Shown here: piece by piece, positions 1-64,000 of the stretch
Position numbering within the stretch: position 1 is the first letter of the stretch
Layout: each line of letters opens with the position of its first letter
Assembly (NCBI GenBank): GCA_051819805.1
Contig: JBNJHD010000002.1
Span: 63,754-127,753, forward strand
Length of the DNA: 64,000 nt
DNA from: Nanobdellota archaeon
GTDB lineage: Archaea; Nanobdellota; Nanobdellia; Woesearchaeales; SKGA01
Direction of reading: 5' to 3'
Made by a program: the position numbers and the translations under genes
Notes under the pieces: model-generated
Database searches by the model: none
Seen by the model: only the letters and a program-made list of their open reading frames with translations
Told to the model about the DNA's origin: nothing

Positions 1-1818
1 ATTAATGGTGGTTGCTAGAGCAATCGCATAATCAGAAGAGATGATAACTGATTCTTCCTGAACTTTATGCGGTATTGCGAGGAGTTCTAAAGCACGTTTT
101 CCTGGAGTGAATTCATCATGATGAGGCAATACTATTTTCGGTTGCTCTAATTGGAAGGATGCATGAGAGAGCCAGGTAAGAAGATCATAGAATTGCGATG
201 TAGATATCTCTGTAAAGAAAGGGGTGTGGTACGGGTGCAAAGGGATGTTGAGCTTTGATGAAATCCGTTTGGCACTCTCAAAAGAAATGCGAGTACTCAT
301 AGGATCAGTGAAGAGTTTCTTGACAGAATCGACAGGCGTTTCAAGAATTGTCGCATAGTCATCCTCGGAACTATCAGGATACTTGTTTTCAAGAGCTTCT
401 TTTACTTCCAGAAACCACCATTCCTCACAATAACCTGAAGGCATCAGAATGTGGGCACGATCGAAAAAATCACCATAATCAATCAAGGAATCACCGAGAT
501 ACAGGATTTCAACAACGTCCTTGTTCACTCGTTCAGCTTCTTCTAATGTATCGAGATAATGCACAGTACCATCTTTGAGCTTGACAGTCGGGCCCATGAG
601 CTTGTCACAGGGAGTGAAGAGCGCTCCTTTTCCAGGACGTTCGACTTTCATCTGCGTACCTATAGCGATGAGACCGTTAAGGACTGCTAGTGTGGCAGGA
701 TGTGCTGATTGTGTCATGAGACCGCTTGCACGGCTCCGACCATAACGTAAACGGAATGAACCACTTCTCATAGGATGACCAAGTACAGGTCGACCACCAA
801 CAAGATCCTTGACAAATGTCCAATCAGGCTTTACTTTGACCTCTTTACCAGTGTCTTTTTTCTCCTCTTCATCACTTTCATCATCACTACTCGCTTTTGC
901 TTTGAGTTCTTTCTGGAGCTTGATATGATTACCGAGAAAATCCCAGTCTTCCATTCCCATCTCATGACCCCACTTACTCAACTTCTTCCAGAGCTTCGGA
1001 GCTTTAAGAGGAATACATGAAGAGTGGATCAGACAATATCCGCTACGAAGATTATTAGTCTCTACACGCGCAAGATCCTTGAGTGCAGCATTAGAAAGTT
1101 CTCTCTTTTCAGAAGCGTCACCTCCGATCTCGACAGGAATGTGTTTCATGAGAAATTCAGATTCTTCCTTATGAGGATAATACTGGAGGTTGGCGACGTA
1201 CTCATGATAATCCTCTAGTTCAGCTGCACAACGACGGACTTCCTTATCATCAGGATCGTACTTAGCATAACCCATCTGCTTACGCACATAATCAGCTATG
1301 AGAACACTGGTTGCAGCCCCTGTTCCTCCAGCGTTACGAATGGGACCTGCATAGTTGAGCCGGAAATATTTTCCCTTACCATCACGACGAGGAAGAATAT
1401 CGACTGAAGTAAGTCCTTCTATTGGAGATGAGACTATACCTACAGTGACGTAAGCGAAACCTGTCTTTATACCGACTTCGATAGCTTCTTTCTCATCCTT
1501 GAAAGAACAATGTTTTTGTTGGGCGATCTCGTGAGCGATGACGAATGCAACCCTCCAATCCTGCGAACCGTACTCTTTCTCTAATTTTATGATTCGATCA
1601 ACTACACCACTACCTATAATTTGGGGGGCGACAACAGAAATAATACCTACAACACGCTCTGCCATATTCTTAGCGAGTTGTATGTTCACTTTATCCTCAG
1701 GATCGAAGCCTTTCGTCCTCGCTTCAGCGGCCACCTTGTGAGCTCGCATAGTTTCCTCATCAAGATAGGTGAAATACTTATTGATATCCGGACTTGCTTC
1801 CATACCGTATTTACTCAT
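1..1818 (-). CDS. DNA polymerase II (PolD) large subunit DP2, N-terminal ~605 aa; 3' end of the gene lies beyond the window start
   Basis: The minus-strand frame is open from the ATG at 1818 down to position 1, so it is absent from the ORF track (no stop in the window). My own translation reads MSKYGMEASPDINKYFTYLDEETMRAHKVAAEARTKGFDPEDKVNIQLAKNMAERVVGIISVVAPQIIGSG...LNYAGPIRNAGGTGAATSVLIADYVRKQMGYAKYDPDD...LQYYPHKEE. It is collinear with the conserved DP2 N-terminal region; as I recall it (not checked), Pyrococcus DP2 reads ...[26 protein letters not shown]...LQYHP... All plus-strand ORFs 348..1878 are antisense noise. Confidence 0.8.
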   Translation of the reverse strand, partial: MSKYGMEASPDINKYFTYLDEETMRAHKVAAEARTKGFDPEDKVNIQLAKNMAERVVGIISVVAPQIIGSGVVDRIIKLEKEYGSQDWRVAFVIAHEIAQQKHCSFKDEKEAIEVGIKTGFAYVTVGIVSSPIEGLTSVDILPRRDGKGKYFRLNYAGPIRNAGGTGAATSVLIADYVRKQMGYAKYDPDDKEVRRCAAELEDYHEYVANLQYYPHKEESEFLMKHIPVEIGGDASEKRELSNAALKDLARVETNNLRSGYCLIHSSCIPLKAPKLWKKLSKWGHEMGMEDWDFLGNHIKLQKELKAKASSDDESDEEEKKDTGKEVKVKPDWTFVKDLVGGRPVLGHPMRSGSFRLRYGRSRASGLMTQSAHPATLAVLNGLIAIGTQMKVERPGKGALFTPCDKLMGPTVKLKDGTVHYLDTLEEAERVNKDVVEILYLGDSLIDYGDFFDRAHILMPSGYCEEWWFLEVKEALENKYPDSSEDDYATILETPVDSVKKLFTDPMSTRISFESAKRISSKLNIPLHPYHTPFFTEISTSQFYDLLTWLSHASFQLEQPKIVLPHHDEFTPGKRALELLAIPHKVQEESVIISSDYAIALATTIN

Positions 1819-1958
1819 CCTATACTCATTACCCCCAAAAGATTACTATATATGGAAATAACAAGGAGATTTAAATAGTATGTGGTTGAGAAAAGAAAAA
1901 ATATGCGTTTCACGAAACGTTTTTAAACAATGAGCAGAAAATAGAGTGTGAAGCCACT

Positions 1959-2714
1959 ATGGGATTAGGATATCGTGTGAAAACATACTTCTCGTTCACA
2001 GGTAAAGAGAATAGGAATCTGTTCTTGACATCTCTTGTCATGACGATGGCATTATTTTTTTATCTTTGGGCAAAATATCCTGATAAAGATATTATGCTCT
2101 CAAGCGGACCAATAAGTTTGGTCAATATCATCATCCTATTCATACTCACTTACGCAATGTTATTTATCATGATAGCAACAGGTAAGTTCGTAGCTATTAT
2201 GAAAAAATATACTGCTGAATATACGAGTTGGTTCAATGGACTTCTTATCGGATTCGTGGTCACGTTTGCTAGTTATGGGTATTTTCCGGTTGTTTTTCCA
2301 GGTCTTATCACACTCACAAAAAACGAACGATTACGATATGGTAAACCACAACCTGGAGAGAACAAGAGAGCTATTTTCTGGACTCTTGCCATCAGTCTCG
2401 GAAGCATAGCCCTTCTCGCTATTGTTTTCCAGCAGCTTTTCATGCACACTGGATCAATCATTTTTCAAGGAGCAAAAGACATAGCCTCATTCATACTTAT
2501 CTATAGTGTGCTACCATTTCCGAACAATTATGGGTCACACATGTTCTACACGAAAAAAAAGAGGTATTTCATCTATTCGTTTTTTCTTATCATATTATCA
2601 TTAGCTATTATTTTCAACAGTGCATATTCACTAGCGATAGGGATTGCTGGAGGAGCACTGCTCTGGCTGATATTCTCGAAGTTTCTCGGCAAACATTTTT
2701 TTGGTAAATTATAA
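1959..2714 (+). CDS. polytopic integral membrane protein, function unknown
   Basis: 251 aa with at least 6 hydrophobic helices and no recognisable catalytic motif. Confidence 0.4.
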   Translation: MGLGYRVKTYFSFTGKENRNLFLTSLVMTMALFFYLWAKYPDKDIMLSSGPISLVNIIILFILTYAMLFIMIATGKFVAIMKKYTAEYTSWFNGLLIGFVVTFASYGYFPVVFPGLITLTKNERLRYGKPQPGENKRAIFWTLAISLGSIALLAIVFQQLFMHTGSIIFQGAKDIASFILIYSVLPFPNNYGSHMFYTKKKRYFIYSFFLIILSLAIIFNSAYSLAIGIAGGALLWLIFSKFLGKHFFGKL

Positions 2715-2756
2715 AAAAAAATATAGGTGCTGCTCACGGCGCATAATATTCACTAA

Positions 2757-3030
2757 TCATATCACTATCGAATAGAATCCCTTGATGAATAAGTACGCAC
2801 CGGCGAGAAAGCTCAAAAACAAGAACGGGTGGAATAAGGCGAGGATGCAATAGCCACCGATGACCATATCGACAGTGCTGAGCAAGTCGCCTTTGTAGAT
2901 GATACCTTTGGTAATGAGAAACAAGGCACCGCCGATGAGAAGACGCTGTGGAGCAAGGTTATCAGGAGTGAGAAAGAGAAGTAGTGCTATAAGAAAGTCA
3001 AGGAAGCCGAAAATACGGATAATAATCATA
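2757..3030 (-). CDS. small membrane protein (2-3 TM)
   Basis: The ORF-track frame 2757..3242 has a hydrophilic N-terminus that overlaps the divergent gene. An internal ATG at 3030 (MIIIRIFGFLDFLIALLLF...) gives a roughly 90-aa hydrophobic protein. Confidence 0.3.
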
Positions 3031-3086
3031 TGCAATACAAATTTCAAGCAAATTATATAAATATTTACTGTATCAAAACAACCATA

Positions 3087-3404
3087 ATGGGTTTTTTCAA
3101 GAGATTGCCTGAAGCAGGGAAGAAATTGACTGAATATAGTGTCCTGACAGGATTTCTTATCGGAGCCCTGCTGGGACTTCTTGTTGGCAAGTACGATGTG
3201 ATTATTCTCCTCACCGCTATTGCTGGAATTATCGTCTCTCATTCGAAACTTTCTGTACAGGGGTTCAATACCATCTATGCGATAACGAACCTCTCGTTCT
3301 TGCTCGGGATGATTATCTTCACGACGGCAGTGAAAGGTCTTGCGCTCATGATCGTGTTCGGGATAGGGCTTCTCGTTGGACGTTTTGTAAAAAAGAGATT
3401 CTAA
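3087..3404 (+). CDS. small membrane protein (3 TM)
   Basis: Frame 3030..3404 with a likely start at ATG 3087 (MGFFKRLPEAGKK...), then three hydrophobic helices. Confidence 0.35.
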   Translation: MGFFKRLPEAGKKLTEYSVLTGFLIGALLGLLVGKYDVIILLTAIAGIIVSHSKLSVQGFNTIYAITNLSFLLGMIIFTTAVKGLALMIVFGIGLLVGRFVKKRF

Positions 3405-3893
3405 GAGAAATAGATTTTTTTGTATAATTGGATAAATACTGATTTGTCTATACCTATTCCTGCATCGCTGAACGCTTGTGCCAGACGAGTTCCAGGGGCG
3501 TCTTTTTCAGGTTCGGGATCATTGAATGAGAGAAGATAACCTAACAGACCATCATACAAGTAACGACCATTGAGAAACAAGACTATCTGCTTATTGCCTG
3601 AACGAATCCGACCAGTCACAAGATCAATAATGATAGTTTCTTTCTTGAGCTTGTTCTTATCACGGACAAACCCTCTGTTGAGAAATTCGCGAGCGATACA
3701 ATCACGGAGACAGGCACGCGAAGAGAGAGATGTGTCAAGATCGAAATATGAATATGCATCATCTGATTCAGGAAGTTCTTTGATAGGTCCTAAGTATTTT
3801 TTTACTTTCTGCCTGACTTTACCATCGATCCATTTGTTATCAACAAGATAACCATATGATTTTCCCTTGACGAGTTTAGCACGGACAAACATT
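3401..3893 (-). CDS. hypothetical basic protein immediately downstream of DP1
   Basis: ORF-track frame 3401..3991; a start at ATG 3893 (MFVRAKLVKGKSYGYLVDNKWIDGK...) avoids overlap with the DP1 stop at 3903. No family recognised. Confidence 0.35.
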
Positions 3894-3902
3894 TTTTTCT
3901 CA

Positions 3903-5459
3903 CTAAGTGGATTGTGAGGATGAGATTTTATCCTTCTCTTTTTTTTTCTCTTCTCTCTTGACACGCTTATATTCAGCAACTGACGAGACATCTTTTGATG
4001 TGCTGAAATTAAGTGATTTTACTTCTCTAGTCTTGAGAGACACAACCATCACACGAGCAGGTTGAGGTTCCAAACCTCGTTTCTCCTGATCCTCAGTAAT
4101 TGCAGTCCAACAAGATGTGTTCATGCAAGTGACATTACGATAATTTTTTAATTGAGCACGATGAATGTGACCTGTAGCGAAAATATCAGGGATGGGATCG
4201 ATAAGAAGAGGATCCTCTTGCAAGTCAGGAATATACATCGTCGAACTGTGAGAAGGAGCAAGATGACGACGCTTGAGAAGCTGTGCCATGATATCGTGAG
4301 CGATTTTCTGACCGCCATTAGCACGGATGGAAGGGATAGCATCAGAATAATAGATAAGAGACCCTCCATGATACATCAACACATCAATTCCTGAAAATTC
4401 TTCAGAAACATCCACTGAGACATATGCAGGATTAGAAACCATGATAACATTAGGGAGTTCCAAAAGATCAGGCGCATATTCCTTAGTGATAGGAAGCTGC
4501 GGTTCAGCAAGACGACCAACATCATGGTTACCTGGACAGATGATAACTTTCATATGACTAGGTATTTTTTTGAAGTATTTAGCGACAAGAGCATATTGTC
4601 CTTTTATATCCTGAACTGAAAGATCATGTTCTTGACCGGGATAGACACCAACCCCTTCAATGAGATCGCCCAAAATGAAAACATATCGAACCTTCTGTGC
4701 AACTCGACGCTGCTCTAAGGAACCTACTTTTCCATTGAGCCACAAGAGGAATCGATGGAATTCTTTTTCAAGGAATTCTTTAGAACCGAAGTGAAAATCA
4801 CCAAGAAAGATAGCATTATGATCATAAGGTGATTTCTTGAGTTCTTTACTCAAGGGAATATCCGGGTGGATGATACTATCTGAGAATATAATATCTCCTC
4901 CTGTCGTTCCGACAATTCCTATGACTTCATCAAGAACTATATCCTTTGCTAAAGGAAGGAGTTCTCCATTATCCTTATTGATAAGAACTTTGATAACACC
5001 TGTGCGGTCCTCCATAGTAAGCATGATATGACCATTTTTTGTCTGGTTCTTGTCAAGGACCATACCTATGATAGCAACTGTCTCGCGTTCACTTTTCTTT
5101 TTCACACGACTGATAGAAGTTAATCCTGAGAGTTCAGAGCGGTTCTTGAGAAGACGCTCGATATTTTTGAATCGTATATTGAAATAAGCAACGAAATCCT
5201 GAATATTACGTTTGTTAGGAGTCTTCTCAAAGGATTTGATAATAGAGACTTTCGTCCGCTTATTGACATCAGAGAAGTATTTAGAAAAAAATGATGATGT
5301 GTCGAGATCGGGAAAATTCGATTTGAAAAAAATAACCAGCTTGTCACGAAGAATCTCACGATCCTCTATAGTGATAATACGCTTTAGTCTATCAACTAGT
5401 TCTTCATCGACGAATTCTCCTTGTTCGACCAGATAGTCAGTAATCAATGAGACATCCAT
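3903..5459 (-). CDS. DNA polymerase II (PolD) small subunit DP1 (calcineurin-like phosphoesterase 3'-5' exonuclease subunit)
   Basis: 518 aa with an N-terminal OB-like region and phosphoesterase motifs FILGDLIEG, CPGNHD and TGHIHRA. It sits directly downstream of cdc6, as in euryarchaeal oriC loci. Confidence 0.85.
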   Translation of the reverse strand: MDVSLITDYLVEQGEFVDEELVDRLKRIITIEDREILRDKLVIFFKSNFPDLDTSSFFSKYFSDVNKRTKVSIIKSFEKTPNKRNIQDFVAYFNIRFKNIERLLKNRSELSGLTSISRVKKKSERETVAIIGMVLDKNQTKNGHIMLTMEDRTGVIKVLINKDNGELLPLAKDIVLDEVIGIVGTTGGDIIFSDSIIHPDIPLSKELKKSPYDHNAIFLGDFHFGSKEFLEKEFHRFLLWLNGKVGSLEQRRVAQKVRYVFILGDLIEGVGVYPGQEHDLSVQDIKGQYALVAKYFKKIPSHMKVIICPGNHDVGRLAEPQLPITKEYAPDLLELPNVIMVSNPAYVSVDVSEEFSGIDVLMYHGGSLIYYSDAIPSIRANGGQKIAHDIMAQLLKRRHLAPSHSSTMYIPDLQEDPLLIDPIPDIFATGHIHRAQLKNYRNVTCMNTSCWTAITEDQEKRGLEPQPARVMVVSLKTREVKSLNFSTSKDVSSVAEYKRVKREEKKKEKDKISSSQST

Positions 5460-5485
5460 ATTGTCACGACACTATTTCTATGTAA

Positions 5486-6703
5486 TCATAACTTGATCTC
5501 AAGTTCTTTAGCGAGTATGTCTTTCACTTTCTCGATAAGATAGGAAGGAATAGCCAGATAAATCTCTCTTGTCCTACCAAAACGACCTTTTGAGATCACT
5601 TTAGCATTAATCAGACCGAGCATATCAAGCTCTGCAATGATATCAGAGAGACGACGTTGTGTGATAGGACGAAGACCTGAAGCAGGACAGATTCCTTTGT
5701 ACACATCATAGACATCACCTGTGAATACTGATTTCGTTCCTGCTTTATCTGATAATGTGAATATAGAAGCGAGTGTTGCTTGGAATTGTTTCGGTTGGGT
5801 CTTGACGATATCAACGATCCGTTCACGTTCTATCTTCTCTTCAGCTTCATCAATATGTTCTATCTTGACAGAATCAGCTTGAGATCTATCAGCGAGTTCA
5901 CCAGCTACACGAAGGAGATCAATAGCTCTCCGTGCATCACCATGTTCACGAGCAGCGTAAGCAGCGCATTTAGGGATGACACCATCGTCAAGAGCACCTT
6001 CTTTGAATGCTAGAGCCGATCGATTGCGTAAGATATCTTGAATCTGCAAAGCGTTGTATGGTGGAAAGAGAATCTCTTCTTCACTCAAGGAGCTTTTCAC
6101 TCGAGGATCAATATGATTTGCGAACATGAGATCGTTGCTTATACCAATGATTGAAAGTTGTGATTTCTTGAGTTCGGCATTAATACGAGTGAGGTTATAG
6201 ATTATTTCATCACCGGTCTTTTTCACAAGGTGATCCACTTCATCAAGGACAAGAAGGAGAAGTTGTTCTTGTTCTTCAAGTGCTTTATAGAATATATTAT
6301 AGACTTCATCAGTAGGAAGGCCTGTAGCAGGAATGGTTTTTCCGAAGAAACGAGCTATTTCAGCAATAAGACGATATTCAGTATCAACTACTCGTTTGAG
6401 TTTGCAGTTGATGTAAAACACTTTGAGAGGAACAGTATTTTGCTTGGCGACTTCAAGCATGTGATTTGTCGTGTAACGGACGGATAAGGTTTTTCCAGTA
6501 CCTGTCTTTCCATAAATGAAAATATTGGATGGTTTCTCAATTTTAAGAGCTGGAGCTAGAATGTTAGCTATCTGATTGATCTGCTCGTCACGATGAGCTA
6601 TATCTTCAGGAACATATGATGCCTGCATTGATTTCTTGTTCTCAAATAAAGAATCTTGAGTGAGATATTTCTCGAAAAAACCATCCAAACTCTTTTTAGC
6701 CAT
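5486..6703 (-). CDS. cdc6: Orc1/Cdc6 replication initiator (AAA+ plus winged helix)
   Basis: Walker A IYGKTGTGKT, Walker B LLLVLDEVDHL and a C-terminal winged-helix region. The gene's 5' end abuts the AT-rich origin region. Confidence 0.9.
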   Translation of the reverse strand: MAKKSLDGFFEKYLTQDSLFENKKSMQASYVPEDIAHRDEQINQIANILAPALKIEKPSNIFIYGKTGTGKTLSVRYTTNHMLEVAKQNTVPLKVFYINCKLKRVVDTEYRLIAEIARFFGKTIPATGLPTDEVYNIFYKALEEQEQLLLLVLDEVDHLVKKTGDEIIYNLTRINAELKKSQLSIIGISNDLMFANHIDPRVKSSLSEEEILFPPYNALQIQDILRNRSALAFKEGALDDGVIPKCAAYAAREHGDARRAIDLLRVAGELADRSQADSVKIEHIDEAEEKIERERIVDIVKTQPKQFQATLASIFTLSDKAGTKSVFTGDVYDVYKGICPASGLRPITQRRLSDIIAELDMLGLINAKVISKGRFGRTREIYLAIPSYLIEKVKDILAKELEIKL

Positions 6704-6757
6704 CTTCTAAACCACCCATAAAATTAATTAATATAAAGAAATGAACTTTATTAATAA

Positions 6758-6774
6758 GTGTTTCCATAAGAAGC
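6758..6774 (+). repeat. ORB-like element copy 1 (GTGTTTCCATAAGAAGC)
   Basis: The core TTCCATAAGAA recurs as a perfect reverse complement at 6869..6879. Confidence 0.4.
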
Positions 6775-6865
6775 ATATGAAACAAATAATAAGTGCAGAT
6801 GGAAATAATGTTTGTAATGTGAATGAACGAATGTAGTGTATTCAAGAACATAGATGTGACACCTT

Positions 6866-6882
6866 GATTTCTTATGGAATTT
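6866..6882 (-). repeat. ORB-like element copy 2 (inverted; TTCTTATGGAA on the plus strand)
   Basis: An 11-bp perfect inverted copy of 6762..6772. It resembles the archaeal mini-ORB dyad TTCCA-N-GGAAA. Confidence 0.4.
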
Positions 6883-7608
6883 ACTTTTGGAAGAAAAAAG
6901 ATCAGTTCTTCACATTAATAATAAAAATCCTGAAAAAAATATCATAAGGAAGAATATAAGATATGAATTCTATCATTATAAAAAAATATGTGAAAATAAG
7001 AATCAAGAGCATAAGAAATAAAATGATAATTAAAATATAATTGATAAAAAATAATTTTTCTGAATAATGCAATCATATCAAAATAAAAAATAAGTTAAAT
7101 CTCATATAATATAAAAAAACATATAATATATTTATTATTATTTTATTATATATTTTATATTTATTTTAAAATTAATTAATATATAATATATTTAATTTCT
7201 ATATAGAAATAAAATAATATATTATTATTTATTTAGTTTTAGTATAAATATTATATTTATTATTCGTTTATTTTATTCATAATGTAGTTTTATTATTTTC
7301 ATATTATTATTGTTTGTTTATGGTTTAAAACAAAAAATATTTTTTTTATTCAGAATGTTATTCATGTATATTTTTTATTATGATTATTGTTGAAGTCAAG
7401 AATAATTGTTGTTAAAAAAAACATAATCTCAATATGAATTCATTTTCATATTTCATTAATTATATTAAGCCAATTATATGGTTTCATGTTCGATGATCAG
7501 TAATACTATAGTTAAGCCATCTGAATTTATCATACTCTAGAACTATATTTATTTGAATTAGAATATCCTATATTTATTTTTGTTTTATACATGTTGATAA
7601 AAAAATAG

Positions 7609-7622
7609 TTTCCACTCGAAAT
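7609..7622 (+). repeat. ORB-like element copy 3 (GTTTCCACTCGAAA)
   Basis: It shares GTTTCCA..GAA with copy 1 and lies on the far side of the AT-rich DUE, inverted relative to copy 2. Confidence 0.35.
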
Positions 7623-7825
7623 AAAGGTGTGAGTTGCATAGTATCCAAAGAGTATATTTGAGTAGATATTCAATTCTCATATAAAACAAGCAATAAATGT
7701 ATTTTGTTTTCACTATACAATGGTTATATAATAGAAACATTTATATTAGTGTCTTTATTTTCTCTTTATTAGTGGTAAAACAAATTACTTTTCATTCCTA
7801 AGAATAAGAGTATGGGGTTGACACA

Positions 7826-8647
7826 ATGCTAATGCAAAAAGATTTTATAGATCGATTGAAAGTATTCGGACTCAACAGTTATGAAGCAAAAATCTGGATA
7901 GCACTTCTTTCACGAGGTGTGGCAAGCGCAGGAGAACTTTCTGATATTTCTAACGTTCCACGATCACGAAGCTATGATGTTCTTGAATCCCTTGAAAAAA
8001 AAGGATTTATCGTAATGAAAATAGGAAAACCGATTAAATATATAGCGGTATCTCCACAAGAAGTTATTGAGAGAGTAAAGCAACGAGTGGATGAAGAGGC
8101 AAAATCACAATCAGAAAGTCTGGAAGAACTCAAAAGTTCACCTATTCTAGGCGAACTTTCAACTCTACATGATAATGGTGTCGATCTCGTTGAACCATCA
8201 GATCTCACTGCATCATTCAAAGGAAGAGATAAAGTATATAGTCAGATGCAACTCATGCTCAAGGAAGCTGAAGAGACATTCGATCTCGTGACAACAGACC
8301 AAGGTCTTGAACGAAAAGCAGATTATCTCGCACGAGCATTCAAGAAAGCGAATGATAGAGGAGTTCGTGTTCGTATCGCTATTCCAGGTGATGATATTAA
8401 TAAGGATATTCTTGAATTGCTCTCTCAATATGCTGATATAAGACAAATGAAAAATATCAAGGCACGTTTCGCAATCGCAGATGGTCAAGAGATATCATTC
8501 CTTCTTTTCCATGACGAAGATGTGCATCCGACTTATGATGTGGGGGTGTGGGTGAATACGCCATTTTTCTCACAAGCGGTCGAGTCACTATTCAATATAG
8601 CATGGGAGGATCTTCCACAACTTACCGTTTCAACAGTCAGTAGGTAA
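7826..8647 (+). CDS. TrmB-family transcriptional regulator
   Basis: N-terminal LGLNSYEAKIWIALLSRGVASAGELSDISNVPRSRSYDVLESLEKKGFI...IGKPIKYIAVSPQEVIERV is the TrmB wHTH signature. Confidence 0.7.
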   Translation: MLMQKDFIDRLKVFGLNSYEAKIWIALLSRGVASAGELSDISNVPRSRSYDVLESLEKKGFIVMKIGKPIKYIAVSPQEVIERVKQRVDEEAKSQSESLEELKSSPILGELSTLHDNGVDLVEPSDLTASFKGRDKVYSQMQLMLKEAEETFDLVTTDQGLERKADYLARAFKKANDRGVRVRIAIPGDDINKDILELLSQYADIRQMKNIKARFAIADGQEISFLLFHDEDVHPTYDVGVWVNTPFFSQAVESLFNIAWEDLPQLTVSTVSR

Positions 8648-8738
8648 TGCTGATTACTTCTTTTCAATTTTATTATCTTCATATACTCTTATTCTACCGT
8701 GACGTTTATAAGAGACGAGCGCTTTTCATCTCACTGTA

Positions 8739-9440
8739 ATGATAGAAGAGCAGAAATATCTCATTATAGGAACAAGCCATATCGCAAAGAGTTCACTTGA
8801 GGAGATCAAGCAAGAATTTCTTAGTTTCAGACCTGATACGATAGCAGTAGAACTCGATACGAAGAGAGCGCAAGCGCTTCTTTCACCACAACAACAGCGA
8901 CCGAGCGCCAGACAACTTATCAAAGCAGTAGGTTTGAAAGGATTTCTCTTCACAGTCATAGCACGAAGCGTGCAGAAGCGCCTCGGTAAGATGGTGGGAG
9001 TCGAGCCGGGAAGCGAGATGAAGTACGCGATGGAATTGGCGAAAAACAATCATCTAGATATAAAATTGATCGATAGATCGCTTGAAGTGACAGTAAGACG
9101 GCTGTTCAAGAAACTGACATGGAGGGAAAAGTTCCGATTTATAGGACAACTCGTGGCTGCACCATTTACGCCGAAAAAAAAACGGATGAAACTACCACTC
9201 GATAAAGTACCTCCAGAGCAAATGATCGAGCGACTCATGAAAATTCTCAAGAAACAATTTCCTACGATGCATGAAGTGCTTGTTGAGGAACGGAATCATT
9301 ACATGGCTCGACGAGCTGCTCGGTATCTCAAACTCAATCCAGAAAAGAAGTTGATGATCGTTGTAGGAGCAGGACATAAAGTCGAGCTCGGAGAACTCAT
9401 TCCCTTATATTATTCTCGAATGGAAGTATTGAGAAAATAA
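8739..9440 (+). CDS. TraB/PrgY/GumN-family protein
   Basis: Motifs IIGTSHIAKSSLEEIK, TIAVELD and VVGAGHKVEL near the C-terminus are typical of the TraB family. Confidence 0.65.
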   Translation: MIEEQKYLIIGTSHIAKSSLEEIKQEFLSFRPDTIAVELDTKRAQALLSPQQQRPSARQLIKAVGLKGFLFTVIARSVQKRLGKMVGVEPGSEMKYAMELAKNNHLDIKLIDRSLEVTVRRLFKKLTWREKFRFIGQLVAAPFTPKKKRMKLPLDKVPPEQMIERLMKILKKQFPTMHEVLVEERNHYMARRAARYLKLNPEKKLMIVVGAGHKVELGELIPLYYSRMEVLRK

Positions 9441-9755
9441 GTTTTTATTTATATAATGTGATGTGTAGAATATATAGATTATTTTTACAGTAGAAATCAA
9501 CGGGTAGGGGATTTAAAAATAAGCAGAATTTTATAATTCTTATCTTTCGATTCAATGCATTGTTTGACTTTTTCCACAAGAAATAATGGTTGTTGTTTCT
9601 TATAAATGTTGTGTTTTTAAATATTTATAAATGAAAAAAGAAGGATTTATAAAGGAGTGGTGTTTTGTGTAGTTTATAAAGAGGTAACAGGCAGTAATTA
9701 CACTCTACAGGAACATATCAACGTGCAATAAGTAAAATATAGGGGGGTTATCGCG

Positions 9756-10319
9756 ATGAGCGAAACACTAGAAGAGCTTAAGAAAGGACTTGATATTGGA
9801 ATCGTCAACATTGTCGTCTCAACAAGTCTCGGGCATGATATTCCGCTTGAGAAAATGGCGGCTACGCTTTCTAACACAGAATACAATCCTGAACAATTCC
9901 CAGGACTTGTGATCAGGATCAGAGATCCACGAACGTCAGCTTTGATTTTCAGTTCTGGAAATGTCGTGTGTACGGGAGCAAAGAGTCTTGAGGATGTGGA
10001 AAAATCACTTGAACAGATTAAGCAAACACTCAAGAAAATCAATGTGAACATCACGATCAAGCCTGAAATCAACATTCAGAACATGGTAGCGTCAGGAAAT
10101 ATCAATATGGATCTCAATCTCAATACGCTAGCTATGAAACTGGATAATACTGAGTATGAACCTGAGCAATTTCCAGGTCTAGTCTACAAACTCGACAAGG
10201 CACAAGCGACATTCTTGCTTTTTAGCAATGGAAAAATCGTTTGTACAGGAACGAAATCGGAGAGAGATGTCTATAAGGCAGTCCACATGCTTATTGATGT
10301 ACTCAATAAAGTCAAGTGA
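9756..10319 (+). CDS. tbp: TATA-box binding protein
   Basis: Two direct TBP repeats (NTEYNPEQFPGLVIRI... and NTEYEPEQFPGLVYKL...), 187 aa. Confidence 0.9.
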   Translation: MSETLEELKKGLDIGIVNIVVSTSLGHDIPLEKMAATLSNTEYNPEQFPGLVIRIRDPRTSALIFSSGNVVCTGAKSLEDVEKSLEQIKQTLKKINVNITIKPEINIQNMVASGNINMDLNLNTLAMKLDNTEYEPEQFPGLVYKLDKAQATFLLFSNGKIVCTGTKSERDVYKAVHMLIDVLNKVK

Positions 10320-10328
10320 GTGCACCAA

Positions 10329-10373
10329 GGTAGCTGGGAGAATAGAAACTCACTAGCTACCAGCATATTTTTA
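10329..10373 (+). terminator. hairpin (GGTAGCT...AGCTACC) followed by a T-tract downstream of tbp
   Basis: A 7-bp perfect inverted repeat at 10329..10361 followed by TATTTTTA. Confidence 0.3.
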
Positions 10374-10489
10374 TAGGTATTAGTTGATTTTATATGTAGC
10401 TTTGCGTCTCCTTTACACCGGAAGATTTTCGGTATAATAAGACGAAGCTATGTAAAGATAAACATCAACATCAGACACAGGAGAGAATT

Positions 10490-12520
10490 ATGGATATCGG
10501 AGAACAAGTACAGATACTCCAAGACTTTTTTGAACAGTATTATTATGATAATCTGGTCAAAGCAGTCCAGAAAGGAGATTCGTACATTACTGTTGACTTC
10601 AACGATTTAGCATTACATAATGTGGATCTAGCCCAAAAAGTTCTTGATGCACCAGAAGAAATGTTCAAGACGGCGCAACTCGCTATTGAGAAGCTTAATC
10701 TTCAAGGCGATGTCACTGAGTTCAACGTCCGATTCCACAACCTGCCATTCTCTCAACATATCATCATCAGAAACATCCGGAGCAAACACATAGGAAAGTT
10801 CCTCCAATTAGAAGCAGTGGTCAGACAGAAAGGAGATGTCAGACCGCATGTGACAAATGCGAAATTCGAATGTCCGAGTTGCGGTAATATCATTAATGTC
10901 GTGCAGGTAGAACAGAAGTTCAAGGAACCAGGACAATGCGGATGTGGACGAAAAGGAGGTTTCAGACTTCTTGACAAGAAACTCGTTGATGTACAGAAAT
11001 TGGTTATTGAAGAACCTTCAGAGAATCTTGAAGGAGGCGAACAACCTAAACGCTTCAACTTGCTTCTCCGACATGACTTGGTAAGTCCTATCAGTGAGAA
11101 GAAAACAAATCCTGGAAGCAAGATAATCATAACGGGAGTAGTCAACGAAATCCCTATTTCTTTACGTTCAGGTGGAAAATCAGTGGAATTCGATCTCATG
11201 ATCGAAGGAAATTATATACATCCAGTCCAAGAAGAATTCTCTTCAATACAAGTCACAGAGGAAGAAGAAAGAGAATTCAGGGAATTCGCAAAAACAGGAC
11301 AAGCATTCAAGAAACTTGTCAAGAGTTTCGCACCAACAATCTATGGTTACGAACGAGTCAAAGAAGCGCTCGTGCTCCAAATGATGGCAGGAATCCAAAA
11401 GAAACGAAGCGATGGTGTGAGCACAAGAGGAGATATTCACGTTCTCCTCATCGGTGATCCGGGCGCTGCAAAGAGTCAGCTTCTCAAACGAGTATCTGTG
11501 ATTGCACCAAAGGCACGGTTCGTTTCAGGTAAGGGAGCGAGTGGAGCGGGATTGACAGCGTCAGTAGTCAAAGATGAATTTCTTGGTGGATGGGCGCTAG
11601 AAGCAGGAGCGCTCGTGCTTGCGAACCAAGGAATCGCGTGCATAGATGAGTTAGACAAGATGACTGACGAGGACCGGAGCGCGATGCACGAGGCACTCGA
11701 ACAACAGACAATCACAGTCAGTAAAGCGAACATCCAAGCGACACTGCGAAGCGAAACGACAGTACTTGCAGCAGCTAACCCTAAGTTCGGACGATTCGAT
11801 CCGTATGAAATGCTCGGAAAACAGATTAACTTGCCACCAGCACTCATCAGCAGGTTCGATCTTATCTTTCCAGTAAGGGATCTTCCAGATAGGGAAAAGG
11901 ATGGAAATATTGCTGAATTCATTTTGAGACTCCATCAAGATACTTCAAGAGCAGATAATGTAGAACTCAAAACTGATTTCATAAAGAAATATATCGCTTA
12001 TGCAAAGCAACATATCAAACCGCATCTGGAAGATGAAGCACTTGAGGAAATAAGAAATTATTACGTCAAGATAAGAAATATGGGTAGTAAAGAAGGAGAA
12101 GGCGGTATAAAGTCAGTACCGATTACAGCAAGGCAACTCGAGGCACTCGTAAGGATAACTGAAGCGAGCGCGAAGACAAGACTCTCCAAGAAGGCAACTA
12201 AAGATGATGCAAAAAAAGCTATTGAACTATTACACTTCACACTCAGCCAGATAGGGATGGATCCTGATACAGGAAAACTTGATATAGATAGAATTACAAC
12301 AGGAGTTACTGCATCACAACGGAACCATATCAGTATTGTCAAGGAATCTATCAGCACACTTGAGAAAGAACTCGGTAAAGTGATTCCTGAAGAAGAGATC
12401 ATCAAGGAATGCGAGCAGAAAGGAATGGAAGAGACTAAAGTTGAGGAAATGCTTGAAAAACTTCACCGATCAGGAGATATCTATAAGCCGAAGCACGGAT
12501 TCATATCAAAGATGAGTTAA
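10490..12520 (+). CDS. mcm: MCM replicative helicase (no intein)
   Basis: Zinc finger CPSCGN...CGCG, Walker A GDPGAAKSQLL, Walker B CIDELDKM, arginine finger region and a C-terminal wH; 676 aa. Confidence 0.9.
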   Translation: MDIGEQVQILQDFFEQYYYDNLVKAVQKGDSYITVDFNDLALHNVDLAQKVLDAPEEMFKTAQLAIEKLNLQGDVTEFNVRFHNLPFSQHIIIRNIRSKHIGKFLQLEAVVRQKGDVRPHVTNAKFECPSCGNIINVVQVEQKFKEPGQCGCGRKGGFRLLDKKLVDVQKLVIEEPSENLEGGEQPKRFNLLLRHDLVSPISEKKTNPGSKIIITGVVNEIPISLRSGGKSVEFDLMIEGNYIHPVQEEFSSIQVTEEEEREFREFAKTGQAFKKLVKSFAPTIYGYERVKEALVLQMMAGIQKKRSDGVSTRGDIHVLLIGDPGAAKSQLLKRVSVIAPKARFVSGKGASGAGLTASVVKDEFLGGWALEAGALVLANQGIACIDELDKMTDEDRSAMHEALEQQTITVSKANIQATLRSETTVLAAANPKFGRFDPYEMLGKQINLPPALISRFDLIFPVRDLPDREKDGNIAEFILRLHQDTSRADNVELKTDFIKKYIAYAKQHIKPHLEDEALEEIRNYYVKIRNMGSKEGEGGIKSVPITARQLEALVRITEASAKTRLSKKATKDDAKKAIELLHFTLSQIGMDPDTGKLDIDRITTGVTASQRNHISIVKESISTLEKELGKVIPEEEIIKECEQKGMEETKVEEMLEKLHRSGDIYKPKHGFISKMS

Positions 12521-12527
12521 GAAAACC

Positions 12528-13199
12528 ATGTCAACTACAACACCATCTTATGAACGGGAGACTGCCTACATCTGCTCAGTAGATGAACTACTTAATGGAG
12601 AATATGTTGTTCAAGATGGATGGAAGCCAAACTATGTCAATGCTCATGGCCGAAAACTTTCACGAGTGAATATTATGGGAGTAGTTGTCGATAAACCTGA
12701 GCTTTATTCTTTCATGCTTGATGATGGGACTGCGACAATAGCTGTCACTGATTTCAATCAACAGAAAAAAACTGCCAATCTCTCAGTTGGCGATCCTGTC
12801 CTTGTCATCGGACGACCGAGAAAGAATGGAGAGTCGTTTTTTATTGCTAGTGAAATCATCAATGCTGATCAAGTGAAAGAGAATCCTGCTTGGCTCACGC
12901 TACGAAAGAAACAATTACAAAAGATAACTTCTTCTCAAGACCCTATAACTCAACAAGAGAAGAATAGGGAACAAGAAAGTAGAACTGAGGAAGAAGCTGA
13001 AGAACAACCTGTATCCGGTCAAGGACTTACAGGAGATGATATTGTTGATTTTGTCAGGAAAAAAGATGATGGAGCAGGATGCGATGTTGATGATATCATA
13101 GTATATTTCGGCGGACAAGCAGAGGAAGTGGTGCACACTCTCATCACGATGGGAGAAGTATATGAGATTCGACCAGGAAAAATAAAACTGTTGGAATGA
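12528..13199 (+). CDS. RPA32-like protein (OB fold plus C-terminal winged helix), co-operonic with mcm
   Basis: The start is 8 nt after the MCM stop. OB-fold pattern RVNIMGVVVDKPELYSFMLDDGTATIAV...VGDPVLVIGRP, an acidic linker and a C-terminal GLTGDDIVDFV...VYEIRPGKIKLL like the RPA32/Stn1 wH. Confidence 0.45.
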   Translation: MSTTTPSYERETAYICSVDELLNGEYVVQDGWKPNYVNAHGRKLSRVNIMGVVVDKPELYSFMLDDGTATIAVTDFNQQKKTANLSVGDPVLVIGRPRKNGESFFIASEIINADQVKENPAWLTLRKKQLQKITSSQDPITQQEKNREQESRTEEEAEEQPVSGQGLTGDDIVDFVRKKDDGAGCDVDDIIVYFGGQAEEVVHTLITMGEVYEIRPGKIKLLE

Positions 13200-13228
13200 T
13201 TTTTAGGAACAAGCTTTTTCTCTAGATT

Positions 13229-14272
13229 TCAAAATAATAATGGTGTAATCCATACTTCAAGCACAGCAGCGATAAAGAGAACTGCAATGCTTAAAAGAAC
13301 GAGATCTGCAGCATCAAGAATAATGTGCTCGAACTTACGACCTTTGAAATCATGACGGATAACGCCGATAGAGATAATACCTCCAGCGAGAGCTGCGATG
13401 AAATAAGCGAGGATTTCAGGAACACCGTGAATAACGTACTTGAAAAGGCCGATAGAAACAACACTCAAATAACCGGCAACTTTTTCCAGACCGACCTGAT
13501 TAGCAAGGGTGGCCAGGTTAGTCCTGATGTAATTACCGATAGCGGTGCCGATGACCGAAGCGTTCCATGCGAGAATGAAAATGGCACCAGCGCCGTAGAG
13601 GAATGAGAAGAGAATACAAAAAGTGAGCACTTTCATGTTATTGAAAAAAATACGGGAGAAATCATCAATCATAGTTGTTTCTTCAACACCCGCGGCAAGA
13701 CCAGTCACACGCCCATTGATCTGGTTGATCGTATCGATCTGGACGGAAAAAAGCTTGAAATGACTTGTCTGAGCATACCCTTCGACACTAGCCAAGCCCA
13801 AACCCATACCGAGCACGATAGCGATGATAAGCAGGAGAACTGTCGCGTTACGTTTGAACCATTTATGATGATCACCTAATCGTTTCTTGAGATCTTCAAT
13901 GTCAAAAAAGACAAAGAGAGCACTGATTGTCGTGAGAAAAATAGCAGCCGGAATAAATACATACCACGCGGCAACAGCCAATGTCATTCCTATGAACAAG
14001 TTCATGAAGGCTCGAAGCGCTTTAGAATGCTCTTTGAGAAGAGCAACTTCGTGAAAGTCACTCACATCCTTTTTCTCCTCATCCTTGATGATGTTGAACA
14101 TCAAAGGGATAGCACTCATGACAGCGAAGAAGATGAAGACAAGACTAGCTTGCTGGGCAAACACCCACAAAGCAAGAATAATAGCTATAGATGTGTAGAA
14201 GAATCCGAGCAGGATGAGCTTGCTAGGATGACGCTCCGCTTTGAACGGATTTGATAAGGATTCAAGTACCAT
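13229..14272 (-). CDS. integral membrane protein, SpoIIM/DUF95-like C-terminal part
   Basis: ORF-track frame 13229..14338 with a probable start at MVLESL (14272). It is multi-TM and the C-terminal HGVPEILAYFIAALAGGIISIG region resembles the stage II sporulation protein M family. Confidence 0.4.
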   Translation of the reverse strand: MVLESLSNPFKAERHPSKLILLGFFYTSIAIILALWVFAQQASLVFIFFAVMSAIPLMFNIIKDEEKKDVSDFHEVALLKEHSKALRAFMNLFIGMTLAVAAWYVFIPAAIFLTTISALFVFFDIEDLKKRLGDHHKWFKRNATVLLLIIAIVLGMGLGLASVEGYAQTSHFKLFSVQIDTINQINGRVTGLAAGVEETTMIDDFSRIFFNNMKVLTFCILFSFLYGAGAIFILAWNASVIGTAIGNYIRTNLATLANQVGLEKVAGYLSVVSIGLFKYVIHGVPEILAYFIAALAGGIISIGVIRHDFKGRKFEHIILDAADLVLLSIAVLFIAAVLEVWITPLLF

Positions 14273-14372
14273 GGTGTTTATCCATCTGACAGAACAATAC
14301 TCTTTATAAACCTTTTTTTCATGGAAACATGTTAACAAAGTTTAAAAGAAGAGTATCATTTCAATCAATTCC

Positions 14373-14567
14373 ATGAACGTCATTATAGAGAGACCGAAAA
14401 AGACAGTATCCTTGCAGTTTACCGGTGAGGCTTCAGATCTTCTCAAGAAACTTGATGTCGCTAGTGAGGATGTGCTGATCATAAGGAATGGAGAACTTGT
14501 GACAGAAGATGAACTACTTGAAGATAATGATGTTATAGAGTTACTTTCTGTTATCAGCGGCGGCTAG
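14373..14567 (+). CDS. ThiS/MoaD-like ubiquitin-fold sulfur carrier (TtuB/SAMP-like) ending in Gly-Gly
   Basis: 64 aa ending ...LLSVISGG, immediately upstream of a PP-loop thiolase. Confidence 0.6.
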   Translation: MNVIIERPKKTVSLQFTGEASDLLKKLDVASEDVLIIRNGELVTEDELLEDNDVIELLSVISGG

Positions 14568-14578
14568 GATACTTCACG

Positions 14579-15466
14579 ATGAAATGCGAAAAATGTGAAA
14601 AAAAGGCAGTGTCAAGCAGTCCTGCACTCTGCAAGAACCACTTCGAAGAGTTTGTTCTAGAGACTGTTAAACAGACTATAGATCAGTGGAATCTCATCGA
14701 AAATAATGAGACTATAGTTGTAGCTGTAAGTGGTGGCAAGGATTCGCTTACCACACTAGATGTACTCTCACGCTTAGGATATCGCGTGAAAGGACTGTTT
14801 ATCAATGAAGGTATTGCTAGCTATAGGGAGCATTCTATTGAGGATCTCAAGAAATTCTGCAACGATAATGATATTTCATACACTGAAGTGTCTTTTGAAA
14901 AGGAGTTCGGGTTCACGCTTGATGAAGCTGTCGCTACTGGAAAATTTCATCCTTGCACTGCTTGTGGCACGCTACGCCGATATCTTCTCAATAAGCACGC
15001 TGCAAATTATGATATCCTCGCTACAGGTCATAATCTAGATGACGAGTCACAGACGATCATGATCAACCTCTTCAGGGCGAATATTGATCTCTTCCCGCGA
15101 TTAGGACCGAAGACCGAGCCGAGCACGTGGTTTGTCAAGAAAATAAAACCACTATACTTGCTCACGGAAAAACAAGTATTGACTTACACGTTGCTTCGGG
15201 GAATACGAACGCAGTTTTCAGAATGCCCTTATGCTACAGTCTCATACCGGGCAGCACTGCGTGATAAGCTGAACCGTTATGAAAGCGACCATCAGGGCAC
15301 GAAGAGAACTATTATAGAAAGTTATGTGAAACTCAAAGGACGATTGCCTGAAGGAGAGCATAAGGATGAACAGATAACACCATGCGAACGATGCGGTCAG
15401 GCATCAAACGAAAAAGTCTGCAAGACATGCAGGATCGCAGCAGATGTCAGATCTGCTTTGCAGTGA
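14579..15466 (+). CDS. TtuA/NcsA (Ncs6/TtcA family) tRNA thiolation PP-loop ATPase with N- and C-terminal zinc fingers
   Basis: CEKCEKK...C..H zinc finger, PP-loop VAVSGGKDSL, HPCTACGTLRR, ATGHNLDDE and a C-terminal CERCG...CKTC. Confidence 0.75.
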   Translation: MKCEKCEKKAVSSSPALCKNHFEEFVLETVKQTIDQWNLIENNETIVVAVSGGKDSLTTLDVLSRLGYRVKGLFINEGIASYREHSIEDLKKFCNDNDISYTEVSFEKEFGFTLDEAVATGKFHPCTACGTLRRYLLNKHAANYDILATGHNLDDESQTIMINLFRANIDLFPRLGPKTEPSTWFVKKIKPLYLLTEKQVLTYTLLRGIRTQFSECPYATVSYRAALRDKLNRYESDHQGTKRTIIESYVKLKGRLPEGEHKDEQITPCERCGQASNEKVCKTCRIAADVRSALQ

Positions 15467-15510
15467 ACAAAAGATGGGTATGTCGCCTGTGCAGGGTTTG
15501 GCAGTCGCTT

Positions 15511-16233
15511 TTATCCGTTGAAGGTTTCTAGACCCAATTCATGAGGTGTGAAGATGAGTTTCCTGTCTTCCCCTGTTAATGGTCGATACTCACCAGCAGG
15601 GATGTCAAGAGCCAAAGAACCGATGTGTGTTCGGTGCAGGTGCTTGACATAATACCCTATTCCTTTGAACAATCGCTTGACAACCTTGTTGATGCCCACA
15701 TGAACGGTGAGAGCGACCGTATTGTTCTCTAGCATAATAGCCTGATCGGCCTTGACATTCTGTTTTTCTATCTTAATGCCTTTGAGTAGTTTATCAAGAT
15801 CCGATTTATCGAATTGTTCTGTGAGAATAGCTATGTAGGTCTTCTGGACTTCACGGCTAGGATGCATGATTTTATTAGCGAAATCACCATCGTTAGTCAT
15901 GAGAAGAAGTCCTGTAGCGTCACGATCAAGACGACCGACTGGAAAGACACGGGCTTTCGTATCAACAAGCTCAGTGACGATCTTACGATCGTACATGTCA
16001 GAAGAAGTAGTGATATAATCAAGAGGCTTGTGAAGCATATAATACTCTTTTTTCTCAAACGTGATCGGTTCACCATGGACGGTGATCGTGTCCTGGACAG
16101 GATCGGCCTTGTCACCTATAGTGACATTGATACCATTCACAGATACAACACCTTGCTTGATGAGTTCTTCAGCTTTGCGTCTGGAACAATACCCTGAAGC
16201 GGCGATGAGTTTCTGGAGTCGTTGGAGAGTCAT
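15511..16233 (-). CDS. RsuA/RluB-family rRNA pseudouridine synthase with an N-terminal S4 domain
   Basis: S4 region LQKLIAASGYCSRRKAEELIKQGVVSVNG and the catalytic region FPVGRLDRDATGLLLMTNDGDFANKIMHP. Confidence 0.75.
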   Translation of the reverse strand: MTLQRLQKLIAASGYCSRRKAEELIKQGVVSVNGINVTIGDKADPVQDTITVHGEPITFEKKEYYMLHKPLDYITTSSDMYDRKIVTELVDTKARVFPVGRLDRDATGLLLMTNDGDFANKIMHPSREVQKTYIAILTEQFDKSDLDKLLKGIKIEKQNVKADQAIMLENNTVALTVHVGINKVVKRLFKGIGYYVKHLHRTHIGSLALDIPAGEYRPLTGEDRKLIFTPHELGLETFNG

Positions 16234-16253
16234 TTGTAGAATGGAAAGAGCGC

Positions 16254-16943
16254 GTGTTTTATAAATATGGGAGGTTCACTCTATATTATATGAAACGAGA
16301 TATTGTTATTGCACGCCCTGGCACGGAAAAAGAGTTCGTTGCAGAAGCGAAGCGACTCGGCTGGAAGGAACTGCTCATTCTCTATGAAGAGAAGGACGCA
16401 AAAACAATAATGAGTGGTTCTGATACTAGTGCAGCAATTGAAGGTGTTGCTGTAAAGTCAGGGGTCTTGTTGACGTCAAACAAGGTGCCGAGGTGGATAG
16501 AGCGTTTCGAAGAGGTTGCTTTGTTAGGCACTATGTTTTCACAAGTTCCAAAAGGTGTGACTCTCCTCTGTGACAATGAATATGAGAAGGAGAAGGATTT
16601 CACCCACCAACGGAGATCAGGAGTGAGTCACGTAACACTGGCTGCTTGTAAAGAGAAAGGAATTAATCTTGTTGTCGGGATCTCAGGTCTGTTTTCAGGG
16701 TACAGGGTGCAGGGCGCAGCGTGTCAGCGTTCTGTGGACAGTGAGCAGCGTTCTGCGAAGCAACGTTCTGGTTGTCATGGTTTTGGGTTCAAGCGGATGG
16801 TGCAAGTGCTCGGGCGGATATGGCAGAACCAGAAGATGGCGGTCAAGAAGAATGTACATTATGAGATCGTGTCGATGGCGAGGTGTCCAGAAGAGATGCG
16901 TTCAAGAGTGGATGTTGATGCGTTGAAGCGAGTTCTTGAGTGA
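16254..16943 (+). CDS. probable RNase P protein component 3 (Rpp30)
   Basis: Stretches DIVIARPGTEKEFVAEAKRLGWKELLIL and VLLTSNKVPRWIERFEEV are collinear with Pyrococcus Rpp30 ([22 protein letters not shown] ... [20 protein letters not shown], quoted from memory). The start could be ATG 16293. The C-terminal 80 aa are encoded by an unusually GC-rich stretch with CAGCGTTCTG repeats. Confidence 0.5.
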   Translation: MFYKYGRFTLYYMKRDIVIARPGTEKEFVAEAKRLGWKELLILYEEKDAKTIMSGSDTSAAIEGVAVKSGVLLTSNKVPRWIERFEEVALLGTMFSQVPKGVTLLCDNEYEKEKDFTHQRRSGVSHVTLAACKEKGINLVVGISGLFSGYRVQGAACQRSVDSEQRSAKQRSGCHGFGFKRMVQVLGRIWQNQKMAVKKNVHYEIVSMARCPEEMRSRVDVDALKRVLE

Positions 16944-17040
16944 GTACTAAAGAGTGAGTGTTGGTGATGGTTCTCGAAAGCTTTAAATATGATGGTGCTG
17001 CCTATTTTTATAATAACTATAGTTTGAAGCATACTGGTGT

Positions 17041-20000
17041 GTGAGGGTAGTGGCAGAATTCGGGCAATATTTCAAAGTCATAACGATATTTCTAGTTCTG
17101 ATTTCAATGATGATGATAGCAAGTGGAGTTGTGAGTGCAATTGCTTCAGACCGTTTCTCAATGGATGAAATGACTGGTGTGAATGCATGGTCTAAGGATG
17201 AACCTGAGTACTCTGATTTTCCTGTTTGTTCTGAAGACTCATCTTCTGAACAATTTTTTATTATAAACACAGCGAGTGAAAAAGAACTACATCCTATCAC
17301 TTACGATTTATGTCATGATGCAGATGATTTAGCTATGAATAGACTTTGTGATGAGGATCCTGAAGAGCTTTATTCGAGATTTGAAACGCCTTACACCGGA
17401 TTTGTGACTCAAAAATCCATTTCTACAAGTTCTTCAAGCCGTTGTTGGGGGAGTTCTCAATTAAGAATGACTGATAGAAGAAGTATGGGTATCTTATTAG
17501 GTGGTTACCTTTATGTTACTGATGATGGTGCTAAACTGTATGTCAATCTTAGAAATGGTAGACGAAAAGATAATGTCAGAGGATATGCTCATCTGACTAT
17601 TCACCCGTTTAACACATCTACAAGAACACCATTATTGACTGATCATGTGGATTTTGTTCCTGTTCAAAATTATTATCATTCGCAAAAAGGATGGACAAAT
17701 TCTGATTGGGGATATGGTGATGTTGCCCGTTCATCCAGCCAGTCTTTAGATAAAGGTATTTATTATATTACACTTGTTGCTGTTCAAAGAGGAAGTGAAC
17801 ATGATAGAAGCTCAAATACCAATGAGGAAAAACGAGTTTCGGTAAATTTAGCAGACGAATTATTATCCACTTCAGATGGAAATCATCTCGATAATAATAA
17901 TTATCTTGAGACATCAAAGTATGAAATAAAATACCGGCTTTTATCTGAGGAAGAGATTATAACGGAATATTCCGAATTAACAGATACTGTCAAAGACTAT
18001 TGTTATGCAGCAACCTCAAATCCAAATCCTTGGAACGAATCCTTGGTTGGTGTAGTTCCTACAGAAAGAACGTGTTGTGGTGATGACCAAGAAGATCTAG
18101 GTTATGTCTATGGAGATTTGGTCTGCACACAAGATGGTTGGGAACAACAATCTCCTCAAGAGTATTGCGCACAGCAAGTCACAGGGGAAAAAACCTCAAA
18201 CCAAGCGGTTTTTAACCAATATTATATAGGTTATATGGATAGTTTGACTTCACAAGATATCTATACTGAAAGTGATTTCTCAGATGGTTGTTGCGGCGAT
18301 GATGCAGAGTCAGGTTGTGTGAAAACATACACTTCATGTGCTGAAGTTCCAGAAGGAGACTGTGAGAACTATGGTTGTCAAAGAACAGGAGAAGCCACCG
18401 GAAGCGTCCAATGCTCAACATTTTATGATAAGGAAGGGTATTGTCCGGGTGACTGCACTAGAATTACTTTTTGTCATGAACCTGATAATCCTAGAAAGCC
18501 CTGTTCCAATGAGGTCGGTGAATGCCCTACTGATTGTTTTCTAAAAACTACGGGTTGTTCTGGATCATTCTCTTGTTCTGATTATTACTATTCCGATTAT
18601 TGCGATTGGGATTATGAGAATCCTGCTTGTAAAGGAGAGATAGATGATGTCGATTGCTCCAGTTTAACAACCAAAAATGAATGTAGTGATGAAACCGCTT
18701 GCACTTTTTATGGGTTTTGGACATCTGATTATGCATATGTAGCTGGTGATAACAGGTATTTCTGTAATAAAGATTATTCTGAAGATGATGGTGTTTGGTA
18801 TTGGGATGATGAAGGCAGTTCTGACTGGAAATGGTGGGATGCTGAAAATCACAAATACATAATCCACGAATATAATGGTGTGCAGTTCATCAGTAATGGT
18901 CAACAATGGTTCTACAGTTCAGCGAATGGAGAACTAGATGGTTCACATGGTCTTCCAGCAGATAACTTCACAGAATTTGATTATGATACTTTTGATTATC
19001 CTGATGGAGAAGAAGGTTTTAGCTGTGTTAACGCTCTTGAAACACTCGGTTTCAACACGTTTTTCGATAACGATCTTGACAGTCCGTTTGAGAAAGTTAC
19101 AGTAGTAAATAGTTCCGAATACTGCGGGAATAGTGATGGAGTCTGCTGTAAAGAAGATCGTGATGGAGAAATAGGAATGCTCAACGCGGAAAATTTTGAT
19201 TTTGACCAGTTGAAATCTGAATGTGGTTCTTGTTCTGTAAAAGGAACTGATCTTGCACAGTACCTCAATGGAGAAGGTAAGAGAGAACAATTCTGTCAAT
19301 CTTATCGATTCTTGACATCATGTGATGTTGATCAAGATCAACCAGTATTAGAACAATCATTGAGAGTCCGAAAAGACGCGTGCATGTTCAACTTGAAAGG
19401 ATGTCTTCAGAAAAGTCCTTATCTTGATCAGCAATGTGCTGATATCACTTATCAGGATGAATTCATTGGAGTGGGTTGTTCAGTAGATGCTCCTGTCTGT
19501 TCTGTTGGTGAGTATATTATCTCTAAGGATGTCGCTGATGATAATGAAGAATCACCAGTAGCTTGCTGTCTTGTTAACGTATCAGATATGTCAAGTCCCA
19601 CTCCTGAAAATGTCTGTAAACCACTTGATAAGATTAATAAGGATCTCTGTCAAAATGAATATTATGGAGATTGGTTTTCAGGTCCTATAGGACTACGCGA
19701 CTATACATGCAGTAGTTTCAACTTCAAGACAAATGATGATGGTGCTTGCTGTATAGGAGGTAAATGGACTCCAATACACAATACGCAAAAACTTGCAACT
19801 CTTGCTTCAATGGCAAGTCCTGAACAATTCATCTCCTACAATCATAGTGGTGATTCAAGATTTGCAGAGTGTTGCAACTCCTATTCAACTTGTTACAATG
19901 CAGAGCAATCATCACTTGCGGATTCATCTGATTATGCGTACTATGGAAATGGAGGGATCCTTCACACTATCAAGAATTTCGACACACACAATGAGAACGA

Positions 20001-22086
20001 TGAGGTTGTTGATTATGTGTTCCGTTCTTTCAAAGCTAAGAAAGGAAACCCGCTTACGATAACTGTTCCTAATAATGACTTAAATGAAATAAGGGATTTC
20101 AGCTCGTTTGACACTCTTCATTTTGACATAGCATATAATCATAATGTGATTGAAGATCTTGTCATCGAAGCTTCAGGAGATAGTGAATGTACAATTGAAA
20201 ATATCAATCAATATTTTACTAACGGTAATAACTCTATGCGATGGCATCATGTGAGAATACCTGACTTTAAAGATAAATGTAACGCCACTAGCAGCTGGGA
20301 TTATGTGAAAAAATTTAAAATTACCACTAATAATGTTGAAACTGCAGTCTCGATAGTGCTTGATAATTTTTATCTCGAAGACACCACTGCATCTAACACT
20401 GAGAATTATTACTGTGCCGGAGACTTCGGACGATGGGTAAAAAACCTTGACGGTGATTCCGATAAAGGATTTGAAGAGCAAGCGGATAGAACTACTTATG
20501 GTGCGTATTGGTATGCCTGTGATGCGCAAGCGAGCTATTCATGGACTGGAAGGCGATGCTGCGGTGATGATACGACAAAACCTTATTACTCAACCGAGTC
20601 TTCTGACACTCAATCAAGTGGAGAATACTATTCCGATGAAGATGCGGGTTGCTTTGCAGGAGTCCCTGTAGCTAACGATATGCCTGTAGGATACGCTCTT
20701 GGTGAAGGTAAGAAGTCAGAATATAATTCTCTTTTGTTCTATAAAGGTGATTTCGTTGCTTGTACGAAACCCATGAAAAATTACTTCTCGAACTACAATC
20801 TATCATTCAATGGAACATCCTCTGAAGGTGAGTTAGTCACGAAATACAACGAATCCTTCTCGATGCCGGGAACACACATCTGCGGTCCGGACGGCATGTG
20901 GGTGGATATCGACGAGATGCCGAAAGCACGATTCATCGCATCGAAGATGCATGACCTGACATTCACCGATGATAATAAGCAAAACCAGTACGATACATAC
21001 GATATATGGTGCTCGGACTTCTCACAAGGAGTGCCTTACAACGAGACACAACTTGCAGGTGTAGGGCTTGATGAAGGATCATCGTTCATCAACGATTTCT
21101 GCACTCTTCGCTATCTCAATGATGATGGTAAAGAACGAGCACTTATCGGCTTGAGCCTGAAAGGAACGTCCATCAGCAATTTCCTCATCAACATCTCAGG
21201 ACATCTGTCGATGATGACAGATCTTGAAACTGACGAATGGGGAGAATTTTCAGAGCGTTGTCCAGAAACGGCTGAAGAAGTGAGTTCAGATCGCTTCTTT
21301 GAACCTTGCGATAATGAAGTTGATGGTATTGTCATGGCATACAATCCGAAACTGAAGATACTCTTCATTGCAGAACTTGGTACTGATAGTAATGCAGACT
21401 CATATGAGAATTTCAATGGTTTCTTCAAACCGGAAGATGGTAATATTCTCAAATACACGAAACACATCTTCAAGAGTTTCCTCGGACTCTTTGATGGATG
21501 GTTCTCAGAAGACACGAGTGAAGAATACATCACGAACAATGTCTTGATGCCATCATTTACTAATTCGACCGTTGAATGGACTCGACTTTATGTTGGAAGA
21601 CGAGATAATAAAATGATCCAAGGTCTTGTTGAGGATCAGATCATTCTTGAAGATGGTCAAGGATTCAAAGATATCTATACAATCGAATTCAGTAATTTCG
21701 CAACTCCGATGAATGAGTTTGCAGAACAATATACTGATTATGATAGTGCTCTGGAAGCAGGTTATCTTCTTGGTGAAAACAAGCAAGTCATCTCCATTGT
21801 AAACCCTGAAGCCCGTTATAAGACCTTCCAACCACCATTCGATTGGCGACGACTCACGACAGCGTTCAGGATAGATGCTTCAAAAGGAGGAGAACCGATC
21901 ACTGACGCTACTGGTGATGGCGTTGTCAATATCAACGAGCTTTGCGATAAAGATGCTGATGGCAATCCTGTCTTCAAGTTCAACCAGAGCAGTTGTCACT
22001 TCTGGAAGCCGGAAAATTATGGTGAAGGTTCAGGTAATGTGACTTGTAATAAGGGAGAGCTTGTATTTTCAAGCTGTAGTGAATAA
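17041..22086 (+). CDS. giant (1681 aa) Cys-rich secreted/surface protein with an N-terminal signal anchor
   Basis: GTG start 25-40 nt downstream of TATTTTTATAATAAC. Hydrophobic N-terminus ITIFLVLISMMMIASGVV, then a long hydrophilic ectodomain with many Cys and recurrent vicinal CC motifs (TCCGDD, GCCGDD, RCCGDD). Confidence 0.6.
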   Translation: MRVVAEFGQYFKVITIFLVLISMMMIASGVVSAIASDRFSMDEMTGVNAWSKDEPEYSDFPVCSEDSSSEQFFIINTASEKELHPITYDLCHDADDLAMNRLCDEDPEELYSRFETPYTGFVTQKSISTSSSSRCWGSSQLRMTDRRSMGILLGGYLYVTDDGAKLYVNLRNGRRKDNVRGYAHLTIHPFNTSTRTPLLTDHVDFVPVQNYYHSQKGWTNSDWGYGDVARSSSQSLDKGIYYITLVAVQRGSEHDRSSNTNEEKRVSVNLADELLSTSDGNHLDNNNYLETSKYEIKYRLLSEEEIITEYSELTDTVKDYCYAATSNPNPWNESLVGVVPTERTCCGDDQEDLGYVYGDLVCTQDGWEQQSPQEYCAQQVTGEKTSNQAVFNQYYIGYMDSLTSQDIYTESDFSDGCCGDDAESGCVKTYTSCAEVPEGDCENYGCQRTGEATGSVQCSTFYDKEGYCPGDCTRITFCHEPDNPRKPCSNEVGECPTDCFLKTTGCSGSFSCSDYYYSDYCDWDYENPACKGEIDDVDCSSLTTKNECSDETACTFYGFWTSDYAYVAGDNRYFCNKDYSEDDGVWYWDDEGSSDWKWWDAENHKYIIHEYNGVQFISNGQQWFYSSANGELDGSHGLPADNFTEFDYDTFDYPDGEEGFSCVNALETLGFNTFFDNDLDSPFEKVTVVNSSEYCGNSDGVCCKEDRDGEIGMLNAENFDFDQLKSECGSCSVKGTDLAQYLNGEGKREQFCQSYRFLTSCDVDQDQPVLEQSLRVRKDACMFNLKGCLQKSPYLDQQCADITYQDEFIGVGCSVDAPVCSVGEYIISKDVADDNEESPVACCLVNVSDMSSPTPENVCKPLDKINKDLCQNEYYGDWFSGPIGLRDYTCSSFNFKTNDDGACCIGGKWTPIHNTQKLATLASMASPEQFISYNHSGDSRFAECCNSYSTCYNAEQSSLADSSDYAYYGNGGILHTIKNFDTHNENDEVVDYVFRSFKAKKGNPLTITVPNNDLNEIRDFSSFDTLHFDIAYNHNVIEDLVIEASGDSECTIENINQYFTNGNNSMRWHHVRIPDFKDKCNATSSWDYVKKFKITTNNVETAVSIVLDNFYLEDTTASNTENYYCAGDFGRWVKNLDGDSDKGFEEQADRTTYGAYWYACDAQASYSWTGRRCCGDDTTKPYYSTESSDTQSSGEYYSDEDAGCFAGVPVANDMPVGYALGEGKKSEYNSLLFYKGDFVACTKPMKNYFSNYNLSFNGTSSEGELVTKYNESFSMPGTHICGPDGMWVDIDEMPKARFIASKMHDLTFTDDNKQNQYDTYDIWCSDFSQGVPYNETQLAGVGLDEGSSFINDFCTLRYLNDDGKERALIGLSLKGTSISNFLINISGHLSMMTDLETDEWGEFSERCPETAEEVSSDRFFEPCDNEVDGIVMAYNPKLKILFIAELGTDSNADSYENFNGFFKPEDGNILKYTKHIFKSFLGLFDGWFSEDTSEEYITNNVLMPSFTNSTVEWTRLYVGRRDNKMIQGLVEDQIILEDGQGFKDIYTIEFSNFATPMNEFAEQYTDYDSALEAGYLLGENKQVISIVNPEARYKTFQPPFDWRRLTTAFRIDASKGGEPITDATGDGVVNINELCDKDADGNPVFKFNQSSCHFWKPENYGEGSGNVTCNKGELVFSSCSE

Positions 22087-22148
22087 TCACTGTACTGTTT
22101 CATTCTTCGAAACTTTTATTAACAACATAAGAGGTAGTTATTAGTATC

Positions 22149-23030
22149 ATGAGAGCTCCAATAGCAAACAAGACGCACTATCCAAACGGCATTACGCTGC
22201 TTGATAAGACATTCGAACAACTCTTCAACCACGAGAAAGGTCCTGGTGCACTACCAATGAAACGAAGCCCTGGACTTTCGAAATCGAAAGCAAGCGTTGA
22301 GGACGTCAAAGCAGTCATCAGTCCACATGCTTCTTATGAATTGGCAGGACCATGCATGGCATGGAGCTACGGCGCTCTGGCAGAGAATGAACGACCGGAT
22401 ATCTATATCATCGTCGGACAAGCGCAAAAAAGCACTGGTGAAGGTCTATCCATGGAGACGTTCCAGACACCATACGGGGAAGTGAGAGTCGATCAGGAGT
22501 TCGCACGAGCACTGGTCGAGAAAAAACATATACTTCACAATGACAAGCTTCACCAGAAGGAGTCACTCATTGAAGTGCAACTACCTTTTTTGCAGTTCAT
22601 CAATAAACCAACTATAGAGAAAGTGAAGATACTTCCTCTATTTCTCAATACTGAAAGCAACGTCAAAGAACTAGCAGTCGATATCAAGGAAACGCTGCTC
22701 GATCAGAACAAGACGGCAAAATTCATCTTCGTCTCGAACATGACTTCATACGGACGGAGCTTCCATTTCGTACCATTCACAGAAGAAGTCAAAGAGAATA
22801 TCGCTGCAATCGACAAGAAGCTACTGCAGCCACTCAAAAGCTATGATGAAGAATGCTTCTTTGAACAAGTCAAGGAGACGATGGCACCGATATCAGGATA
22901 CAGCGCACTGCGATTATTTTTCAGGCTTTTCCAACCTAATACTATTGATCTCAACCAGTACTATCTTTCTGGAGAAATCAATGATGATTTCACCACGACG
23001 GTGAGTTTTGCCAGTGTCGTACTCCGCTGA
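22149..23030 (+). CDS. Memo-like protein (AmmeMemoRadiSam system protein B family)
   Basis: VISPHASYELAGPCMAWSYGAL and the hallmark HQKESLIEVQLPFLQF match the conserved EHS-E-QLPFL motif of the MEMO1/UPF0103 family. Confidence 0.65.
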   Translation: MRAPIANKTHYPNGITLLDKTFEQLFNHEKGPGALPMKRSPGLSKSKASVEDVKAVISPHASYELAGPCMAWSYGALAENERPDIYIIVGQAQKSTGEGLSMETFQTPYGEVRVDQEFARALVEKKHILHNDKLHQKESLIEVQLPFLQFINKPTIEKVKILPLFLNTESNVKELAVDIKETLLDQNKTAKFIFVSNMTSYGRSFHFVPFTEEVKENIAAIDKKLLQPLKSYDEECFFEQVKETMAPISGYSALRLFFRLFQPNTIDLNQYYLSGEINDDFTTTVSFASVVLR

Positions 23031-23100
23031 ACTAGCGGTTAGTTTTTTTTCTCAAGACAAAACTTTAAAAAGATAGTTCGCTCCAAACTATCTCAGGGCA

Positions 23101-26100
23101 ATGAGAACAAAAGGACAAGCGACGATCTTTGTCATACTGGGTATAGTGATACTTCTAGTTGTCATGCTGCTACTGTCAGCGCAACAGAAGATCATAGAGC
23201 AGCGCCTCCAACAAGAAGCTGAAGATTCCATACAAGATTTTGTCCAACTCTATTCTATCAATCACTATGTGACAAGCTGTATGGACACTGTGACTACAGA
23301 TGGTCTGACTCTGCTCGGAGAACAAGGGGGAGTGATCTATGAAAGCCAGGGAGGACTGACGCCTGACCCTTCAAGTGAACCATCGATTAAAGGAGTGCAT
23401 TACCTCCCTTACGATCATGAATACACGTCGTATAACAGTAATGGTGAGGAACAGACTTTCATTGACAGAAGAAACGTTTCATATGCAATCAAAGAATTTA
23501 TCGAATGTCACTCAGCATTATATTATTCTCCAGTCCCAGTCGATCTGGATGATGAAAATACTAGTTATTATCCTGTCAAGAATACTTATTTCAAAGATTA
23601 TCAACGACTATATGTGAATTTCTTCTTCGATACACCACCAGGTTGTATGGGTTCTAATCCGAAATATCGCTTCAGCGGTTATCTCGGTGCGAATCTTATC
23701 CCTAAACTATGTTATTTCAACGGAAGCAACAAGCCCTACGAAGAGGATGATACTTACGATCCTTTAGAACAAACAGATCCGTGCAGATGGCAGTATTACG
23801 ATAACAAGGATGATCCCACATCAATGCAGCGACAACTTGAAACGTATGTTGAAAATAATATAGGGAACTGTGTTGATATGACTATTTTCACGAAACGAGT
23901 AGGCAACATTACTGTCGATAAGGAAGCTATCAAGGCAGAAAGTATCTTACAGGATCCCAATGGACTTCTCATGAAAGTCCATTACCCCTTTGATGTCATT
24001 CTCTCAAACGGTAACACTTACAATCATGAAGTAGCGTTCCAGAAAGAATTCGATGTTAACATAAAAACACTCTATGCTTACCTCTTCGATCTCTTCACGA
24101 AGATGGTGAGGCAACCATCATTCGATCTCATGAAGGACTGGAATGTCTCAAATGAGACGACGAACAGGTATTTTCACTCTACATTTGAACTTGATTATGA
24201 TACTCAAGCATGCGCTGACTGCTCGTCACGAGGAGTGCTTGATGATATCATCACACTTACAGATAGGGGATCGCTTCTTGACAGGAAACCATTCTCGATG
24301 ACCTTCGCCATCCAGAACAGAAAACCAGTACTTAATTATCTCAATGACGAACTCGTCACAAGCGAATATGATGGGGTGGAACTCGATTACCAATTCTTCA
24401 CGAACTCAACCATAACATTTGATCCCGAAGCGATTGATCCGGATTATGATAATGTGACATATATCTATAAGGGCTGGAAAGAAGAGTATGATGAAATACT
24501 GAATTATACTTGTTGTCAAGAAACCAATGATTGTTCTCTTGAAACTTATCATGAATCTGACTGTTATACTCTTCAAGAAGATGCAAAACCTCTCAATTGG
24601 TCAAATTCAATTCTCTTCCAAAAAACAGGGAGGATGGCAAGTTATCAGAGCAACATCAATGATACGGGTTATCACGAGGTCACGCTCGTGGTGGAAGACG
24701 AGCATGGTCGTAAGGATTTCCAGATCATCAAGCTCATCATCTTTGACCTTCCACGAGCACTTCTCAAGATGGCGAACTTCTATGACGATGTCAATAATAG
24801 CTTTGCTTCAGTAGAGGACCTTTATCTTTTCAACGGTACAGCATCCAATGCTTCAAACCTTCTCGATGGAGAGATAGATAATTATATCTTCAGAGATAAA
24901 ACTGAAGGATTCATCAAAAACACGAGCGAAGGTTATGTGCTCATTGAAGATAAACCTGCTTCATTCTCGAATATGAGTCTGTTCAATTTCACAAAGGATG
25001 CACTCGATGATCATCAATCCTTGCGTCATGAGATCAGTCTGATCGTAGAACAGAATGATATGGGGATAAAAGCGACAAGCTCTCCAGTTTCAGACTTCAT
25101 CAACGTCACGCAGTGCCTGCCTCATGGTTTTTTCATTCCAGAAGAAGATGAAGATCATAGTTCATTCTCACAAGAGTATTATAGGATTCCGGATATTGAG
25201 GCTGATGAGGCTCGTGAGATCGAGTATTACTGGGAGTTCGAGGATGATGATCCATATCAAGTGCCTCACGTGTGCTGTAAGCCGTTCGATCTTACCCAAG
25301 AAGCTCCAAATATCACAGGAGGGACATGGATAGATGATAAGACTGTATGTTTTGAAAAAACCTTCAACACGACCTATCCTTCTCTTGACCTGTCAGAACC
25401 GTACGCGTATCTCGCCGGTGCATGGCTTGATATTGGAGACGGACAGTTGAAACCATACACGTACGAGCGCTACGATAATATATATGGTGATGCTCTTTCA
25501 GATCTTTATATGTCGGGCTTCCCTGAAAATGCTGAAAATCTCGATGCTGACGATATCAACAATATCTATGAAGTCTCATACAAGCACAAGTGCAGTGGAT
25601 CAAGTGGTAAGATGTGCGCGGGAGAGCTCGATGTCGACTGGAATGTTATTGATGAGTGTAATGATCTTGAGAATGATGCTTCTGACTTGCTTGGAGCAAA
25701 GGATCCTGTTGCGCGATGCCAAGGACCTGGAATGGAAGGTAATGATGAACCGTTCACCCAACGAAAAGCAGGACAAGACCTCAATGGGGGGCTCGTGTGC
25801 GCAAACTTCACCGGAAAAAGCAATTATGAGAAGGATGTGTTGGCAGTGACTGCTGATAATTATGACGATTTTTCGTATTTTAATCTAGATAACGACGACG
25901 CTCAATTGATAGAAGAAGGGTATTGTGCACAACCAGAAAATGGTTTGAGTATTGATGCAGATGATGCTTCTATTGAAATATCATCGCATGGAAAAGGTCC
26001 ATTCACTTGTCAAGCGATATGTGCAGATGGCGCGTGCGGATATTATAATTATGAATTCTGTGCTTGCGGTTCAGATGGCGATTCTGAATGTGAAGATATT

Positions 26101-26631
26101 CCTGCAAGCAAACTCTTCGTTGATGGTAAGACGTACGAGGTCTGTATAGATACGTCTGGGAAGACTTCTTGTGACAGCTCCTGTGATGCTAACAGACCCA
26201 GTTCTTCAAAAGGAGCTTGCTACTGCGCCACTGTAGGGAATGTCGGTGATACTGTTTCTGAAGATCGTGAAGTGGATGCATATTTCAAATCACTTAGTGC
26301 AATCTATAAAGATGGTTCGTTCCATAAATTGACAGCATACCCTTCATTTATTTCTACACCATCTTGCTGCTATAAAGACGGCCAGATTTTCACATCAGAA
26401 GAAGAGGAAAAAGTATGTTATGATGGCAAGGTGTACACTGAAGGTCGAATCGATAACGATATCACTAATGCGGACTTATTAGCTTCAGAAGGTAAGATCC
26501 ATTGCTGTGGAGAAACGAGTGATCTTGGTTACTGCACTCCCTATGAGTATGGATCTTCGATAACTGTCGGTTCTGACCTTTTCAAGTGCGAGAAAGATCC
26601 TATCTTCGGTTCTCGTTGGATTGACCAATAA
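23101..26631 (+). CDS. giant (1176 aa) secreted/surface protein with a class III-like signal (TKG|QATIFVILGIVILLVV)
   Basis: KG-Q cleavage-type N-terminus plus a hydrophobic helix. The C-terminal third is Cys-rich with vicinal CC motifs. Confidence 0.6.
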   Translation: MRTKGQATIFVILGIVILLVVMLLLSAQQKIIEQRLQQEAEDSIQDFVQLYSINHYVTSCMDTVTTDGLTLLGEQGGVIYESQGGLTPDPSSEPSIKGVHYLPYDHEYTSYNSNGEEQTFIDRRNVSYAIKEFIECHSALYYSPVPVDLDDENTSYYPVKNTYFKDYQRLYVNFFFDTPPGCMGSNPKYRFSGYLGANLIPKLCYFNGSNKPYEEDDTYDPLEQTDPCRWQYYDNKDDPTSMQRQLETYVENNIGNCVDMTIFTKRVGNITVDKEAIKAESILQDPNGLLMKVHYPFDVILSNGNTYNHEVAFQKEFDVNIKTLYAYLFDLFTKMVRQPSFDLMKDWNVSNETTNRYFHSTFELDYDTQACADCSSRGVLDDIITLTDRGSLLDRKPFSMTFAIQNRKPVLNYLNDELVTSEYDGVELDYQFFTNSTITFDPEAIDPDYDNVTYIYKGWKEEYDEILNYTCCQETNDCSLETYHESDCYTLQEDAKPLNWSNSILFQKTGRMASYQSNINDTGYHEVTLVVEDEHGRKDFQIIKLIIFDLPRALLKMANFYDDVNNSFASVEDLYLFNGTASNASNLLDGEIDNYIFRDKTEGFIKNTSEGYVLIEDKPASFSNMSLFNFTKDALDDHQSLRHEISLIVEQNDMGIKATSSPVSDFINVTQCLPHGFFIPEEDEDHSSFSQEYYRIPDIEADEAREIEYYWEFEDDDPYQVPHVCCKPFDLTQEAPNITGGTWIDDKTVCFEKTFNTTYPSLDLSEPYAYLAGAWLDIGDGQLKPYTYERYDNIYGDALSDLYMSGFPENAENLDADDINNIYEVSYKHKCSGSSGKMCAGELDVDWNVIDECNDLENDASDLLGAKDPVARCQGPGMEGNDEPFTQRKAGQDLNGGLVCANFTGKSNYEKDVLAVTADNYDDFSYFNLDNDDAQLIEEGYCAQPENGLSIDADDASIEISSHGKGPFTCQAICADGACGYYNYEFCACGSDGDSECEDIPASKLFVDGKTYEVCIDTSGKTSCDSSCDANRPSSSKGACYCATVGNVGDTVSEDREVDAYFKSLSAIYKDGSFHKLTAYPSFISTPSCCYKDGQIFTSEEEEKVCYDGKVYTEGRIDNDITNADLLASEGKIHCCGETSDLGYCTPYEYGSSITVGSDLFKCEKDPIFGSRWIDQ

Positions 26632-26723
26632 AAGGTCAAAACATTTATAAAGAGGTTGTGGTTAAATTACCATAATCGAGGCATCTATGAGGGTAAGTTG
26701 CCTCCACTGTACAGTTAATAAAG

Positions 26724-29700
26724 GTGTGTCGTGTGGTGAAAAAACAATTATTCATATCTCTAGGGCTCTTAACACTAGTATTCGTTCTATTCTCAACAAT
26801 TGTTACAGCAGACATCTGCGTTCCATCATACATCGATATTGATGGAGTGTCAGGCACACAACAGACACTATCATACCCTCAAAGTAATAGCTGTCCGCCG
26901 ATGCACGAGTTAGTGGAAGGAGACTTGAGAGAGGATAAGGAAACACTTGAAAGGACTTCTTGTTGTTGCGATTGTTCTGACGATTATGAAGTTCTGCGTT
27001 TTGGCGCACCAAGTGGTTATGAACACCTTGTTTCAACAACGTACTGCACTGAAAAAGGTTTTGATGTAGGAGTTACAGATGAAACTAATTGCACCATTTC
27101 ATGTAAGAATGAATGTGATGGCAATCAACAAGTTCTTATCGAAGAATCAGATCTCTACCATGTTGTTTCAGGATATGTCTTTAGTGCAGCAGATAGTGAT
27201 CCTCTTGCCAACATTTCCGTATTCGCCCTCGATCAAGGAGATGACGTGATTGTGGAAGCGAAGACGGATGCAGAAGGTTTCTATAACTTAAGCTCAGTAC
27301 CTGGAGTTCAGAACGGAGAGAATAAATTCTTGGCAATGACATCATCAACTCACGAATTAACATGCGAGGATAATATTGAGAACGTGGAATTAACAGAAGA
27401 TACTGAACTGAACTTCACGATGAGCAGTTGTCAACAAAATCCTGATTATTGTATGCCTGACTGGGAAATCGGAGAGTGGGGCGAATGCAAACCATACTTC
27501 AGCCAAGGATTCGATGGTCAATACATGCAGAGAAGATCGGTGATAGACCTCAATGAATGCGACAGATCATCAGGAAAACCGGAAAACTGGAGACTCTGCG
27601 AAGGAACAGTAGTTATGCCCAACTGCGGCAATGGGGAACTTGAAGAAGGTGAATTCTGTGATCCTGCAACACAAGAAGGAAGTGAGATCTTCAAATTACC
27701 TGATGGTGATACTGTCACTCAAGTCACATGCAAAGATATTCTTGGAGAAGGATACAGCGATGATGAACTGATAACCTGCACGGATACATGCAATTATAAT
27801 TATGATTCATGCACGCCTGTTTGTGGTTTCTACTGTGACCGGAAAGAAGAATGCGCTATGGAAGAATGCGAATCACTCTGTGAAGGAGAACCACTGTGCG
27901 GCAACGAGTGCGAGGGACAAAAACCAGTATTTCTTCCAGTCAACGATAGTGTGGACTTTTCAACAACGAGAAACATCTTCGACTTGTACAATACTACTGT
28001 CTTAGCGCCAGATCACTATCCAGGAATCAGATATTTCGATCAATCAACAGATGTAGAACTCACATGGAGGTTCAACGGAACTTGTGAAGATGAGATTCTC
28101 GCATATCAAGTGGTCTATTGCGAAGAAAATGCACGCTCACAAGAATGCCAAGGAGATACTCGCCAGAAAATCGAAGTGCCGAAAGGACAATTCCAATATT
28201 TGGTTGAAGGAATTCTTGAACCAAAAACATCCTATTGCTACAATGTCTGTGCTATCCAACGAGATGGAAGCACAAGCTGTGCGTATGAAGAAGGCTCGCT
28301 TCCTTGTTTCAACTCCGGAGAAGAGTATTGCATGGAAGAACACCCACCAGGGTATAACTGCGAAGAACACGATGATGGTGAATACGCACCAACAGGATGT
28401 CTTATAAAAGAATTCAAAGGGTACGGGAGAGAACCAATCTCATTTACCAATCATAGTTATGAAGTGGCAGTGACTTGCGAGCAAGGAGAAGTCTGTGTCG
28501 AAACAGAATATGATCCTCTTAACGATGGAGGTGGCGAGAAATTAGGAGCAATGTGCAAAGCACCGCTCAACTGCAGCACCTGCAATGGTATGTTCGGTCT
28601 ATACAGTTCAGTGCCGGGAAAAAGAATAACATATACAAACGATAATGATCAAGAAAAAAAAGTATCATGTAACAAGTTCATCAATCCAACTCCAGAACAA
28701 TTCTCGACGAACTGGGCAGGTCTTTGTTATTATGACACGTCACGAACATCATTTGACTACTTCGATCAATGTATGAAAGTAGATTCTTGTTATGATTATA
28801 AATCAGAACAAGCTTGCGCTAACGATCCTTGTAATAAGATGGATGGTGCTTGCCAATGGAGTTTTTATTCTGAAGAATCAGGGATTGGTGTGTGCAAACC
28901 AATCGACGAGCAATATGAAGAGTGCGGACGATGTGATGCTGATTCTCCGCTAGGATTCTGCAATGAACATATTTGTGAGAACAACTATGGGAACTGTTAT
29001 TATCGAGAACCTTCAAAAAATACTATTGATCAATCAGAAGAGAATATACTCGTATCACTTCTAGGGATATCGTACCAAAACGAACGTTATGATGATGAAC
29101 TAATACCGACTTGCATCAACAAGAAAGATATGGCTTGCCATCTCTATCAAAATGAGAAGGATTGTATCAACGATTCAGCAAATACATCTATTGATGTGAC
29201 CTATGAAGGAATGACTCCTCTATATGGAACTAATGAGTTGATGTTCGCATCACAAGACAGGTATGGGTTCGGTAGATGCGCATGGTCGGAAAGTGAAGAT
29301 GAACCTGATTTCAGTGGTTGTCACAAGAATTCTGATAACCGATATAACGACTCATTATCGTGGTCAGGTTTTACGCAAGGTGATTGTTACTCCACAGCAT
29401 ATTCTTCAGATCTTCGATGCTTACAGGATGTAACTCCACCAAATACTATGCTCATATTACGAAAACCACCGCAAAATCAGAACTACCTAGGACTTCCCAC
29501 TTACGGTATCAATGAGTTGGCGAATCTCACCTTCAGTGTCGATGACGATACTTGGGCAGCAGATGAGTCCACAACGTACTTCTCAATATTATCAGAACAA
29601 GAATGTCCTGCAGAGTGCTATGATTTTACCTGCAATAACATGAATGATCAAGAATGCATTAGAACGGCGAATAATTGTAAAGAACAAGGATGCGGAGTAT

Positions 29701-30896
29701 ATCCTACAACTCTATTGACGGATATGATACAACCAGCATATCAAGATAAATCAATAGCTCATGGAGTTCATAAGCTCAAATATTTCTCCATGGATCCTGC
29801 GAAAAATATTGAAGTAATCAATTCAACAGAACTATTTATCGATAGCACTGCTCCGGAAATATATTTTGATCGAGAAGAAGATCTCAATATATCAACATTC
29901 AGACTTCACGACATTTATCTTAGCAACGTCACTATCAATTTCAAAACTTCAGAACAGGCACACTGTCATTACGAGATGACATATATATCGTCTTCAGGAG
30001 AAGAACTCACTTATGGACCTGATGATATGGAACGAGTCAATGATACGTTTGAAGCGAACTATCGGTTCGTGCCTGATAATTTCTATAACTTCACCATAGT
30101 CTGTGAAGATGAGTATAAGAACAGGGCAAGAATGTCAATACCATTATGGGTTGAAGGAGATGTCTCCATATCAAGAGCTCAACCGAAATGGAAGGTGTAC
30201 AATGCAGACCAAATAGAAGATATTCTTCTTTCACTCCACACACTGGATGAAGCGAACTGCAGATTCGATCCTGAGAATCCTACTTATGATCAATCACGCT
30301 ACAGCTTCGCACCCACAAATCAAAGCACATATCATGTGAAATTATTCACTGAGTTCGTCAATGATCTCGCACCGCAAAATGTTGAAGGAGTCTACTCCTA
30401 TTACACTGCGTGCAATTATACGAACAGGACACTCACAGAAGGTTTGCTCTCGGATATGATATTTTTCTCCATAGATGTGACTGGTCCAGAAACACAACTT
30501 TTTTACTTGAAAAACAATGATTATGAATTATTCCACGAAACAGGAAATGATGCTACTCCACGAGCATCAGAACGATCCATTAAAATATTCTGCGATGATT
30601 CCAATGGGCAACTTCCAGGAACAACTTTCGGCTGTAAAGAAATCCATTATTGTTATAGTGATAGTTCAATTCTTGACCTTACGGACTTCAATCCAGAAGA
30701 AGATTGTGAAAACGGAGAACTATTAAGCACTCATGGAGAACCATACTTTGAAGATACTTTGGATTTCACTACAGATACGAATAAGAAGTTATACTTCTAC
30801 GGTATTGATAATGGAGGAAATGAAGGAGATCTTCATAGGAAGAACTTGAAAGTGATCGACACGAATTTCACACGACCAATATTTACAGTCATCTGA
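26724..30896 (+). CDS. giant (1390 aa) Cys-rich secreted protein (Sec-type signal)
   Basis: GTG start. Signal peptide LFISLGLLTLVFVLFSTIVTADI, abundant CxxC and CCC motifs and an EGF-like cysteine spacing. Confidence 0.6.
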   Translation: MCRVVKKQLFISLGLLTLVFVLFSTIVTADICVPSYIDIDGVSGTQQTLSYPQSNSCPPMHELVEGDLREDKETLERTSCCCDCSDDYEVLRFGAPSGYEHLVSTTYCTEKGFDVGVTDETNCTISCKNECDGNQQVLIEESDLYHVVSGYVFSAADSDPLANISVFALDQGDDVIVEAKTDAEGFYNLSSVPGVQNGENKFLAMTSSTHELTCEDNIENVELTEDTELNFTMSSCQQNPDYCMPDWEIGEWGECKPYFSQGFDGQYMQRRSVIDLNECDRSSGKPENWRLCEGTVVMPNCGNGELEEGEFCDPATQEGSEIFKLPDGDTVTQVTCKDILGEGYSDDELITCTDTCNYNYDSCTPVCGFYCDRKEECAMEECESLCEGEPLCGNECEGQKPVFLPVNDSVDFSTTRNIFDLYNTTVLAPDHYPGIRYFDQSTDVELTWRFNGTCEDEILAYQVVYCEENARSQECQGDTRQKIEVPKGQFQYLVEGILEPKTSYCYNVCAIQRDGSTSCAYEEGSLPCFNSGEEYCMEEHPPGYNCEEHDDGEYAPTGCLIKEFKGYGREPISFTNHSYEVAVTCEQGEVCVETEYDPLNDGGGEKLGAMCKAPLNCSTCNGMFGLYSSVPGKRITYTNDNDQEKKVSCNKFINPTPEQFSTNWAGLCYYDTSRTSFDYFDQCMKVDSCYDYKSEQACANDPCNKMDGACQWSFYSEESGIGVCKPIDEQYEECGRCDADSPLGFCNEHICENNYGNCYYREPSKNTIDQSEENILVSLLGISYQNERYDDELIPTCINKKDMACHLYQNEKDCINDSANTSIDVTYEGMTPLYGTNELMFASQDRYGFGRCAWSESEDEPDFSGCHKNSDNRYNDSLSWSGFTQGDCYSTAYSSDLRCLQDVTPPNTMLILRKPPQNQNYLGLPTYGINELANLTFSVDDDTWAADESTTYFSILSEQECPAECYDFTCNNMNDQECIRTANNCKEQGCGVYPTTLLTDMIQPAYQDKSIAHGVHKLKYFSMDPAKNIEVINSTELFIDSTAPEIYFDREEDLNISTFRLHDIYLSNVTINFKTSEQAHCHYEMTYISSSGEELTYGPDDMERVNDTFEANYRFVPDNFYNFTIVCEDEYKNRARMSIPLWVEGDVSISRAQPKWKVYNADQIEDILLSLHTLDEANCRFDPENPTYDQSRYSFAPTNQSTYHVKLFTEFVNDLAPQNVEGVYSYYTACNYTNRTLTEGLLSDMIFFSIDVTGPETQLFYLKNNDYELFHETGNDATPRASERSIKIFCDDSNGQLPGTTFGCKEIHYCYSDSSILDLTDFNPEEDCENGELLSTHGEPYFEDTLDFTTDTNKKLYFYGIDNGGNEGDLHRKNLKVIDTNFTRPIFTVI

Positions 30897-30927
30897 AGTT
30901 CAATAAAAAGAGGTTGGGGATTGATTT

Positions 30928-33900
30928 ATGCATGTCACTAAAACAATATTTCTGTTATCACTCATACTGTTAGTTCTCACACTCCCTCTCTCTTCAGCAG
31001 AATTAGATTTTGACGATATCACTTTTGTAGAGACAAACAAGTCCCGACCAGTAATCAAAGCTTCATACAATCTTCAAGACGCACCAATCACTATCAAGGA
31101 TTATTCTCTAGTCAACAATCATGGTGAGAAAGTACCTATAACCTACTCTCATAATGATGATAGGAACAAGTTCAACTTCTCACTCGATACTCAAGGTTCA
31201 TTATTCGGTAAATATGTTCTTCAAATAGTCGCTAGTGATCAGGATGATAACCTGAACGTTGATTTTTTTGGAATAGATGTCAAGCCAACACCTATGAAGA
31301 TATGGGTCAAAGAACCCAAAAATGATGATATTGAAATTCCTGAACAACAACACATTGCAGTCAATGATCATATTCCATTCAACCTCACGCTCCAATCAGA
31401 AACTTCTGCCTTGTGTCGTATCGTGAAAAACACGGGTTTTCTAGAACAAAAAACGACAGATCAACTCTACAATCTCGGAAAACGATTCAATGATGGCAAT
31501 AACACGTTTACGAAAACCCACAAGATATCTGTTCTCACTCAAAACCAAGAGAGTTCTCAAACACATCTTAATGTAGGATCCTTTGACTATGATGATTACG
31601 AAGAGGAAAACCATTATTTGGTCATCTGTAAAGAATTCAAGATAGGAGCGCAAGAACCTGATTACAAGAGACAACTATTCTACATCGGTTATGATCTCAC
31701 TGATCCTGAGTTCACTGTAAATATGACTCCACAAGTTATTTTTGATGAGTCCAGCCTCGAGACAGAAGCTCTTATAGACTCAAATGATGATAGTCTCATC
31801 TGCTCGTATGATTTCATCAAGAATACACAACCGCAATACAAGCCAGAAAGTAGAAGACTTTCATTCAACACGAATTCAATAGAAGACTATAGTCCGAATA
31901 TCACGTCAACATTTGACTTTTCTGATAAGGGAACTTACGAGTATGAGACGGACTATCCATACACTATCAACTTCACTTGTACAAACCCTGCAATGAGAAT
32001 TTCTTCAGAACTAGCATCATTCAAGATAAGGCTCAAACTGTCATTTGATATTCTCTATGAAGATTCAGGATATTATTCAACATCAAGTCCTGAGCTTCAT
32101 TTCAGAACTAGGAAAGCAGCTTCTTGTCGTTATCAATTCGACTCCGAAGACTATGAGAATACTGATGGGGATGAACATAACCATACAGTGAAATTGAGCA
32201 ATCTGGAAGAAGATGAGTACTCGATAAAACTCAGATGCACATCTTTAGGCGGTGAAGTGAAAGAAGACGTTTTTGACTTCACGATCGACACGACAGCACC
32301 ATCAACACCTGTTGCGCTATCCAGTGATGATAATTGCAATAATCGATGGACAATCTCACTAGCTGAACCTTCTGAAACAGTCTATTATAATATTTCGCTC
32401 TATAACAGCACAAAAGCAACAGAAGGAAACCTCTTACACCAGACACTCACTTCATTCACGAAAGGAATGTTCATGTTCGAAGCACCGGATACTATCGATG
32501 TACTTCCTAATGCCACCTATATTTGGAAAATAACAGCTATTGACCGTGCAGGGTTAACATCAAGCGAGCTTTCGCATTCGACAATAGGAAGACGTCCTGA
32601 TGCTATTGTCTGTGATACTGACTATCCGACTGCGACATTGCAGAAAAAGCCAGTAGGTGAAAACTCATTCAATATCACTATTTCATGTTCTGACAAGCAT
32701 AGTGGCTGTACAGATATGTACGGTTATTCAGAACTGTCTCCCGGTCAAAATTGTTCAGTAGCAAGCTACCAGAATAATAACTATAACGACACACTCACTA
32801 TTCCTTCAGAAACACTATTATGTTATCAAGTAAGGGATGAGGCAGGTCACACGACCAATAAGAGTGAATTTTTATCAACAGATATAGGGATAGAATTAGT
32901 ATCACCTTCCTCAGGTATTGCTTTTGAAAAACCTTTCCAACTCGCTATAAGCACGAAACGAGAAGCAATATGCCACCACGGACCAGTCCGAGATGATCAT
33001 CCACGAGCTCTAGATGAATGGTATGTTTCTCTGGAAAACTTCACTTCTCAAAATAGCCTCGACCATTATGATTCTATAGCAGCAACCGATTATGAAGAAT
33101 TAGATGAAACTGAAGATGAGATTGAAACTGACTGGATTGTCATTTGTCAAGAAGAAGAATTGACCTATCATCAGAAACAATTCTCTCTAGGATATGATTT
33201 GAGTCCTCCAAAAATAACAATCACAGCTACACCAAACCCTATTACAAGCGCTTCAAAACAAACAACAACACTTGAAGTGACTGTTGATGATCAGGCAATA
33301 TGCACATTCCTTGACAGAGAGGGCGTTCCGAGAGGGTTTTCAGGATATGATCCTGACGATATTGATAATTACAAGCAATCATTCTCAACAGTGATCGACT
33401 ACTGGGGATTCACAGAGACTATAACACAATCTGTAAAGTGCCGGAATCTCGCTCAAAAATATTCACAAGAGACATATGATATCAACATAGAATCAGATAA
33501 TGATCTAGGAATCAATATTACAACCCCTGATTATACCAATAACAACAGAGTAGAACTAGTCGCCACCACTACTGACGATGCAACTTGCTCCTATCAGACT
33601 TCCCGAGCAGGACCACAGAGAGAATTCCAGATTACAGGAGGAACAGAACATACTAAATATATAACTCTTGAAGAAGGAAGCAATACAGTAGGTGTGTACT
33701 GTGAAGATGCGCAAGGAGGCTCAGAAAGCATCGTGTTCAAAGATGTCACGGTTGATACGATTCCACCGGTTGTTGAGATACTTTCAGCAGAAAACACCTG
33801 CTCACTAGAGCAGATTTCAGGAATGATATTGACCAACGGAACAGGATCAGCAATAGAAACATACACCTACTCCATCAATAATGGTTCAGCAACCATAGTG

Positions 33901-35652
33901 AGTGGTGAGAGTGAGATTGGTTCGTTTACAGAACAATTCGCTCTGACACGAGCAAAAACATATACGATCACTGCAGAAGCTACTGATAAAGCAGGAAACA
34001 CAGCCACAATCTCAACAACTGTCAGGGCAACACCGTATTCCCAAACCGAATGTGATGTGACTCCACCGGAAGGAAATGCGAAAATAAGCTATAATTGGAA
34101 TTATAATGAAGTGACTGTTTCCTGTAAGGATGAAGAGTCCGGTTGCACTGATTTTTATACTTACTATTTGTCCCAAGACTCTTGCCAACAGCCATATGAT
34201 CTCGAATATTATGAACAAGCACCTTTAGAAGTTACTGATTCAGGTGTTTTTTGCTATGAAGTATATGATAACGCTGCAAACTCTTATACTGATTCAGTAC
34301 CGATCACAGTCGAGAAGCAATGCTTCAACGGAATAGAGGATCCTGATGAGGATGGAGTAGATTGTGGCGGTCCGTGCCCTGCACAGTGCGGAACTTGTGA
34401 CAATGGAAAACAAGATCCTTTTGAGTTGGGTGTGGATTGCGGTGGAATATGTGAGAGCATCAGGACATGCACTGGAGAGGATGACGACGAAGATGAAGGA
34501 TGCAGTTCTGACGATGATTGTCCGTACGGACAGATATGTAATTATGAAGGGCTATGTGTCGATGAACCTAAAAATGGATCCGATAAGGACAAACCATCAG
34601 AGCCGATCGATGAAGGTCCTGAAAAACTAGGTCTTATACTCCTCATTATAGGAATATTCTTATTTCTTGGAGGAGGAGGATATATAACTTATTCTCGATA
34701 CAACAAACACCAGCAGATCCAGCAACAACAATCAGTCGTGCAACAACAGATGCAACAACGTCAACAACAAGAGCTTGCTCGAAAACGTCAAGAACAACGA
34801 CGTAAAACCATGGAACGACTTCATGAACGTAAACAGAAACAAGAAGAAGCACGCCAGCAACGAGTCAACGAACGACAACAAAAACGAAAATCACTGCTTG
34901 GCGCTTTCGAAGGAGAAAAAGGACAAGAAGAACAGCAGGATTCTGAAGAGAAGTCAGAGGAAGAGCAGAAAGAACAAGAAGAAGTGAAGAAGAAAGTTTT
35001 TGAAAAACAAAAGGATGAAACATCATTACGTGAAAAGAAAGAACGACAAGAACAAGAGAAACAACAAGTTGCAAGAGAAGAATACCAGAACATCATGAAC
35101 TTGAAATCAGGAACTAAAAAGGAACGCAGTGTCTTTGATGAGCTGGAAAGCGTTACTACCAGCAGTGTTTCCGCAGAAAACCTTCAGGAAAAATATGATC
35201 TCTCAGAACCACAATCTGACTCTACTGACAATAGCGCTTCAGAACAAAATGCGCTTGACGAATTAGGATCTATAACTGAAAATCAAGAATCATCATCAAG
35301 TCCACAAAACGATACTGATACCGGCGGATCTCAACCTTCAGATTCGTCTGATGCGCTCGATGAACTTGAAGAACTGGTCAATACCAGACAAGATCGTTCA
35401 TCAAAAAATCAGTTACTTGAAGAGCTTTCAAATATAGCTCCTGAAAATAGAGTGCACAAACTCGTTGAACAGATAGAAACACAAGCATCCAAATCAATAC
35501 TCGACACTACTGAATTAGCGCAATCCATTAAGCAATTGATTTCAAACGAACTTGTTTCTTCAGAGCAAGCTAAGCAAACGATAATAACCCTTGTCAAGAA
35601 TCATACCTTAACAGAAGAGCAAGGCGAAGAGCTAATAAACACTATCAATTGA
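30928..35652 (+). CDS. giant (1574 aa) surface protein with an N-terminal signal, a C-terminal TM anchor and a roughly 320-aa Q/E/K/R-rich cytoplasmic tail
   Basis: Signal ...LPLSSA|ELD, TM LGLILLIIGIFLFLGGGGYITY near residue 1245, then QQQSVVQQQMQQRQQQELARKRQEQRRK... low-complexity coiled-coil-like tail. Confidence 0.6.
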   Translation: MHVTKTIFLLSLILLVLTLPLSSAELDFDDITFVETNKSRPVIKASYNLQDAPITIKDYSLVNNHGEKVPITYSHNDDRNKFNFSLDTQGSLFGKYVLQIVASDQDDNLNVDFFGIDVKPTPMKIWVKEPKNDDIEIPEQQHIAVNDHIPFNLTLQSETSALCRIVKNTGFLEQKTTDQLYNLGKRFNDGNNTFTKTHKISVLTQNQESSQTHLNVGSFDYDDYEEENHYLVICKEFKIGAQEPDYKRQLFYIGYDLTDPEFTVNMTPQVIFDESSLETEALIDSNDDSLICSYDFIKNTQPQYKPESRRLSFNTNSIEDYSPNITSTFDFSDKGTYEYETDYPYTINFTCTNPAMRISSELASFKIRLKLSFDILYEDSGYYSTSSPELHFRTRKAASCRYQFDSEDYENTDGDEHNHTVKLSNLEEDEYSIKLRCTSLGGEVKEDVFDFTIDTTAPSTPVALSSDDNCNNRWTISLAEPSETVYYNISLYNSTKATEGNLLHQTLTSFTKGMFMFEAPDTIDVLPNATYIWKITAIDRAGLTSSELSHSTIGRRPDAIVCDTDYPTATLQKKPVGENSFNITISCSDKHSGCTDMYGYSELSPGQNCSVASYQNNNYNDTLTIPSETLLCYQVRDEAGHTTNKSEFLSTDIGIELVSPSSGIAFEKPFQLAISTKREAICHHGPVRDDHPRALDEWYVSLENFTSQNSLDHYDSIAATDYEELDETEDEIETDWIVICQEEELTYHQKQFSLGYDLSPPKITITATPNPITSASKQTTTLEVTVDDQAICTFLDREGVPRGFSGYDPDDIDNYKQSFSTVIDYWGFTETITQSVKCRNLAQKYSQETYDINIESDNDLGINITTPDYTNNNRVELVATTTDDATCSYQTSRAGPQREFQITGGTEHTKYITLEEGSNTVGVYCEDAQGGSESIVFKDVTVDTIPPVVEILSAENTCSLEQISGMILTNGTGSAIETYTYSINNGSATIVSGESEIGSFTEQFALTRAKTYTITAEATDKAGNTATISTTVRATPYSQTECDVTPPEGNAKISYNWNYNEVTVSCKDEESGCTDFYTYYLSQDSCQQPYDLEYYEQAPLEVTDSGVFCYEVYDNAANSYTDSVPITVEKQCFNGIEDPDEDGVDCGGPCPAQCGTCDNGKQDPFELGVDCGGICESIRTCTGEDDDEDEGCSSDDDCPYGQICNYEGLCVDEPKNGSDKDKPSEPIDEGPEKLGLILLIIGIFLFLGGGGYITYSRYNKHQQIQQQQSVVQQQMQQRQQQELARKRQEQRRKTMERLHERKQKQEEARQQRVNERQQKRKSLLGAFEGEKGQEEQQDSEEKSEEEQKEQEEVKKKVFEKQKDETSLREKKERQEQEKQQVAREEYQNIMNLKSGTKKERSVFDELESVTTSSVSAENLQEKYDLSEPQSDSTDNSASEQNALDELGSITENQESSSSPQNDTDTGGSQPSDSSDALDELEELVNTRQDRSSKNQLLEELSNIAPENRVHKLVEQIETQASKSILDTTELAQSIKQLISNELVSSEQAKQTIITLVKNHTLTEEQGEELINTIN

Positions 35653-35683
35653 TATATCTCAATAAACACAAAAGGCGATACTC

Positions 35684-36205
35684 ATGAAATCACGGTCTGG
35701 ACAAATACAACAAGTATTCATCTACCTCGTAGCGATATTCATCATAGGAGCAATAGCTCTGATAGGAGCAAAATCGCTTTTCGGTATCATGGACCAGAAA
35801 GAACAAGTCGATTATCTCACATTCAAAGAGAATATCAAGAATGAAGTCGAAGATAATAATATTTATGGCACTATCAACGAACGCCGTTTCTCGGTTCCAG
35901 GATCGATGAAAAAGATCTGCTTTGTCGATACCGAAACTTTTTTTGAAGGTCTGGGCGCTGAACTTAAAAGAAACAGCTTTAATGCAGATACAGGTAATGA
36001 TGAGATTGACTTCATCATCCAGGATAGTGTTAGAGATGGTGTTAAAGCGAATATATTTCTTTCTGACGGTCAGACGGTTGTTCCTATCGGCTACTCAAAT
36101 AAAGTTCAAACTGATAAAGACATAACATGCATCAATAATACGAACGGATATTTCAACATAGTATTCAAAGGTCAAGGTCGTAAAACACTCATCCTTCCAA
36201 AATGA
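35684..36205 (+). CDS. class III signal peptide (archaeal pilin-like) protein
   Basis: MKSRSG|QIQQVFIYLVAIFIIGAIALIGA: a basic N-region, G/Q junction, then a hydrophobic helix. Confidence 0.55.
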   Translation: MKSRSGQIQQVFIYLVAIFIIGAIALIGAKSLFGIMDQKEQVDYLTFKENIKNEVEDNNIYGTINERRFSVPGSMKKICFVDTETFFEGLGAELKRNSFNADTGNDEIDFIIQDSVRDGVKANIFLSDGQTVVPIGYSNKVQTDKDITCINNTNGYFNIVFKGQGRKTLILPK

Positions 36206-36215
36206 ATACACTAAG

Positions 36216-37328
36216 ATGATTTCGATGAAACAACATCTGCTTGACGGACAAAAAGCTCAAATCCAACTACAATTCAATTGGATTTTTGTCATTATCATAG
36301 GCGCTGTTCTTCTAGGGTTCTTTTTCTCGCTTACTAGTACACAAACTACTGTTTCAGAACAAAGGATAACTGCAGCGACAGCTCGTCAGCTGGATACGAT
36401 AATAACATCCACTGCACAGAAATCAGGTACGTTCAAAAAATTCACCAATGTTCCCGAACGAGAGTTGACATTTTATTGTAATAGTAGAACAGGTCTGTAT
36501 CATTATGAAGTTGATGGTATTCGTGTGGGAACGACAAAACATGATGTTTTATTTACACCACATCAATTCACACCACTAGGGATATACACATGGACTCTTG
36601 ACTGGAGCATCCCATACAAGATGACGACATTCACTTACTTGACTCATGAAGATCATATGTTCATATTCTATGACGACAATCCTTCAGGATCAGCTGATGA
36701 TTTTGACCAGCTCTATGAACCCTTCCCAAAAAATATGACTCATGTTGTCTATAATAAGAGTACAATTGCTGATTTTTCACAGGATAGGCTCAATTATAAT
36801 GACTATACGTATGTGTTTTTCAACAATCAAGATATACCTGAAGAACTCAAAAAAGGTATTCAAGGAGATAATGCTCTTGTCATCACGATAACACCTCAAA
36901 AAGCAGATGTTTTCTCCTACGGCAATGTAACTTTCATGAGTGGAGATGACTATTCAAGTAGTAGTGCTGGCGAGAACACACCATATTTCGGTAGAGCATC
37001 ACTGTATGGAGCACTCTTTTCAGGTTCAAAGCAATTATTCGAATGTAACATGGATAAAGCATACTCGTACATGCATATAGTGACACTCATGCAACTAGAT
37101 AGAGTCAATAGAGTTATTCCTTATGTAAATCCTACCTGCAATAGAGTATTAGGAGGAATCGATGATGGAATTCCACGAACAAGACAGCATCTAGGAAATA
37201 TTTCAGATATTCTCGCTGATGGTATCCGAACTCAAGAAGATGTCAAAACATTATATGATAAAACTCTTCTGGTTGAAGAGAGTAATTATAAACTGGCGAT
37301 GCAAGGGAACTGCCCTCTCATCTATTGA
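36216..37328 (+). CDS. class III signal peptide (pilin-like) protein, 370 aa
   Basis: ...DGQKA|QIQLQFNWIFVIIIGAVLLGFFF, sharing the K-A-Q-I-Q motif with its neighbours. Confidence 0.5.
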   Translation: MISMKQHLLDGQKAQIQLQFNWIFVIIIGAVLLGFFFSLTSTQTTVSEQRITAATARQLDTIITSTAQKSGTFKKFTNVPERELTFYCNSRTGLYHYEVDGIRVGTTKHDVLFTPHQFTPLGIYTWTLDWSIPYKMTTFTYLTHEDHMFIFYDDNPSGSADDFDQLYEPFPKNMTHVVYNKSTIADFSQDRLNYNDYTYVFFNNQDIPEELKKGIQGDNALVITITPQKADVFSYGNVTFMSGDDYSSSSAGENTPYFGRASLYGALFSGSKQLFECNMDKAYSYMHIVTLMQLDRVNRVIPYVNPTCNRVLGGIDDGIPRTRQHLGNISDILADGIRTQEDVKTLYDKTLLVEESNYKLAMQGNCPLIY

Positions 37329-37347
37329 TTGTTCATAAAACACGAAA

Positions 37348-37851
37348 ATGGTCCGTTTCACAAAAGCGCAAATTCAAGTCAGCGAGTCGATTTTCATAGT
37401 CATATTCATCCTTATCATCATCATTTTCGGAATTGTCTTTTACTCAGGAGCGCAAGAGGAAGAGACAAGAGAGAAACGAGCACGATTCGCTGAACTCGAG
37501 TCAATACAAGTGGCTCAGATAGCTTCATCAATTCCAGAGATTCAATGCTCGCTGACTAATGTCCAGAAACCATCTTGTTTTGAAATAGAGAAGATGGATT
37601 CTTTTATCAACATCACCGAAAACAAACGATCACTGACAAGAGAGTATTTTTTCTCGAAGTTAGGGAATACAAGACTTGTAGTGCGAGAAGTATATCCTGA
37701 AGAGAATGAATGGGTGCTCTATAATAACACGCTAGCAGACGATGTTACGCAATCAGGATTACCTGTATTGATTCCAGTCTCACTATATAAGGCAACCTCA
37801 GGAGAATACCATTATGGGGTCCTTTATATCACTAACTTCCAGAAGAAATAA
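37348..37851 (+). CDS. class III signal peptide (pilin-like) protein
   Basis: MVRFTKA|QIQVSESIFIVIFILIIIIFGIVFY. Confidence 0.5.
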   Translation: MVRFTKAQIQVSESIFIVIFILIIIIFGIVFYSGAQEEETREKRARFAELESIQVAQIASSIPEIQCSLTNVQKPSCFEIEKMDSFINITENKRSLTREYFFSKLGNTRLVVREVYPEENEWVLYNNTLADDVTQSGLPVLIPVSLYKATSGEYHYGVLYITNFQKK

Positions 37852-37866
37852 CGATGGAGTAATCAT

Positions 37867-38373
37867 ATGATACCAAGAAAAGCACAGCAAGAGATCATAG
37901 GACTTGTCATTATTGTTCTTATAGTTTCCATGGCAATGCTCATCTACCTTTCAAGCAAAGCTGAAGAAGCTGAAGAGAACCAAGGAGTAAATATCCACAA
38001 GGAATACGCGTATAACGAGCTTGCCATGAGCTTTCTTGATACTATTGTCGATACATCAGTGTGTAATGTGGATATAGATAAACTTGTCAGAGATTGCGGG
38101 TCAAGACAAGAGATTGTCTGTAGTGATGGCAAAACATCTTGTGAGAAGCTCAACGAGACAATAATAGATATAAAAAATAACACGTTGGACGTGTGGGGGA
38201 TGGCATATGGTCTTATCATCAATTATCCTGACACTAGTCCTGCGCCTGATTTTGAATATATACGTGATGATTGCACGAATGAAACAACTGGTCGAAGCGC
38301 TCCTGGTTGGATTCCAGTATCTCTTCACCCACAAGGAACAGCAATGATCGAACTTGGCATCTGTGAATCATAA
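37867..38373 (+). CDS. class III signal peptide (pilin-like) protein
   Basis: MIPRKA|QQEIIGLVIIVLIVSMAMLIYL. Confidence 0.5.
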   Translation: MIPRKAQQEIIGLVIIVLIVSMAMLIYLSSKAEEAEENQGVNIHKEYAYNELAMSFLDTIVDTSVCNVDIDKLVRDCGSRQEIVCSDGKTSCEKLNETIIDIKNNTLDVWGMAYGLIINYPDTSPAPDFEYIRDDCTNETTGRSAPGWIPVSLHPQGTAMIELGICES

Positions 38374-38483
38374 GCATTTATTTATAAATGAATGAAAAGT
38401 TTTAAATACTATTGTTGTGGAAATTTATATACTGTTATTGTAATATAGTCAACTTCGTGTTGATTGTGTGAGGTGTTTTTTAG

Positions 38484-38768
38484 ATGATACGAATGAACAG
38501 GAAAGGTTCCGAACTTTCTATGAATGTGATAATTATAGCAGCAATAGCTCTGCTTGTCCTTGTTATCCTAGCGGTCATGCTACTCCAGAAAGGAGGAGAT
38601 ATACAGGAAGGAACGAGTTGTACAGGTCTAGGTGGAGAATGCTGCTCTAGCTGCGGAAACGCATGTGTAGTTGGTGGACAGAAATATTCCGTGCCACATC
38701 CTACTGGCGAATGTCCTTCTGGTCAGCAATGCTGCTTGAAATTAGGTGATGGAGACACAAACCGATAA
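38484..38768 (+). CDS. small (94 aa) Cys-rich pilin-like protein; candidate major pilin
   Basis: Canonical archaeal prepilin N-terminus MIRMNRKG|SELSMNVIIIAAIALLVLVILAVMLL. A short C-terminal domain with 8 Cys. It has its own TATA-like elements (TTTATTTATAAAT at 38377, AAATTTATATAC at 38422) in the only sizeable intergenic gap of the operon. Confidence 0.55.
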   Translation: MIRMNRKGSELSMNVIIIAAIALLVLVILAVMLLQKGGDIQEGTSCTGLGGECCSSCGNACVVGGQKYSVPHPTGECPSGQQCCLKLGDGDTNR

Positions 38769-41340
38769 GGTTCTCCACTTTTTTTCTTTCTTTCGAGGTG
38801 TGAAATTGGCAGGGCGATTACCAGATTCGAAACGAGCACTCAGCTCAATGGGAACAATAGGGAGTATAGTGATAGTACTCATCATCATCGCGCTTCTGCT
38901 ATTCACGCTTTCAGATGTTTTTGATAAGGCAGAGAAAGGAACGGACTGCGAAGCTATTGGTGGTGTATGGTCTGAAGATTGCAATAAAGATTTTCTTATG
39001 CAAGCAGTAGCTTTCGGCGAGAAAGACGATAAGATATGCTGCTTGAAAAACATAGGGCTTTCTGAGAGTGAAGAAGAGCAGTTCGAGAAATGGTATGAAC
39101 AACAAGCTCAAAGTAGCGGATCAGCACAGTCCGGAAGCCAGCAAGCACGACCTCTCACGTCAGACCAATTCAGTGAGACTCAAGAAGACATCTATATGAT
39201 GTTCAATAATGAGGGCTGGCAAGGGAGTATGACTCTTTCAGAAGCTTCAAACCCTGATAATCACATAACGATAGATCCGGATGACAAGAATACTTTTGCA
39301 GCAGTCAATAACGACCAAGATATCGAACGATGCACTATGGGAATATACCCTGCAGAACCATTTATCGGAGAAGAATTCCGGCGAGATGGTAATACTCCAG
39401 TCTCAGGATTCCAAGTCCAACACCAACCATGCAATATACGAACAGGCATGCAATTCATCGGTATTCTCACAAAAGAAGGTTATTACAAGTGGGATGTGGA
39501 GTTATTCGATGAGAAAGGAGAACGGACAGGTTCCGCTACACGGATCATCCATGTCAAGGAAGGGATATCCTCTCCTTCAGGAGAAGGTATCAAGCAAAAG
39601 ATACTACCTGAGATACGGATCGTTGCCGAAAACAATTTTCGTAAATGCTTCGTTTCAGCACGCGTCATGAACCAAAGCCTTGAAACAGGAAAATATTTCG
39701 GAACAACAACTCCTTCAATCATAAAAGGATATTTCCTAACTGATAAAGAGATAAAGCAAGCAGCAGAGGAAGGGAAAAATATCTGTCCACGCGATCGATC
39801 AACATACAATGAGCCTGTTGACTTCGCAAACGGATGGGATGATATTATTGTCGATTTCAACGAACGCTCTGATTTACACACTGCTTGTTTCTACTTCAAA
39901 GAGTCGGAAACCAGAACCACAACAGGTGCTGATGAACTAGTAACGCTCAATCAAGATAGTTGCGATACGATTGAAGTGATTGATTACAAGCTATTTGAAG
40001 AGATATTCTATGAATGCTCCTACGATTGCGAGATGTATAAGAATCAACAAGTTTCTTGTAATGATAGGGAGTCACGAAACGACAGATGCAGACTATCTCT
40101 AGACTGCGAATGGGAGCAAGGTTTGTTCAAGAAAAACACATGCACGAACTGTCATGAGGATTTCAGTTTTTGCAAGGATTATGATAATGAGGAAGCGTGC
40201 ACATCAAACCAATGTATCATAGATCACAGCTGCTATTGGGAATCAGGTTTTCCGAAAGGAGAATGTAAGGACTGTGATGAGACTCCATCATGTAACGATT
40301 ATAACAGCAGTAAAGCTTGCGAGTCAAACCCTTGTGGTGTTGCAGGTGGAGAGGAAGGAATCTGTTCATGGGAAGATGGTGAATGTAAACTGGACTTGTC
40401 AGCTAGTGGTGGAGACAGCATGAAAACCTGCGATGAGATGAATCGGGGAGAATGTGAAGGAGCACAAGGCTGTCTCTGGGATGCAGCGTTTTTTGGCGGA
40501 GAATGCCAAGATTGTGCCGAGAGAGGAATTGATGATTGTGATTCCTACCCTGACAAAAATGCTTGTAAGCAAGATTATTGCAACATCGAATGCCAATGGG
40601 AAGGAAATGGGTTGTTCAGCTCTGGAGAATGTAATCCTGATGGTTTTTGCGAATCGGATGATGATTGCAACGAAGGCGAAATTTGTCATCAAGGAAAAAA
40701 CCGATGCAAGAAACCTAATGAAGAGATTGATACTGATCAGTTCAATGATCAAGATCCTGATGAAGATGTAGCTACAGAGAATTGTGTTGAGCACGGATGT
40801 GATTTTTCAACTGAACGAAAATGTCTTAGTGAAGGAGGAAAAGACTGTAAGGGTGTTCTAGGCTGTTACTGGATTGCAAATGTAGGTGGTCTTAGTGGAA
40901 GCGAATATTGTCAATCCTGTTCTTCGATCACTTCATGCAGTGATTACAAATACATGTATCCGTGTGACACTAACGAATGCTCTAATGTCAATGATAATTG
41001 TTTCTGGAATCCAGATGAGAATACTGCCTCGGGCAATTATTGTCAATCATGTAATGATATTATGATGTGTAATGATTATATTTCCGAATCAGCCTGTAAC
41101 AGGGATGCTTGTTCAATAGAATATGATTGCATGTGGAATCCTGACTCTCCAGAAAACATTTACGGTGATGGTTGTGTCAATTGCGCTAGGATGACTTGTC
41201 ACGACTATACTACTCAATCACTATGTGAGGAGAATTCATGCGGACTGAATGGCGACCTTGGTTGTGGATGGTCTCAGGATGGTTGTGAACAAGTAATCAG
41301 TGATAGTATTCCTCCCGACTCCGATAGTGCGAATGTCTGA
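38746..41340 (+). CDS. 864-aa pilin-like/surface protein with a C-terminal array of Cys-rich modules
   Basis: N-terminal KRALSSMGTIGSIVIVLIIIALLLF (the start could instead be ATG 38848). The N-terminal module GTDCEAIGG...KICCLK is paralogous to the preceding 94-aa protein. Residues about 450-860 hold more than 8 tandem C-x2-C...C-x-DY...AC-x-N-C...W-x...C modules. Confidence 0.5.
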   Translation: MMETQTDKVLHFFSFFRGVKLAGRLPDSKRALSSMGTIGSIVIVLIIIALLLFTLSDVFDKAEKGTDCEAIGGVWSEDCNKDFLMQAVAFGEKDDKICCLKNIGLSESEEEQFEKWYEQQAQSSGSAQSGSQQARPLTSDQFSETQEDIYMMFNNEGWQGSMTLSEASNPDNHITIDPDDKNTFAAVNNDQDIERCTMGIYPAEPFIGEEFRRDGNTPVSGFQVQHQPCNIRTGMQFIGILTKEGYYKWDVELFDEKGERTGSATRIIHVKEGISSPSGEGIKQKILPEIRIVAENNFRKCFVSARVMNQSLETGKYFGTTTPSIIKGYFLTDKEIKQAAEEGKNICPRDRSTYNEPVDFANGWDDIIVDFNERSDLHTACFYFKESETRTTTGADELVTLNQDSCDTIEVIDYKLFEEIFYECSYDCEMYKNQQVSCNDRESRNDRCRLSLDCEWEQGLFKKNTCTNCHEDFSFCKDYDNEEACTSNQCIIDHSCYWESGFPKGECKDCDETPSCNDYNSSKACESNPCGVAGGEEGICSWEDGECKLDLSASGGDSMKTCDEMNRGECEGAQGCLWDAAFFGGECQDCAERGIDDCDSYPDKNACKQDYCNIECQWEGNGLFSSGECNPDGFCESDDDCNEGEICHQGKNRCKKPNEEIDTDQFNDQDPDEDVATENCVEHGCDFSTERKCLSEGGKDCKGVLGCYWIANVGGLSGSEYCQSCSSITSCSDYKYMYPCDTNECSNVNDNCFWNPDENTASGNYCQSCNDIMMCNDYISESACNRDACSIEYDCMWNPDSPENIYGDGCVNCARMTCHDYTTQSLCEENSCGLNGDLGCGWSQDGCEQVISDSIPPDSDSANV

Positions 41341-41490
41341 AACCAAACCAGTCTTATCGAAACTAGTGATGTATAATGAAATGTATTCGAGAACTATACA
41401 AAAAAGCAATTATGAACGAGACTGTTATTATCATATTCTCAATACTATTATTCATAGCAGTAGCTGCAGCAATCATGAAGGTGAGATCGA

Positions 41491-42174
41491 ATGTTTTCGG
41501 GTAATAAGAAAGGATTCGATACTTGGCAAATCATTACTATAACTGTAGCAATCATCACCTTGATAGCTATTTCAAGTATATGGAATCAAGCTCATGGTTC
41601 AGTCAAAGAATCCTTTGATGGAGTCGCATGCAGAGCCACAATCCACGCTCACGATATCACAGACACAGTATTCACTCCAGGTATTGAAAAAAGCTGCGCG
41701 ACAAGAGAACGACGAATATCACTCAAGGATAAGACGAAAGACGACTTGATCAAAGAACTGGAGAAACTCATGGCAAACTCTTGGTTGATGGTCAATGAAG
41801 GTCGATCAGATGACCTTTGGGAAGAGGATGCTCCTTTGAAAAAAGCAGGCTACTCATGCATGGCAACAGATCACATCTTTTTCGAGGATGTCGATAAGAG
41901 AGATTTCGAAGAAGAAATGATCACCCCTGAAGAGATAAGAGCACATATGAAAGAATCATATAAGAATGACGATTACACGTATCACATGTATATACAAGGG
42001 CATGGTGGTGTAGGAACGTACAAGATAACAGACAATGTGACTTTCAATAATGAATATATAATTTCAATAGCAAGTCCTCACTTCAATATATTCACACGAG
42101 AAGACGAGTTTGCAACAGGACTCATCTTGAGCTCGCTTGAAACAGGAAAACAGATAGGGTGTAAGCTAGTATGA
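41491..42174 (+). CDS. class III signal peptide (pilin-like) protein
   Basis: MFSGNKKG|FDTWQIITITVAIITLIAISSIW. Confidence 0.5.
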   Translation: MFSGNKKGFDTWQIITITVAIITLIAISSIWNQAHGSVKESFDGVACRATIHAHDITDTVFTPGIEKSCATRERRISLKDKTKDDLIKELEKLMANSWLMVNEGRSDDLWEEDAPLKKAGYSCMATDHIFFEDVDKRDFEEEMITPEEIRAHMKESYKNDDYTYHMYIQGHGGVGTYKITDNVTFNNEYIISIASPHFNIFTREDEFATGLILSSLETGKQIGCKLV

Positions 42175-42377
42175 TAGACATACTCATTCAACAGATTATC
42201 GACACTGTCCGTCTCGGAAAGAAAGGGATGGAATTTCAAATGATACTGTATCTCATATTAGCTCTCGTAGGTTTTGTCGTCCTGCTTTCAATAATCCTGC
42301 ACGTCACTCAGGATAAAGGAGGAGAAGCACTGAGTGCTACTGATTCACTCTTGAAATCAATCACTGGAAAAGACTAG
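42171..42377 (+). CDS. small (68 aa) pilin-like protein
   Basis: ATGA start/stop overlap with the upstream gene; LGKKG|MEFQMILYLILALVGFVVLLSII. Confidence 0.45.
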   Translation: MIDILIQQIIDTVRLGKKGMEFQMILYLILALVGFVVLLSIILHVTQDKGGEALSATDSLLKSITGKD

Positions 42378-42401
42378 ATGACATAAAGGTGCCAATACAA
42401 T

Positions 42402-44144
42402 ATGGATACGAGAATTATGGTAGGGGCGATGATTTTTATCATAGTTGCACTACTCAGTATTTCATTCATGACCTCAACAGGAGAGGATTCAAAAGGTTTG
42501 ATAGATAAATCGCTCAACACATCAAAATTATTCCCTGAAGATCTGAGAAGTGATGATTATTACCGTGATGATATTTCAGTACCTGTCTCTGTTGTCGAAT
42601 ATACATATGCCTTTGCAAAAGCAGCTTTTGATGACGAGTTCTATTATCAGAAAGGAGTTGCTGAAGGAGATGGAAAAATACTATTACTCCCTAATCCTCC
42701 AGACCTCTCGAAAAACCGTTATGATAAACGATACGTCCTGCGTATAATCCAGGATAATGATGATATAGAGATAGAATTATACGATACGGAAACAACACAA
42801 GAGCACCGATTACAAGACTTGTACCCTGACAGCGATTTCCGATTTCTCAAAGATAAGAAATTAGCTATCGTGTCGGAATTCTGTGGTTATGAAAGCACTA
42901 CATTCAAGGATATGATGGAAGCAGATATTACTTCTCAACCTCTTTCTCTTGATTCGACCAATTATATTGACAATAATGATGAGGATATGATTGAATTCTT
43001 CATTTCAGATGATAATACGTTAGTTCAAGATTATAGTGAAATTAATTTAGAATCAAAACATGAAGATTTCTCTAGAGTTGTTGACTCTGAAGAAATTTTT
43101 TACGGTGGTGATGAACACGGTCTGTTAACCTATATTAAAAAGACTGATGATGGTGAAGGAACTGTCGTGCTAACGCCAACTGCACACAGGAGTACTAGTT
43201 TGTCTTTTTATTCAGAAATTGATGATTTTAAATCTACCATTGATAAGAGGTTGTTTGGAAATTGTATGGATCAATCGTTCGTTTCTAATGCAATTTCTGA
43301 AGGATATTTTAAAACAGAAGCTATAGAAAAAATAGAAGATGTCGCAGAACAACATTTTGAAGAATATTTTTCAAACATCCTCACTAAAAACTATGGTAAT
43401 AACAATCTCTATCCGAACGGAACGCTCGTATATCAACAGGAATCATTTCCAAATCGTTACAAATCATTATTATTATCGCAAACTGATTCTGAAATGGAAT
43501 ATACAAAACAAATTTTATTCACTTTTGATAGCAGGCTAAAGAATAATGATTATGTTTTCAATGTTTATATGGTCTCCCCTTACAAGAAAGTACGTGAGGG
43601 TACTGCCAAATCATTGATTAAAATAGCTAGCTTTAAAATGAGTGAACCAGTTCAACCTATTTTATTACCTCCGGGCTATTCATCATCACCCTATAAAACA
43701 GTCAATCTTCTTTCTTTCATTTCTTCTCCTGATTTTATGGTATACGATGATTCGAATGATGATCTTTCTTCTCTAGTAACACCTGGTGAAGTTTATTCAT
43801 CCAATGAGGAGAAGATGTCTGCTTTTTTTGATAGTGTTTCAGAATCATATGTTATTGATAAGGAAATTGTAGTTTTACCTATTACTTATTCGAAACCCTT
43901 ATACTTGTATAACACTAATATCATATTCTTTGACGATTTTGATTATGATGATAATTTCATATGCTATAAGAATATGCAAACACCATCTCTTTATATCGGT
44001 GATAGGGACAAATTGAAAAGAAAAGACTACTGTGACTTATCAGGTTCCGAAGAAGAATCATTCCACTCAACAATTTATTATTCTGCATTCGATCAAATCA
44101 AAAAAAATCCTGATCTGGTCAGATGCGAGGTGATACAAACATGA
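42402..44144 (+). CDS. 580-aa secreted protein with an N-terminal signal anchor
   Basis: MDTRIMVGAMIFIIVALLSISFMTS, then an acidic, D/E/Y-rich ectodomain. Confidence 0.45.
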   Translation: MDTRIMVGAMIFIIVALLSISFMTSTGEDSKGLIDKSLNTSKLFPEDLRSDDYYRDDISVPVSVVEYTYAFAKAAFDDEFYYQKGVAEGDGKILLLPNPPDLSKNRYDKRYVLRIIQDNDDIEIELYDTETTQEHRLQDLYPDSDFRFLKDKKLAIVSEFCGYESTTFKDMMEADITSQPLSLDSTNYIDNNDEDMIEFFISDDNTLVQDYSEINLESKHEDFSRVVDSEEIFYGGDEHGLLTYIKKTDDGEGTVVLTPTAHRSTSLSFYSEIDDFKSTIDKRLFGNCMDQSFVSNAISEGYFKTEAIEKIEDVAEQHFEEYFSNILTKNYGNNNLYPNGTLVYQQESFPNRYKSLLLSQTDSEMEYTKQILFTFDSRLKNNDYVFNVYMVSPYKKVREGTAKSLIKIASFKMSEPVQPILLPPGYSSSPYKTVNLLSFISSPDFMVYDDSNDDLSSLVTPGEVYSSNEEKMSAFFDSVSESYVIDKEIVVLPITYSKPLYLYNTNIIFFDDFDYDDNFICYKNMQTPSLYIGDRDKLKRKDYCDLSGSEEESFHSTIYYSAFDQIKKNPDLVRCEVIQT

Positions 44145-44638
44145 TATTCAATAAAAAGAAAGCATCAAGCTCAACATATATCATACTAGGGGTTGTTATG
44201 ATGATTATACTAATCCTGCTGTCTTTGGCTTTAACTACAGATGTTTTCGGAAAAACTTCTGATTCAACAGATTCAATTTTCAAAAAGACCAATGAAGCTA
44301 TCGATGAAGGGAATCTGGACTCGTTCACAAATAATAACAAGTGCTCTGATGAAGACAAGAACTATTATTCTCTTGACAATAAACTCACAGGAGTCTTTGG
44401 TAATCAGGCAGGCAAGGTAGAAAAAATACATCGGGAAGACCTCGAAGCAATAAAAAAGTATCTCGATCAAGAAATTGGTGATAGTGCTCCACTAGAATTC
44501 ACTGATAGGGATAATCTTAATGACCTGCTGGTTGATGATGTCTCAAAAGAAGCTTTTTGCCCGACAGTAGATGAGGATAGCGAGTGTGATTTCAAACAGT
44601 TCGAAGAAACATTCCAACCTGAAGAGATATGTGGCTGA
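44141..44638 (+). CDS. class III signal peptide (pilin-like) protein
   Basis: The ORF-track frame starts at 44123. ATG 44141 gives an ATGA overlap with the upstream stop: MIFNKKKA|SSSTYIILGVVMMIILILLSLAL. Confidence 0.45.
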   Translation: MIFNKKKASSSTYIILGVVMMIILILLSLALTTDVFGKTSDSTDSIFKKTNEAIDEGNLDSFTNNNKCSDEDKNYYSLDNKLTGVFGNQAGKVEKIHREDLEAIKKYLDQEIGDSAPLEFTDRDNLNDLLVDDVSKEAFCPTVDEDSECDFKQFEETFQPEEICG

Positions 44639-44658
44639 AATAAGTATTTATACTGTGA

Positions 44659-46296
44659 TTGATGATGGATAAAGAGGTGACAAAGAAAGGGGCAACACTA
44701 TCACTAGTTGCTATCATGAGCATTATCATGTCGGTAATCATAGGCTATGCTGTCTTTTCAGGAATAAGCAATTATTACGGTGATCAGAAAACAGATCATA
44801 GTAACCGTCTTGACACGTTCAACGAAATCATTTCTGAAGTACATTACAACAACAATCTCCAGAAAGATAAATATACCATTTATGTCGAACCTTACGAGAT
44901 GTACATGTTCTTTTCAACAGGGAATGAACCAATACGATTATCAGCGACCTTTGACGGAAAAACAAAGAACATACTTCTAGAACGACCCAGCTACGCAGAT
45001 GAGTGCAATTCCAGCGCTTGCATCTGCTATTGCAAGCAAGGACCATACTGGGATCAAACTACTGATGAAGATGAGAATATCATAAGAAGGCCTCTTTCTG
45101 GCTTGACATTCACACAATCATCGATGAGTAGAGGATATCTTTGTCATAGCATGACTTGCCAATCAGTAAATCCTGAAGATACTGTGTTTTTCAATTCCAG
45201 AGGGTATGATAAAGAATATGCAGATGCTCTTACAACGTCTTATTTACGACTACACGATCCTGACCTCTCAGAAGAAGAACAAAGCTGGGATACGCTAGGA
45301 GAGAAGATGAAAACATCAACAGGGATGCCCTTTGACGTCATTATACTCAGCTCACGTTTTGGAAAAAAAGTCATTTCTTCTGCTTTCAACACTGGTGTTC
45401 TTGAATCCTTAGGAAACGAGCTGGAAGGTTTCTGGTATGCGATGGTCTTGTTGTTTTCAAGTGGGGATGTGAAGGAAGAGGCAGCAAATAAGGTATATCT
45501 CAATGAATTGGAAAAAAACATCGGCCCTGATGATATTATTGAAGTGCTTGCTACTAATTTCAACTGGGATGGCGGTATAGCTATCGGCGGAACTGGAATG
45601 CCAAAGACAAAAAAAGATCTGAAAGAAGGAAATCTTCGTGGAGTGGTCATCCCGCTTACGTTCCAGAAATCTAATGAGATTGAAAATGGGATAGCGATAT
45701 GTCCGGCTGACAATTGCCTATTTGAGAAGGCACAGCAACATTTCGCTGAGAAGGCAAAACAATACAAGGCTTCAGAAACTATCGATCGTAGAATACATGA
45801 TTATAATCAATTCATTGACCGGTCTTTTCTGAATTGTATGAAAGACTATCCTTCTGAAAAATGCATCTCCGAGTTCCAGATAGAAACTATTGACTTTATT
45901 CAAGATCTCCATGAACACTCCATTCTCTATGACAGTGACAAGTTCGCTATCGAAATATATTTCACGAAGATAGAAGAACCAGATAGTGAACAATTGACGA
46001 ATATGACTGTGAAACGAACCATCGGTTCTCAAACAGAACCACTTATAGAAAAAATCCTTCCAATACCATTTCCGTATATACATCCAATTTCAGACTCTCC
46101 TGGAGGTGTTTCTACAATCGCAAACTCTCCACTTATCATTACTGATGTAAACGAGGAAACTCTCTATTTCACACTTGAAGGTCATGCTGATAATGCTTTT
46201 GATATGGAACTCAAGGAATTGGAAGATAGTGAATATACGATTACGTTCACTGAAATTCCCAACAAACATAGTATTGCTATACAGACCATGCCCTGA
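44659..46296 (+). CDS. 545-aa class III signal peptide (pilin-like) protein
   Basis: MMMDKEVTKKG|ATLSLVAIMSIIMSVIIGYAVF, a canonical KG|A prepilin junction. Confidence 0.5.
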   Translation: MMMDKEVTKKGATLSLVAIMSIIMSVIIGYAVFSGISNYYGDQKTDHSNRLDTFNEIISEVHYNNNLQKDKYTIYVEPYEMYMFFSTGNEPIRLSATFDGKTKNILLERPSYADECNSSACICYCKQGPYWDQTTDEDENIIRRPLSGLTFTQSSMSRGYLCHSMTCQSVNPEDTVFFNSRGYDKEYADALTTSYLRLHDPDLSEEEQSWDTLGEKMKTSTGMPFDVIILSSRFGKKVISSAFNTGVLESLGNELEGFWYAMVLLFSSGDVKEEAANKVYLNELEKNIGPDDIIEVLATNFNWDGGIAIGGTGMPKTKKDLKEGNLRGVVIPLTFQKSNEIENGIAICPADNCLFEKAQQHFAEKAKQYKASETIDRRIHDYNQFIDRSFLNCMKDYPSEKCISEFQIETIDFIQDLHEHSILYDSDKFAIEIYFTKIEEPDSEQLTNMTVKRTIGSQTEPLIEKILPIPFPYIHPISDSPGGVSTIANSPLIITDVNEETLYFTLEGHADNAFDMELKELEDSEYTITFTEIPNKHSIAIQTMP

Positions 46297-46329
46297 ATGC
46301 TCATGCGATAAAAATGACGGTAGTTCAAG

Positions 46330-47232
46330 ATGAGAAAAAAACTTTCGAAGAACAAGAAAGCTTCCTGGCCAGTTCTCATAATTATGGATCTCATCGTAGC
46401 AGTCATGATCATACTTATCCTCGTTGGAATCTATGAGATATTCACTGATGAATCTCAAGTTGATAACATCGCAATGGCAAGGGATGTAGCAACACTTGTT
46501 GATGCTGTTCATGCAACAGAACGGGACTTGATATATAGTTATCCTGAAAGTTTCTATGAAAAAGACTTATTCTTCAACCGGACGAAGATACTCGTTACAA
46601 AAGATGTCTCTGGAATGTCAGGAAAACTTGCTTCACTACGATTTCTCTCATCCTATCCTGTTCACTTGAGTGATTTCATAACGATCAATGCTGTACGTAC
46701 AATAGACGGTGCAAAAATAATTCTTGAAAAAAAAGATCGAGAACTATCGATAATATCAGAACGATCATTTCACCGTGATGAAGAGACCATACCAACTTCA
46801 TCGCTAACACGAGAACAAATCACTCTTGACATTCTCACTGAAAAAAACACGCACTCAGTACAACAAGATTTGGCCAATGCCATTGACGCACAACTAGAAA
46901 TTGAACAGTTCAACGTATCATCAAATAGACCTACTGCAAGTATCATCATGGCTTCAAAGAGTGAAGGACGAATAACGATATATTATGAAGAAACACATAA
47001 GAAATCGATGGAACCGATAGCAGAGATACTCATATCATATCTTGAAAAATCAGATGATCTTGCAGTGACAAGCCAACCACTCCAATATACTCACGATACT
47101 CATTTGGCATCTATCAAGATAGCGATACCTGAAACAGTAGATTATCAAGATTATTTCATGAATCAAAACAACAAAGATGCATTTGTAGAACGAATTATCT
47201 ATTCACTCAAACAATATTATCCGACACAATGA
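46330..47232 (+). CDS. class III signal peptide (pilin-like) protein
   Basis: MRKKLSKNKKA|SWPVLIIMDLIVAVMIILILVGIY. Confidence 0.45.
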   Translation: MRKKLSKNKKASWPVLIIMDLIVAVMIILILVGIYEIFTDESQVDNIAMARDVATLVDAVHATERDLIYSYPESFYEKDLFFNRTKILVTKDVSGMSGKLASLRFLSSYPVHLSDFITINAVRTIDGAKIILEKKDRELSIISERSFHRDEETIPTSSLTREQITLDILTEKNTHSVQQDLANAIDAQLEIEQFNVSSNRPTASIIMASKSEGRITIYYEETHKKSMEPIAEILISYLEKSDDLAVTSQPLQYTHDTHLASIKIAIPETVDYQDYFMNQNNKDAFVERIIYSLKQYYPTQ

Positions 47233-47717
47233 AACAACTATTCCAAAGCAGGAAAGGGTCTGATGGCGATGCGTATGTCTCACAAGAGAAACCATTCAAA
47301 TTCATCGCATTCATCGTTATCATAACAGGAGTGCTTATCGTATTTCTTGCTTACGGGAGCAACTTCATGGATGCAGTAGCACATGTGGATGAAAATCTCG
47401 AAGCGGAAATAATGATAGAGAGAATGCAAAACGTCTGCTTTGCTGCAAGAGATCCATACACACTCCAACCCCAAGAGAATATTCTGGAGTATAGGAAGAT
47501 AAACCGCAAAACTCTTCAACGATGTTTTTCAAGTGATAATATTCCAACAATGATCATATCAATAGATCTGCTTGATGAACATACGAAACAAGAAATCAAC
47601 TTCAACCCAAGCTATATGAAAATAGGATCAGGATCGACAGAACGAGATTATGTCAGATACACCGTAATCAAGATTGATGGGGAATCATATCCTGGAGAAC
47701 TGCGAGTGAAAATATGA
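47229..47717 (+). CDS. pilin-like/signal-anchored protein
   Basis: ATGA overlap with the upstream gene; SRKG|SDGDAYVSQEKPFKFIAFIVIITGVLIVFLAY. Confidence 0.4.
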   Translation: MKQLFQSRKGSDGDAYVSQEKPFKFIAFIVIITGVLIVFLAYGSNFMDAVAHVDENLEAEIMIERMQNVCFAARDPYTLQPQENILEYRKINRKTLQRCFSSDNIPTMIISIDLLDEHTKQEINFNPSYMKIGSGSTERDYVRYTVIKIDGESYPGELRVKI

Positions 47718-48352
47718 GAGGAAAAAAGGCTCAACACGAGATGGATCTCACTTCCCTAGCTGCAGGTCTTGTCTTCATTATAATAGCATTCATCATATTT
47801 TCGCAAGTTGCTGATAATATCAGAATGAGTAGTGAAGAAAGAACTCTCCAAGAGGAAATGGAGCTAGGAGTTTCCAGGCACTTAAGAACGTTGCTTGAAT
47901 CCCCTGCAGATTATCAGGGATCGAAAGTGAAAGTTTCAGAACTCATACAGGATTATTACTATTATTATCTTCAGCAAGAAGAAGATGTTTGCGAGATACA
48001 TAGTTGTAGTGATCACATGATTCTCATAAAAAAATCAATACAAGAAAGTGTTGATCATTCATCAAGACTACTTGAAGGAAACAAGGATATCAATACATAT
48101 CTGATGAAAGCAGACGATCCTGAGATAACGCTAGGGGAAGTCACGTATGATGTAGATCCCCACTCTCGAAGTTGCAGCAGAAATGACGATGAGTCTTATT
48201 ATTGTGTTGGAGGAACTGTCTTCTCCTCTGACGCAGTGTTTTTACCATTACGAACTCACGAGTCACTTTCAGGATATGATGAGTATGTTATTGTGTTCGT
48301 CTTCGGACTTTATGACGTTGAAGCACAAGCCAGTTACTCGAAAATCGTTTGA
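47714..48352 (+). CDS. class III signal peptide (pilin-like) protein
   Basis: ATGA overlap; MRGKKA|QHEMDLTSLAAGLVFIIIAFIIF shares the K-A-Q motif. Confidence 0.45.
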   Translation: MRGKKAQHEMDLTSLAAGLVFIIIAFIIFSQVADNIRMSSEERTLQEEMELGVSRHLRTLLESPADYQGSKVKVSELIQDYYYYYLQQEEDVCEIHSCSDHMILIKKSIQESVDHSSRLLEGNKDINTYLMKADDPEITLGEVTYDVDPHSRSCSRNDDESYYCVGGTVFSSDAVFLPLRTHESLSGYDEYVIVFVFGLYDVEAQASYSKIV

Positions 48353-48363
48353 ACACTAAAAAA

Positions 48364-51300
48364 ATGAAATCGCACATGAAAAGCTCAAAAAAAGGAGTTT
48401 CACTCCTACTATCAAGTATATTCGTTTTACTGATGGTCATAGGAATCATATTAGCAGTCTATAATCCTGACGAGCAGATAGATATAGGGTCTAAACAATA
48501 TCAGGTACTGATTTCAAACGAGAAAGCCTCAGCGATTGATTTATTCATCAAGCAAGCTTTCAAGTTATCTTCTGACTATTCAGTCGATATATTTTTTCAC
48601 AACAATGGTGTATTCAACGAAGAGACTGAAGACGGAGAACACACTGAACACCAATGCGGAAAATACCTCGCACCTCTATTTTTCAAGTCCTCGGAGGATC
48701 CTGATGCATGTTTTCCTGATTTCAGAGATAATTTTAAAGCTTATCTCGGTACAGACTTCAATAAGAAACTTCTCACATATCCTGAAATAGATCTTTATTT
48801 CAATCCAGAAATATTCATCGGAGAACAAAATGACTTCATAACATGCGATGGTTCTTCATCACTAGCACAAACTTATATTGAGCGGTCAAACAAGGAAGCA
48901 TGGAATACAGGTGGAAAAACTTATCTCGAAACCGCTTTTGAGGTGGCAGCTGACACAGGTGCTGACCCTGCTTTACTTCTCGCCCATGCATCAATGGAAA
49001 GTGCTATGGGTGAAGATAATACGTGCACAAATCAAGGAAAGAGTTCTCTGACAGGCTGCGGTTGGCTTCCAACTTGTTCAAAAGACTGCGGTTGTGAAGA
49101 TACACGCGGTTATTTCGAATCAGACACTAGCCAATTCCAATGCACAGCTCGTGTCGATAAGGCTGCGTTCGCAGGGGAAGGATCGTATGAGAAATGCACA
49201 CCATATAGAGATAACCCTGAACTGCTTTTCAATTGTGTCATGTGTGTTTATCAAGGAAATTATGATACTGTCATTCCAGGAGGTGGAGAAAAATACTTTA
49301 CAAAAGATGATACATGCCGTTATGCAGAAATCGTTTCATCATTATATTGTGGTTGGAATAAGTATCTGTCTCAAGAATACGAGGAAGAAATTCTTAGCGA
49401 TGATAAAGTAAGCTCATTTGTCTCAATGGAAACAGAAGAAGCTATTGAGATACCTATACTGACTCAATCCGAGCTACGATCAGATATCAACCGAAAATCA
49501 TATCCTAACGGTCTGCTCGGAGGGTTCCAGAACGAACGAATAATACCTTGCGGTTCTTCAACGTGCTTAGCAGATATTGCCGAATACTATCATAGTCTTT
49601 ACAGGCAGTATCCGTATGTGTGGGGAGGAGAATCACCATACTCATATCAGGATACAAAACCATTAACTGAAGAACAAGATTCGGTATTCTACAAAGTTTC
49701 AGTGACAAGAAAGCAACCTGAAAAAGTCGCATTCACAGAACCAGGATTCGACTGTTCAGGATGGGTCTGGTGGGTCGCTTCACATTCAAGTGCACAACCA
49801 CTCAGCATACGAAATGATGCGGAAGGCTTTTACAGGATGTTACAGAAATCAACGGATGCACAACCTGTTTGTGATAAAGAAAACGAGAAATCCTGTTCAA
49901 AAGAGACTATTATCAATAACGCACAACCAGGAGATATCTTATTCTACAAAGGACTTCATGATCCTAAAGTAACTCATATCATGATCTATCTCGGTGAAGG
50001 AGTCATCAGTCACTCTCGAGGATCGAAAGGTCTTGTCAAAGAAGATATTCCACCATCATACACTAATAACATACAAGCAGTTTACCATCTCAAAGGATCG
50101 GCATTCAGTGGAACTCACGATTCACTTGACTCCTACTTCAAGAATAGCGATGAAGAGTTATCCGAGTCAAAAGGTTCTTGTGTCTTACCAATTGATTTCA
50201 CGCAAATCAATGAAGAAGCTATAGATTCGACAAGAGTATCTTTTGAAGAACTCCAGGAAACAATCATTAAGAACGATCTTGAACAGACCATTCAGGAAGC
50301 GTCCAAAAAATACCGTATTCCAACAGCATATATCAAGGCGATAATCACGACAGAAGTAGGTGGATCGAAATATCTCGATAAATACTTATCAGGAGAAACA
50401 ACAATAAGCGAGAGCAATATGAGAGGTCCGATGCAATTATCACGTGTGGCTTGCGATACTCTAAATGATGCAGAAGCTGATTCGTGCGACCTCAAAGTTA
50501 TAGAGAAAGGTGATGTGGAAAACGCGATCATGACTTCGACCAGATTCATAGCGCACCTCAGGGACACGACACAATATATTGACAAGAACAATCCGGATTA
50601 TTACATGTTATCGCTAGCTTACAATGCAGGTCCGGGAAGCCTGAAATATATTCTAGAAACTGCAAGCAAGAGAACAGGAATACATCCTGAACAACTACAA
50701 TGGAGAGATATCACTTATAATGACATACAAAACGGGCTCAAAGACACAGGTAAAGATTGGGCTGATGATGAAGACAAATGGAAAGAAGTCCGAGAATATC
50801 CTAATCTTGTCGCTCAATCACTCTCTGAGCAGTGTCTAGGTAATCCTTTGCTACCGAAGACAAGAAGCAGTATCCGATTAGAACCACAAGCTTATGCTAC
50901 TGTCAATATAGATTTCAATCTATTAGAAACGATTGAAGAATTCACAATTTCGCTACAATCATGCAATGATGATCTTGACGTTTGCGTTTCAGAAAAGACT
51001 GATGAGTTCAACCAAGAGTTCTATGATGTTGAAGTTATCGATACAGCTAACGAACTTGACAGGCATTCAACTCCTCAGGATTCAAAAATAATCCGTTCAG
51101 GAGTATATCTTACTGAACTCTCTTCTCAAGATACGAAATCAAGTAATGATGTGTTTGCAATGAATTTCCTTAAACAACTGATTGACTGCTCAACTAATTC
51201 CCAATCAGGATGTGTTTGCATGATAAATTCAAATACTTCAGAATTGCAAGCTGAACAAGTGACATTGAAACTTGCGTGGAACGAACGAAGCTACCAACCA

Positions 51301-52998
51301 GCATCCGAGGCAAACATTTATGTCAATGGAAAACCAAAAGGTTCAATTTCACTTCTCCCACTGAACTTGTTCAAGGAAGATGAACGCTCCGTTGCACCGA
51401 AAGACATAACATTCACCTTCACTAAGAAAAACATTATTATTGAAACATCATCTGGTTTTGAACAGACTATCTCACCGAATCAACAACTAGCAACACTCAA
51501 ACATTTCTCGCTTCAAGATTATACTACTAAGAGTCATCCTTATGATCGCTCACTTATCAACATCAACAAGTATGAACGTTCAACTTCGGCAATGGACTAT
51601 CAAAGCCAGTCACTTGATTTATCAGGTTTGTTTTTTGATAATTCCGATCAAAATCTGCCTTCAGGATCATTTGACCAGTTCTATAATGATGAATTGAAGA
51701 ATTTTATGAAGTTAACGAGAGATGATAAAGAAACATCTGATCGCTGCACGCAAGTCGTCTCCTATGCCCAGAGATATCTAGGTTCGGGATATGGCGGAAC
51801 GGGAGTGTGCACTGCAGAACAAGCTGAACGAGAAGAATGCACTACACAATGCGGATCGTATGTCACTAACGTATTCAGGGAGATTTTTGATGAGGTGCTT
51901 CTGGGTAATGGCAACCAAAAATGCGAATCTGCAGAGTCTGTCAGCGCCAACAGATTCACCAATCCTGAATTGCTTAGAGCAGGAGATATATTCTCTTCAG
52001 ACGGACGATCAGATGCTGCACAGAAATATGGTCACACAGGAATATATGTCGGTAAAGGTTTCGTTTCAGAACCAGCACGTGATTCATCATGGGGAACATA
52101 CTCGTACAAGAGATTCACTCCAGATCCGAACGGAGAGCATGTGTTTATCCATTCTATAGGACCAGTTTCATATAATACTTTATCACAACTCATTTCAGAG
52201 GATAAGCAGGCGAGAAACATCATCAGCTTCTGTAGATATGAACCATGTAAGGAACAAGATGATCCTATCAATGGTTTTGATGTCAAGAGTGGAATGACAC
52301 TATTCTCTTACGAAAAGGATGAGAATGAAAATCATGCTCCATTTATCTGCAGGGATAATTCAGATACTTATCTTTTCAGAACAGAATTTCCTCAGATGCC
52401 TGGAAAAACGATTGATTTCGCTGCAGAACTGAATGACACTGTCGCGCCTGAAACGATCATACAACAATCTGCAAATCAAGCTTCATGCGCATCCAGTCCT
52501 GCTATCATCTTCTCATGGAAAGATGATACGGAACATCTTTATGGGTATAATATCACTGTATGGGCAGAAAATGATAATGAAGATGAAGGAATATCATACA
52601 TCGTACCTCTCACTCATGCTGAATACGCTGATACGAAACCAGAAAACCCGAAGACACTCCACAAGCCTTTCATCACTCAAGATAGTAAGGTGAAAACGTA
52701 TCATTATATGATAGGAAACATCAACAATATACCTTTATTCAAGATCAACACCACTTACTCCTATAAGATAACTCCTTTGGACAATCATTTCAACAGTCCG
52801 CAATCAAGCGATATAGGCAGTATCACTCTCCGTGATTCTGATGAAGCGATAGGACAATTATCAACTATACTATTCCAAGATTCGACACTTTTTGATCTCT
52901 ATTCAACTACTAAAGATCTGTTCAAAGGAGAATGCTCCAATTATCTGGAAGAACTAGCGGAGCAACGAGAAGAAGTACTGGGTGAGATGAGCTCATGA
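48364..52998 (+). CDS. giant (about 1545 aa) multi-domain cell-wall hydrolase with a class III-type signal: N-terminal lysozyme-like region, NlpC/P60 peptidase, GH23/SLT lytic transglycosylase and a second NlpC/P60/CHAP-like domain
   Basis: The ORF-track start 48349 is a TTG overlapping the upstream stop; the first ATG is at 48364 (MKSHMKSSKKG|VSLLLSSIFVLLMVIGIILAV). NlpC/P60 #1: YPYVWGGESPY...GFDCSGWVWWV...GDILFYKG...HIMIYLGEGVISHS (about 49560-50040). SLT: IPTAYIKAIITTEVGG...GPMQLSRVA...LSLAYNAGPGSLKYIL (about 50290-50700). Second NlpC/P60-like: RYLGSGYGGTGVCT...GDIFSSDGR...GHTGIYVGKG...EHVFIHS (about 51740-52170). An additional ...LLLAHASMESAMGED E-S region sits at about 48850-49100. Confidence 0.7.
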   Translation: MKSHMKSSKKGVSLLLSSIFVLLMVIGIILAVYNPDEQIDIGSKQYQVLISNEKASAIDLFIKQAFKLSSDYSVDIFFHNNGVFNEETEDGEHTEHQCGKYLAPLFFKSSEDPDACFPDFRDNFKAYLGTDFNKKLLTYPEIDLYFNPEIFIGEQNDFITCDGSSSLAQTYIERSNKEAWNTGGKTYLETAFEVAADTGADPALLLAHASMESAMGEDNTCTNQGKSSLTGCGWLPTCSKDCGCEDTRGYFESDTSQFQCTARVDKAAFAGEGSYEKCTPYRDNPELLFNCVMCVYQGNYDTVIPGGGEKYFTKDDTCRYAEIVSSLYCGWNKYLSQEYEEEILSDDKVSSFVSMETEEAIEIPILTQSELRSDINRKSYPNGLLGGFQNERIIPCGSSTCLADIAEYYHSLYRQYPYVWGGESPYSYQDTKPLTEEQDSVFYKVSVTRKQPEKVAFTEPGFDCSGWVWWVASHSSAQPLSIRNDAEGFYRMLQKSTDAQPVCDKENEKSCSKETIINNAQPGDILFYKGLHDPKVTHIMIYLGEGVISHSRGSKGLVKEDIPPSYTNNIQAVYHLKGSAFSGTHDSLDSYFKNSDEELSESKGSCVLPIDFTQINEEAIDSTRVSFEELQETIIKNDLEQTIQEASKKYRIPTAYIKAIITTEVGGSKYLDKYLSGETTISESNMRGPMQLSRVACDTLNDAEADSCDLKVIEKGDVENAIMTSTRFIAHLRDTTQYIDKNNPDYYMLSLAYNAGPGSLKYILETASKRTGIHPEQLQWRDITYNDIQNGLKDTGKDWADDEDKWKEVREYPNLVAQSLSEQCLGNPLLPKTRSSIRLEPQAYATVNIDFNLLETIEEFTISLQSCNDDLDVCVSEKTDEFNQEFYDVEVIDTANELDRHSTPQDSKIIRSGVYLTELSSQDTKSSNDVFAMNFLKQLIDCSTNSQSGCVCMINSNTSELQAEQVTLKLAWNERSYQPASEANIYVNGKPKGSISLLPLNLFKEDERSVAPKDITFTFTKKNIIIETSSGFEQTISPNQQLATLKHFSLQDYTTKSHPYDRSLININKYERSTSAMDYQSQSLDLSGLFFDNSDQNLPSGSFDQFYNDELKNFMKLTRDDKETSDRCTQVVSYAQRYLGSGYGGTGVCTAEQAEREECTTQCGSYVTNVFREIFDEVLLGNGNQKCESAESVSANRFTNPELLRAGDIFSSDGRSDAAQKYGHTGIYVGKGFVSEPARDSSWGTYSYKRFTPDPNGEHVFIHSIGPVSYNTLSQLISEDKQARNIISFCRYEPCKEQDDPINGFDVKSGMTLFSYEKDENENHAPFICRDNSDTYLFRTEFPQMPGKTIDFAAELNDTVAPETIIQQSANQASCASSPAIIFSWKDDTEHLYGYNITVWAENDNEDEGISYIVPLTHAEYADTKPENPKTLHKPFITQDSKVKTYHYMIGNINNIPLFKINTTYSYKITPLDNHFNSPQSSDIGSITLRDSDEAIGQLSTILFQDSTLFDLYSTTKDLFKGECSNYLEELAEQREEVLGEMSS

Positions 52999-53555
52999 AA
53001 TCACAAGCAATGATTCTAGTAGCATTACTGCTTTCTATACTTCTCGTGTCCAGTCCTGTTCTTTCTCTCGATTGCGTGAAAGGTATAGATGGGTACTGTG
53101 ATGAAGCTTGCCGTGAAGTCGACTTCGATTGCGCTTCAAATCCTAATCTCGAAGCAAAAATCCAAACAGATCTTGAAAAAAATGATTCAACTCCCCGACA
53201 GGATCCTTATAGGGAAATTCATGCTTCAGACACACTTATTCTCATAGGAACAAAAACAATTCCTGAATACGAAGCAAGGAAACCAACAAACGATCATATC
53301 AACGAGAATATGGGTGTGTTGCTTTTAGCGATCGCAATATCTCTCATTTTTATCAGTATAACACTCCTTATCATTCACCGTATGGAACTCAAACAAGGAG
53401 ACGATACGAGGATTCTGGAGAATATGAAATTCCACATCAAACGGCTCAGGCGCCACGGTCATTCCGATGAGGATATCAAGAAGATGTTTCTCCATAAGAA
53501 CCACCATTCCAGAATGATCGATAAGGCGTTTAAAGCACTGGAAAAACAGGCATAA
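52995..53555 (+). CDS. bitopic membrane protein (Sec signal plus C-terminal TM); last gene of the operon
   Basis: ATGA overlap with the giant hydrolase gene. Signal MILVALLLSILLVSSPVLSLDC, a CxxxxxC motif, TM GVLLLAIAISLIFISITLLII and a basic tail. Confidence 0.45.
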   Translation: MKSQAMILVALLLSILLVSSPVLSLDCVKGIDGYCDEACREVDFDCASNPNLEAKIQTDLEKNDSTPRQDPYREIHASDTLILIGTKTIPEYEARKPTNDHINENMGVLLLAIAISLIFISITLLIIHRMELKQGDDTRILENMKFHIKRLRRHGHSDEDIKKMFLHKNHHSRMIDKAFKALEKQA

Positions 53556-53636
53556 GACTTAAAAAGAAACGTGTGCTAGTATGTTCTACTAAGCCAAAAA
53601 GGAGTTTTTAGGGTAGCTAACAGGGTGTGAATTCGT

Positions 53637-54800
53637 ATGACAGAAGATATTGAACAGCTCAAAAACAAGATAGTAGAATCAGGTTCACTGACAAAAGAAC
53701 GGGTTGAAGAGAAACTCAAAGAAAAATTGTCTTCTTTAGGAGGGCTTATCTCAGAAGAAGGAGCGCTCCATATCATAGCTAATGAGAACGGTATCAAACT
53801 CGGTAAGCCACCTTCTTCAGAACTCAAGCTCAAAGATGTGCTTACAGGTATGAGAAACGTCACTGTTGTAGCGAAAGTCCTTCGAAAATATGATCCTCGA
53901 ACCTTCGGTAATAATGATGAGGGTAAGGTGGCCAGTCTTTTCATGGGTGATGATACTGGCTTTATGAGACTCACATTCTGGAACGATAAAGTGGACAATC
54001 TCTTTACCAAGATCAATGAGAATGATGTCATTGAAGTACAGCACGCCTATTCCAGAGAGAATAACGGTTATATAGAACTCCATATGGGAAATGCTTCAAA
54101 TTGCATAGTGAACCCTGAAGGAAAGTCAGTGACTGTCAAAGAACGTTCATCAGGAGCAGGAAATATCACTGAGAAGAAACTCAAGGATGTCACTGAAAAC
54201 GATGACAGGATCGCTGTAACGGCAACTATAGTCCAGGCTTACGATCCACGATTCTTCGAAAGCTGTCCTGAATGCGGCAAACGACTCCAGCAAGAAGGAG
54301 ATGCGTATGTGTGCAGGCAACACGGTGAACAACAACCAGGATATAACTATGTCATGAATGTCTTTCTCGATGACGGAACAGATAATATGAGAGGAACGAT
54401 CTGGAAGAAGCAGATCAACCAGCTCCTCAATATGAATGAAGAATCAGTTGTCAAGCTCAAAGATAACCGTGATAAGCTTGAAGAGATCAAGACCGATCTT
54501 CTTGGCACGATTATCAAAGCAAAAGGAAGGGTGAAAAAAAATACAGTCTATAATAACATGGAATTAGTGCTTTTCGAAATAGAGTCTAATCCCGATCCCA
54601 ACCTGATTGCAGCACAAGAACAAGACACCACGTCCGATGAATCAGGCTCCTCTTCTCATAGCCAAGAAAAACCTGAAGCTGAAACTTCAAAGCCTTCCGC
54701 TGAAGAACAACCAAAGCCTTCAAAAGGTTTATCAGAAGAATCGTTAGGAGGAGATGATGAAGATCTCCCATCAATAGATGATATTGACGAGGATTTCTAA
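53637..54800 (+). CDS. replication protein A (RPA1-like ssDNA-binding protein) with OB folds, a zinc ribbon and an acidic tail
   Basis: N-terminal RPA-like region (LSSLGGLISEEGALHIIANENGI), OB folds, CPECGKRLQQEGDAYVCRQHG zinc ribbon and a C-terminal acidic DDIDEDF tail. Confidence 0.7.
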   Translation: MTEDIEQLKNKIVESGSLTKERVEEKLKEKLSSLGGLISEEGALHIIANENGIKLGKPPSSELKLKDVLTGMRNVTVVAKVLRKYDPRTFGNNDEGKVASLFMGDDTGFMRLTFWNDKVDNLFTKINENDVIEVQHAYSRENNGYIELHMGNASNCIVNPEGKSVTVKERSSGAGNITEKKLKDVTENDDRIAVTATIVQAYDPRFFESCPECGKRLQQEGDAYVCRQHGEQQPGYNYVMNVFLDDGTDNMRGTIWKKQINQLLNMNEESVVKLKDNRDKLEEIKTDLLGTIIKAKGRVKKNTVYNNMELVLFEIESNPDPNLIAAQEQDTTSDESGSSSHSQEKPEAETSKPSAEEQPKPSKGLSEESLGGDDEDLPSIDDIDEDF

Positions 54801-54838
54801 AGTATTGAATAACATATCATCATCGTATTTGATAACTG

Positions 54839-55285
54839 ATGCAAGGACGAACACACGCGCTGACAGGACTGCTCATAGGTTGTATTATTACAACAGTCAC
54901 CGAACAGGATGTTCTTATGAGTATTTTGATCGTATTTGCATCGTTACTAGGATCTTTACTTCCTGATATTGATACTGCTGATTCCATACTCGGCAGGAGG
55001 GTTAAAGCGATAGGTTGGCTTTCAAGACATAGAGGTTTTTTTCATTCACTTCTGTTTCTCATCATCATCCTTGTTTTATCCAGTCCTCTAGTTTCGAGAA
55101 TAATTCTCCTAAGCTTTACAGCAGGGTTCATCTCACACTTGATTCTAGATGCCATGACAAAGAAAGGAGTGACAATCATACCAGGACTACTCCATATAAA
55201 AGGTTTTTTCAAGACAGGGAGTTTTGCTGAACAACTATTATTTCTCAGTGGACTGTTGGCCTTGCTCTATATTATCATAAGCTGA
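54839..55285 (+). CDS. DUF457/YdjM-family membrane-bound metal-dependent hydrolase
   Basis: HALTGLLIG...LLPDIDT...HRGFFHSLLF motifs in 4-TM context. Confidence 0.6.
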   Translation: MQGRTHALTGLLIGCIITTVTEQDVLMSILIVFASLLGSLLPDIDTADSILGRRVKAIGWLSRHRGFFHSLLFLIIILVLSSPLVSRIILLSFTAGFISHLILDAMTKKGVTIIPGLLHIKGFFKTGSFAEQLLFLSGLLALLYIIIS

Positions 55286-55296
55286 CATTCAGGAGT

Positions 55297-57306
55297 TCAC
55301 TTCCGCTTCATCTTACTATTATCAGAAAGAGAATTTCTTATATCAGAGATGATACGCTCATTTTTCTTGATAAGTTCGTCAAGGAGTTTCTGACGAGACA
55401 TCATCTTGATTTTTCTAGAGAGAGATACTTCATCAAGCTCTACAGAGATGAAACGCTTCAATTCCTTGCCATGCTTATGAACAAACCGTTTGTACTGTTT
55501 ATCATCAATTCTCTTGAGAACAGTTATGAAATCACGTTCATCGTCAATACGAGTCTTATCAAGCCATAATGCGTGAGGGTGAAATGTCTTGTCTCGTTTC
55601 ACATGAGAACTGTTTTGCAGGAATCTCATCTTAGAGACTTTCTGAACGACGATGATGAGAAGGAAAATAATAATGCTATATGAAAGAAGAATCATGATAC
55701 TATTACCGAGCTTGTCAAAACCCAATGTGAAGAGAATGGACTGGCGAAGCGTTTCTGAAGAGAGGACATACGGATTGTACTGTGCGGCTTTCTGTAAATA
55801 AGAGGAAATGCTCTCAACAGGAAGCACTAGGTTAGAGATGAAGAGAAAAATCGCTCCTAGAGAGATGCTTGCCATGTTAGAACTCTGCTGGTTAGGGAGA
55901 AGGTATCCTAAACACATACCGAGCATGATAAAGATTGATGTGCCAAGAACAAGAAGCACTGCATTGACTGCTATGTTCTGACTTAACAAGTCAACAGCAA
56001 AAATGTTTGCGACAGCAAGAATGATAAGGATTTGGAAGATGATGATGATAAATGATGTCAAGAAGGTGGTGATAATGAAATACTCATCACGAGCAGGTGT
56101 TGTAAACACCCTGAACGCTGCCTTGCTTTTTTTCTCGACAACGACCAAGGTGCTCGAGAGAAGCAGACCTACGAACATGACAACGAGCATAAGAACATAT
56201 GGGAAGAGCATCGCGATCTTATTGTTAGAACTGACTGTTTTGATAGTGGTTGATACAGGATTGACAATTTGCTCACTTGAGGTAATATCAACAGTATTAA
56301 GTCGATGCGATGCCTGTTCAAGATCCTGCTTAATACTATCAATTTGTTCAGTGAGGGAAACGAATGTTTCTTGAAGCTCACCCAACCGAGTAAGACTATC
56401 ATCACGGATAGTGTTTGCACTTGAAAGTTTTGTTTTTAGAGAATCAACTTTCGAAGCAGTATCAGAAACTTTAGAGAGAACACTAGACACTTTCTGACTC
56501 CCTGATTGGCTACTTTCAAAAGCAGACTCATTAAGATCTTCGAGTTCATACTCTAGATCATTCAGGTCAGCAGTGATGTTAGTGTCACTAGTCTGATTGC
56601 GAATGCTATCAATCAGCGAATAACCTTCAATAACTGCGGATTTGACATCGCCATAAATACTGGTTTGTGTACTCTCGAGAGAAGCTATATCAGAAGAGAT
56701 GTCAAGAGAAACATCACCCGGATCAAGATCGAGATCGGCAAGGCTTGTTTTTGTTGAAACAATGCTTTGCTCACTATCACTAATACTCTTTTTTACCTTG
56801 ATAAGGGAACCAATTCCTCGATCAACACGATCAGCACTTGATTCCATTGTTCTAGTAAGTGTTTCAGTAAGGTTCATGCTCAACTGATCGGTCTTGAGAT
56901 CAATACGGTCAGAAACCCTGTCAATGACAGTATAGACAATGTTCATACGACTCTTATCAACAAAAAACTCTATTTCTTTAGTCGCGCCTTGCTCAATCTT
57001 GAAATGTTCAGGGAAGATGATGCAGGTGTGGACCAGACCACCCTTGAGGTCCTCAATACAAGACTCGTTATATGGATGTGGTTTGAGTATATAATCATTC
57101 TGCTTGAGAGTGTTGAGAAACTCACTTGTCAATGTGCTATTGTCAGGAGCGTGATAGCCGACAGTGATCTCAATACTTGATGAGGAGTTGAATGCGATAC
57201 CGATAAGAAAGATGATGAGAAGAGGTCCAAGAATTATAGAGATAAGTGAGGTCTTCTGCCTGAAAAGGACTTTGAAATTCTTGCTGATGATGCTGAAGAA
57301 TTTCAC
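55297..57306 (-). CDS. ABC-2-type transporter permease with a large extracytoplasmic coiled-coil domain (YhgE/Pip-like) and a C-terminal basic cytoplasmic tail
   Basis: N-terminal TM, about 300-aa soluble domain, 5 C-terminal TMs, then a roughly 130-aa K/R-rich tail. There is a 4-nt overlap with the upstream ATPase gene. Confidence 0.55.
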   Translation of the reverse strand: MKFFSIISKNFKVLFRQKTSLISIILGPLLIIFLIGIAFNSSSSIEITVGYHAPDNSTLTSEFLNTLKQNDYILKPHPYNESCIEDLKGGLVHTCIIFPEHFKIEQGATKEIEFFVDKSRMNIVYTVIDRVSDRIDLKTDQLSMNLTETLTRTMESSADRVDRGIGSLIKVKKSISDSEQSIVSTKTSLADLDLDPGDVSLDISSDIASLESTQTSIYGDVKSAVIEGYSLIDSIRNQTSDTNITADLNDLEYELEDLNESAFESSQSGSQKVSSVLSKVSDTASKVDSLKTKLSSANTIRDDSLTRLGELQETFVSLTEQIDSIKQDLEQASHRLNTVDITSSEQIVNPVSTTIKTVSSNNKIAMLFPYVLMLVVMFVGLLLSSTLVVVEKKSKAAFRVFTTPARDEYFIITTFLTSFIIIIFQILIILAVANIFAVDLLSQNIAVNAVLLVLGTSIFIMLGMCLGYLLPNQQSSNMASISLGAIFLFISNLVLPVESISSYLQKAAQYNPYVLSSETLRQSILFTLGFDKLGNSIMILLSYSIIIFLLIIVVQKVSKMRFLQNSSHVKRDKTFHPHALWLDKTRIDDERDFITVLKRIDDKQYKRFVHKHGKELKRFISVELDEVSLSRKIKMMSRQKLLDELIKKNERIISDIRNSLSDNSKMKRK

Positions 57307-58289
57307 TTCTTAACACCCTCTTTTTTATCTTTCCATAAGCTAATGAAGACATCATCTAAAGAAGCGTTGCTTATGTTGATGAATGTAAGTTGGTCACCGT
57401 GTTGCCTTATTGTACGAAGAGCGTGCTCGATAATAAGAGCAGGTTTTTGAGTGTAGATGAGGAGAAAATCGTCTTTGATACGGGTGCTCGAAATTTCCTT
57501 ATGGGAAATTTTTCCTATAAGAGCTTCATAATTCTGTTGTCTAGTCTGTATGGCAATTTCCTGTTCAAGAACGAAATCTTCTTTCAATTGATCAGGAGCA
57601 CCTATCGCTACAAGTTTTCCTTCTTTCAAGAAAGCGACACGATCACATAATGATTCAAGCTCGTTAAGATGATGGCTTGAGAGAATAATAGTGGTTCCTT
57701 TTTTGTTGATCTTACGGATAAGTTCCCAAATGTGGTGTCGTAGCAACGGATCAAGATCGGCAGTCGGTTCGTCAAGAATGAGAACAGCAGGATCATGCAT
57801 GAGAGCGCAAGCGATGTCAAGACGACGTTCCATACCTCCTGAAAGTTTTTTTGCCTTGACATTACGAGCATCTTTCAATTCCATGAGTTCAAGCAACGTC
57901 TTCACATTTGATGAGATCGCATCTTTACTCAAATCATAAAGATTGCCGAAATATTTCAAATTTTCAGTGGTGGTCAACTCACCATAGAATGATGGAACTT
58001 GAGAAGCGAAACCATACACATGCTTGACAGTCTTTTGCTTTTTGAATACTGAACGATATATTTCAGAATCAGACGTAGCAAGAAGATGACTCAATCGGAA
58101 CTGTACATCGCCGTTTTCAGGACGAAGAAAACCTATGAGTGTATTGAGAAATGTTGTTTTACCGCTTCCACTTGCACCTATCAATCCGATAATCTCGCCT
58201 GAATGAATATCCAGATTGATATCATCAAGAATAACATGGTTACCAAACGCTTTTGACACTCCTCTTACACGAAAAATAGGCTTGGTCAT
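57303..58289 (-). CDS. ABC transporter ATP-binding protein
   Basis: Walker A GASGSGKTT, signature LSGGMERRL and Walker B VLILDEPTADLD. Confidence 0.85.
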   Translation of the reverse strand: MTKPIFRVRGVSKAFGNHVILDDINLDIHSGEIIGLIGASGSGKTTFLNTLIGFLRPENGDVQFRLSHLLATSDSEIYRSVFKKQKTVKHVYGFASQVPSFYGELTTTENLKYFGNLYDLSKDAISSNVKTLLELMELKDARNVKAKKLSGGMERRLDIACALMHDPAVLILDEPTADLDPLLRHHIWELIRKINKKGTTIILSSHHLNELESLCDRVAFLKEGKLVAIGAPDQLKEDFVLEQEIAIQTRQQNYEALIGKISHKEISSTRIKDDFLLIYTQKPALIIEHALRTIRQHGDQLTFINISNASLDDVFISLWKDKKEGVKK

Positions 58290-58370
58290 ACTATCATATT
58301 AAACAAGAGTTCATTTATAAAAGTAGTGTTTTCACAGTTAAGGAGAAAATGTCTGATTATGCTTGAATTC

Positions 58371-59015
58371 TCACTTTCCACGATTCGATCGTCTGGATGT
58401 CTTGATAAGTTGCATGCCGATAATGCTTAGAACAATAAAAATTACTGCACATCCTAGACCAATGAGAAATTCAGGCGAAGTCAGAAGTGTCTGGAAAGAA
58501 AAAGCGCTTGTTGATGCAGGGGCAGATGCTGTCAAGGGAGCTTCAGCAGCTTCAAGCATACGAGGCGCAGCTGTATCATAAGATGCTGCTTTCAGCGTGC
58601 TTTTTTGCATTCCTTTGTAGATGAGACTGCCACCTGCAATTGCAGCGACTGTGAGAATGCCCGGAGCAAGTGATTGCAACTGCTTCTTGAGGCTTGTGGA
58701 CGCTGACTTCTTTCTCGGAAGGATGATGATGGCCTTGTCACGGAGAGCATAGTGAGTCACTTCCTTGCCTTTCTCACTGTAATGAAAGCTCGAATCGTCG
58801 ATGATTCCTGATTTCGTAAGTGCCTTCAGATGATAATGAGTGGTTGATAAAGCTATGTTCAGCTTCTTCGATAGATCGCTTGCGGTGGCGTTTTCAGTCA
58901 TCTCAAGATGGTCGATAATCTTTTTCGAAGTTGGCGAAGAAAGCGTTTTAGCGAGTTTTGAAGCATCCTCAAGCTCAAGCACTTCAAAATGCGATTCATT
59001 ATCCTGCTCAGTCAT
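58371..59015 (-). CDS. membrane-tethered ArsR-type winged-helix transcriptional regulator
   Basis: HTH region SPTSKKIIDHLEMTENATASDLSKKLNIALSTTHYHLKALTKSGII, followed by a C-terminal TM LIGLGCAVIFIVLSIIGMQLI. Confidence 0.5.
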   Translation of the reverse strand: MTEQDNESHFEVLELEDASKLAKTLSSPTSKKIIDHLEMTENATASDLSKKLNIALSTTHYHLKALTKSGIIDDSSFHYSEKGKEVTHYALRDKAIIILPRKKSASTSLKKQLQSLAPGILTVAAIAGGSLIYKGMQKSTLKAASYDTAAPRMLEAAEAPLTASAPASTSAFSFQTLLTSPEFLIGLGCAVIFIVLSIIGMQLIKTSRRSNRGK

Positions 59016-59107
59016 ATGACTGGTGGTTATCGTCAGGATTATTAAATCTTTGTCTTTTTATCATACAACAAAATATTTATAAATTATTCTATGAATAAAA
59101 TACACAT

Positions 59108-59860
59108 ATGTCAATTCCTTCTTATGTCGCTAAAAACATCATTATCAGTCTGGATTTTGATGGGGTTCTCGCTCATGGACTCAATGCTAAAAAGAAGTAT
59201 GCTAAAAAGTGGTTCGGCCTTTCTCTGTCGCTATCACAAACAAAAAAAGATGCCTTTGAAGACTTTGCCCGTAAAGAAGGATTAAATATCAATTATAGAA
59301 GTTTAATGGATCCCCTCAATGAAAAACATATTATGGAATATGAAGTTCCTGAGAACTGTATTCCAATACTGAAAAAGCTTCATTCTCAAGGATTTCGCTT
59401 TGTTATCATAACGTCAAGAAATGATCATGATTATCCTTATGCAAAGAAATTTGTAAAAAAAAGATTCGGGAAGTTGATACGGCATATACACAATACTAGA
59501 AACAAACCCAAGACTGAATTCATCAAGAAGCTGAAACCAAGAATACATATTGATGATGACCTGAAGAAATTACACCATATAAGTGGAGAATGTCTTGATC
59601 TCTGTTATTACAGACAACCAGAAAACTACCATGAAGATTTGATTGATGATGCTGGCCGGATAACTGAAATAAGATCATGGCGAGAGTTCTATGATTTTTG
59701 TCATCATCAGAAATTACTCTATGAAGCTATTTGTTGGAAATATAATCTGAAAAATAATGTGTTCAAAAATAATCTGATATTCAACCATCTCAAAAGAATT
59801 CCTGAAGCTTCACAAAAAAAACTCATTCAAGAATATGTGTTTTTTCAAAAAAAAGCGTAG
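59108..59860 (+). CDS. HAD-superfamily hydrolase, 5'(3')-deoxyribonucleotidase-like
   Basis: Motif I IISLDFDGVLA, motif II FVIITSRN and motif III K...PRIHIDDD. Confidence 0.55.
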   Translation: MSIPSYVAKNIIISLDFDGVLAHGLNAKKKYAKKWFGLSLSLSQTKKDAFEDFARKEGLNINYRSLMDPLNEKHIMEYEVPENCIPILKKLHSQGFRFVIITSRNDHDYPYAKKFVKKRFGKLIRHIHNTRNKPKTEFIKKLKPRIHIDDDLKKLHHISGECLDLCYYRQPENYHEDLIDDAGRITEIRSWREFYDFCHHQKLLYEAICWKYNLKNNVFKNNLIFNHLKRIPEASQKKLIQEYVFFQKKA

Positions 59861-60306
59861 GGTCGCGTAAGCCGCCTTCTGTCGAAGCCGAAGAACCGAC
59901 TTGAATTCAGTTCCGATACTTCGTGACCGGATTCTACTGAGCGTCAATAATTGACTTGCACCGGCAGGGGCGCGTTGTTTCATCCTTTCTTCCGGAGACG
60001 TCAGCGAGTTAGCTTACTACAGGTCACCCCGTAGCGTCGTACGCATCATCCCATTATCCGAAAGCGGTCTCGCACTCGGACATGTAGGATGTCCTGAAAA
60101 AATCCAACAGTACTATTTCATACCGATAAGATCATATTCGCGCGTGAAATGCAGTCAGCATCTCCTGTTTCTGTACGGTTGCCACTCCTCTTCGGAGTCT
60201 CGGCTTGACGATAGCACGTCTTATCCGAGCTGCCATAATGCCCAAAGGACATTGGTGGGCGGACTTTCCTAAAAGCATAAAGCTCTTGACCGATCCGCAA
60301 ACCCTA
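59860..60306 (-). ncRNA. rnpB: RNase P RNA (archaeal type), about 445 nt
   Basis: This is an ORF-poor island more GC-rich than its flanks. On the minus strand it reads ...AGGAAAGUCCGCCCACC... (P4 5' strand, CR-I) and ...CGACAGAAGGCGGCUUAC... (CR-V, P4 3' strand, GGCGG pairing with CCGCC). The 5' GGGUUUGCG... can pair with the 3' ...CGCGACCC (P1). A perfect TTTATAAA lies 26-33 nt upstream of the predicted 5' end. Confidence 0.7.
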
Positions 60307-60330
60307 CAATAAGTAAGAATTCAATATCAT

Positions 60331-60338
60331 TTATAAAC
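60331..60338 (-). promoter_or_regulatory. TATA box (TTTATAAA) for the RNase P RNA gene
   Basis: An archaeal TATA consensus centred about 28 nt upstream of the predicted RNA 5' end at 60306. Confidence 0.45.
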
Positions 60339-60371
60339 ATATTCTTTAGAATATTGCTGCTGCCTTTTTTC

Positions 60372-61409
60372 TTAATTATTATGTTCGGGAGCATACTTGT
60401 TGAAATAGATAATGATACCGACAATTATAGGTATAAGTATTATTGCAAGAAGGATTTTCAGAAGAGGATTATCAGAAGTTTCCTGATCACGTTTAGCAAG
60501 AACAATAGTATTACCTGTTACAGATTGATTACTCTCTACTTCATACGATGCGGATTCTTCAGTCTCGAGATCTTCCATGTGCCACATGATGACAGGATCC
60601 TCTTCAAGGATTTCAGGAACTACTTCAGGAAATACCAACAAGTCAGTATGATTCACGACGATTTTAGGGATGTTCTCGATAATCTGAACAGTTTCCATGA
60701 CATCTCCTTCATTTTTCGGTTCTACTGAGAAATAGATTGTAGTGATAGTCTCAGAAGTATTATCATCATACTTGATCGTCTGGGATTTTTGCACTTTTCG
60801 AATATCAAGAAGTTCTCTTGCTTCTTCCTGAAGAGTGTCAAATTCCAAAGGAGTATAGGAGTAACCTGCTTCTGAGAGAAGATTGCGGATTTTTTCTTTT
60901 TGAGCTTCGTCTTTGAGAATGTTAACCGGAACTGATTGTTCCTTAACATCTTGATCGACAATGTTTCTTGCAACAGTTTTCACAAGGATGTCCTTTTCAT
61001 ACGCCTTGTTGCCGTTGATGATAAGACTTAAAGTATATGTGGTGTCGTTTATCGGAGTAACATTCCATGATGTCAAGTAATACGAGTTGTTCTCGGCATT
61101 ATCTTCTGCGATAAACTCGGTCATGGGAATAGATGTGTCTTCTCCTTGGCGATAAAGATATAACTCGATACTATCGTTGAATGATGTATTGATGAATGCC
61201 ACTGTAGAAATCGTTGCTGTATGGCTTTCAGTTACTGAACTTGGTGATAGAGTGTAGAGTATGTGGCTCTTTTCACGTTGCACGATATCATCAACCATTC
61301 CTTTCTCAAGAATCTCGTCATAAGAAGGCGCAGCGCTCACACTGGCAATGAGAAGGAATAGTACGCCTATAAATATCATGATTATCCGCATATGAATATG
61401 ATTCAACAA
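60372..61409 (-). CDS. surface protein with an N-terminal Sec signal and a C-terminal TM anchor
   Basis: Signal IIMIFIGVLFLLIASVSAAPS and C-terminal LLKILLAIILIPIIVGIIIYF, with many N-x-S/T sequons. Confidence 0.45.
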   Translation of the reverse strand: MLNHIHMRIIMIFIGVLFLLIASVSAAPSYDEILEKGMVDDIVQREKSHILYTLSPSSVTESHTATISTVAFINTSFNDSIELYLYRQGEDTSIPMTEFIAEDNAENNSYYLTSWNVTPINDTTYTLSLIINGNKAYEKDILVKTVARNIVDQDVKEQSVPVNILKDEAQKEKIRNLLSEAGYSYTPLEFDTLQEEARELLDIRKVQKSQTIKYDDNTSETITTIYFSVEPKNEGDVMETVQIIENIPKIVVNHTDLLVFPEVVPEILEEDPVIMWHMEDLETEESASYEVESNQSVTGNTIVLAKRDQETSDNPLLKILLAIILIPIIVGIIIYFNKYAPEHNN

Positions 61410-61493
61410 TGTTGATTTATATATGTTTCGTGTGACTCAACGGATACGATACGAAAAAACGGCTGCTAAACATTTTTAAACAACCTTTATTTC

Positions 61494-62510
61494 GTGAGTA
61501 TCATGAGTAAGTCCTTACAGGAAGCTATCGGAGAAATCGCTGAGCAGTCTTCAGCGCAAGCGACGTGTTGTCATTTCACATCAAAATCCTATACACCGAT
61601 ACTTTTCAATAAACTGTGTTTCCTGACACCAAATCAAACAAGTAGTAAGATAACGACATATATCGATGGTGGACAGCAGGTCATCATCTCAAGCTCTTCC
61701 TTTCTCCTTGGAGTGATACGGGTGGCTGCAAGCTCGTGGAAAGGGACGCAACGAGCAGGAGTGAGCAGGGATGAATTTCTCATTCTCATACGACCACAAG
61801 AAAATCAATACGAAATGACTTTTTATACGCCGGAAGGAGAGAGCACAATCCCCTATGATAACTTCTTTTTCAACGGAGAGATCTCTATTCCTGTCACTGC
61901 ATACGATATTGAAGAAGCATTCGCTATGGCGAGGCGCAATTCAGAACTCTCGCTGGCAGTCAAACAATCAACAACCAGTGATGTCATTTGTCTGGATGGT
62001 TCGCTACGTACGTTTGATAAGAACGAACTGCAGTTGATAAAAGAGCTTCAAAAAATATGCAAGCAAAACAATACCTTGCTGTCAGGATTGCAAAAGACAA
62101 CCAGTCTGATGACTGATTCAGGAGCATCGCTTGTAACACTCACTAAAAATTCACCTCAAGCACCATGGATAACAAGTAAGCTCTGTGAGAATGACAACAA
62201 GTATCACCTAGCAAGTATTCACGCGATAAGATTGCATACGAAAGGCAGACATGTCTTCGTTATTGATATGATGAAGGATGAAGATTCGCAACAGGTTATC
62301 AATGAATTATCCGCAAACTCTATCGATCCTGTCTTTCTCGGTTATCCATATGGGTTGGTGGATGCGGACAAACTGGCGCGGCTTGAAAACTCGCAACGGG
62401 AACATTACCGGTTGCAAGTGAGAAAAATCGCCGGAAAACATAACGACATTCTCACGAGAGAATCATCGTCAAAAGATGCTCACGAAATCCTTGATAGGAT
62501 GCAATTCTAG
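61494..62510 (+). CDS. hypothetical protein, possibly a NurA-like nuclease domain (tentative)
   Basis: 338 aa with YIDGGQQVI and a later ICLDGSLRTF, reminiscent of NurA DGS motifs. No HerA partner is nearby. Confidence 0.25.
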   Translation: MSIMSKSLQEAIGEIAEQSSAQATCCHFTSKSYTPILFNKLCFLTPNQTSSKITTYIDGGQQVIISSSSFLLGVIRVAASSWKGTQRAGVSRDEFLILIRPQENQYEMTFYTPEGESTIPYDNFFFNGEISIPVTAYDIEEAFAMARRNSELSLAVKQSTTSDVICLDGSLRTFDKNELQLIKELQKICKQNNTLLSGLQKTTSLMTDSGASLVTLTKNSPQAPWITSKLCENDNKYHLASIHAIRLHTKGRHVFVIDMMKDEDSQQVINELSANSIDPVFLGYPYGLVDADKLARLENSQREHYRLQVRKIAGKHNDILTRESSSKDAHEILDRMQF

Positions 62511-62522
62511 AACAAAGAGTTC

Positions 62523-63005
62523 TTATTCTCTACTGATGTCAACAACATCTGCATCGTTGAGTATAACGAGTTTCCGTGGGTCTATAGTGATGGAATCCTC
62601 TAGCGTTCCCGCAGAGAACACTACTTTGTCGTTATCAAGAAGCAGACGATCTATATATACCTGAATCTCCCATAATTTACCGAACGGCGGAACACTGCCG
62701 ACAATACAACCCGTGAGATCAAACACGTTGTCAGGCGATGCAAGCGAGACATTCTTCTCACTCATGATCTGTTTTAAGGCCTTGAGATCAGCACGACGAT
62801 GAGCGGGAACGACCGCTTGGAATAATCGGCCGGATTTCGTCTTGAGAACGAGCGCTTTAGCGCCTTTATGAAGAGAGGTCCCCCTGATTTCAGAAGCTCC
62901 TTGAGAAGAACGAGGAATAGTCTCGTGATGAATGTGTCCATAATCGATATCATAAGCATCAAGCAATTCCTTGATACGAAGCAGGGTCTCTTCAGCCATG
63001 ATCAA
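62523..63005 (-). CDS. YbaK/ProX-family aminoacyl-tRNA deacylase
   Basis: GAKALVLKT...GCIVGSVPPFG motifs; 160 aa. Confidence 0.75.
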   Translation of the reverse strand: MIMAEETLLRIKELLDAYDIDYGHIHHETIPRSSQGASEIRGTSLHKGAKALVLKTKSGRLFQAVVPAHRRADLKALKQIMSEKNVSLASPDNVFDLTGCIVGSVPPFGKLWEIQVYIDRLLLDNDKVVFSAGTLEDSITIDPRKLVILNDADVVDISRE

Positions 63006-64000
63006 TCACTCTCTATCATGATATACGCAGATGATCTGATACGGACTGATCTGATTGAAGACAATCTCTTTAGAGAAGAGTTCAAAATTAGTGCTCTGTT
63101 GAGAGTATAATGTGCCGAACGGTTTGTTGATAGATACTGGTGATTCTCTCGAGCTATCGAAACCGACATCGTATTTGCCTTTGTAATCAACACCGACCCG
63201 ATACTTGAAATGCTCTCTATTAGACAGGTTGATGACACAATACCATGACCGCTTCGAGCCCTGAGTTTTATCCTCACGCCTGATGACAAGGATCTTATTC
63301 TGCTCGTCAACATTGATATATTCCCTGTACAGTGTATTCTCAGGCCAGAATGCGGGCTGACTGCTAATAAGCTCGTTAATAGCTTTCTTGTACAAAGTGG
63401 TCTTCTTACTATCAGGATACTCATGTAGCAAGTGCCAATGGATGCTGCTATCATGCTCGAAAGTACCTGTCTGCAATAAGAATGTCTGAGGAAGGTCGAG
63501 GATGCGTCCTTCACAACCGAAGGCGATGATCGCTTCCATGACTCTGATCTTACCCATGGCATGTGGTTTGACTTCAGGCCGTTTGAGGATGAGAGCGTCA
63601 TAGGCGTATGAGCCGGTAGCGCGCATTTCCATAAGACCTGCAGCAGCGTCGTGATTATGGAAGTCAGCAATCGTGCTGTTAGAGCGACCCCACTCCTTTT
63701 CTTCCTTGATACGCTCAAACGTCCAAGTGGAGATTTCCTCGATCGGTTTAGGCATGTATTCCTTGTGAAAATAATATGTGAGGCGAGAACTGTTATATGC
63801 TGTTGCGCCAAGTGCTCGATCATAGGAACTATGTGGAGCAACAAGCATTTTCGCATTATCGCCGTAGAAGTAATGGGATTCAAGATGGAACAATGTCAAG
63901 GGGTTGATATCATATGTCTCTTTGATTAGTTTGCGAAGGAACTGTCTACCATGAGGACGTTCATCACCCTGACCAGCATCACCGTAACGAAGGATGCCAT
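63006..64000 (-). CDS. calcineurin-like metallophosphoesterase (C-terminal about 330 aa; 5' end beyond the window)
   Basis: My own upstream extension of the frame reads ...ILRYGDAGQGDERPHGRQFL...IADFHNHDAAAG...HWHLLHEY, i.e. GDxxD / (G)NHD / H-x-H phosphoesterase motifs. The frame is open to position 64000; the ORF-track start is a TTG. The alternative frame 63002..63883 is judged spurious. Confidence 0.4.
   Translation of the reverse strand, partial: GILRYGDAGQGDERPHGRQFLRKLIKETYDINPLTLFHLESHYFYGDNAKMLVAPHSSYDRALGATAYNSSRLTYYFHKEYMPKPIEEISTWTFERIKEEKEWGRSNSTIADFHNHDAAAGLMEMRATGSYAYDALILKRPEVKPHAMGKIRVMEAIIAFGCEGRILDLPQTFLLQTGTFEHDSSIHWHLLHEYPDSKKTTLYKKAINELISSQPAFWPENTLYREYINVDEQNKILVIRREDKTQGSKRSWYCVINLSNREHFKYRVGVDYKGKYDVGFDSSRESPVSINKPFGTLYSQQSTNFELFSKEIVFNQISPYQIICVYHDRE

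Follow-up and report, generated by a model that had tools for sequence, protein, structure and literature searches.

Among described systems, the EppA-processed Epd pilins of Methanococcus, which carry glutamine at +1, are the closest known case to the genes analysed here. Their leaders of 5–13 residues end in G and are cleaved by EppA ahead of the +1 Q, and EppA substrate sites in the genus read RAQI, KGQV, KGQL and KGQI (PMC4371748, PMC3875500). Other surface proteins also bear on this locus: passages of one account describe modular type IV pilins (for example PilB/PilC of Streptococcus sanguinis), in which a pilin module is fused to modules displayed on the filament (PMC8179133), and a passage on the Sulfolobus bindosome (Bas system) describes class III signals on sugar-binding proteins (PMC3047682). 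In the Woesearchaeota and Pacearchaeota, large murein-like lytic transglycosylases (‘Module 98’, fam00969) are proposed to act on bacterial hosts; in the passages concerned, the protein is treated alone and pilins go unmentioned (PMC9723730, PMC8204110).

The window, a 64-kb stretch of DNA from a member of the Woesearchaeota (Nanobdellota), tiny DPANN archaea known in this case from a MAG, contains a cluster of class III-like genes spanning approximately 30 kb (23101–53555). All its genes lie on the + strand at spacings of −22 to +35 nt, the sole long gap being 110 nt of AT-rich DNA directly 5′ of the gene at 38484, and the order G1176-X-Y-A-B-C-D-(E)...F...H-I-x-PGH is kept across ~80 Woesearchaeota genomes. 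The cluster is also present in complete genomes, e.g. CP060219.1 and OZ246410.1. Screening of the cluster translations gave ~19 proteins with N-termini of class III (prepilin) type: a short basic leader before the predicted cut, variable in sequence (median 6 residues, range 3–26), then G/A/S at −1 and a long hydrophobic helix. Six of these begin exactly as the original prediction quoted them (a slash marks the predicted cut): 23101, MRTKG/QATIFVILG; 35684, MKSRSG/QIQQVFIY; 36216, ..DGQKA/QIQLQFNWIFV; 37348, MVRFTKA/QIQVSESIF; 37867, MIPRKA/QQEIIGLVI; and 47714, MRGKKA/QHEMDL. A hydrophobic stretch of ~20 residues follows the motif in all six, and the shared K-[GA]/Q start is conserved in orthologues of ~80 other Woesearchaeota genomes. 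About 12 more class III-like genes, absent from that prediction, lack Q at +1. Because this site anatomy is combined with co-oriented, tightly packed genes, a common export and assembly route, as had been proposed, is the best reading of the sequence. With a probability of roughly 60%, we consider these N-termini to be signals of prepilin type that are cleaved from the subunits of a surface apparatus resembling type IV filaments.

Conservation was counted over unique N-termini from related Woesearchaeota loci (~80 genomes), with 150 metagenome representatives added for D. Gene A (35684–36205) encodes a 173-aa pilin-like protein, single copy in 76 loci, with a family consensus, [KR][GAS]/Q-x3-Q-[VI]-F-[IV]-Y, that contains no acidic residue; [KR][GAS]Q was found in 52/73 N-termini, Q+1 in 32/56 and Q+5 in 51/56, and the window copy has S at −2 where its relatives have K/R. 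Profile searches with A returned no Pfam or NCBIfam match. B (36216–37328; 370 aa, or 367 aa from the NCBI start at M4) is the largest of the four pilin-like proteins A–D. Its family has [KR][GAS]Q in 35/82, Q+5 (QFNWIF) in 62/74 and an invariant WIF; an AF2 model (pLDDT 89, pTM 0.82) has a helix at residues 13–67 followed by beta and alpha domains, and Foldseek found no PDB fold match, and no solved pilin, for it.

Of the families compared, C and D bore out the proposed conservation of Q+1 best. In C (37348–37851; 167 aa, pilin-like) Q8 (Q+1) is near-invariant, at 90% or more, and E13 (E+6) invariant; the Q-x4-E pattern is shared by 69 of the 72 unique N-termini, whose −1 residue is A/S/G in 69/69 and whose −2 residue is K/R in 66/69. 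D (37867–38373; 168 aa, pilin-like) has Q7, E9 and G12 (+1, +3 and +6) and several Cys invariant in an alignment of 45–70 sequences at ~25% identity. Its Q-x-E-x-x-G motif occurs in 70/70 N-termini of related loci and in 142/150 independent metagenome representatives, the other 8 being miscalled starts or fragments. The AF2 model of D (pLDDT 84) comprises a helix at residues 4–62, an alpha/beta loop and a 4-stranded sheet, the charged helix segment 31–50 being of low confidence (pLDDT 60–67) and possibly a linker. The models of B and D thus share N-terminal helices of 55–59 residues, then beta-rich domains, with conserved cysteines. A PDB profile search found no sequence relative of C, and neither that search nor Foldseek with the AF2 model found a match for D; one D-family member carries the IMG auto-annotation ‘competence protein ComGC’. 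The residues just C-terminal to the predicted cut are the best conserved of the whole proteins, for example in C and D, and such conservation beside a variable leader would be expected of a mature pilin N-terminus rather than of a plain membrane anchor.

E (38484–38768) encodes a small pilin-like protein of 94 aa, MNRKG/SELSMNVIIIAAIALLVLVIL, with a Cys-rich C-terminal knot. Its relatives (70 unique sequences in 47 loci, 1–3 tandem copies per locus, 80–125 aa) consist of little beyond the helix; Q+1 occurs in 48/70 (Q-[GS]-x-S-x-N), the window copy having S. Matches to defensin-like proteins were weak, and a PDB profile search with the family was empty. E, the candidate major subunit, is tandemly repeated, has the best conserved helix and stands after the 110-nt gap. 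Next lie J864 (38800–41340; ~846–864 aa), with an N-terminal hydrophobic helix and E-like Cys-rich segments; a 42-aa ORF (41376–41504) starting ..YKKA/IMNETVIIIF, with a similar 43-aa gene in one related locus (L003); F227 (41491–42174; 227 aa, pilin-like), MFSGNKKG/FDTWQIITITVAII, whose family occurs in 45 loci, at times in two copies, with Q+1 in 10/56; and a 68-aa ORF (42171–42377) with the class III-like start ..LGKKG/MEFQMILYLILALVGF, kept in close relatives. K580 (42402–44144; 580 aa) has a hydrophobic helix behind a non-canonical site, MDTRIMVG/AMIFIIVALL. There follow M171 (44123–44638; 171 aa), ..FNKKKA/SSSTYIILGVVMMIIL; L545 (44659–46296; 545 aa), ..VTKKG/ATLSLVAIMSIIM; H300 (46330–47232; 300 aa), ..SKNKKA/SWPVLIIMDLIVAV, with a family in 29 loci and Q+1 in 2/27; and I162 (47229–47717; 162 aa), ..QSRKG/SDGD...FKFIAFIVIITGVL, with a family in 30 loci and Q+1 in 4/29. 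In N212 (47714–48352; 212 aa), MRGKKA/QHEMDLTSLAAGLVFIII, Q+1 is not a family trait (~7/30 positional homologues), and here the proposal of a conserved +1 glutamine did not hold.

On the prepilin reading, each precursor would enter the membrane via its ~20-residue hydrophobic helix, and an A24-family archaeal prepilin peptidase, its gene lying at another place in the genome, would cut off a basic leader of 4–15 residues after G/A/S, leaving a mature protein with Q as residue 1. Through packing of the exposed helices (Q1 with E3, E6 or Q5), subunits would form a filament or a short pseudopilus, in which A–D (35684–38373) may form a minor-pilin-like set and E would probably be the bulk subunit. 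Larger members, among them G1176 at 23101 (1176 aa) and PGH at 48349 (1549 aa), could be modular pilin-like carriers displaying adhesin and enzyme modules, the likely target being the cell wall of a bacterial partner. A single dedicated peptidase, as originally suggested, finds no support: the +1 residue is mixed both within the operon and within single orthologous families (Q 35, A 22 and G 7 in B; E as above), so Q+1 cannot be the sole recognition determinant. Counting against predicted cleavage and filament assembly, the window and the DNA within 10 kb of B in 80 related loci yielded no gene for a prepilin peptidase, secretion ATPase or platform protein, and none of the cluster members is matched by a pilin or class III model of Pfam or NCBIfam. 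A Walker-A screen of window and loci returned only an ABC transporter ATPase (window 57303–58289), an RFC-like protein (L084) and two more putative matches, a 165-aa ORF (L026) and a 332-aa ORF (L051), the latter probably an ABC-type ATPase.

These absences, together with the lack of pilin HMM or fold matches and the charged, low-confidence linker predicted in D, would suit uncleaved signal anchors: bitopic (N-in, C-out) proteins of a surface complex that forms no filament, with Q/E/G at the cytoplasmic end of the helix serving helix–helix packing or insertase recognition. One preprint reports DPANN genomes to be without type IV pilus components, which would also fit. In favour of the prepilin reading, some DPANN are reported to have TFF ‘system 1’, the Epd type (bioRxiv 10.64898/2026.04.22.720090). 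We regard such anchors as unlikely, though worth serious consideration, for they leave unexplained why [KR][GAS] is fixed at −2/−1 when leader length varies freely, why ~19 unrelated proteins have exactly the same arrangement, and why there are tandem E-type proteins that are nearly helix only; moreover, [KR][GA]/Q[IVL] is identical to EppA sites cleaved experimentally.

The large proteins of the cluster suggest another possibility. G1176 (23101–26631; 1176 aa), a candidate large modular pilin-like protein or adhesin, has orthologues in 27 loci with K[SAG]/Q-[IV]-T (Q-x-T in 14–17/25); it matched no Pfam family, an N-terminal TadE/G-like match being weak and sub-threshold (E=0.006). X1390 (26724–30896; 1390 aa), which has a Sec-type rather than class III signal peptide and CarboxypepD_reg, fn3 and MG3-like Ig domains, keeps its place immediately 5′ of the pilin-like block, and Y1574 (30928–35652; 1574 aa), with a Sec-type signal peptide (..PLSSA/E) and a Big_13 Ig-like domain, keeps its place immediately 5′ of A. 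PGH (48349–52998; 1549 aa), the terminal gene of the conserved pilin-like cluster, starts ..SSKKG/VSLLLSSIF and continues into NlpC/P60, SLT and CHAP murein-hydrolase domains. Its positional homologues have M23+3D, glucosaminidase, 3D, NlpC/P60, Amidase_2 or SLT, the catalytic modules being swapped between genomes. Beyond it in the window lies a 186-aa gene (52995–53555), MKS/QAMILVALLLSILL, the last of the cluster here, with a class III-like or Sec signal and no relatives among the related loci. Conjugative cell-wall hydrolases of Gram-positive plasmids have a similar multi-domain make-up behind an N-terminal helix. PGH and the Ig domains of the upstream giants could therefore belong to a Gram-positive-type conjugation (type IV secretion) apparatus for cell–cell transfer, in which many small bitopic proteins would serve as channel and scaffold alongside large surface adhesins and a multi-domain murein hydrolase like PrgK/TraG; the common N-terminus would then be no more than a membrane anchor. 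This is improbable: neither the window nor the related loci yielded a VirB4/VirD4-type ATPase, a relaxase or a polytopic protein resembling VirB6, the cluster is chromosomal, lies among replication genes and is syntenic lineage-wide, not mobile, and [KR][GAS]/Q is a feature of pilins and not of T4SS.

The N-terminal motif common to these genes had also been taken to mark a paralogous family expanded in situ; on such a version the Q site would be inherited by descent and served by one Q-specific peptidase. Judged by sequence, A, B, C and D instead each represent a family of their own, present in single copy, and are not recent paralogues. The proteins at 35684, 36216, 37348, 37867 and 47714 share no similarity by BLASTP, and with the N-terminal helix removed each seeds a separate family, single-copy per locus, with zero cross-hits; A–D are alike only in their first 35–70 residues (profile–profile hhalign probabilities 45–95%), which leaves room for an ancient common N-terminal module. 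At least 73 genomes, with orthologues only 22–35% identical, keep the order A-B-C-D unchanged, so any common origin predates the lineage and concerns that module only. Motif codons differ between genes, ruling out a DNA repeat or gene conversion as the source of the motif. The ‘recent, in situ’ version of paralogy is thus contradicted, and highly improbable.

Chance or compositional resemblance of unrelated membrane proteins, which might be entertained for a motif of only three residues whose Q is not kept in positional homologues of 47714, is refuted by the conservation in these sequences, near-invariant across hundreds of orthologues, and by the excess of Q+1 in the window: 6–7 of the ~19 class III-like N-termini of the cluster (binomial P 8e-5 to 6e-6, Q making up 4.1% of residues in cluster proteins), compared with Q next to only 5/98 internal [KR][GA] dipeptides.

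Several described systems resemble this cluster in part. In the Bas system, large non-filament surface proteins use class III signals to join a pilin-like assembly, and the ATPase and platform genes are clustered with their substrates; the proteins and lineage here are others, and ATPase and platform genes are not clustered with the class III-like genes. Like modular type IV pilins, the proteins at 23101 and 48349 and their positional homologues join a pilin-like N-terminal module to functional modules, but these include murein hydrolases varying by genome, the proteins reach ~1500 aa, and incorporation into a filament is putative. PGH resembles the ‘Module 98’/fam00969 protein, as far as the passages on it go, in being a giant extracellular murein hydrolase of the same lineages, and differs from those accounts in its class III-like N-terminus, its place at the end of a conserved pilin-like cluster and its module swapping.

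Bacterial minor (pseudo)pilins form sets, such as GspH-I-J-K of the T2SS, FimU-PilV-W-X of T4aP and ComGD-E-F-G in competence. As in these, four unlike pilin-like proteins, one of them larger, keep a constant order close to a small major subunit, their likeness restricted to the N-terminal helix; unlike them, they have an archaeal-type site and Q+1 without the F+1/E+5 consensus, match none of the solved pseudopilins in sequence or fold, and have no outer membrane or secretin context. From the Epd pilins the cluster differs in that Pfam and NCBIfam models do not match its proteins, in having, where Epd pilins have E+5, an acidic residue at +3 (D and the majority of B) or at +6 (C) or else Q+5 (A, B), in allowing S at −1, in a Q+1 that is not universal in the operon and invariant in only two families, in members of up to 1549 aa with murein-hydrolase modules, and in a DPANN host without EppA, ATPase or double-platform genes beside the pilins. 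With M. maripaludis Epd (DUF361/Pfam Class_IIIsignal; TFF ‘system 1’) it nevertheless shares a short basic leader to G/A, Q+1 and a hydrophobic helix, as well as several minor pilins alongside a very small major pilin and many pilin-like genes per genome.

The N-termini quoted in the original prediction for six genes of the window (at 23101, 35684, 36216, 37348, 37867 and 47714), each with a [GA]/Q junction (slash, predicted cut; K at −2 in all but 35684, which has S), proved exact in the window translations. Each opens with a short basic leader (5–14 aa in the window genes), G or A, and Q; several polar residues and then some 20 uncharged ones come next. A leader of this kind with an uncharged hydrophobic helix immediately behind the site is the anatomy of a class III, or prepilin-type, signal peptide. 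A scan of all window ORFs for further members gave approximately 19 N-termini of the same architecture, all of which, except that of 23101, lie within 35684–53555; the few matches outside the cluster are evidently spurious. Class III-like starts were seen in a 42-aa ORF (41376–41504, ...YKKA/IMNETVIIIF) and a 68-aa ORF (42171–42377, ...LGKKG/MEFQMILYLIL), which overlap or abut their neighbours and could easily be overlooked by gene callers; in close relatives, gene calls include counterparts of 43 and 68 aa. A 1681-aa ORF at 17041–22086, absent from the original list, has a GTG start (the start codon is uncertain) and the N-terminus MRVVAEFG/QYFKVITIFLVLISMMMIASG, with G/Q and a hydrophobic stretch but no K/R at −2; it had no relatives among 84 loci and no Pfam match.

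Conservation of the junction was assessed in 80 related loci from species-representative genomes, retrieved with a profile of the 36216 family. In the family of 37867 (D), K or R occupied −2 in 68/70 sequences and A, G or S occupied −1 in 70/70, while Q+1, E+3 and G+6 were present in 70/70; at about 25% identity, these three positions and four cysteines were the only invariant columns. An exhaustive HMM search of public metagenomes recovered 1601 D-family clusters (50% identity, E≤1e-3), and among the best 150 of these Q-x-E-x-x-G was found in 142, the median leader being 6 residues long and −2 being K/R in 125/142, the eight exceptions being miscalled starts or fragments. One metagenomic member bore the automatic name ‘competence protein ComGC’ (JGI/IMG), the other named members all being ‘hypothetical protein’. 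The family of 37348 (C) showed Q+1 in 69/72 sequences and an invariant E+6, with K/R at −2 in 66/69 and A/G/S at −1 in 69/69; in both families S is also used at −1 (10–16 cases). Q+1 was the majority residue in the family of 35684 (A; 32/56), which had Q+5 in 51/56 and no acidic residue, and the commonest residue, at about 43–47%, in that of 36216 (B; Q 35, A 22, G 7), which had E+3 in 44/74 and Q+5, inside Q-F-N-W-I-F, in 62/74. The 23101 family keeps a K-[SAG]/Q-[IV]-T site, the Q+1 of 47714 was common to only about 7/30 positional homologues, and the families of 41491, 46330 and 47229 retain [KR][GAS] with Q seldom present.

The strongest argument for a cleaved prepilin-type signal is that the predicted cut forms a sharp boundary. 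On its upstream side charge and the small −1 residue alone are conserved and length varies; the most conserved residues of the whole proteins lie downstream. Judged from sequence, the invariance of Q1 together with E3 and G6 (D) or E6 (C) indicates that these residues serve the mature N-terminus, for example by neutralising charge or in the packing of helices; cyclisation of the N-terminus is also possible. Class III anatomy, a conserved predicted mature start and a syntenic cluster make the processing site and common pathway of the original prediction likely. The best reading, to which we assign a probability of about 0.6, is that the prepilin-type signals are cleaved and belong to subunits of a surface apparatus resembling a type IV filament.

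Set against that boundary, the proposal that these N-termini are uncleaved signal anchors is unlikely; it keeps some weight because machinery genes were not found near the cluster and because one preprint reports type IV pilus components to be missing from DPANN. Neither the window nor the sequence within 10 kb of the 36216-family gene in 80 genomes yielded an A24 prepilin peptidase, a secretion ATPase or a platform, and Pfam searches of all window genes gave no match to a secretion ATPase (PilB/ArlI) or a platform (PilC/ArlJ). Screens of the window and 84 loci for T2SSE-type Walker A motifs, the GxGD peptidase motif and multi-TM ORFs with GxGD yielded nothing relevant; Walker A matches were limited to an ABC ATPase (window), two unverified ORFs (L026, L051) and, in L084, an RFC-like protein. 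A Sec-type signal was rejected, since the hydrophobic region is too long and the small residue precedes rather than follows it. Chance was rejected on conservation in orthologues and on the frequency of Q+1 (6–7/19 N-termini, versus a Q content of 4.1%; binomial P 8e-5 to 6e-6).

Two further claims of the original prediction were not supported. A single signal peptidase dedicated to Q does not follow, as the operon, and even single orthologous families, contain both Q and non-Q sites. Nor was there support for a paralogous family expanded in situ. Full-length jackhmmer searches drifted between families via the hydrophobic helix and were replaced by queries lacking it, which resolved A, B, C and D as four separate families, single-copy per locus and present in 73–85/85 sources, with no cross-matches among them. 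BLASTP among window proteins detected no similarity, profile–profile alignments between families matched only the first 35–70 residues (probability 45–95%), and the codons encoding the motif are not the same from gene to gene, which rules out a repeat at the DNA level.

Gene order was kept across loci: the gene of 23101 (1176 aa), two further giants (1390 and 1574 aa), A, B, C, D, (the small 38484-type gene), then, with intervals, those of 41491 (227 aa) and of 46330 (300 aa) and 47229 (162 aa), a protein of about 200 aa and a murein hydrolase. The cluster genes are therefore not recent local duplicates but old and distinct components that have stayed together. The window is of DPANN origin: the 36216 protein is 100% identical to the hypothetical protein ACQESE_01130 of a Nanobdellota archaeon, its next relatives being Woesearchaeota MAG proteins. 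Nearly all of the 80 loci are labelled Woesearchaeota, Nanoarchaeota or Nanoarchaeia, while some TPA bins bear other names (for example ‘uncultured Methanosarcinales’). Among the contigs with the full cluster, several (L008–L011, L014, L017, L038 and others) were deposited as, for instance, ‘uncultured Methanosarcinales archaeon’, ‘Candidatus Aminicenantes bacterium’ or ‘uncultured Rhodobacter sp.’, probably placeholder or mis-binned taxonomy.

Within the window, every gene from about 17 to 53.5 kb lies on the + strand, and the flanks hold archaeal housekeeping genes (Cdc6, TrmB, TBP, MCM, PolD small subunit, RPA, NurA); tRNA and Rfam scans of the window were both empty. A Memo-like protein (PF01875, E=6.6e-35) is encoded at 22149–23030, between two giant surface-protein genes and just 5′ of 23101, a position not conserved in other loci. 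The window starts inside a long − strand ORF (1–1958), which, from a guess based on its translation, may encode the DNA polymerase D large subunit. Next come genes for the PolD small subunit (DNA_pol_E_B and Metallophos domains) and Cdc6, the − strand segments here being 1–1958 and 3903–6703. Together with MCM and TBP at 9.7–12.5 kb and an AT-rich stretch at 6–8 kb (GC 0.27), these genes suggest that the start of the window may lie near a replication origin.

Predicted structures gave the general ‘lollipop’ layout of pilins, an N-terminal helix of about 50 residues bearing a beta-sheet head, both for the 36216 protein (AF2, pLDDT 89, pTM 0.82; helix 13–67, then beta and alpha domains) and for the 37867 protein (pLDDT 84; helix 4–62, helices 70–110, four-stranded sheet). 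Foldseek against the PDB returned no pilin or pseudopilin and nothing significant (best E 0.026 and 0.1, respectively), and PDB profile searches with the families of 37348, 37867 and 38484 gave nothing meaningful. Pfam and NCBIfam searches with all cluster proteins, with N-terminal fragments at E≤10 and with 68 proteins of the 38484 type recovered no pilin or class III family; the single match to an NCBIfam class III-type model, TIGR04205 for 36216, was sub-threshold (E=0.19).

The small pilin-like protein encoded at 38484–38768 (94 aa, MNRKG/SELSMNVIIIAAIALLVLVIL) belongs to a family of 70 unique sequences from 47 loci, 80–125 aa in length and present in 1–3 tandem copies per locus (for example L022:12112–13133, L037:12259–12824 and L044:4563–5125). 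Its N-terminal helix is nearly invariant (..S-x-N-[VT]-I-I-[IV]-A-A..), and Q-[GS]-x-S-x-N follows the site in 48/70 sequences, the window copy being a non-Q variant; the Cys-rich C-terminus gave weak defensin-like Pfam matches (best E 7.8e-5). The 110-nt, 75% AT gap 5′ of 38484 is the only long one in the cluster, other gaps ranging from −22 to +35 nt, and a promoter of its own is probable. Small size, copy number and this probable promoter make the protein the best candidate for the bulk (major) subunit. Cys-rich segments resembling it occur in an 864-aa neighbour (38746–41340).

Near the end of the cluster, the 1549-aa murein hydrolase (48349–52998) combines a class III-like start with NlpC/P60, SLT and CHAP domains further along. 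Genes at the same position elsewhere (L064:17153–20287, L072:17811–20405, L020:10838–12316, L034:19575–20963, L007:11614–13098, L045:17374–19821 and L061:18179–20287) have similar class III-like N-termini and other modules (M23+3D, glucosaminidase, 3D, NlpC/P60, Amidase_2, SLT), which, from sequence, looks like module swapping at a fixed site. Passages in two papers describe large murein transglycosylase proteins of Woesearchaeota and Pacearchaeota that are thought to target bacterial hosts (PMC9723730, PMC8204110); the passages returned by a literature search gave no link of giant murein transglycosylases to pilin-like genes. Hydrolase modules behind class III-like N-termini, together with the bacterial targets proposed for such large proteins, suggest an apparatus that may present wall-degrading enzymes to a bacterial partner. 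More tentatively, and with the odds against it, Woesearchaeota (and probably Pacearchaeota) might share a lineage-wide apparatus of about 30 kb, comprising more than 15 unrecognised pilin-like families with Q+1 prepilin signals, whose modular members would display interchangeable murein-hydrolase heads (SLT, 3D, NlpC/P60, CHAP, M23, amidase, glucosaminidase) on a filament or pseudopilus, allowing attachment to the peptidoglycan wall of bacterial hosts and its breaching. If true, archaea would possess a host-penetration device based on type IV filaments, and some of the ‘Module 98’ families, which lack an assigned function, would be accounted for.

DPANN account for much of the diversity of archaea, and most lineage-specific proteins of Woesearchaeota are without assigned function. 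Under the prepilin reading, about 19 adjacent hypothetical proteins and at least four large protein families would share one mechanistic label, and the much-discussed giant murein hydrolases of Woesearchaeota would be tied to a specific conserved apparatus. The reading predicts mature N-termini starting with Q, a peptidase that accepts several residues at +1 and, where bacteria are contacted, filaments or short stalks with wall-degrading heads.

None of the papers searched linked Woesearchaeota to pilins, and the closest known signals are those of the Epd pilins of Methanococcus maripaludis, which have leaders of 5–13 residues ending in G, Q at +1, E at +5 and the processing sites RAQI, KGQV, KGQL and KGQI (PMC4371748; PMC3875500). 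Their dedicated peptidase, EppA, requires Q+1, which FlaK rejects (PMC4371748; PMC3875500), whereas PibD-type peptidases are tolerant at +1; the Epd-type TFF ‘system 1’ is recorded from methanogens and a few DPANN (bioRxiv 10.64898/2026.04.22.720090). Like Epd, the six window genes have Q+1, which is near-invariant in the 37348 family and invariant in that of 37867. Unlike Epd, the families permit S at −1, and do not match Pfam Class_IIIsignal (DUF361) or NCBIfam class III models. Neither EppA (9-TM) nor a two-platform ‘system 1’ locus was found in the window or related loci. In place of E+5 and QxSxE, they carry E+3 (37867 and most of the 36216 family), E+6 (37348) or Q+5 (35684 and 36216), with S+4/N+6 in the 38484 type, and the variant positions E+3, E+6 and Q+5 are of interest for pilin helix packing. 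The window motif thus represents a familiar type of signal, carried by unrecognised protein families that, together with their cluster, depart from the known form.

Follow-up and report, generated by a model that had tools for sequence, protein, structure and literature searches.

A beta-defensin-like head on a candidate major pilin encoded behind an internal promoter in a DPANN archaeon

Archaea of the DPANN group live in attachment to other cells, by means that are, to our knowledge, largely unknown. Filaments of the type IV pilus (T4P) family offer one point of comparison; in bacterial T4P and T2SS, a single major pilin is accompanied by a core set of four minor pilins and by a large protein at the tip (FimU-PilVWX-PilY1; GspG with GspH-K). 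The major pilin of M. maripaludis, MMP1685, has 74 aa and a Gln at +1, and the ATPase and platform genes that go with it occupy a separate locus (PMC3875500), pilin genes normally lying apart from machinery genes in both M. maripaludis and Haloferax (PMC3875500). Woesearchaeota and Pacearchaeota possess conserved CpaF/TadC loci (PMC11291902) and an Epd-like system, TFF system 1, has been reported in DPANN archaea (preprint 10.64898/2026.04.22.720090); according to an earlier preprint, however, DPANN genomes lack T4P components. The second body of work that bears on this locus concerns defensins. Beta-defensins join their cysteines as C1-C5, C2-C4 and C3-C6 (PMC7203481), and a review holds that trans-defensins, to which they belong, arose exclusively in animals (PMC7203481); a paper from 2024 describes cis-defensins only, in bacteria.

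Here we analysed a stretch of 64,000 nucleotides (64 kb; hereafter the window) in which a gene for a small Cys-rich protein of 94 aa joins these two subjects. The DNA is archaeal, as it encodes TBP, MCM, Orc1/Cdc6, the PolD small subunit and RPA, and the 94-aa protein is 100% identical to one from a Nanobdellota MAG (P0001); the host is a tiny symbiotic Woesearchaeota-type DPANN archaeon. The gene sits in a single same-strand cluster of 36 kb (~17041 to 53555) that encodes giant surface proteins and many small proteins with a basic motif followed by a hydrophobic helix at the N-terminus, together with a peptidoglycan hydrolase of 1549 aa that combines NlpC/P60, SLT and CHAP domains. Class III-like N-termini are found on about 15 cluster proteins, this NlpC/P60-SLT-CHAP protein among them, and the 94-aa protein is the smallest that is pilin-like. 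Rfam and tRNA scans across the 64-kb window gave no matches. The gene and its surroundings comprise the following parts, in window coordinates and with a slash marking the predicted cleavage site:

35684-38373, + strand: four conserved pilin-like genes, of 173, 370, 167 and 168 aa, that have N-termini of the K[GA]/Q type, candidate minor pilins.
38374-38483, + strand: intergenic promoter region of 110 nt, GC 24.5%, the largest non-coding gap of the cluster.
38401-38408, + strand: TATA box 1, TTTAAATA, an exact TTTAWATA with an A-rich, BRE-like 5' flank.
38424-38431, + strand: TATA box 2, TTTATATA, an exact TTTAWATA limited to the subclade formed by the window and the related loci L001, L006 and L007.
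38470-38475, + strand: Shine-Dalgarno sequence GAGGTG, 8 nt 5' of the ATG.
38484-38768, + strand: gene for the 94-aa prepilin-like protein (ORF, stop codon included).
38484-38507, + strand: putative class III signal-peptide leader MIRMNRKG, from family statistics, with cleavage predicted after Gly8.
38508-38585, + strand: hydrophobic N-terminal helix of the predicted mature protein, SELSMNVIIIAAIALLVLVILAVMLL, from AF2 and family conservation.
38610-38747, + strand: beta-defensin-like disulfide head, G43-G88, from profile matches, the Cys framework and correlated Cys losses.
38779-38793, + strand: T-tract, a TTTTTTTCTTTCTTTC-like run that begins 10 nt past the stop codon.
38806-41340, + strand: modular paralogue of 844 aa with a TTG start and a KRA/L class III-like N-terminus, a candidate minor or tip pilin.

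The initial annotation of this DNA had placed a 94-aa Cys-rich ORF behind the gap at 38374-38483, and its coordinates are exact; the product of the ORF, MIRMNRKGSELSMNVIIIAAIALLVLVILAVMLLQKGGDIQEGTSCTGLGGECCSSCGNACVVGGQKYSVPHPTGECPSGQQCCLKLGDGDTNR, contains eight Cys (C46, 53, 54, 57, 61, 77, 83 and 84). That annotation also called the gap the only sizeable one in the operon, which is roughly correct. At 110 nt it is the largest once the nominal 150-nt gap at 41341-41490 is credited with the 30-aa membrane mini-ORF that it holds (41412-41504), the C-terminus of which is conserved with a called 43-aa gene of L001, but further cluster gaps of 62-97 nt are present. Across the family, the gap upstream of the gene has a median of 100 nt (71 genes). 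The two TATA-like boxes noticed in the gap proved to be exact copies of the archaeal TATA consensus, TTTAWATA, at 38401 and 38424; shuffles of the gap's own bases gave two or more exact boxes in 0.24% of cases (P = 0.0024). Only eight exact copies occur in the whole 64-kb window, and the sole other one within the cluster, at 16982, stands ahead of the first cluster gene.

In support of a promoter dedicated to this gene, the element recurs in most of the family. We scanned one genome per species, which yielded 78 loci, and compared the 74 distinct family genes with enough flank against 1002 control genes of at least 100 aa from the same loci. An exact TTTAWATA lay within 130 nt upstream of 60 of the 74 family genes (81%) compared with 60 of the 1002 controls (6%; Fisher p = 1e-50), and the family genes that lack an exact box are mostly second copies of tandem pairs or have a box with one mismatch. 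When the sequences are aligned on the box, the 5' flank is BRE-like, with C or A at -7, G at -6 and A at -4, -3 and -1. With the relatives taken into account, what the initial annotation observed is far in excess of chance. This conservation bears out the earlier suggestion that the gene has TATA elements of its own and supports the view that it is served by its own consensus BRE/TATA promoter, internal to a long operon. TATA box 1 probably corresponds to the promoter seen across the family and, from the usual archaeal distance between TATA box and transcription start site (TSS), would direct initiation near 38431; by the same distance the predicted TSS for TATA box 2 lies near 38454. Both boxes and their 23-nt spacing are kept in the window, L001, L006 and L007, while the surrounding spacer has large indels. 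Translation signals are similarly consistent, as a Shine-Dalgarno sequence of the GAGGT type precedes 65 of 77 family genes versus 14% of control genes, the latter crudely called. A scan for sigma-70 promoters and hairpin terminators was of no use, the host being an archaeon.

Beyond the stop codon, the T-tract at 38779-38793 is common to the close relatives L001, L006 and L007 and may act as a terminator or attenuator of the archaeal oligo-T kind. In 38% of family genes, compared with 15% of controls, five or more consecutive T occur within 40 nt downstream of the stop codon (p = 4e-6). Short Logan contigs that carry family genes were considered as transcripts and rejected; all of them span neighbouring genes, and they are thus genomic and not transcript-like.

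As judged from residue statistics, the N-terminus of the family has class III (prepilin) signal-peptide architecture. Among 111 members, the leader is mostly 4-8 aa long, K or R occupies position -3 in 93% and position -2 in 97%, and G (59%) or A (38%) is found at position -1. The cleavage-site consensus is KK[GA]/QGLSMN, and over a longer span the consensus reads x-K-K-[GA]-[QSAVT]-[GE]-[LI]-S-M-N-V-I-I-I-A-A-I-A-L-L-V-L-V-I-L-A-V. The Glu that bacterial and Epd pilins have at +5 is absent and Asn stands at +6 in 108 of the 111; the window protein has a Glu at +2, and SME is seen in a few members. Glu at +5 is dispensable in Sulfolobus and Haloferax pilins (PMC3875500). The initial annotation had described the 94-aa protein as the most canonical prepilin of the operon, which is not right, because its +1 Ser (KG/SELSMN) is a minority variant (11 of 111 members) and cleaner K[GA]/Q sites occur in the products of the four genes upstream.

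Downstream of the leader, AF2 models the full-length protein as a helix at residues 7-43 (pLDDT up to 97) followed by a four-strand beta head, with a mean pLDDT of 77. The helix core, SMNVIIIAAIALLVLVIL, is nearly invariant across the 111 members, in part an ascertainment effect given that the searches were seeded on the helix segment; paralogues with more divergent helices were recovered when a head-only HMM was run on the loci. For 124 representatives of an exhaustive search, pairwise identity is 70% over 23 residues of the helix versus 30% in the head, or 20% in the head once the shared Cys are discounted, and a conserved helix joined to a variable head is the usual pilin pattern. Profile libraries are silent on this N-terminus: models for pilins and class III signals (Class_IIIsignal, Pilin_N, N_methyl and their NCBIfam equivalents) gave no match at E<=1, Pfam and NCBIfam scans of the 94-aa protein and nine neighbours gave no real matches, and a full-length profile searched against the PDB found neither pilins nor archaellins for the helix. 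We discarded the label 'DUF948' that NCBI applies, a sub-threshold transmembrane match (16.6 bits against a cut-off of 37.2), and likewise a HemY_N match of the 94-aa protein as a spurious transmembrane match.

The protein belongs to a very large family that has no functional annotation. A word-seeded search returned 259 relatives of 75-158 aa, most of them 80-100 aa, from Woesearchaeota and Nanoarchaeota MAGs, and an exhaustive HMMER search of 1.84 billion representatives returned 3087 clusters at 50% identity with E<=1e-3, or 839 with E<=1e-10. The best 150 of the 3087 clusters were every one 73-117 aa long and aligned end to end. Behind the leader, family members have a hydrophobic helix of ~22 residues and an acidic head of ~50. 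No Pfam domain was found on family members. Tandem paralogues occur in 8 loci. A word-seeded search with a head-only profile drew 45 candidates and 7 matches, all of which were known members.

The most unusual feature of the protein, which the initial annotation had missed, is its head. This domain has the Cys framework of beta-defensins and a sequence profile that matches theirs. Its core Cys are 46, 53, 57, 77, 83 and 84, and the spacing C-x6-C-x3-6-C-x10-23-C-x5-6-CC is found in 157 of 181 members, in agreement with the C-x(4-8)-C-x(3-5)-C-x(9-13)-C-x(4-7)-CC of beta-defensin-fold proteins, with a C3-C4 loop that is longer than in the animal proteins. Cys counts in the 181 members are four in 16, six in 158 and eight in 7, with no odd counts; odd counts (3 or 7) were seen in three of 128 later representatives. 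Losses of Cys are correlated. C3 and C6 are jointly missing in all 16 of the four-Cys members and both present in all 157 of the six-Cys members that end in CC, and the 844-aa paralogue, like the L001 and L068 proteins related to it, has lost C2 and C4 together. These joint losses fit pairing of C3 with C6 and of C2 with C4, leaving C1-C5. The eight-Cys form, which adds the pair C54 and C61, is confined to the subclade of the window, and the disulfides predicted for the window protein are 46-83, 53-77, 57-84 and 54-61.

When a profile of 54 heads was searched with hmmsearch against all PDB sequences, 21 of the 22 matches at E<=10 were beta-defensin-fold proteins, led by tick carboxypeptidase inhibitor (TCI; 2k2z, E 4.6e-7; 3d4u, 7.5e-6; 1zlh, 3.4e-5) and continuing with Defensin-BvL (E 0.007), human beta-defensin 1 (0.014) and platypus DLP-1 (0.015), then more weakly with hBD3, BD106 and gallinacin-11. 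Six of six Cys and the motifs GGxC and GxxCC are aligned in these matches, and a reversed-sequence control profile found nothing in the PDB at E<=10. With hhalign, three of these PDB sequences were matched at 96.7% probability and the reversed set at 0.35%. Scanned singly, 12 of the 54 heads matched Pfam Inhibitor_I68 (best E 2e-4), 3 of 54 matched Defensin_beta and 5 matched beta-defensin models (best E 3.6e-3), matches that we take, from E-values and not from gathering scores, to be below the cut-offs; the window protein's own head, scanned singly against Pfam, had no match. AF2 gives the head 3-4 strands, with a pLDDT of 66 for the head alone, and Foldseek searches with both AF2 models placed hBD4, DLP-1, TCI and AvBD11 at or near the top (TMt up to 0.56), all with E>2.

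The net charge of the heads has a median of -3 and is zero or below in 89% of members (-2 for the head of the window protein), almost no members have N-glycosylation sequons, and the C-terminal tail past the CC varies in length among members. A cationic antimicrobial role was rejected because the heads are acidic, and inhibition by way of the C-terminal tail, as in TCI, because the length of that tail is variable. Small disulfide domains converge easily, and we therefore do not take homology with the animal domains as given. The boldest reading of the match is that a trans-defensin fold is native to DPANN archaea, serving as a pilin-like head module in thousands of proteins and sharing ancestry with the animal domains, the two-part layout of big defensins included; we offer this as a speculation that is more probably wrong than right by a wide measure. 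In the literature that we searched, we found no reports of a beta-defensin-like domain in archaea, and within that literature the head is the first archaeal sequence family found to match beta-defensin-fold proteins. Two things underlie this match: a significant profile, controlled for composition, and a putative disulfide pairing that covariation supports. Whether the match reflects homology or convergence, it bears on the claim that trans-defensins originated only in animals.

The surroundings of the gene are conserved along with it. A large Ig-like protein (30928) is followed by the genes at 35684, 36216, 37348 and 37867 and then by the family gene, all on one strand; 27-48 of the 78 loci keep this collinear order, even at tblastn E<1e-5. 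Among orthologues of the four small upstream genes, 95-100% retain [KR][GAS] and the Gln after it. Ordinary Sec-type signal peptides are present on the cluster proteins encoded at 26724, 30928 and 52995, so that the K[GA]Q type constitutes a distinct targeting class in this host. Immediately downstream, the 844-aa paralogue has 34 residues between its conserved Ser and first Cys, as does the 94-aa protein, and then a degenerate head (E 2.3e-4 within the window) and a long Cys-rich extension. In other loci, small paralogues further downstream and modular proteins of 190-830 aa also carry the head behind a class III-like N-terminus, and it occurs as tandem or internal copies. The L003 cluster additionally includes M23 and SLT proteins. 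The four small genes ahead of the family gene and the large paralogue behind it fit a layout of one major subunit accompanied by minor or tip subunits.

Assembly machinery was sought at two scales. The 64-kb window encodes no secretion ATPase, TadC/FlaJ platform or A24 prepilin peptidase, and a scan for the Walker A motif of secretion ATPases and for the A24 motif within 10 kb of the gene, across the 78 loci, found only an ABC ATPase. Run against the PDB, a synthetic ATPase query recovers FlaI, GspE and CpaF.

On the strength of its sequence architecture, its conserved promoter and synteny, the best-supported reading of the 94-aa protein is that of a major pilin, and we regard it, with moderate confidence, as a candidate major subunit of an Epd/Flp-like type IV pilus-like filament, expressed from an internal promoter and bearing a defensin-like head. 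The initial annotation had likewise proposed a major subunit; its conclusion is supported in part, by the gene's own promoter, the class III N-terminus, the smallest size among the pilin-like proteins and the cluster layout, and loses the appeal to a most canonical prepilin. Counting against a major pilin are the lack of matches to pilin models, the absence of assembly genes from the 64-kb window and from the 10 kb around the gene in the 78 loci, the preprint according to which T4P components are absent from DPANN genomes, and an N-terminus that would equally suit an uncleaved signal anchor. According to this model, a prepilin peptidase would cleave after Gly8 and CpaF/TadC-type machinery encoded elsewhere would polymerise the mature protein into a filament with a core of packed helices and a surface of disulfide-locked heads. 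The internal promoter, together with partial termination at the T-tract, would keep the protein in molar excess relative to the minor or tip subunits as well as to the large enzymes with class III signals, and the filament would attach to the host cell. A simpler proposal is that the N-terminus is an uncleaved signal anchor, making the protein a small type II membrane protein whose head is displayed on the cell surface, either as a monomer or within the envelope, with no filament. A basic N-terminus ahead of a hydrophobic helix agrees with the positive-inside rule, pilin models do not match, assembly genes were not found within 10 kb in the 78 loci, and the NCBI pipeline sees nothing beyond the transmembrane-like 'DUF948'. 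Yet an anchor leaves unexplained why 97% of members have Gly or Ala at -1, why the leader keeps to 4-8 residues and why the helix sequence is so highly conserved, given that signal anchors usually conserve hydrophobicity only; moreover, the K[GA]Q signature is shared with four neighbouring families where other cluster proteins are of Sec type. We consider an anchor unlikely.

There are two further proposals. Class III-signal sugar-binding proteins of Sulfolobus are assembled by small pilin-like Bas proteins, and by analogy the 94-aa protein could act as scaffold in a short surface assembly, of the pseudopilus or bindosome kind, that exports or displays large class III-signal proteins, as opposed to a long adhesive pilus. 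The roughly 15 class III-like proteins of the cluster, the NlpC/P60-SLT-CHAP protein included, and the M23 and SLT proteins of the L003 cluster are the kind of cargo that this would call for. Sequence cannot tell a short assembly from a long one, but one would more typically expect a dedicated strong promoter and tandem paralogues of an abundant filament subunit, and we judge the scaffold role to be distinctly unlikely. At the far end lies a released defensin-like effector or TCI-like protease inhibitor, directed against the host or a competitor, for which the N-terminus would merely provide export or membrane insertion. The matches of the head to TCI and beta-defensins invite the idea, as do the cell-wall hydrolases encoded in the same cluster and the make-up of big defensins, in which a beta-defensin domain is joined to an N-terminal domain that is hydrophobic (PMC7203481). 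Against this, the heads are acidic (median -3; 89% at or below zero), the tail past the CC is of variable length, which sets it apart from the tail with which TCI inhibits, and it is the helix and not the head that is most conserved; an effector of this kind is highly improbable.

The family, then, points to the main subunit of a conserved, separately promoted, putative pilus-like apparatus that is encoded alongside cell-wall hydrolases and giant surface proteins. What is new here, at least as predicted from sequence, is a head that resembles beta-defensins and a family of this size, and proteomics, antibodies and cryo-EM directed at contacts between DPANN archaea and their hosts gain in the family a definite target.

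Among known systems, the Epd pili of M. maripaludis resemble this one in having very small prepilins (74 aa for EpdE/MMP1685 against 80-95 aa here) with a short leader ending in Gly and, in the family consensus, Gln at +1, and in having larger minor pilins in a long operon that is not adjoined by ATPase or platform genes (PMC3875500). The archaeal family described here differs in that it has no Class_IIIsignal/DUF361 match, carries Asn at +6 instead of Glu at +5 and is nearly devoid of N-glycosylation sequons; EpdE has no globular head, in contrast to the predicted three-disulfide head of this family, and the small gene sits within the minor-pilin cluster, unlike in the Epd system. Bacterial Flp/Tad pilins are of similar size, with a short leader and a mostly helical subunit, and CpaF/TadC machinery is reported in the lineage (PMC11291902), but the archaeal family has neither the Flp motif nor Tyr at +6 and adds the disulfide head. 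The gene layout of T4P and T2SS is echoed in four small pilin-like genes and large surface proteins that are collinear with one separately promoted subunit, an analogy of layout alone, as no sequence relationship was detected. The 844-aa neighbour recalls the modular pilin PilB of Streptococcus sanguinis, which likewise joins a pilin module to a large C-terminal extension (PMC8179133), although the archaeal extension consists of a Cys-rich repeat region that matches nothing in Pfam. With the beta-defensin-fold proteins (TCI, vertebrate beta-defensins and DLP-1) the head shares its Cys framework and the GGxC and GxxCC motifs, and it differs from them in being acidic rather than cationic and in being fused to a pilin-type N-terminus. 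Finally, the N-domain of the big defensins of horseshoe crab, bivalves and amphioxus is soluble, globular and released by a furin-like cut, whereas the corresponding part of the archaeal protein is a class III signal followed by a transmembrane-type helix.

The cluster, the approximately 36-kb same-strand run of surface-protein and pilin-like genes, and the DNA upstream of it contain several further features (window positions):

6704-7825, 1.1-kb non-coding, very AT-rich stretch adjoining an orc1/cdc6 gene (5486-6703)
16982-16989, TATA box TTTAAATA with a CGAAAGC flank, 52 nt upstream of the first cluster gene (17041)
38806-41340, 844-aa modular paralogue of the 94-aa protein
41412-41504, unlisted 30-aa membrane mini-ORF (MNETVIIIFSILLFIAVAAAIMKVRSNVFG), occupying most of the nominal 150-nt gap upstream of gene 41491
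48349-52998, 1549-aa protein with a class III-like (prepilin-type) N-terminus, SSKKG|VSLLL, and NlpC/P60, SLT and CHAP peptidoglycan-hydrolase domains

Apart from the two boxes of the 94-aa gene, the TATA box at 16982-16989 is the sole exact consensus in the cluster, which suggests that transcription is organized in two main units. The mini-ORF shares a conserved C-terminus with a called 43-aa gene at a related-genome locus (L001:12809-12940). The cluster also encodes a Memo-like protein (22149-23030; Pfam E 6.6e-35). At L003, the related cluster includes an M23 peptidase as well as an SLT protein.

The 844-aa paralogue retains both the leader type and the helix-to-head spacing of the 94-aa protein, and its defensin-like head is degenerate, with C2 and C4 both gone and Trp at the C2 position. 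The head is followed by long Cys-rich repeats that have no Pfam match. In related loci, the defensin-like domain is found as internal or tandem copies in larger proteins (L016:10764-11948, L009:10687-12057, L048:2611-3729 and L021:10478-11047); therefore, in these archaea it behaves like a mobile module. A very high Cys content is shared by many of the cluster's predicted extracellular proteins (e.g., 26724-30896, 38806-41340 and 52995-53555), which would imply extensive extracytoplasmic disulfide formation in this organism. Its group is reported mostly from anoxic habitats.

Some family-carrying contigs (L006, L008, L015, L077 and that of protein P0008) have records that assign them to 'uncultured Methanosarcinales', 'Alphaproteobacteria' or 'Bacteroidota'. 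With their archaeal promoters and the same synteny, these contigs probably belong to DPANN archaea and were mislabelled or misbinned.

Upstream of the cluster, the stretch at 6704-7825 contains many short AT-rich repeats, direct and inverted, with GC of about 27% across 6001-8000, and is probably a replication origin. Lastly, the presence of murein hydrolases within an archaeal pilin-like cluster suggests a bacterial host or prey for this archaeon.

Follow-up and report, generated by a model that had tools for sequence, protein, structure and literature searches.

A single open reading frame in the 64-kb window (the whole stretch of DNA analysed, 64,000 nucleotides) is predicted to encode a surface protein of a DPANN archaeon (Nanobdellota, Woesearchaeales-type) that degrades murein with several enzyme domains. 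The ORF lies on the forward strand at positions 48364..52998 and would specify a modular hydrolase of 1544 aa. The best overall explanation, which we consider reasonably probable, is that a multi-enzyme hydrolase carrying a class-III (prepilin-type) signal is positioned at a pilus-like fibre and opens the bacterial wall. The enzymes, the signal and a conserved operon point to a bacteria-attacking machine of a symbiotic-type archaeon.

Gene model and catalytic domains of the giant protein

The reading frame was verified in the sequence from the ATG at 48364 to the stop codon ending at 52998 (1544 aa). A second possible start, TTG at 48349, overlaps the stop codon of the preceding gene and would give 1549 aa. 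The NCBI entry, 'NlpC/P60 family protein [Nanobdellota archaeon]' (P0001, 1521 aa), is shorter by 23 N-terminal residues; because its start was placed at an internal Met, this model is devoid of the signal peptide. The window also encodes an MCM with the archaeal winged helix, Cdc6, TBP, the PolD small subunit, RPA and NurA. The archaeal origin stated in the first-pass annotation, made from the letters alone, is therefore confirmed. Murein building is not known from archaea.

Four enzyme domains are predicted, all with plausible catalytic residues. The first is a Cys-rich, GH23-like domain of lysozyme fold (aa 165-350, 48856..49413), assigned to no Pfam family, whose putative catalytic residue E212 sits in a SMES motif (nt 48997-48999). 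It is followed by an NlpC/P60 cysteine peptidase domain (aa 417-562, 49612..50049) with C464, H538 and H550, which scores 51.6 bits against the Pfam NLPC_P60 model (cut-off 23) and also matches NlpC/P60 structures in the PDB. The third, an SLT/GH23 lytic transglycosylase domain (aa 642-767, 50287..50664), scores 26.0 bits (cut-off 21.3) and contains the catalytic residue E664 in TTEVGG, as well as the motifs GPMQLS and AYNAGPG. Two glycan-cleaving domains of GH23 fold are thereby predicted, one a canonical SLT and the other a Cys-rich variant. The fourth is a CHAP-like amidase/peptidase domain of papain fold (aa 1121-1290, 51724..52233). Its CHAP score, 25.9 bits for a cut-off of 26 (E 1.5e-5, aa 1161-1228), is marginally under threshold, and its family profile gives weak matches to NlpC/P60 structures (E 0.015-0.05).

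These results agree with the initial assignment of the four regions to murein hydrolases, and every motif then quoted was found: DCSGW (C464), THIMIY (H538), ISHS (H550), TTEVGG (E664), GPMQLS, AYNAGPG, GHTGIYVGKG (H1224) and SMESAMG (E212). One point needs correction. The fourth domain had been read as a second NlpC/P60 peptidase with its Cys in 'GVCT'; the superfamily is the same, but the domain is a CHAP-like member, marginal in Pfam, and that Cys is an unlikely nucleophile. C1163 in TTQCGSY is the likely one, because this sequence agrees with the 'QC' motif of CHAP domains; H1224 in GHTGIY would be its partner.

Catalytic residues are conserved in most homologues: the Cys and His residues of NlpC/P60 in 17 of 22, the SLT Glu in 8 of the 10 family members having this domain, and the Cys and His of the CHAP-like domain in 5 of 6 members. 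In homologue P0022, Amidase_2 replaces the NlpC/P60 domain. In four others (P0014, P0017-19) the NlpC/P60 Cys is changed to Ser and at least one catalytic His is gone, and two members have lost the SLT Glu; some domains are therefore non-catalytic in some members.

Two further regions are conserved. The middle region (aa 801-1120, 50764..51723), with conserved Cys residues, is found by BLAST in most family members and matches nothing in Pfam. The C-terminal region (aa 1291-1544, 52234..52995), conserved in 13 homologues, is possibly a beta-rich binding domain; the sole match in a PDB search was the FN3-like part of NagJ, which is non-significant (E 1.8).

An N-terminal carrier module associated with murein hydrolases

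The protein begins with MKSHMKSSKKG/VSLLLSSIFVLLMVIGIILAVY (48364..48462), the slash marking predicted cleavage after G11 (nt 48394-48396). Archaeal class III signal peptidases recognise a positive residue at -2 and G or A at -1 followed by a hydrophobic stretch (PMC3387779). Here, K at -2 and G at -1 (KKG/VSLLL) precede a hydrophobic helix, and aa 9-32 are helical in the AF2 model. A basic-Gly/Ala-hydrophobic N-terminus could equally serve as an uncleaved signal anchor. The combination of [KR]-[GA] with a hydrophobic stretch is present in 21/21 homologues with a complete N-terminus (P0012, which is N-terminally cut, was left out of the count) and also in about 135 remote members. The pilin-like N-terminus noticed at first reading thus fits the archaeal rule and is conserved.

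The signal helix, a long amphipathic helix (aa 43-79) and a Cys98...Cys116 loop make up an N-terminal 'carrier' module (aa 1-172, 48364..48879), delimited from alignment A3 and the AF2 model (pLDDT 78.9). A profile of this module of ~170 aa matched about 960 protein clusters (E<=1e-3), always at the protein N-terminus. Structure comparison of the module gave no match to a pilin fold (pilin head).

Domains were surveyed in 64 proteins, 23 close members and 41 further long members with the carrier module. Pfam matches in the close members were NlpC/P60 (19), SLT (6), M15 (3), Amidase_2, Muramidase and Glucosaminidase (2 each). The 41 long members carry SLT (21), Amidase_2 (15), M23 (11), NlpC/P60 (8), 3D (5), GDSL esterase (4), YkuD (2), and M15, VanY and Muramidase (1 each). 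Since these downstream families are nearly all murein hydrolases, the module appears to be a carrier dedicated to such enzymes.

The same survey bears on the target, for which a bacterial wall and, alternatively, the pseudomurein of a methanogen host had been proposed. Because the repertoire is nearly all murein-specific, bacterial murein is much more likely; no pseudomurein-named family is among the Pfam families listed for the 64 proteins. Several hydrolase families recognise features that pseudomurein lacks, namely D-Ala-D-Ala and MurNAc-L-Ala. No cultivated DPANN archaeon is known to live on a bacterial host. The hosts known for cultivated DPANN are all archaeal, which speaks for pseudomurein, and NlpC/P60-type peptidases could in principle cleave other isopeptide stems. 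However, the family carries Amidase_2, Peptidase_M15/VanY (D-Ala-D-Ala), M23, Muramidase and GH73, and pseudomurein is without the beta-1,4 MurNAc-GlcNAc bond on which GH23 enzymes act (PMC12352652). A methanogen wall is, in our view, a very improbable target.

The domain repertoire is also informative as to whether the enzymes would remodel the archaeon's own wall, either a murein-like layer or a path to be cleared for its own appendage, as with VirB1, FlgJ, EtgA and PrgK in bacteria. Four enzymes, and up to ten hydrolase families swapped among relatives, suggest varied foreign walls rather than housekeeping. Moreover, no mur or PBP-type genes occur among the window ORFs and murein synthesis is not known in archaea (PMC12352652), making such a function improbable.

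The upstream operon and the proposed role of the hydrolase

Upstream of the giant ORF lies an operon of 15 co-directional, densely spaced genes (35684..48352, forward strand; intergenic gaps -23 to 150 nt), nearly all with class-III-signal-like N-termini. The class-III rule was passed by 13 of 15 cluster genes, a count that takes in the giant ORF, as compared to 2 of 30 other genes of the window (Fisher p 1e-7). This sustains the earlier placement of the hydrolase, the last enzyme gene, in a pilus-like operon. Gene order and N-termini are kept in five other DPANN genomes (L001, L002/3, L004, L005, L006); at one conserved locus, the family member shares only the N-terminal module with the giant protein. 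In all six genomes the hydrolase gene is terminal in the operon, with starts and stops overlapping or near-adjacent.

One operon gene (38484..38768, forward strand) encodes a pilin-like protein of 94 aa with a class-III-signal-like N-terminus, MIRMNRKG/SELSMNVIIIAAIALLVLVILAV...., whose hydrophobic helix barely varies among the six loci. At least 259 clusters contain homologues, with lengths mostly of 80-100 aa among those listed; the listed matches that carry a name come almost all from Woesearchaeota/Nanoarchaeota MAGs. This protein is a candidate for the major filament subunit, and pilin profiles did not match it. Nor did any Pfam or NCBIfam pilin model match any operon protein. Neither the 64-kb window nor the 10-kb flanking regions at the five other loci contained a type-IV-filament ATPase, a platform protein or a class III (prepilin) peptidase.

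Directly 5' of the operon, three genes (23101..35652, forward strand) encode giant surface proteins of 1176, 1390 and 1574 aa. The first has a class-III-like signal (MRTKG/QATIF...) and the other two have Sec-type signals; in L005, a 2255-aa protein occupies the matching position. On the 3' side, the start of a gene for a Cys-rich protein of 186 aa carrying a Sec signal (52995..53555, forward strand) shares 4 nt with the hydrolase gene at its stop codon. An orthologue was detected by BLAST in L002 and a gene of like size and position in L004, with no counterpart in L001, L005 or L006. RPA, YdjM, an ABC-2 transporter and an HTH regulator are neighbours of the operon in most diverged genomes that were compared. 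This shared chromosomal neighbourhood, a uniform GC content and the lack of capsid, terminase or integrase among the scanned ORFs render it extremely improbable that the gene is part of an integrated virus or another mobile element, for instance as a tail or tip lysin.

Alternatively, the protein could be a membrane-anchored or shed scavenging enzyme that digests free peptidoglycan or dead bacteria and so provides a metabolically poor archaeon with amino sugars and amino acids. Its N-terminus would then be an uncleaved anchor, or be cleaved without ever entering a filament, and the neighbouring genes would build a separate surface structure. The hydrolase domains fit nutrition equally well, there is neither a pilin fold nor a pilin profile match, no assembly ATPase is encoded near the locus, and peptidoglycan of dead bacteria has been proposed as an amino-acid source for Pacearchaeota (PMC11537232). 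In contrast, [KR]-[GA] is invariant exactly where the hydrophobic helix begins in hundreds of diverged members, a feature that a plain anchor would not require. The gene is also strictly terminal in the class-III-signal operons of six genomes, and the locus has no muropeptide uptake or catabolic genes. We thus hold scavenging to be unlikely, while giving it appreciable weight.

In the favoured model of a fibre-associated hydrolase, the giant protein would take the type-IV-filament route for export and be processed by a class III signal peptidase. Its N-terminal helix would hold it in a pilus-like fibre assembled from the operon's subunits, at the tip or the base, or in the adjacent membrane. 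At the contact site, the four enzymes would cut the glycan strands and peptide stems of the bacterial sacculus. The resulting breach in a bacterial host or prey cell may serve attachment, access to the cytoplasm or the release of nutrients. Incorporation into a pilus and use as a 'weapon', as the first-pass annotation had it, are hypothetical. Functional non-pilin proteins with class III signals have a precedent in the Sulfolobus bindosome (PMC3387779), and bacterial hosts or prey have been proposed for Woes-/Pacearchaeota lineages (PMC8204110, PMC9723730).

Comparison with known systems

Publications already describe large extracellular murein-lytic proteins in Woes-/Pacearchaeota and propose that they point to bacterial hosts or prey (PMC8204110, PMC9723730, PMC12352652). 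The giant protein very probably belongs to this group, represented by the lytic transglycosylase proteins of fam00969 (Castelle et al. 2021, PMC8204110) and of the AR20 and Lake A MAGs (PMC9723730): lineage, size class (1000-3000 aa), GH23 domain and proposed role in binding or degrading bacterial walls are the same. These two papers make no mention of pili or pilins. The class-III signal, the carrier module, the terminal place in a ~15-gene operon, the NlpC/P60 and CHAP partners and the Cys-rich GH23-like domain are undescribed there, and the link of murein hydrolases to a pilin signal and operon appears to be new.

The archaeon Halogranum salarium has bacteria-killing peptidoglycan hydrolases (PGHs), Woldo and Danwoldo (Strock et al. 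2025, PMC12352652). The same study singles out Nanoarchaeota as a group in which PGH homologues are particularly prominent and diverse; its survey took into account signals of the Sec and Tat types alone, and in 68% of archaeal PGHs none was recognised. As here, the enzymes are aimed at bacterial murein. However, those two are Tat-secreted toxins, small and soluble, that contain PG-binding domains, whereas the present protein is giant, with a class-III-type signal and no known PG-binding domain.

A resemblance exists with PrgK (pCF10) and TraG (pIP501) of Gram-positive conjugation, VirB1-like hydrolases which combine an N-terminal membrane helix with several hydrolase domains (LytM/SLT/CHAP) and are encoded within the operon of a surface machine. 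These proteins differ in being bacterial and far smaller, in acting on the producer's own wall and in having no class-III signal; there is no detectable sequence relationship beyond the catalytic folds.

Functional, non-filament-forming proteins with a prepilin-type signal, or borne by a type IV filament, include the substrate-binding proteins of the Sulfolobus bindosome (PMC3387779), the large minor pilins CofB/TcpB and GspK, located at the tip, and the tip adhesin PilY1; a PilY-like adhesin occurs in archaeal subsystem 4A (bioRxiv 10.64898/2026.04.22.720090). In contrast to the giant protein, none of these carries lytic enzymes, and the carrier module matches none of them in fold or sequence. 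Finally, the T6SS effectors Tse1 (NlpC/P60-type) and Tse3 (muramidase) are separate small murein-targeting proteins, paired with immunity proteins and injected by a contractile machine, whereas the enzymes described here are fused in one polypeptide and would not need immunity.

Gene model and lytic domains of the giant protein

The giant open reading frame described in the first-pass annotation is indeed present. It runs on the + strand from an ATG at 48364 to the stop codon at 52996-52998, encodes 1544 amino acids and contains all the motifs quoted in that annotation. A TTG codon at 48349, overlapping the stop codon of the upstream gene, would lengthen it by five residues. The NCBI entry of the protein (P0001, 1521 aa, from a Nanobdellota/DPANN MAG) starts at an internal Met within the hydrophobic helix (region 48364-48432) and, as a result of this start call, carries no signal. 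Given the shortened start, signal-peptide surveys of archaeal peptidoglycan hydrolases would overlook P0001.

The attribution of the gene to an archaeal host is borne out by the markers encoded in the window: an MCM with an archaeal winged helix, Cdc6, TBP, the PolD small subunit, RPA and NurA. Adjoining cdc6, a 1.1-kb AT-rich intergenic gap extends from 6703 to 7826 (GC 0.27 in the 6-8 kb bin); the PolD small-subunit gene flanks cdc6 on its far side, and mcm and tbp lie no more than a few kb away. This gap is probably a replication origin. A search for origin repeats at 6.7-7.8 kb returned only low-complexity AT repeats and no clear origin-recognition boxes.

In the Pfam scan, residues 417-562 matched NLPC_P60 (PF00877, MEROPS C40) with 51.6 bits against a gathering cut-off of 23, and NlpC/P60 chains of the PDB were matched by the same domain at E values of 1e-3 to 2e-3. 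The candidate catalytic residues are C464 (GFDCSGW), H538 and H550. Cys and His are retained in 17 of the 22 homologues. The site is degenerate in four others, where Ser takes the place of Cys and one or more of the catalytic His residues are lost, and one homologue has Amidase_2 in place of the NlpC/P60 domain. In the degenerate members (P0014, P0017, P0018 and P0019), the remainder of the domain is conserved, and these Ser-for-Cys domains may have switched from cutting to binding. The region at aa 642-767 matched SLT/GH23 (PF01464) with 26.0 bits (gathering cut-off 21.3). Its catalytic Glu is E664 (TTEVGG), the G-x-M-Q motif occurs as GPMQLS (aa 688) and the A-Y-N-x-G motif as AYNAGPG (aa 752); the Glu is retained in 8 of the 10 members having this domain. 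The NlpC/P60 and SLT domains proposed at first reading both stand.

A second peptidase domain had also been proposed. Residues 1161-1228 scored 25.9 bits with CHAP (PF05257; E 1.5e-5), just below the cut-off of 26. Used as a single-sequence query, this CHAP-like domain matched nothing in the PDB, and its family profile gave only weak matches to NlpC/P60 structures (E 0.015-0.05). The candidate catalytic residues are C1163 (the Q-C motif of TTQCGSY) and the downstream H1224 (GHTGIY); Cys and His are retained in 5 of 6 members, P0014 having Asp for Cys. The nucleophile is more likely to be this Cys than the Cys of GVCT to which the role had first been given.

Finally, the Cys-rich region at aa 165-350, which contains ASMESAMG, had no Pfam match at E<=1, and its 14-sequence family profile compared with the PDB returned chance matches to enolase alone. 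The region does have a fold of the lysozyme/lytic-transglycosylase type, in which a conserved and putatively catalytic Glu lies on the N-terminal helix. This residue, E212 of the ES motif, is invariant in the 14-sequence profile. Eleven Cys columns are invariant or almost so, which suggests a disulfide-stabilised extracellular domain. Adding this GH23-like domain to the three regions placed by Pfam, the polypeptide therefore contains four wall-cutting modules, two for glycan strands and two for peptide stems or amide bonds. A profile of the C-terminal region found nothing significant in the PDB.

The N-terminal module and its cargo

The N-terminus of the giant protein reads MKSHMKSSKKG/VSLLLSSIFVLLMVIGIILAVY, in which a positively charged Lys at -2 and the Gly at -1 are followed by a hydrophobic helix. 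It conforms to the archaeal class III (prepilin peptidase) rule (PMC3387779), under which, close to the N-terminus, position -2 is positively charged, position -1 is Gly or Ala and the hydrophobic helix sets in at +1 or shortly afterwards. In each of the 21 close homologues whose N-terminus is complete, [KR]-[GA] stands immediately before the helix, with variable flanking residues, and the class III pattern also occurs in about 135 remote members. On the other hand, curated pilin and class-III profiles of Pfam and NCBIfam matched neither the giant protein nor any operon protein, the best pilin-profile score in the operon being that of TIGR04205 with ORF 36216 (E 0.19), and no pilin-type globular domain was found behind the N-terminal helix. 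The pilin-like N-terminus put forward earlier is supported as regards the signal; a pilin fold is not supported.

After the signal, the module continues for about 140 conserved residues, which include an IGxxQYxxL..NE.A....YI helix as well as the Cys98...Cys116 loop. Against 1.84 billion representatives, a profile of aa 1-172 yielded 960 clusters at E<=1e-3, of which 281 reached E<=1e-10. These clusters came from the exhaustive search of representatives; a word-indexed homologue search with the N-terminal profile returned nothing. The match always lies at the extreme N-terminus, a KK[GA]-hydrophobic start is found in all members among the matches listed, and the members bearing a taxon name are archaeal.

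The 22 homologues of the giant protein (1063-1803 aa) come from Nanoarchaeota/Woesearchaeota MAGs. Segment-by-segment BLAST revealed a shared layout: the N-terminal module is followed by NlpC/P60, a Cys-rich GH23-like or SLT domain, a conserved middle, an optional CHAP-like domain and a conserved C-terminal region. Domains are shuffled among the homologues, both glycan-cleaving domains being present in the query and in homologue P0003. Across all 23 close members, Peptidase_M15, VanY, Amidase_2, Muramidase and Glucosaminidase were found as extra Pfam families. In 41 further long members, the counts were SLT 21, Amidase_2 15, Peptidase_M23 11, NlpC/P60 8 and 3D 5, with GDSL esterase (4), YkuD (2), M15_4 (1), VanY (1) and Muramidase (1) being rarer. 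As the Pfam content of these 41 members is almost all murein hydrolases, the module appears to serve specifically as a carrier of murein-hydrolase cargo. As many as ten hydrolase families are interchanged on the one scaffold, which looks like an arms-race repertoire and might yield new lytic enzymes as well. The four GDSL/SGNH esterase members and the two with YkuD (L,D-transpeptidase fold) belong to the Pfam-scanned remote set and carry these domains on the same N-terminal module. Such domains could be peptidoglycan de-O-acetylases or lipases that broaden the attack repertoire.

The operon and its surroundings

Every gene between 23101 and 53555 is on the + strand; the distance from one to the next ranges from -23 to 150 nt, and start and stop codons overlap in several places. 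Class III signals were scored in the first 45 residues as [KR]x0-1[GA] followed by a hydrophobic 16-mer within 8 residues. The rule is satisfied by 13 of 15 genes between 35684 and 48364 as compared to 2 of 30 elsewhere in the window (Fisher p 1.3e-7). In a fourteenth gene, at 47229, the motif is present and the spacer is longer, and one of the two positives outside the run, the 1176-aa protein at 23101, belongs to the same supercluster. Together with a gene order conserved in five other genomes, this supports the suggestion that the giant gene belongs to a pilus-like operon. Matches of small operon proteins to DUF948, FliL and similar families in the Pfam and NCBIfam scans were rejected as transmembrane-helix noise.

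Within the run, a 94-aa protein (38484-38768, +) starts with MIRMNRKG/SELSMNVIIIAAIALLVLVILAV... and has a class-III-like signal. Its helix is nearly invariant across all six loci. Its homologues form at least 259 clusters and are mostly of 80-100 aa, with a few up to 158 aa, among the matches listed; those with a name are almost all from DPANN MAGs. A core filament subunit would be expected to have such properties, and the protein is our candidate for one. The gene is missing from lists of ORFs of at least 100 aa. The NCBI name of its product, 'DUF948 domain-containing protein', is apparently an artefact of the transmembrane helix, and mis-binning probably explains why one homologue (P0174) bears a Bacteroidota label. 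The 3' end of the gene overlaps by 23 nt the GTG-called start of the next ORF (38746-41340, +), whose true start is probably further downstream. As called, this ORF encodes an 864-aa class-III-signal protein that has no Pfam match; throughout its C-terminal half, Cys-rich modules of the C..C....C.DY....C.....C..W type follow one another in a long array.

The five other genomes range from 43% identity over the whole hydrolase down to the N-terminal module alone in common. They share one arrangement, in which 11-17 class-III-signal genes precede the hydrolase, followed sometimes by a small Cys-rich protein with a Sec signal and then by RPA. Where the flank is long enough (the window and locus L005), one or more giant surface proteins stand ahead of the class-III run, and in several genomes YdjM and an ABC-2 transporter are found further downstream. 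With this setting recurring in most of the genomes examined, the view that the giant gene is a prophage lysin is unlikely.

In the window, the Cys-rich protein (186 aa, 52995-53555, +) has a Sec signal, and there is a 4-nt overlap between its start and the stop codon of the hydrolase. BLAST detected an orthologue in L002, a gene of similar size and position occurs in L004, and none is present in L001, L005 or L006; no family match was obtained. The RPA-type ssDNA-binding protein (OB fold and Rep_fac-A_C; 53637-54800, +) is encoded directly downstream of the hydrolase in six of six genomes, the most distant included. This adjacency may be plain conserved synteny, or could hint at an appendage linked to DNA handling or uptake. 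On the upstream side, four giant ORFs of 1681, 1176, 1390 and 1574 aa occupy 17041-35652 (+), the first two being separated by a Memo-like gene. Only weak Ig-like, FN3 and CarboxypepD_reg matches were obtained for them; the second, ORF 23101, has a class-III-like signal, and ORF 30928 ends in a transmembrane helix and a long Gln/Glu/Lys-rich tail. All four probably encode adhesins or surface-layer components that belong to the same supercluster.

No secretion ATPase, platform protein or peptidase of the PF00437, PF00482 or PF01478 type was found among the scanned ORFs of the window, including all those of at least 400 aa, nor were a type IV filament ATPase, platform protein or peptidase present in the precomputed Pfam lists for the examined flanks of the five related loci. 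These results are compatible with the main rival explanation, according to which the giant protein is a membrane-tethered scavenging enzyme outside any filament (PMC11537232). The density of class III signals around the gene and its constant place at the end of the run are consistent with a filament.

Target, placement and relation to known systems

The first reading had left either a bacterial wall or the pseudomurein wall of a methanogen as the target. The sequences argue for bacterial murein, because the cargo includes a MurNAc-L-Ala amidase, D-Ala-D-Ala peptidases, M23 and GH23/GH73/muramidase domains. In addition, no family named for pseudomurein (PeiW/PeiP type, C71, PMBR repeats) appears in the Pfam lists of the 64 members; pseudomurein is thus disfavoured and, as a target, unlikely. 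The same general argument has been made for archaeal peptidoglycan hydrolases (PMC12352652). Remodelling of the cell's own wall is unlikely, archaea not being known to build murein.

The sequences themselves show the four folds with their residues and the chemistry that these imply, an N-terminus of the export type, the carrier module and the conserved operon setting. From these we infer both the incorporation of the giant protein into a pilus and its use as a weapon. The N-terminus would be cut by a class III peptidase, the N-terminal helix would then hold the protein within, or attached to, a structure like a type IV filament made of the operon's products, and the enzymes would be used against bacterial sacculi. 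Tentatively, and with more doubt than confidence, the 35.7-53.6 kb operon might encode an undescribed DPANN type-IV-filament organelle, bearing a terminal four-enzyme murein 'drill head' on a pilin-signal module, with which Woesearchaeales-type archaea breach the walls of living bacteria. If so, it would be the first defined molecular apparatus for parasitism or predation of an archaeon on a bacterium, and it would account for most archaeal peptidoglycan hydrolases being without a recognised Sec or Tat signal.

The system bears on whether, and how, the abundant Woes-/Pacearchaeota live on bacteria, a life style of which we know no cultivated example. In earlier publications, genomes were noted only as encoding 'large murein transglycosylase' proteins. 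There is now a defined, testable system of four parts: the carrier module, the fixed place at the operon end, the 94-aa candidate subunit and the Cys-rich GH23-like domain. Antibodies, proteomics, cryo-ET and enzyme assays could now be aimed at defined targets in the operon and the giant protein. The carrier module with its class-III signal (~960 protein clusters), joined almost only to murein hydrolases, points to a likely export route for the many archaeal peptidoglycan hydrolases without Sec or Tat signals.

Large extracellular proteins (up to 3000 aa) with murein-lytic-transglycosylase domains, specific to Woes-/Pacearchaeota, were described by Castelle et al. 2021 (PMC8204110), who proposed a role in attachment to bacterial hosts; the giant gene is very probably a member of this group. 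The existence of 'vampiristic' Woesearchaeota was proposed on the same basis by Vigneron et al. 2022 (PMC9723730). In the experiments of Strock et al. 2025 (PMC12352652), bacteria were killed by other archaeal peptidoglycan hydrolases, a class of enzymes that these authors found to be most diverse in Nanoarchaeota; they considered Sec and Tat signals alone, and 68% had no recognised signal. Since these papers cover much of the ground, the core idea that such enzymes are aimed at bacteria is already published and is not new. In open-access papers and bioRxiv, we found no link of DPANN murein hydrolases to pilins or class III signals, nor any account of the carrier module, of the fixed end position in a pilin-signal operon with a candidate major subunit, or of the Cys-rich GH23-like domain. 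A 2026 preprint on archaeal TFF diversity (bioRxiv 10.64898/2026.04.22.720090) does not mention peptidoglycan or hydrolases.

Within a filament, the giant protein would have to be at the tip or at the base because it is so large. By analogy only, such a placement has precedents in the large minor pilins CofB, TcpB and GspK and in the bindosome.

Follow-up and report, generated by a model that had tools for sequence, protein, structure and literature searches.

Background

RNase P is the enzyme that trims tRNA precursors, and as its RNA subunit is universal and essential, the presence of a gene for it is the expected state of a genome; a real loss of RNase P is known from Nanoarchaeum equitans. 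Among the archaeal RNAs, those of type A (Rfam family RF00373; Methanothermobacter thermautotrophicus, Pyrococcus furiosus) carry a P15-L15-P16-P17 arm and a P6 pseudoknot, while those of type M, found in Methanococcales and Archaeoglobus, are defined by being without P8. In both types P12 carries one or more K-turns to which L7Ae binds, and it is often closed by a GNRA loop. The eukaryal nuclear RNase P RNA resembles the RNA described here in that its P15-P18 region is reduced or absent and its P12 region is variable and enlarged. In bacteria, helices of the specificity domain, namely P13/P14 of type A and P10.1 of type B, adjoin the CR-II/CR-III module and brace the fold.

Here we analyze a 64 kb stretch of DNA (hereafter the window) from the MAG of a tiny, uncultivated Nanobdellota (DPANN) archaeon; the stretch is archaeal by gene content, encoding Orc1/Cdc6, the PolD small subunit, NurA and RPA. 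We conclude, with a probability of about 95%, that 59857-60307(-) is a gene, single-copy in the 64 kb seen, for the catalytic RNA subunit of RNase P. Directly observed at this locus are homology, synteny, an intact core, helices that covary, and promoter and terminator motifs that are conserved. The gene is of an ordinary, essential kind; what is unusual is its structural form.

Results and discussion

Detection of the gene and conservation of its core

A first-pass annotation had proposed that the minus strand of this region holds an unannotated RNase P RNA gene, an identification that is borne out by a full-model match to RF00373, by syntenic orthologs and by compensatory substitutions. The raised GC content that it had remarked upon is also evident, with values of 0.46-0.52 inside the region versus 0.30-0.40 in the flanks. 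In a scan of the entire window against 4227 Rfam families, RNase P RNA is the sole match at E <= 0.01, and its E-value of 1.8e-17 excludes a chance resemblance. Against RF00373 (RNaseP_arch) the match scores 70.4 bits (E = 2.1e-19) and extends over model positions 1-288 of 288.

The universal core of the RNA is complete: the P4 pseudoknot, CR-I to CR-V, P1-P3 and the P7-P10 cruciform are all intact, with P1, P2, P3, P5/P7, P8, P9 and P10/11 following one another in canonical order and showing covariation. In the universal core, P4 is a pseudoknot between CR-I (GNAANNUC...) and CR-V (ACNNNANNNNGNNUA) in which one U is bulged; here its complementary strands read AAG-(bulged U)-CCGCC and GGCGG-CUU. 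Each of the universally conserved P4 elements initially recognized occurs once, AGGAAAGTCCGCCC at 60257-60270(-) and ACAGAAGGCGGCTTA at 59868-59882(-), and with one mismatch allowed there were 0 occurrences of these strand sequences in 100 dinucleotide-preserving shuffles. As in the universal core, CR-II and CR-III flank P12 and a CR-IV joiner (AGNNNNAU in that core) precedes the 3' strand of P2; the three elements of the window RNA (ACAGAAAC, GAUGAAACA and AGUAGAAU) align to the RF00373 consensus. The terminal pairing proposed for P1 is present and can be extended by 3 bp past the ends given earlier, G60307 pairing with C59857. The features of the locus are collected in Table 1.

Table 1. Elements of the RNase P RNA gene and its flanking signals, in order of transcription (positions in the window)
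Feature	Position	Strand	Remarks
TATA box TTTATAAA	60330..60337	minus	last base 22 nt before the first paired G of P1 (G60307)
RNase P RNA gene	59857..60307	minus	~451 nt; Rfam-aligned part 59859-60304
P1 5' strand (GUAGGGUU-U-GCG)	60296..60307	minus	pairs with 59857-59867
P2 5' strand GAUCGG	60290..60295	minus	pairs with 59925-59930 (CCGGUC)
P3 hairpin	60271..60287	minus	2 pairs changed on both sides
CR-I / P4 5' strand AGGAAAGUCCGCC, bulged U	60258..60270	minus	8/8 pairs kept in 3 lineages, one as G.U (L131)
Extra J5/7 hairpin AAUGUCC-UUU-GGGCAUU	60237..60253	minus	sits where type A RNAs carry the P6 5' strand
Extended P8, CUCGG/CCGAG plus inner helix GACG/CGUC	60199..60229	minus	both-sided changes in the inner helix
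P9 hairpin ACUCC-GAAGA-GGAGU	60184..60198	minus	3/5 pairs changed on both sides
CR-II ACAGAAAC (J11/12)	60167..60174	minus	invariant in 3 lineages
Structured insertion, CR-II to P12	60071..60166	minus	~95 nt, sub-clade-specific; hairpin I at 60146-60164
P12: basal stem CUUUCGGA/UCCGGAAG, AUGAUG / CUGA box-C/D-like motifs, distal stem with GUGA tetraloop	59989..60064	minus	
CR-III GAUGAAACA	59976..59984	minus	invariant in 3 lineages
Minimal P15 hairpin GUCA-AUUAU-UGAC	59943..59955	minus	4 bp; covaries in the wider clade
CR-IV-like joiner AGUAGAAU, into P2 3' strand	59931..59938	minus	invariant
P19-like element, between P2 3' and P4 3' strands	59883..59923	minus	CGAAG/CUUCG outer helix, UAUC / UUCGG internal loop, inner helix
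CR-V / P4 3' strand ACAGAAGGCGGCUUA	59868..59882	minus	sequence unique in window; three-lineage count
T8 run	59847..59854	minus	2 nt past the end of P1; within the final codons of the NT5C/HAD-like ORF, which is convergent

Orthologs and covariation

Syntenic orthologs occupy the same gene gap in two further lineages, L120/L134-137 (448-450 nt; 71.4/71.6 bits against RF00373) and L131-133 (441 nt; 51.5 bits). The E-values of the window RNA and these orthologs range from 1e-12 to 1e-19 with full model coverage, which establishes their homology to RF00373. In a MAFFT alignment L134 differs from L120 at only a couple of positions; the Rfam alignments of these two are partly mis-registered around P8-P11. 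In L121, whose NurA is 40% identical, the synteny has broken down, and no RNase P RNA was found in a span of 18 kb. The matches listed from a scan of the genome collection with AGGAAAGTCCGCCCNCC include many RNase P genes of bacteria (Chloroflexi and others) in which P4 is identical; the scan missed L131, whose P4 reads GUCCGUCC. A metagenome scan with a clade-specific 20-mer gave 9 matches, all due to chance and lying in unrelated DNA that is mostly coding. The P4 variant of the window RNA also occurs in nineteen Woesearchaeota/Nanoarchaeia-type relatives, which reach 93-166 bits and can be aligned throughout the core.

Between the window RNA and L120, ~120 tabulated pairs show 14 both-sided and 17 one-sided changes and none is broken. 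An alignment confined to the three lineages comprises 118 pairs, of which 27 have changed on both sides, and 98.0% of the cells are paired. By helix (1-12), this count gives 83-100% paired cells, with both-sided changes in P1, P3, P7, P8 and P9; the 6 pairs of P2 remain 100% paired through 4 one-sided changes, and P3 is much longer in L131. On each of five measures, the observed value was attained by none of 500 shuffled controls. When the partners are shifted by 1-3 columns, 0-5 both-sided pairs and 38-45% pairing remain, a contrast that is inflated by the structure having been derived in part from the same alignment, though the core helices agree with the independent Rfam model.

These observations bear upon whether the locus could be a decaying or non-functional RNase P RNA pseudogene, with the working enzyme encoded elsewhere or being protein-only. 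A score under the Rfam threshold (see below) would be in keeping with decay, and only 64 kb of the genome is in view. However, all universally conserved elements are intact, the promoter and terminator motifs are conserved, and the expanded form occupies one and the same syntenic site in three lineages with just 47-55% identity between the proteins encoded next to it. Moreover, the 98% of pair cells that are still standard pairs across the three lineages point to purifying selection on structure. We accordingly regard a pseudogene as very unlikely.

Flanking signals and the absence of a credible ORF

Potential transcription signals flank the RNase P RNA gene on both sides. The TATA box had been placed at -26, and its centre indeed lies at about -26/-27, although the coordinates given for it, 60331-60338, were off by one. 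Across the window the octamer is found 10 times, where 2.2 would be expected; in the L120/L134 ortholog it recurs in identical form 23 nt upstream while the surrounding upstream sequence has diverged, and the L131 ortholog has TTTATAT 28 nt upstream. The T8 run, which from its sequence is likely to be an archaeal terminator, is matched by a T7 run at the corresponding place in L120/L134. The 3' end had been described as abutting the stop codon of a convergent HAD gene: the TAG of this NT5C/HAD-like ORF is present at 59858-59860, but it overlaps the 3' end of the RNA by a few bases.

It could also be asked if the region encodes a small protein and resembles an RNA only incidentally. Short ORFs of 42-60 aa do lie within it, among them the 60-aa ORF 60118..60300, and the gene lists of related records contain ORFs of 63-66 aa in the equivalent gap. 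Nevertheless, the short ORFs of the ortholog are at other positions and in other frames, substitutions track base-pairing rather than codons, indels are not multiples of three, and the Rfam E-value is of the order of 1e-17. The initial view that there is no credible ORF here, 60118..60300 being spurious, thus stands, as only short ORFs are found and the ortholog keeps none of them at the same position or in the same frame; we consider a small protein scarcely credible.

Peripheral elements

Around its core the RNase P RNA departs from the known archaeal forms in several places. P15 is reduced to 4 bp, with 4 nt at the site where the RF00373 model holds 36, and P16, P17 and P6 are absent. J5/7 instead forms a hairpin of its own, which also recurs, with its register shifted, in L120, L131 and several relatives. 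P8 is present, extended and covarying, and it is short in relatives outside the sub-clade. In P12 the AUGAUG and CUGA motifs and the GUGA tetraloop are present and conserved, and 4 pairs of the distal stem changed on both sides in the three-lineage count. The AUGAUG / CUGA motifs are a candidate K-turn that may be bound by L7Ae, as L7Ae is expected to bind only in P12 where the P16/P17/P6 region is wanting (PMC5499556); fitting by hand gave no exact K-turn register.

The helix immediately preceding the 3' strand of P4 is termed P19-like after P19 and J19/4 of a published nomenclature (PMC13022451). In 15 sequences, 11 of its 12 pairs show both-sided changes, and its internal loop contains an invariant unpaired GG (UUUGG or UUCGG). 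This element, along with a minimal P15 without P16/P17/P6, is common to the wider Woesearchaeota/Nanoarchaeia clade.

The insertion after CR-II

The main expansion in the RNA lies directly after CR-II, on the 5' side of P12. Besides hairpin I, in which 4 pairs show both-sided changes, this insertion comprises hairpins II and III, which covary between the window and L120, and a closing helix around these two (60140-60144 with 60071-60075) that is conserved in each of the three lineages. The insertion measures ~95-97 nt in the window and L120/L134 and ~53 nt in L131, and was absent from 19 of the 19 relatives examined.

Introns and insertions in stable RNA genes are known from DPANN archaea, and the ~95-nt segment might accordingly be an intervening sequence, an archaeal intron or some other excised element, leaving a canonical mature RNA of ~355 nt. 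Its variable length is compatible with this, as is the fact that its deletion produces a junction, ACAGAAAC-GAGACC, collinear with the CAGAAAC-GACACG of the relatives. Conversely, in a scan for a conserved BHB motif (4-bp central helix, 3-nt bulges, relaxed outer helices) all matches were weak and fell at positions that are not homologous between the window and L120, so that a BHB intron is unsupported. The internal helices are, furthermore, maintained by compensatory changes as would be expected of a functional mature RNA, though a self-folding intron could show the same. On balance, excision appears unlikely, and the insertion, the longer P8 and the J5/7 hairpin are best read as RNA expansion segments that are kept in the mature RNA, where they probably stabilise the specificity domain.

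The Rfam score and its consequences

A search with RF00373 had been suggested as a check on the gene, with a score below the gathering threshold as grounds for dismissing it. The curated gathering score is 84 bits; the 70.4 bits obtained fall short of it, and a scan of the whole window at the gathering threshold reports no family. Taken literally, the gene would be dismissed. We judge this rule to be too strict in view of the match to the full model, its being the sole match in the window, the syntenic orthologs and the compensatory changes. The shortfall is explained by large, lineage-specific expansions, chiefly the insertion after CR-II together with the longer P8 and the J5/7 hairpin: in the RF00373 alignment the entire 174-nt interval from CR-II to CR-III, P12 included, is unaligned. 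It is plausible that the gene is indeed unannotated, given that pipelines using the Rfam cut-off would miss it and that the related records list only 63-66 aa ORFs in the gap.

With a whole DPANN sub-clade of at least three lineages under the Rfam cut-off, these genomes will look as though they were devoid of RNase P RNA. Such under-scoring could feed wrong conclusions on the loss of RNase P and leaves room for spurious calls of small ORFs.

Proposed working of the RNA

We infer transcription, catalysis and the protein partners by analogy with the well-studied archaeal enzyme. Transcription would start from the TATA-box promoter and terminate at the oligo-T run, and the RNA would fold into the universal RNase P core, with P1-P4 as the catalytic domain, whose P4 pseudoknot would hold the catalytic metal ions. 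P7-P12 together with CR-II/CR-III would constitute a specificity domain reading the tRNA elbow. In conjunction with POP5-RPP30, RPP21-RPP29 and L7Ae, the RNA would then remove the 5' leader of pre-tRNAs.

A more far-reaching, and in our estimate doubtful, proposal is that the RNase P RNA of Nanobdellota of the Woesearchaeota type belongs to an architectural class not yet described. In such a class the L15/P16/P17 arm would have been lost and the helix at the P19 position would have taken a role near the active site; in the sub-clade, the three-helix module after CR-II and the enlarged P8 would brace the specificity domain in the manner of bacterial P13/P14, and current covariance models would systematically overlook or under-score the class. 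Were this true, the helix at the P19 position could, for example, bind the 3' end of the substrate or a protein. With or without a new class, the RNA shows that genome-reduced symbionts can enlarge a ribozyme, by a covarying module at an unusual site beside the CR-II/CR-III elements that read the tRNA elbow.

Comparison with known RNase P RNAs

The window RNA shares with archaeal type A RNAs the full-length model match, P1-P5, the P7-P10 cruciform with P8, P10/11, CR-I to CR-V, and also a long P12 that bears C/D-box-like motifs and ends in a GNRA loop. Unlike them, it has a 4-bp P15 without L15, P16, P17 and the P6 pseudoknot, scores below the gathering cut-off, and adds the P19-like helix, the J5/7 hairpin, the extended P8 and the 95-nt three-helix insertion after CR-II. 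With type M it has in common that the P16/P17/P6 region is lost, and its present and enlarged P8 sets it apart; type M RNAs, moreover, are smaller and have neither a P19-like helix nor an insertion in J11/12.

It shares with the RNAs of the Woesearchaeota/Nanoarchaeia-type MAGs (L035, L076, L081 and others; n=19) the identical P4 variant GUCCGCC/GGCGG, the minimal P15, the same P12 core and a P19-like element with an AUCG/UUUGG internal loop. In contrast to the window RNA, these relatives are 295-436 nt long and pass the Rfam cut-off, and their CR-II to CR-III span, which is without the insertion, is typically ~90 nt versus 190 nt. Bacterial P13/P14 and P10.1 offer a parallel to that insertion as extra helices adjoining the CR-II/CR-III module. 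Their position is a different one, however, as P13/P14 lie 3' of P12 whereas the helices in the window RNA lie 5' of it, directly after CR-II, and have no sequence similarity to them.

Finally, eukaryal nuclear RNase P RNAs (human H1, yeast RPR1) likewise have a P19-position helix immediately 5' of the P4 3' strand (PMC13022451). The window RNA differs from them in having no eukaryote-type P3 helix-loop-helix and in its clearly archaeal sequence; the architectural likeness probably stems from convergence or shared loss, and the P19-like helix is a putative homologue only. Even so, the combination of a minimal P15 with a P19-like helix across the wider clade is reminiscent of the eukaryotic RNA, and adds a data point on the swapping of peripheral elements around a fixed catalytic core.

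Detection of the RNase P RNA gene

At its curated thresholds, Rfam returned zero matches in the entire 64 kb window, and neither ARAGORN nor Rfam found tRNA genes in it. With permissive filters, the archaeal RNase P RNA model RF00373 matches 59859-60304 on the minus strand over its full length (positions 1-288) with 70.4 bits and E = 2.1e-19. It is the only family at E <= 0.01 in the whole-window search (E = 1.8e-17), and chance resemblance is ruled out by these E-values. The first-pass annotation had proposed an RNase P RNA here, to be checked with this model; the match is overwhelmingly significant but lies below the gathering threshold of 84 bits. This shortfall is explained by the alignment: 174 nt between CR-II and CR-III are left unaligned against 45 expected, so that P12 contributes no score, P8 occupies 20 nt against 3 expected, the P15 arm has 4 nt against 36 expected, and 38 nt are inserted between the 3' strands of P2 and P4.

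Other claims of that annotation held up well. Its two P4 strands, AGGAAAGTCCGCCC and ACAGAAGGCGGCTTA, are each present in single copy in the window, with no occurrences in 100 dinucleotide-preserving shuffles even with one mismatch permitted. The raised GC content of the RNA region was borne out (0.46-0.52 versus 0.30-0.40 in both flanks), as was its having only short ORFs. The terminal P1 pairing is present and can be extended by 3 bp, giving a gene of about 59857-60307, and the convergent nucleotidase gene does meet the RNA 3' end, its TAG stop (59858-59860) overlapping the last paired bases.

Features of the RNase P RNA locus and of the surrounding window
Feature	Position	Strand	Description
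RNase P RNA gene	59857-60307	-	~450 nt
P1			11 bp with bulged U
P2			GAUCGG/CCGGUC
P3			short
P4, 5' strand	60257-60270	-	AGGAAAGTCCGCCC; P4 with bulged U
P4, 3' strand	59868-59882	-	ACAGAAGGCGGCTTA
P5			CACC/GGUG
P7, P9, P10/11			present in core
CR-II			ACAGAAAC
CR-III			GAUGAAACA
Joiner			AGUAGAAU
P12			8-bp base; invariant AUGAUG and CUGA motifs; distal stem capped by GUGA
Insertion directly 3' of CR-II	60071-60166	-	sub-clade-specific
P19-like element	59883-59923	-	between P2 3' and P4 3' strands
Short ORF in RNA region	60118..60300		60 aa
TATA-like octamer	60330-60337		TTTATAAA
NT5C/HAD-type nucleotidase ORF	59108..59860	+	250 aa; convergent with RNA gene
RNA 3' end region	59847-59860		T8 run, in last NT5C codons
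Three exact TTTATAAA boxes	9624-9680	+	within 57 nt
ORF downstream of these boxes	9756..10319		
Giant ORFs (five)	17041-35652 and 48349-52998	+	
Overlapping ORFs	63002-63899	-	293 and 297 aa

Orthologs and relatives

Genes for Orc1/Cdc6, the PolD small subunit, RPA and NurA show the window to be archaeal. Its NurA, NT5C and 345-aa neighbor proteins each have an entry at 100% identity in an NCBI 'Nanobdellota archaeon' MAG; this DPANN phylum includes Nanoarchaeia. Species-representative genomes scanned with the P4 5' strand gave at least 119 loci; at least about 50 of the matches listed belong to Woesearchaeota, Nanoarchaeia, Iainarchaeum or 'Methanosarcinales' MAGs. The exact 17-mer AGGAAAGTCCGCCCNCC, together with ACAGAAGGCGGCTTA, is also carried by bacterial RNase P RNA genes of Anaerolineae/Chloroflexi and others (e.g. 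loci L002, L004, L012, L019, L020, L053, L102 and L109); being common to many bacteria and these archaea, this P4 variant is not lineage-diagnostic. The 19 relatives closest by nhmmer among the matches listed (295-436 nt) score 93-166 bits, all above the Rfam cut-off, which makes the window RNA an outlier within a well-behaved clade.

Contig L120, which encodes the closest NurA homolog (50% identity), shares with the window the gene order RPA, ABC transporter, HTH regulator, a gap, a 342-aa protein, NurA and tRNA-editing protein; the gap contains an RNase P RNA of 448 nt. Searches with the 345-aa neighbor protein recovered further orthologs. The L120 lineage is also represented by two NCBI 'Ca. 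Woesearchaeota' MAGs and two Logan assemblies (L134-L137), and a third lineage ('Nanoarchaeota archaeon', L131-L133), in which the 345-aa neighbor is 47% identical, has an RNA that is identical across three independent assemblies. All RNAs of this sub-clade score under the Rfam threshold (L120, 71.4 bits; L134, 71.6; L131, 51.5), and its genomes will therefore seem to be without RNase P RNA in standard annotation. In several related records, the gene lists give only one hypothetical ORF of 63-66 aa in the gap (L132:3748-3939, L134:7248-7448, L136:5870-6067), probably a spurious call in an RNA that had gone unrecognized.

Conserved core and covariation

The core of the RNA is canonical (table). 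Type A and type M RNAs have an L7Ae-binding P12 with a terminal GNRA loop (PMC5499556), and by analogy the P12 seen here appears to resemble it. A consensus fold, computed with the P4 strands held single-stranded and with P4 and P5 added by hand, yields P1, P2, P3, P7, P8, P9, P10/11, P12, P15, a P19-like element and new helices. The window and L120 RNAs are ~80-86% identical, and across ~120 tabulated pairs 14 have changed on both sides and still pair, 17 have changed on one side via G.U, and none is broken. In the three-lineage alignment, 98.0% of the cells of 118 pairs are paired and 27 pairs show both-side changes; in 500 shuffles, none of five measures ever reached its observed value. When the 3' partners were slid by 1-3 columns, pairing fell to 38-45%, with 0-5 both-side-changed pairs, a contrast somewhat inflated by the structure having been partly derived from the same alignment. 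The core helices agree with the independent Rfam model.

Two other readings of the locus are contradicted. Against a pseudogene stand the intact conserved regions and the selection on pairing between lineages with flanking-protein identities of only 47-55%. Against a gene for a small protein, the short ORFs are not conserved and the substitutions track base-pairing.

A probable expansion segment after CR-II

Features specific to the sub-clade include an extended P8 and the insertion directly 3' of CR-II; a J5/7 hairpin is also counted here, though some relatives have one too. The insertion comprises hairpin I and, after it, hairpins II and III enclosed by a closing helix of 5 bp. Across the three lineages, four pairs of hairpin I show both-side changes and the closing helix is retained throughout; hairpins II and III covary between the window and L120. 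In L131 a much shorter segment replaces hairpins II and III, and P3 and P8 are longer than in the other lineages. The insertion thus behaves like expansion segments: it is attached at constant points, its proximal helices are conserved and its distal parts vary. A typical CR-II to CR-III span is ~90 nt; in the window it is 190 nt and in L120 193 nt. The next largest, 171 nt in the relative L050, has its extra sequence at a different site.

Since the junction without the insertion is collinear with that of relatives, the segment could be read as an excised intron, but this is very improbable: a bulge-helix-bulge test at its boundaries, covering both possible arrangements with relaxed outer helices, gave weak matches only, whose positions in the window do not correspond to those in L120, and the internal helices covary. 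Both points favor retention of the insertion in the mature RNA.

In the L120 and L134 orthologs (L120:8472-8919; L134:7079-7526), RF00373 mis-registers P8-P11, leaves a 139-nt block unaligned and places hairpin III of the insertion as P10/11; in pairwise alignment with the window, P8, P9, P10/11 and CR-II are each intact. Covariance-model alignments of expanded RNAs that score below threshold are hence not to be taken literally. Expansion at several sites seems common in the wider clade: one relative (L031:2648-3083) has ~75 extra nt in its P19-like element plus additional P12 sequence, another (L050:3286-3683) has an insert of ~80 nt inside P12, and L023 and L037 have ~40 nt between the 3' strands of P11 and P7.

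Reduced P15 and a P19-like element

Two features are common to all 19 relatives: P15 is a 4-bp hairpin with L15, P16, P17 and P6 absent, and a two-helix element lies between the 3' strands of P2 and P4. Its internal loop is conserved as AUCG on the 5' side and UUUGG on the 3' side (UUCGG in the sub-clade), and 11 of its 12 pairs show both-side changes in a 15-sequence alignment. Equivalents occur in L035, L076, L028, L050, L111, L009, L034, L022, L037, L030, L023, L115, L120 and L131. In human H1 RNA the helix at this position is named P19, with J19/4 connecting to P4 (PMC13022451). With two unpaired G residues on its 3' side, this helix-loop-helix is reminiscent of a P15-L15-P16 module that has been displaced; an L15-like role for it would be pure speculation.

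Putative expression signals and genomic context

The TATA-like octamer TTTATAAA reported by the first-pass annotation is present, one base away from where it had been placed. It ends 22 nt upstream of P1 in the window and 23 nt upstream in L120/L134, and the sequence around it has diverged between them; in L131, TTTATAT is found 28 nt upstream. The window contains 10 copies of the octamer where 2.2 are expected, an excess that would fit a promoter function in this genome, a single occurrence alone being weak evidence. Three exact boxes are clustered in a 315-nt intergenic region upstream of another ORF (table).

A T8 run, the likely terminator, begins 2 nt past P1, and L120/L134 have a conserved T7 run. 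No syntenic relative has the NT5C gene, whose end overlaps this region, at the locus; in all of them the HTH regulator gene directly follows the RNA. The best NT5C homologs are 61-64% identical versus 47-55% for the neighboring genes, which suggests that the gene was inserted at the locus.

Elsewhere in the window, Pfam gave no match at E <= 1e-5 for a row of four giant ORFs (1681, 1176, 1390 and 1574 aa); another, of 1549 aa and conserved in L120, has NlpC/P60 and SLT cell-wall hydrolase domains. Such ORFs are typical of DPANN surface or host-interaction proteins. The 293- and 297-aa ORFs lie in different frames and cover nearly the same stretch. Judging from synteny with L120 (11605-13608), one of them probably represents the C-terminal portion of a ~667-aa alpha-amylase-like gene running off the window end.

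Classification

The RNA is a member of the RNase P RNA superfamily, all tested core features being present. In full-text literature of incomplete coverage, no account of how RNase P RNA is built in Woesearchaeota-type DPANN archaea turned up, an absence that is weak evidence. RNase P RNAs normally vary in their peripheral elements, so specialists would find this one of interest rather than startling. It fits no described archaeal type cleanly: the P15-P17/P6 arm required of type A is missing here, and type M lacks P8, which this RNA has.
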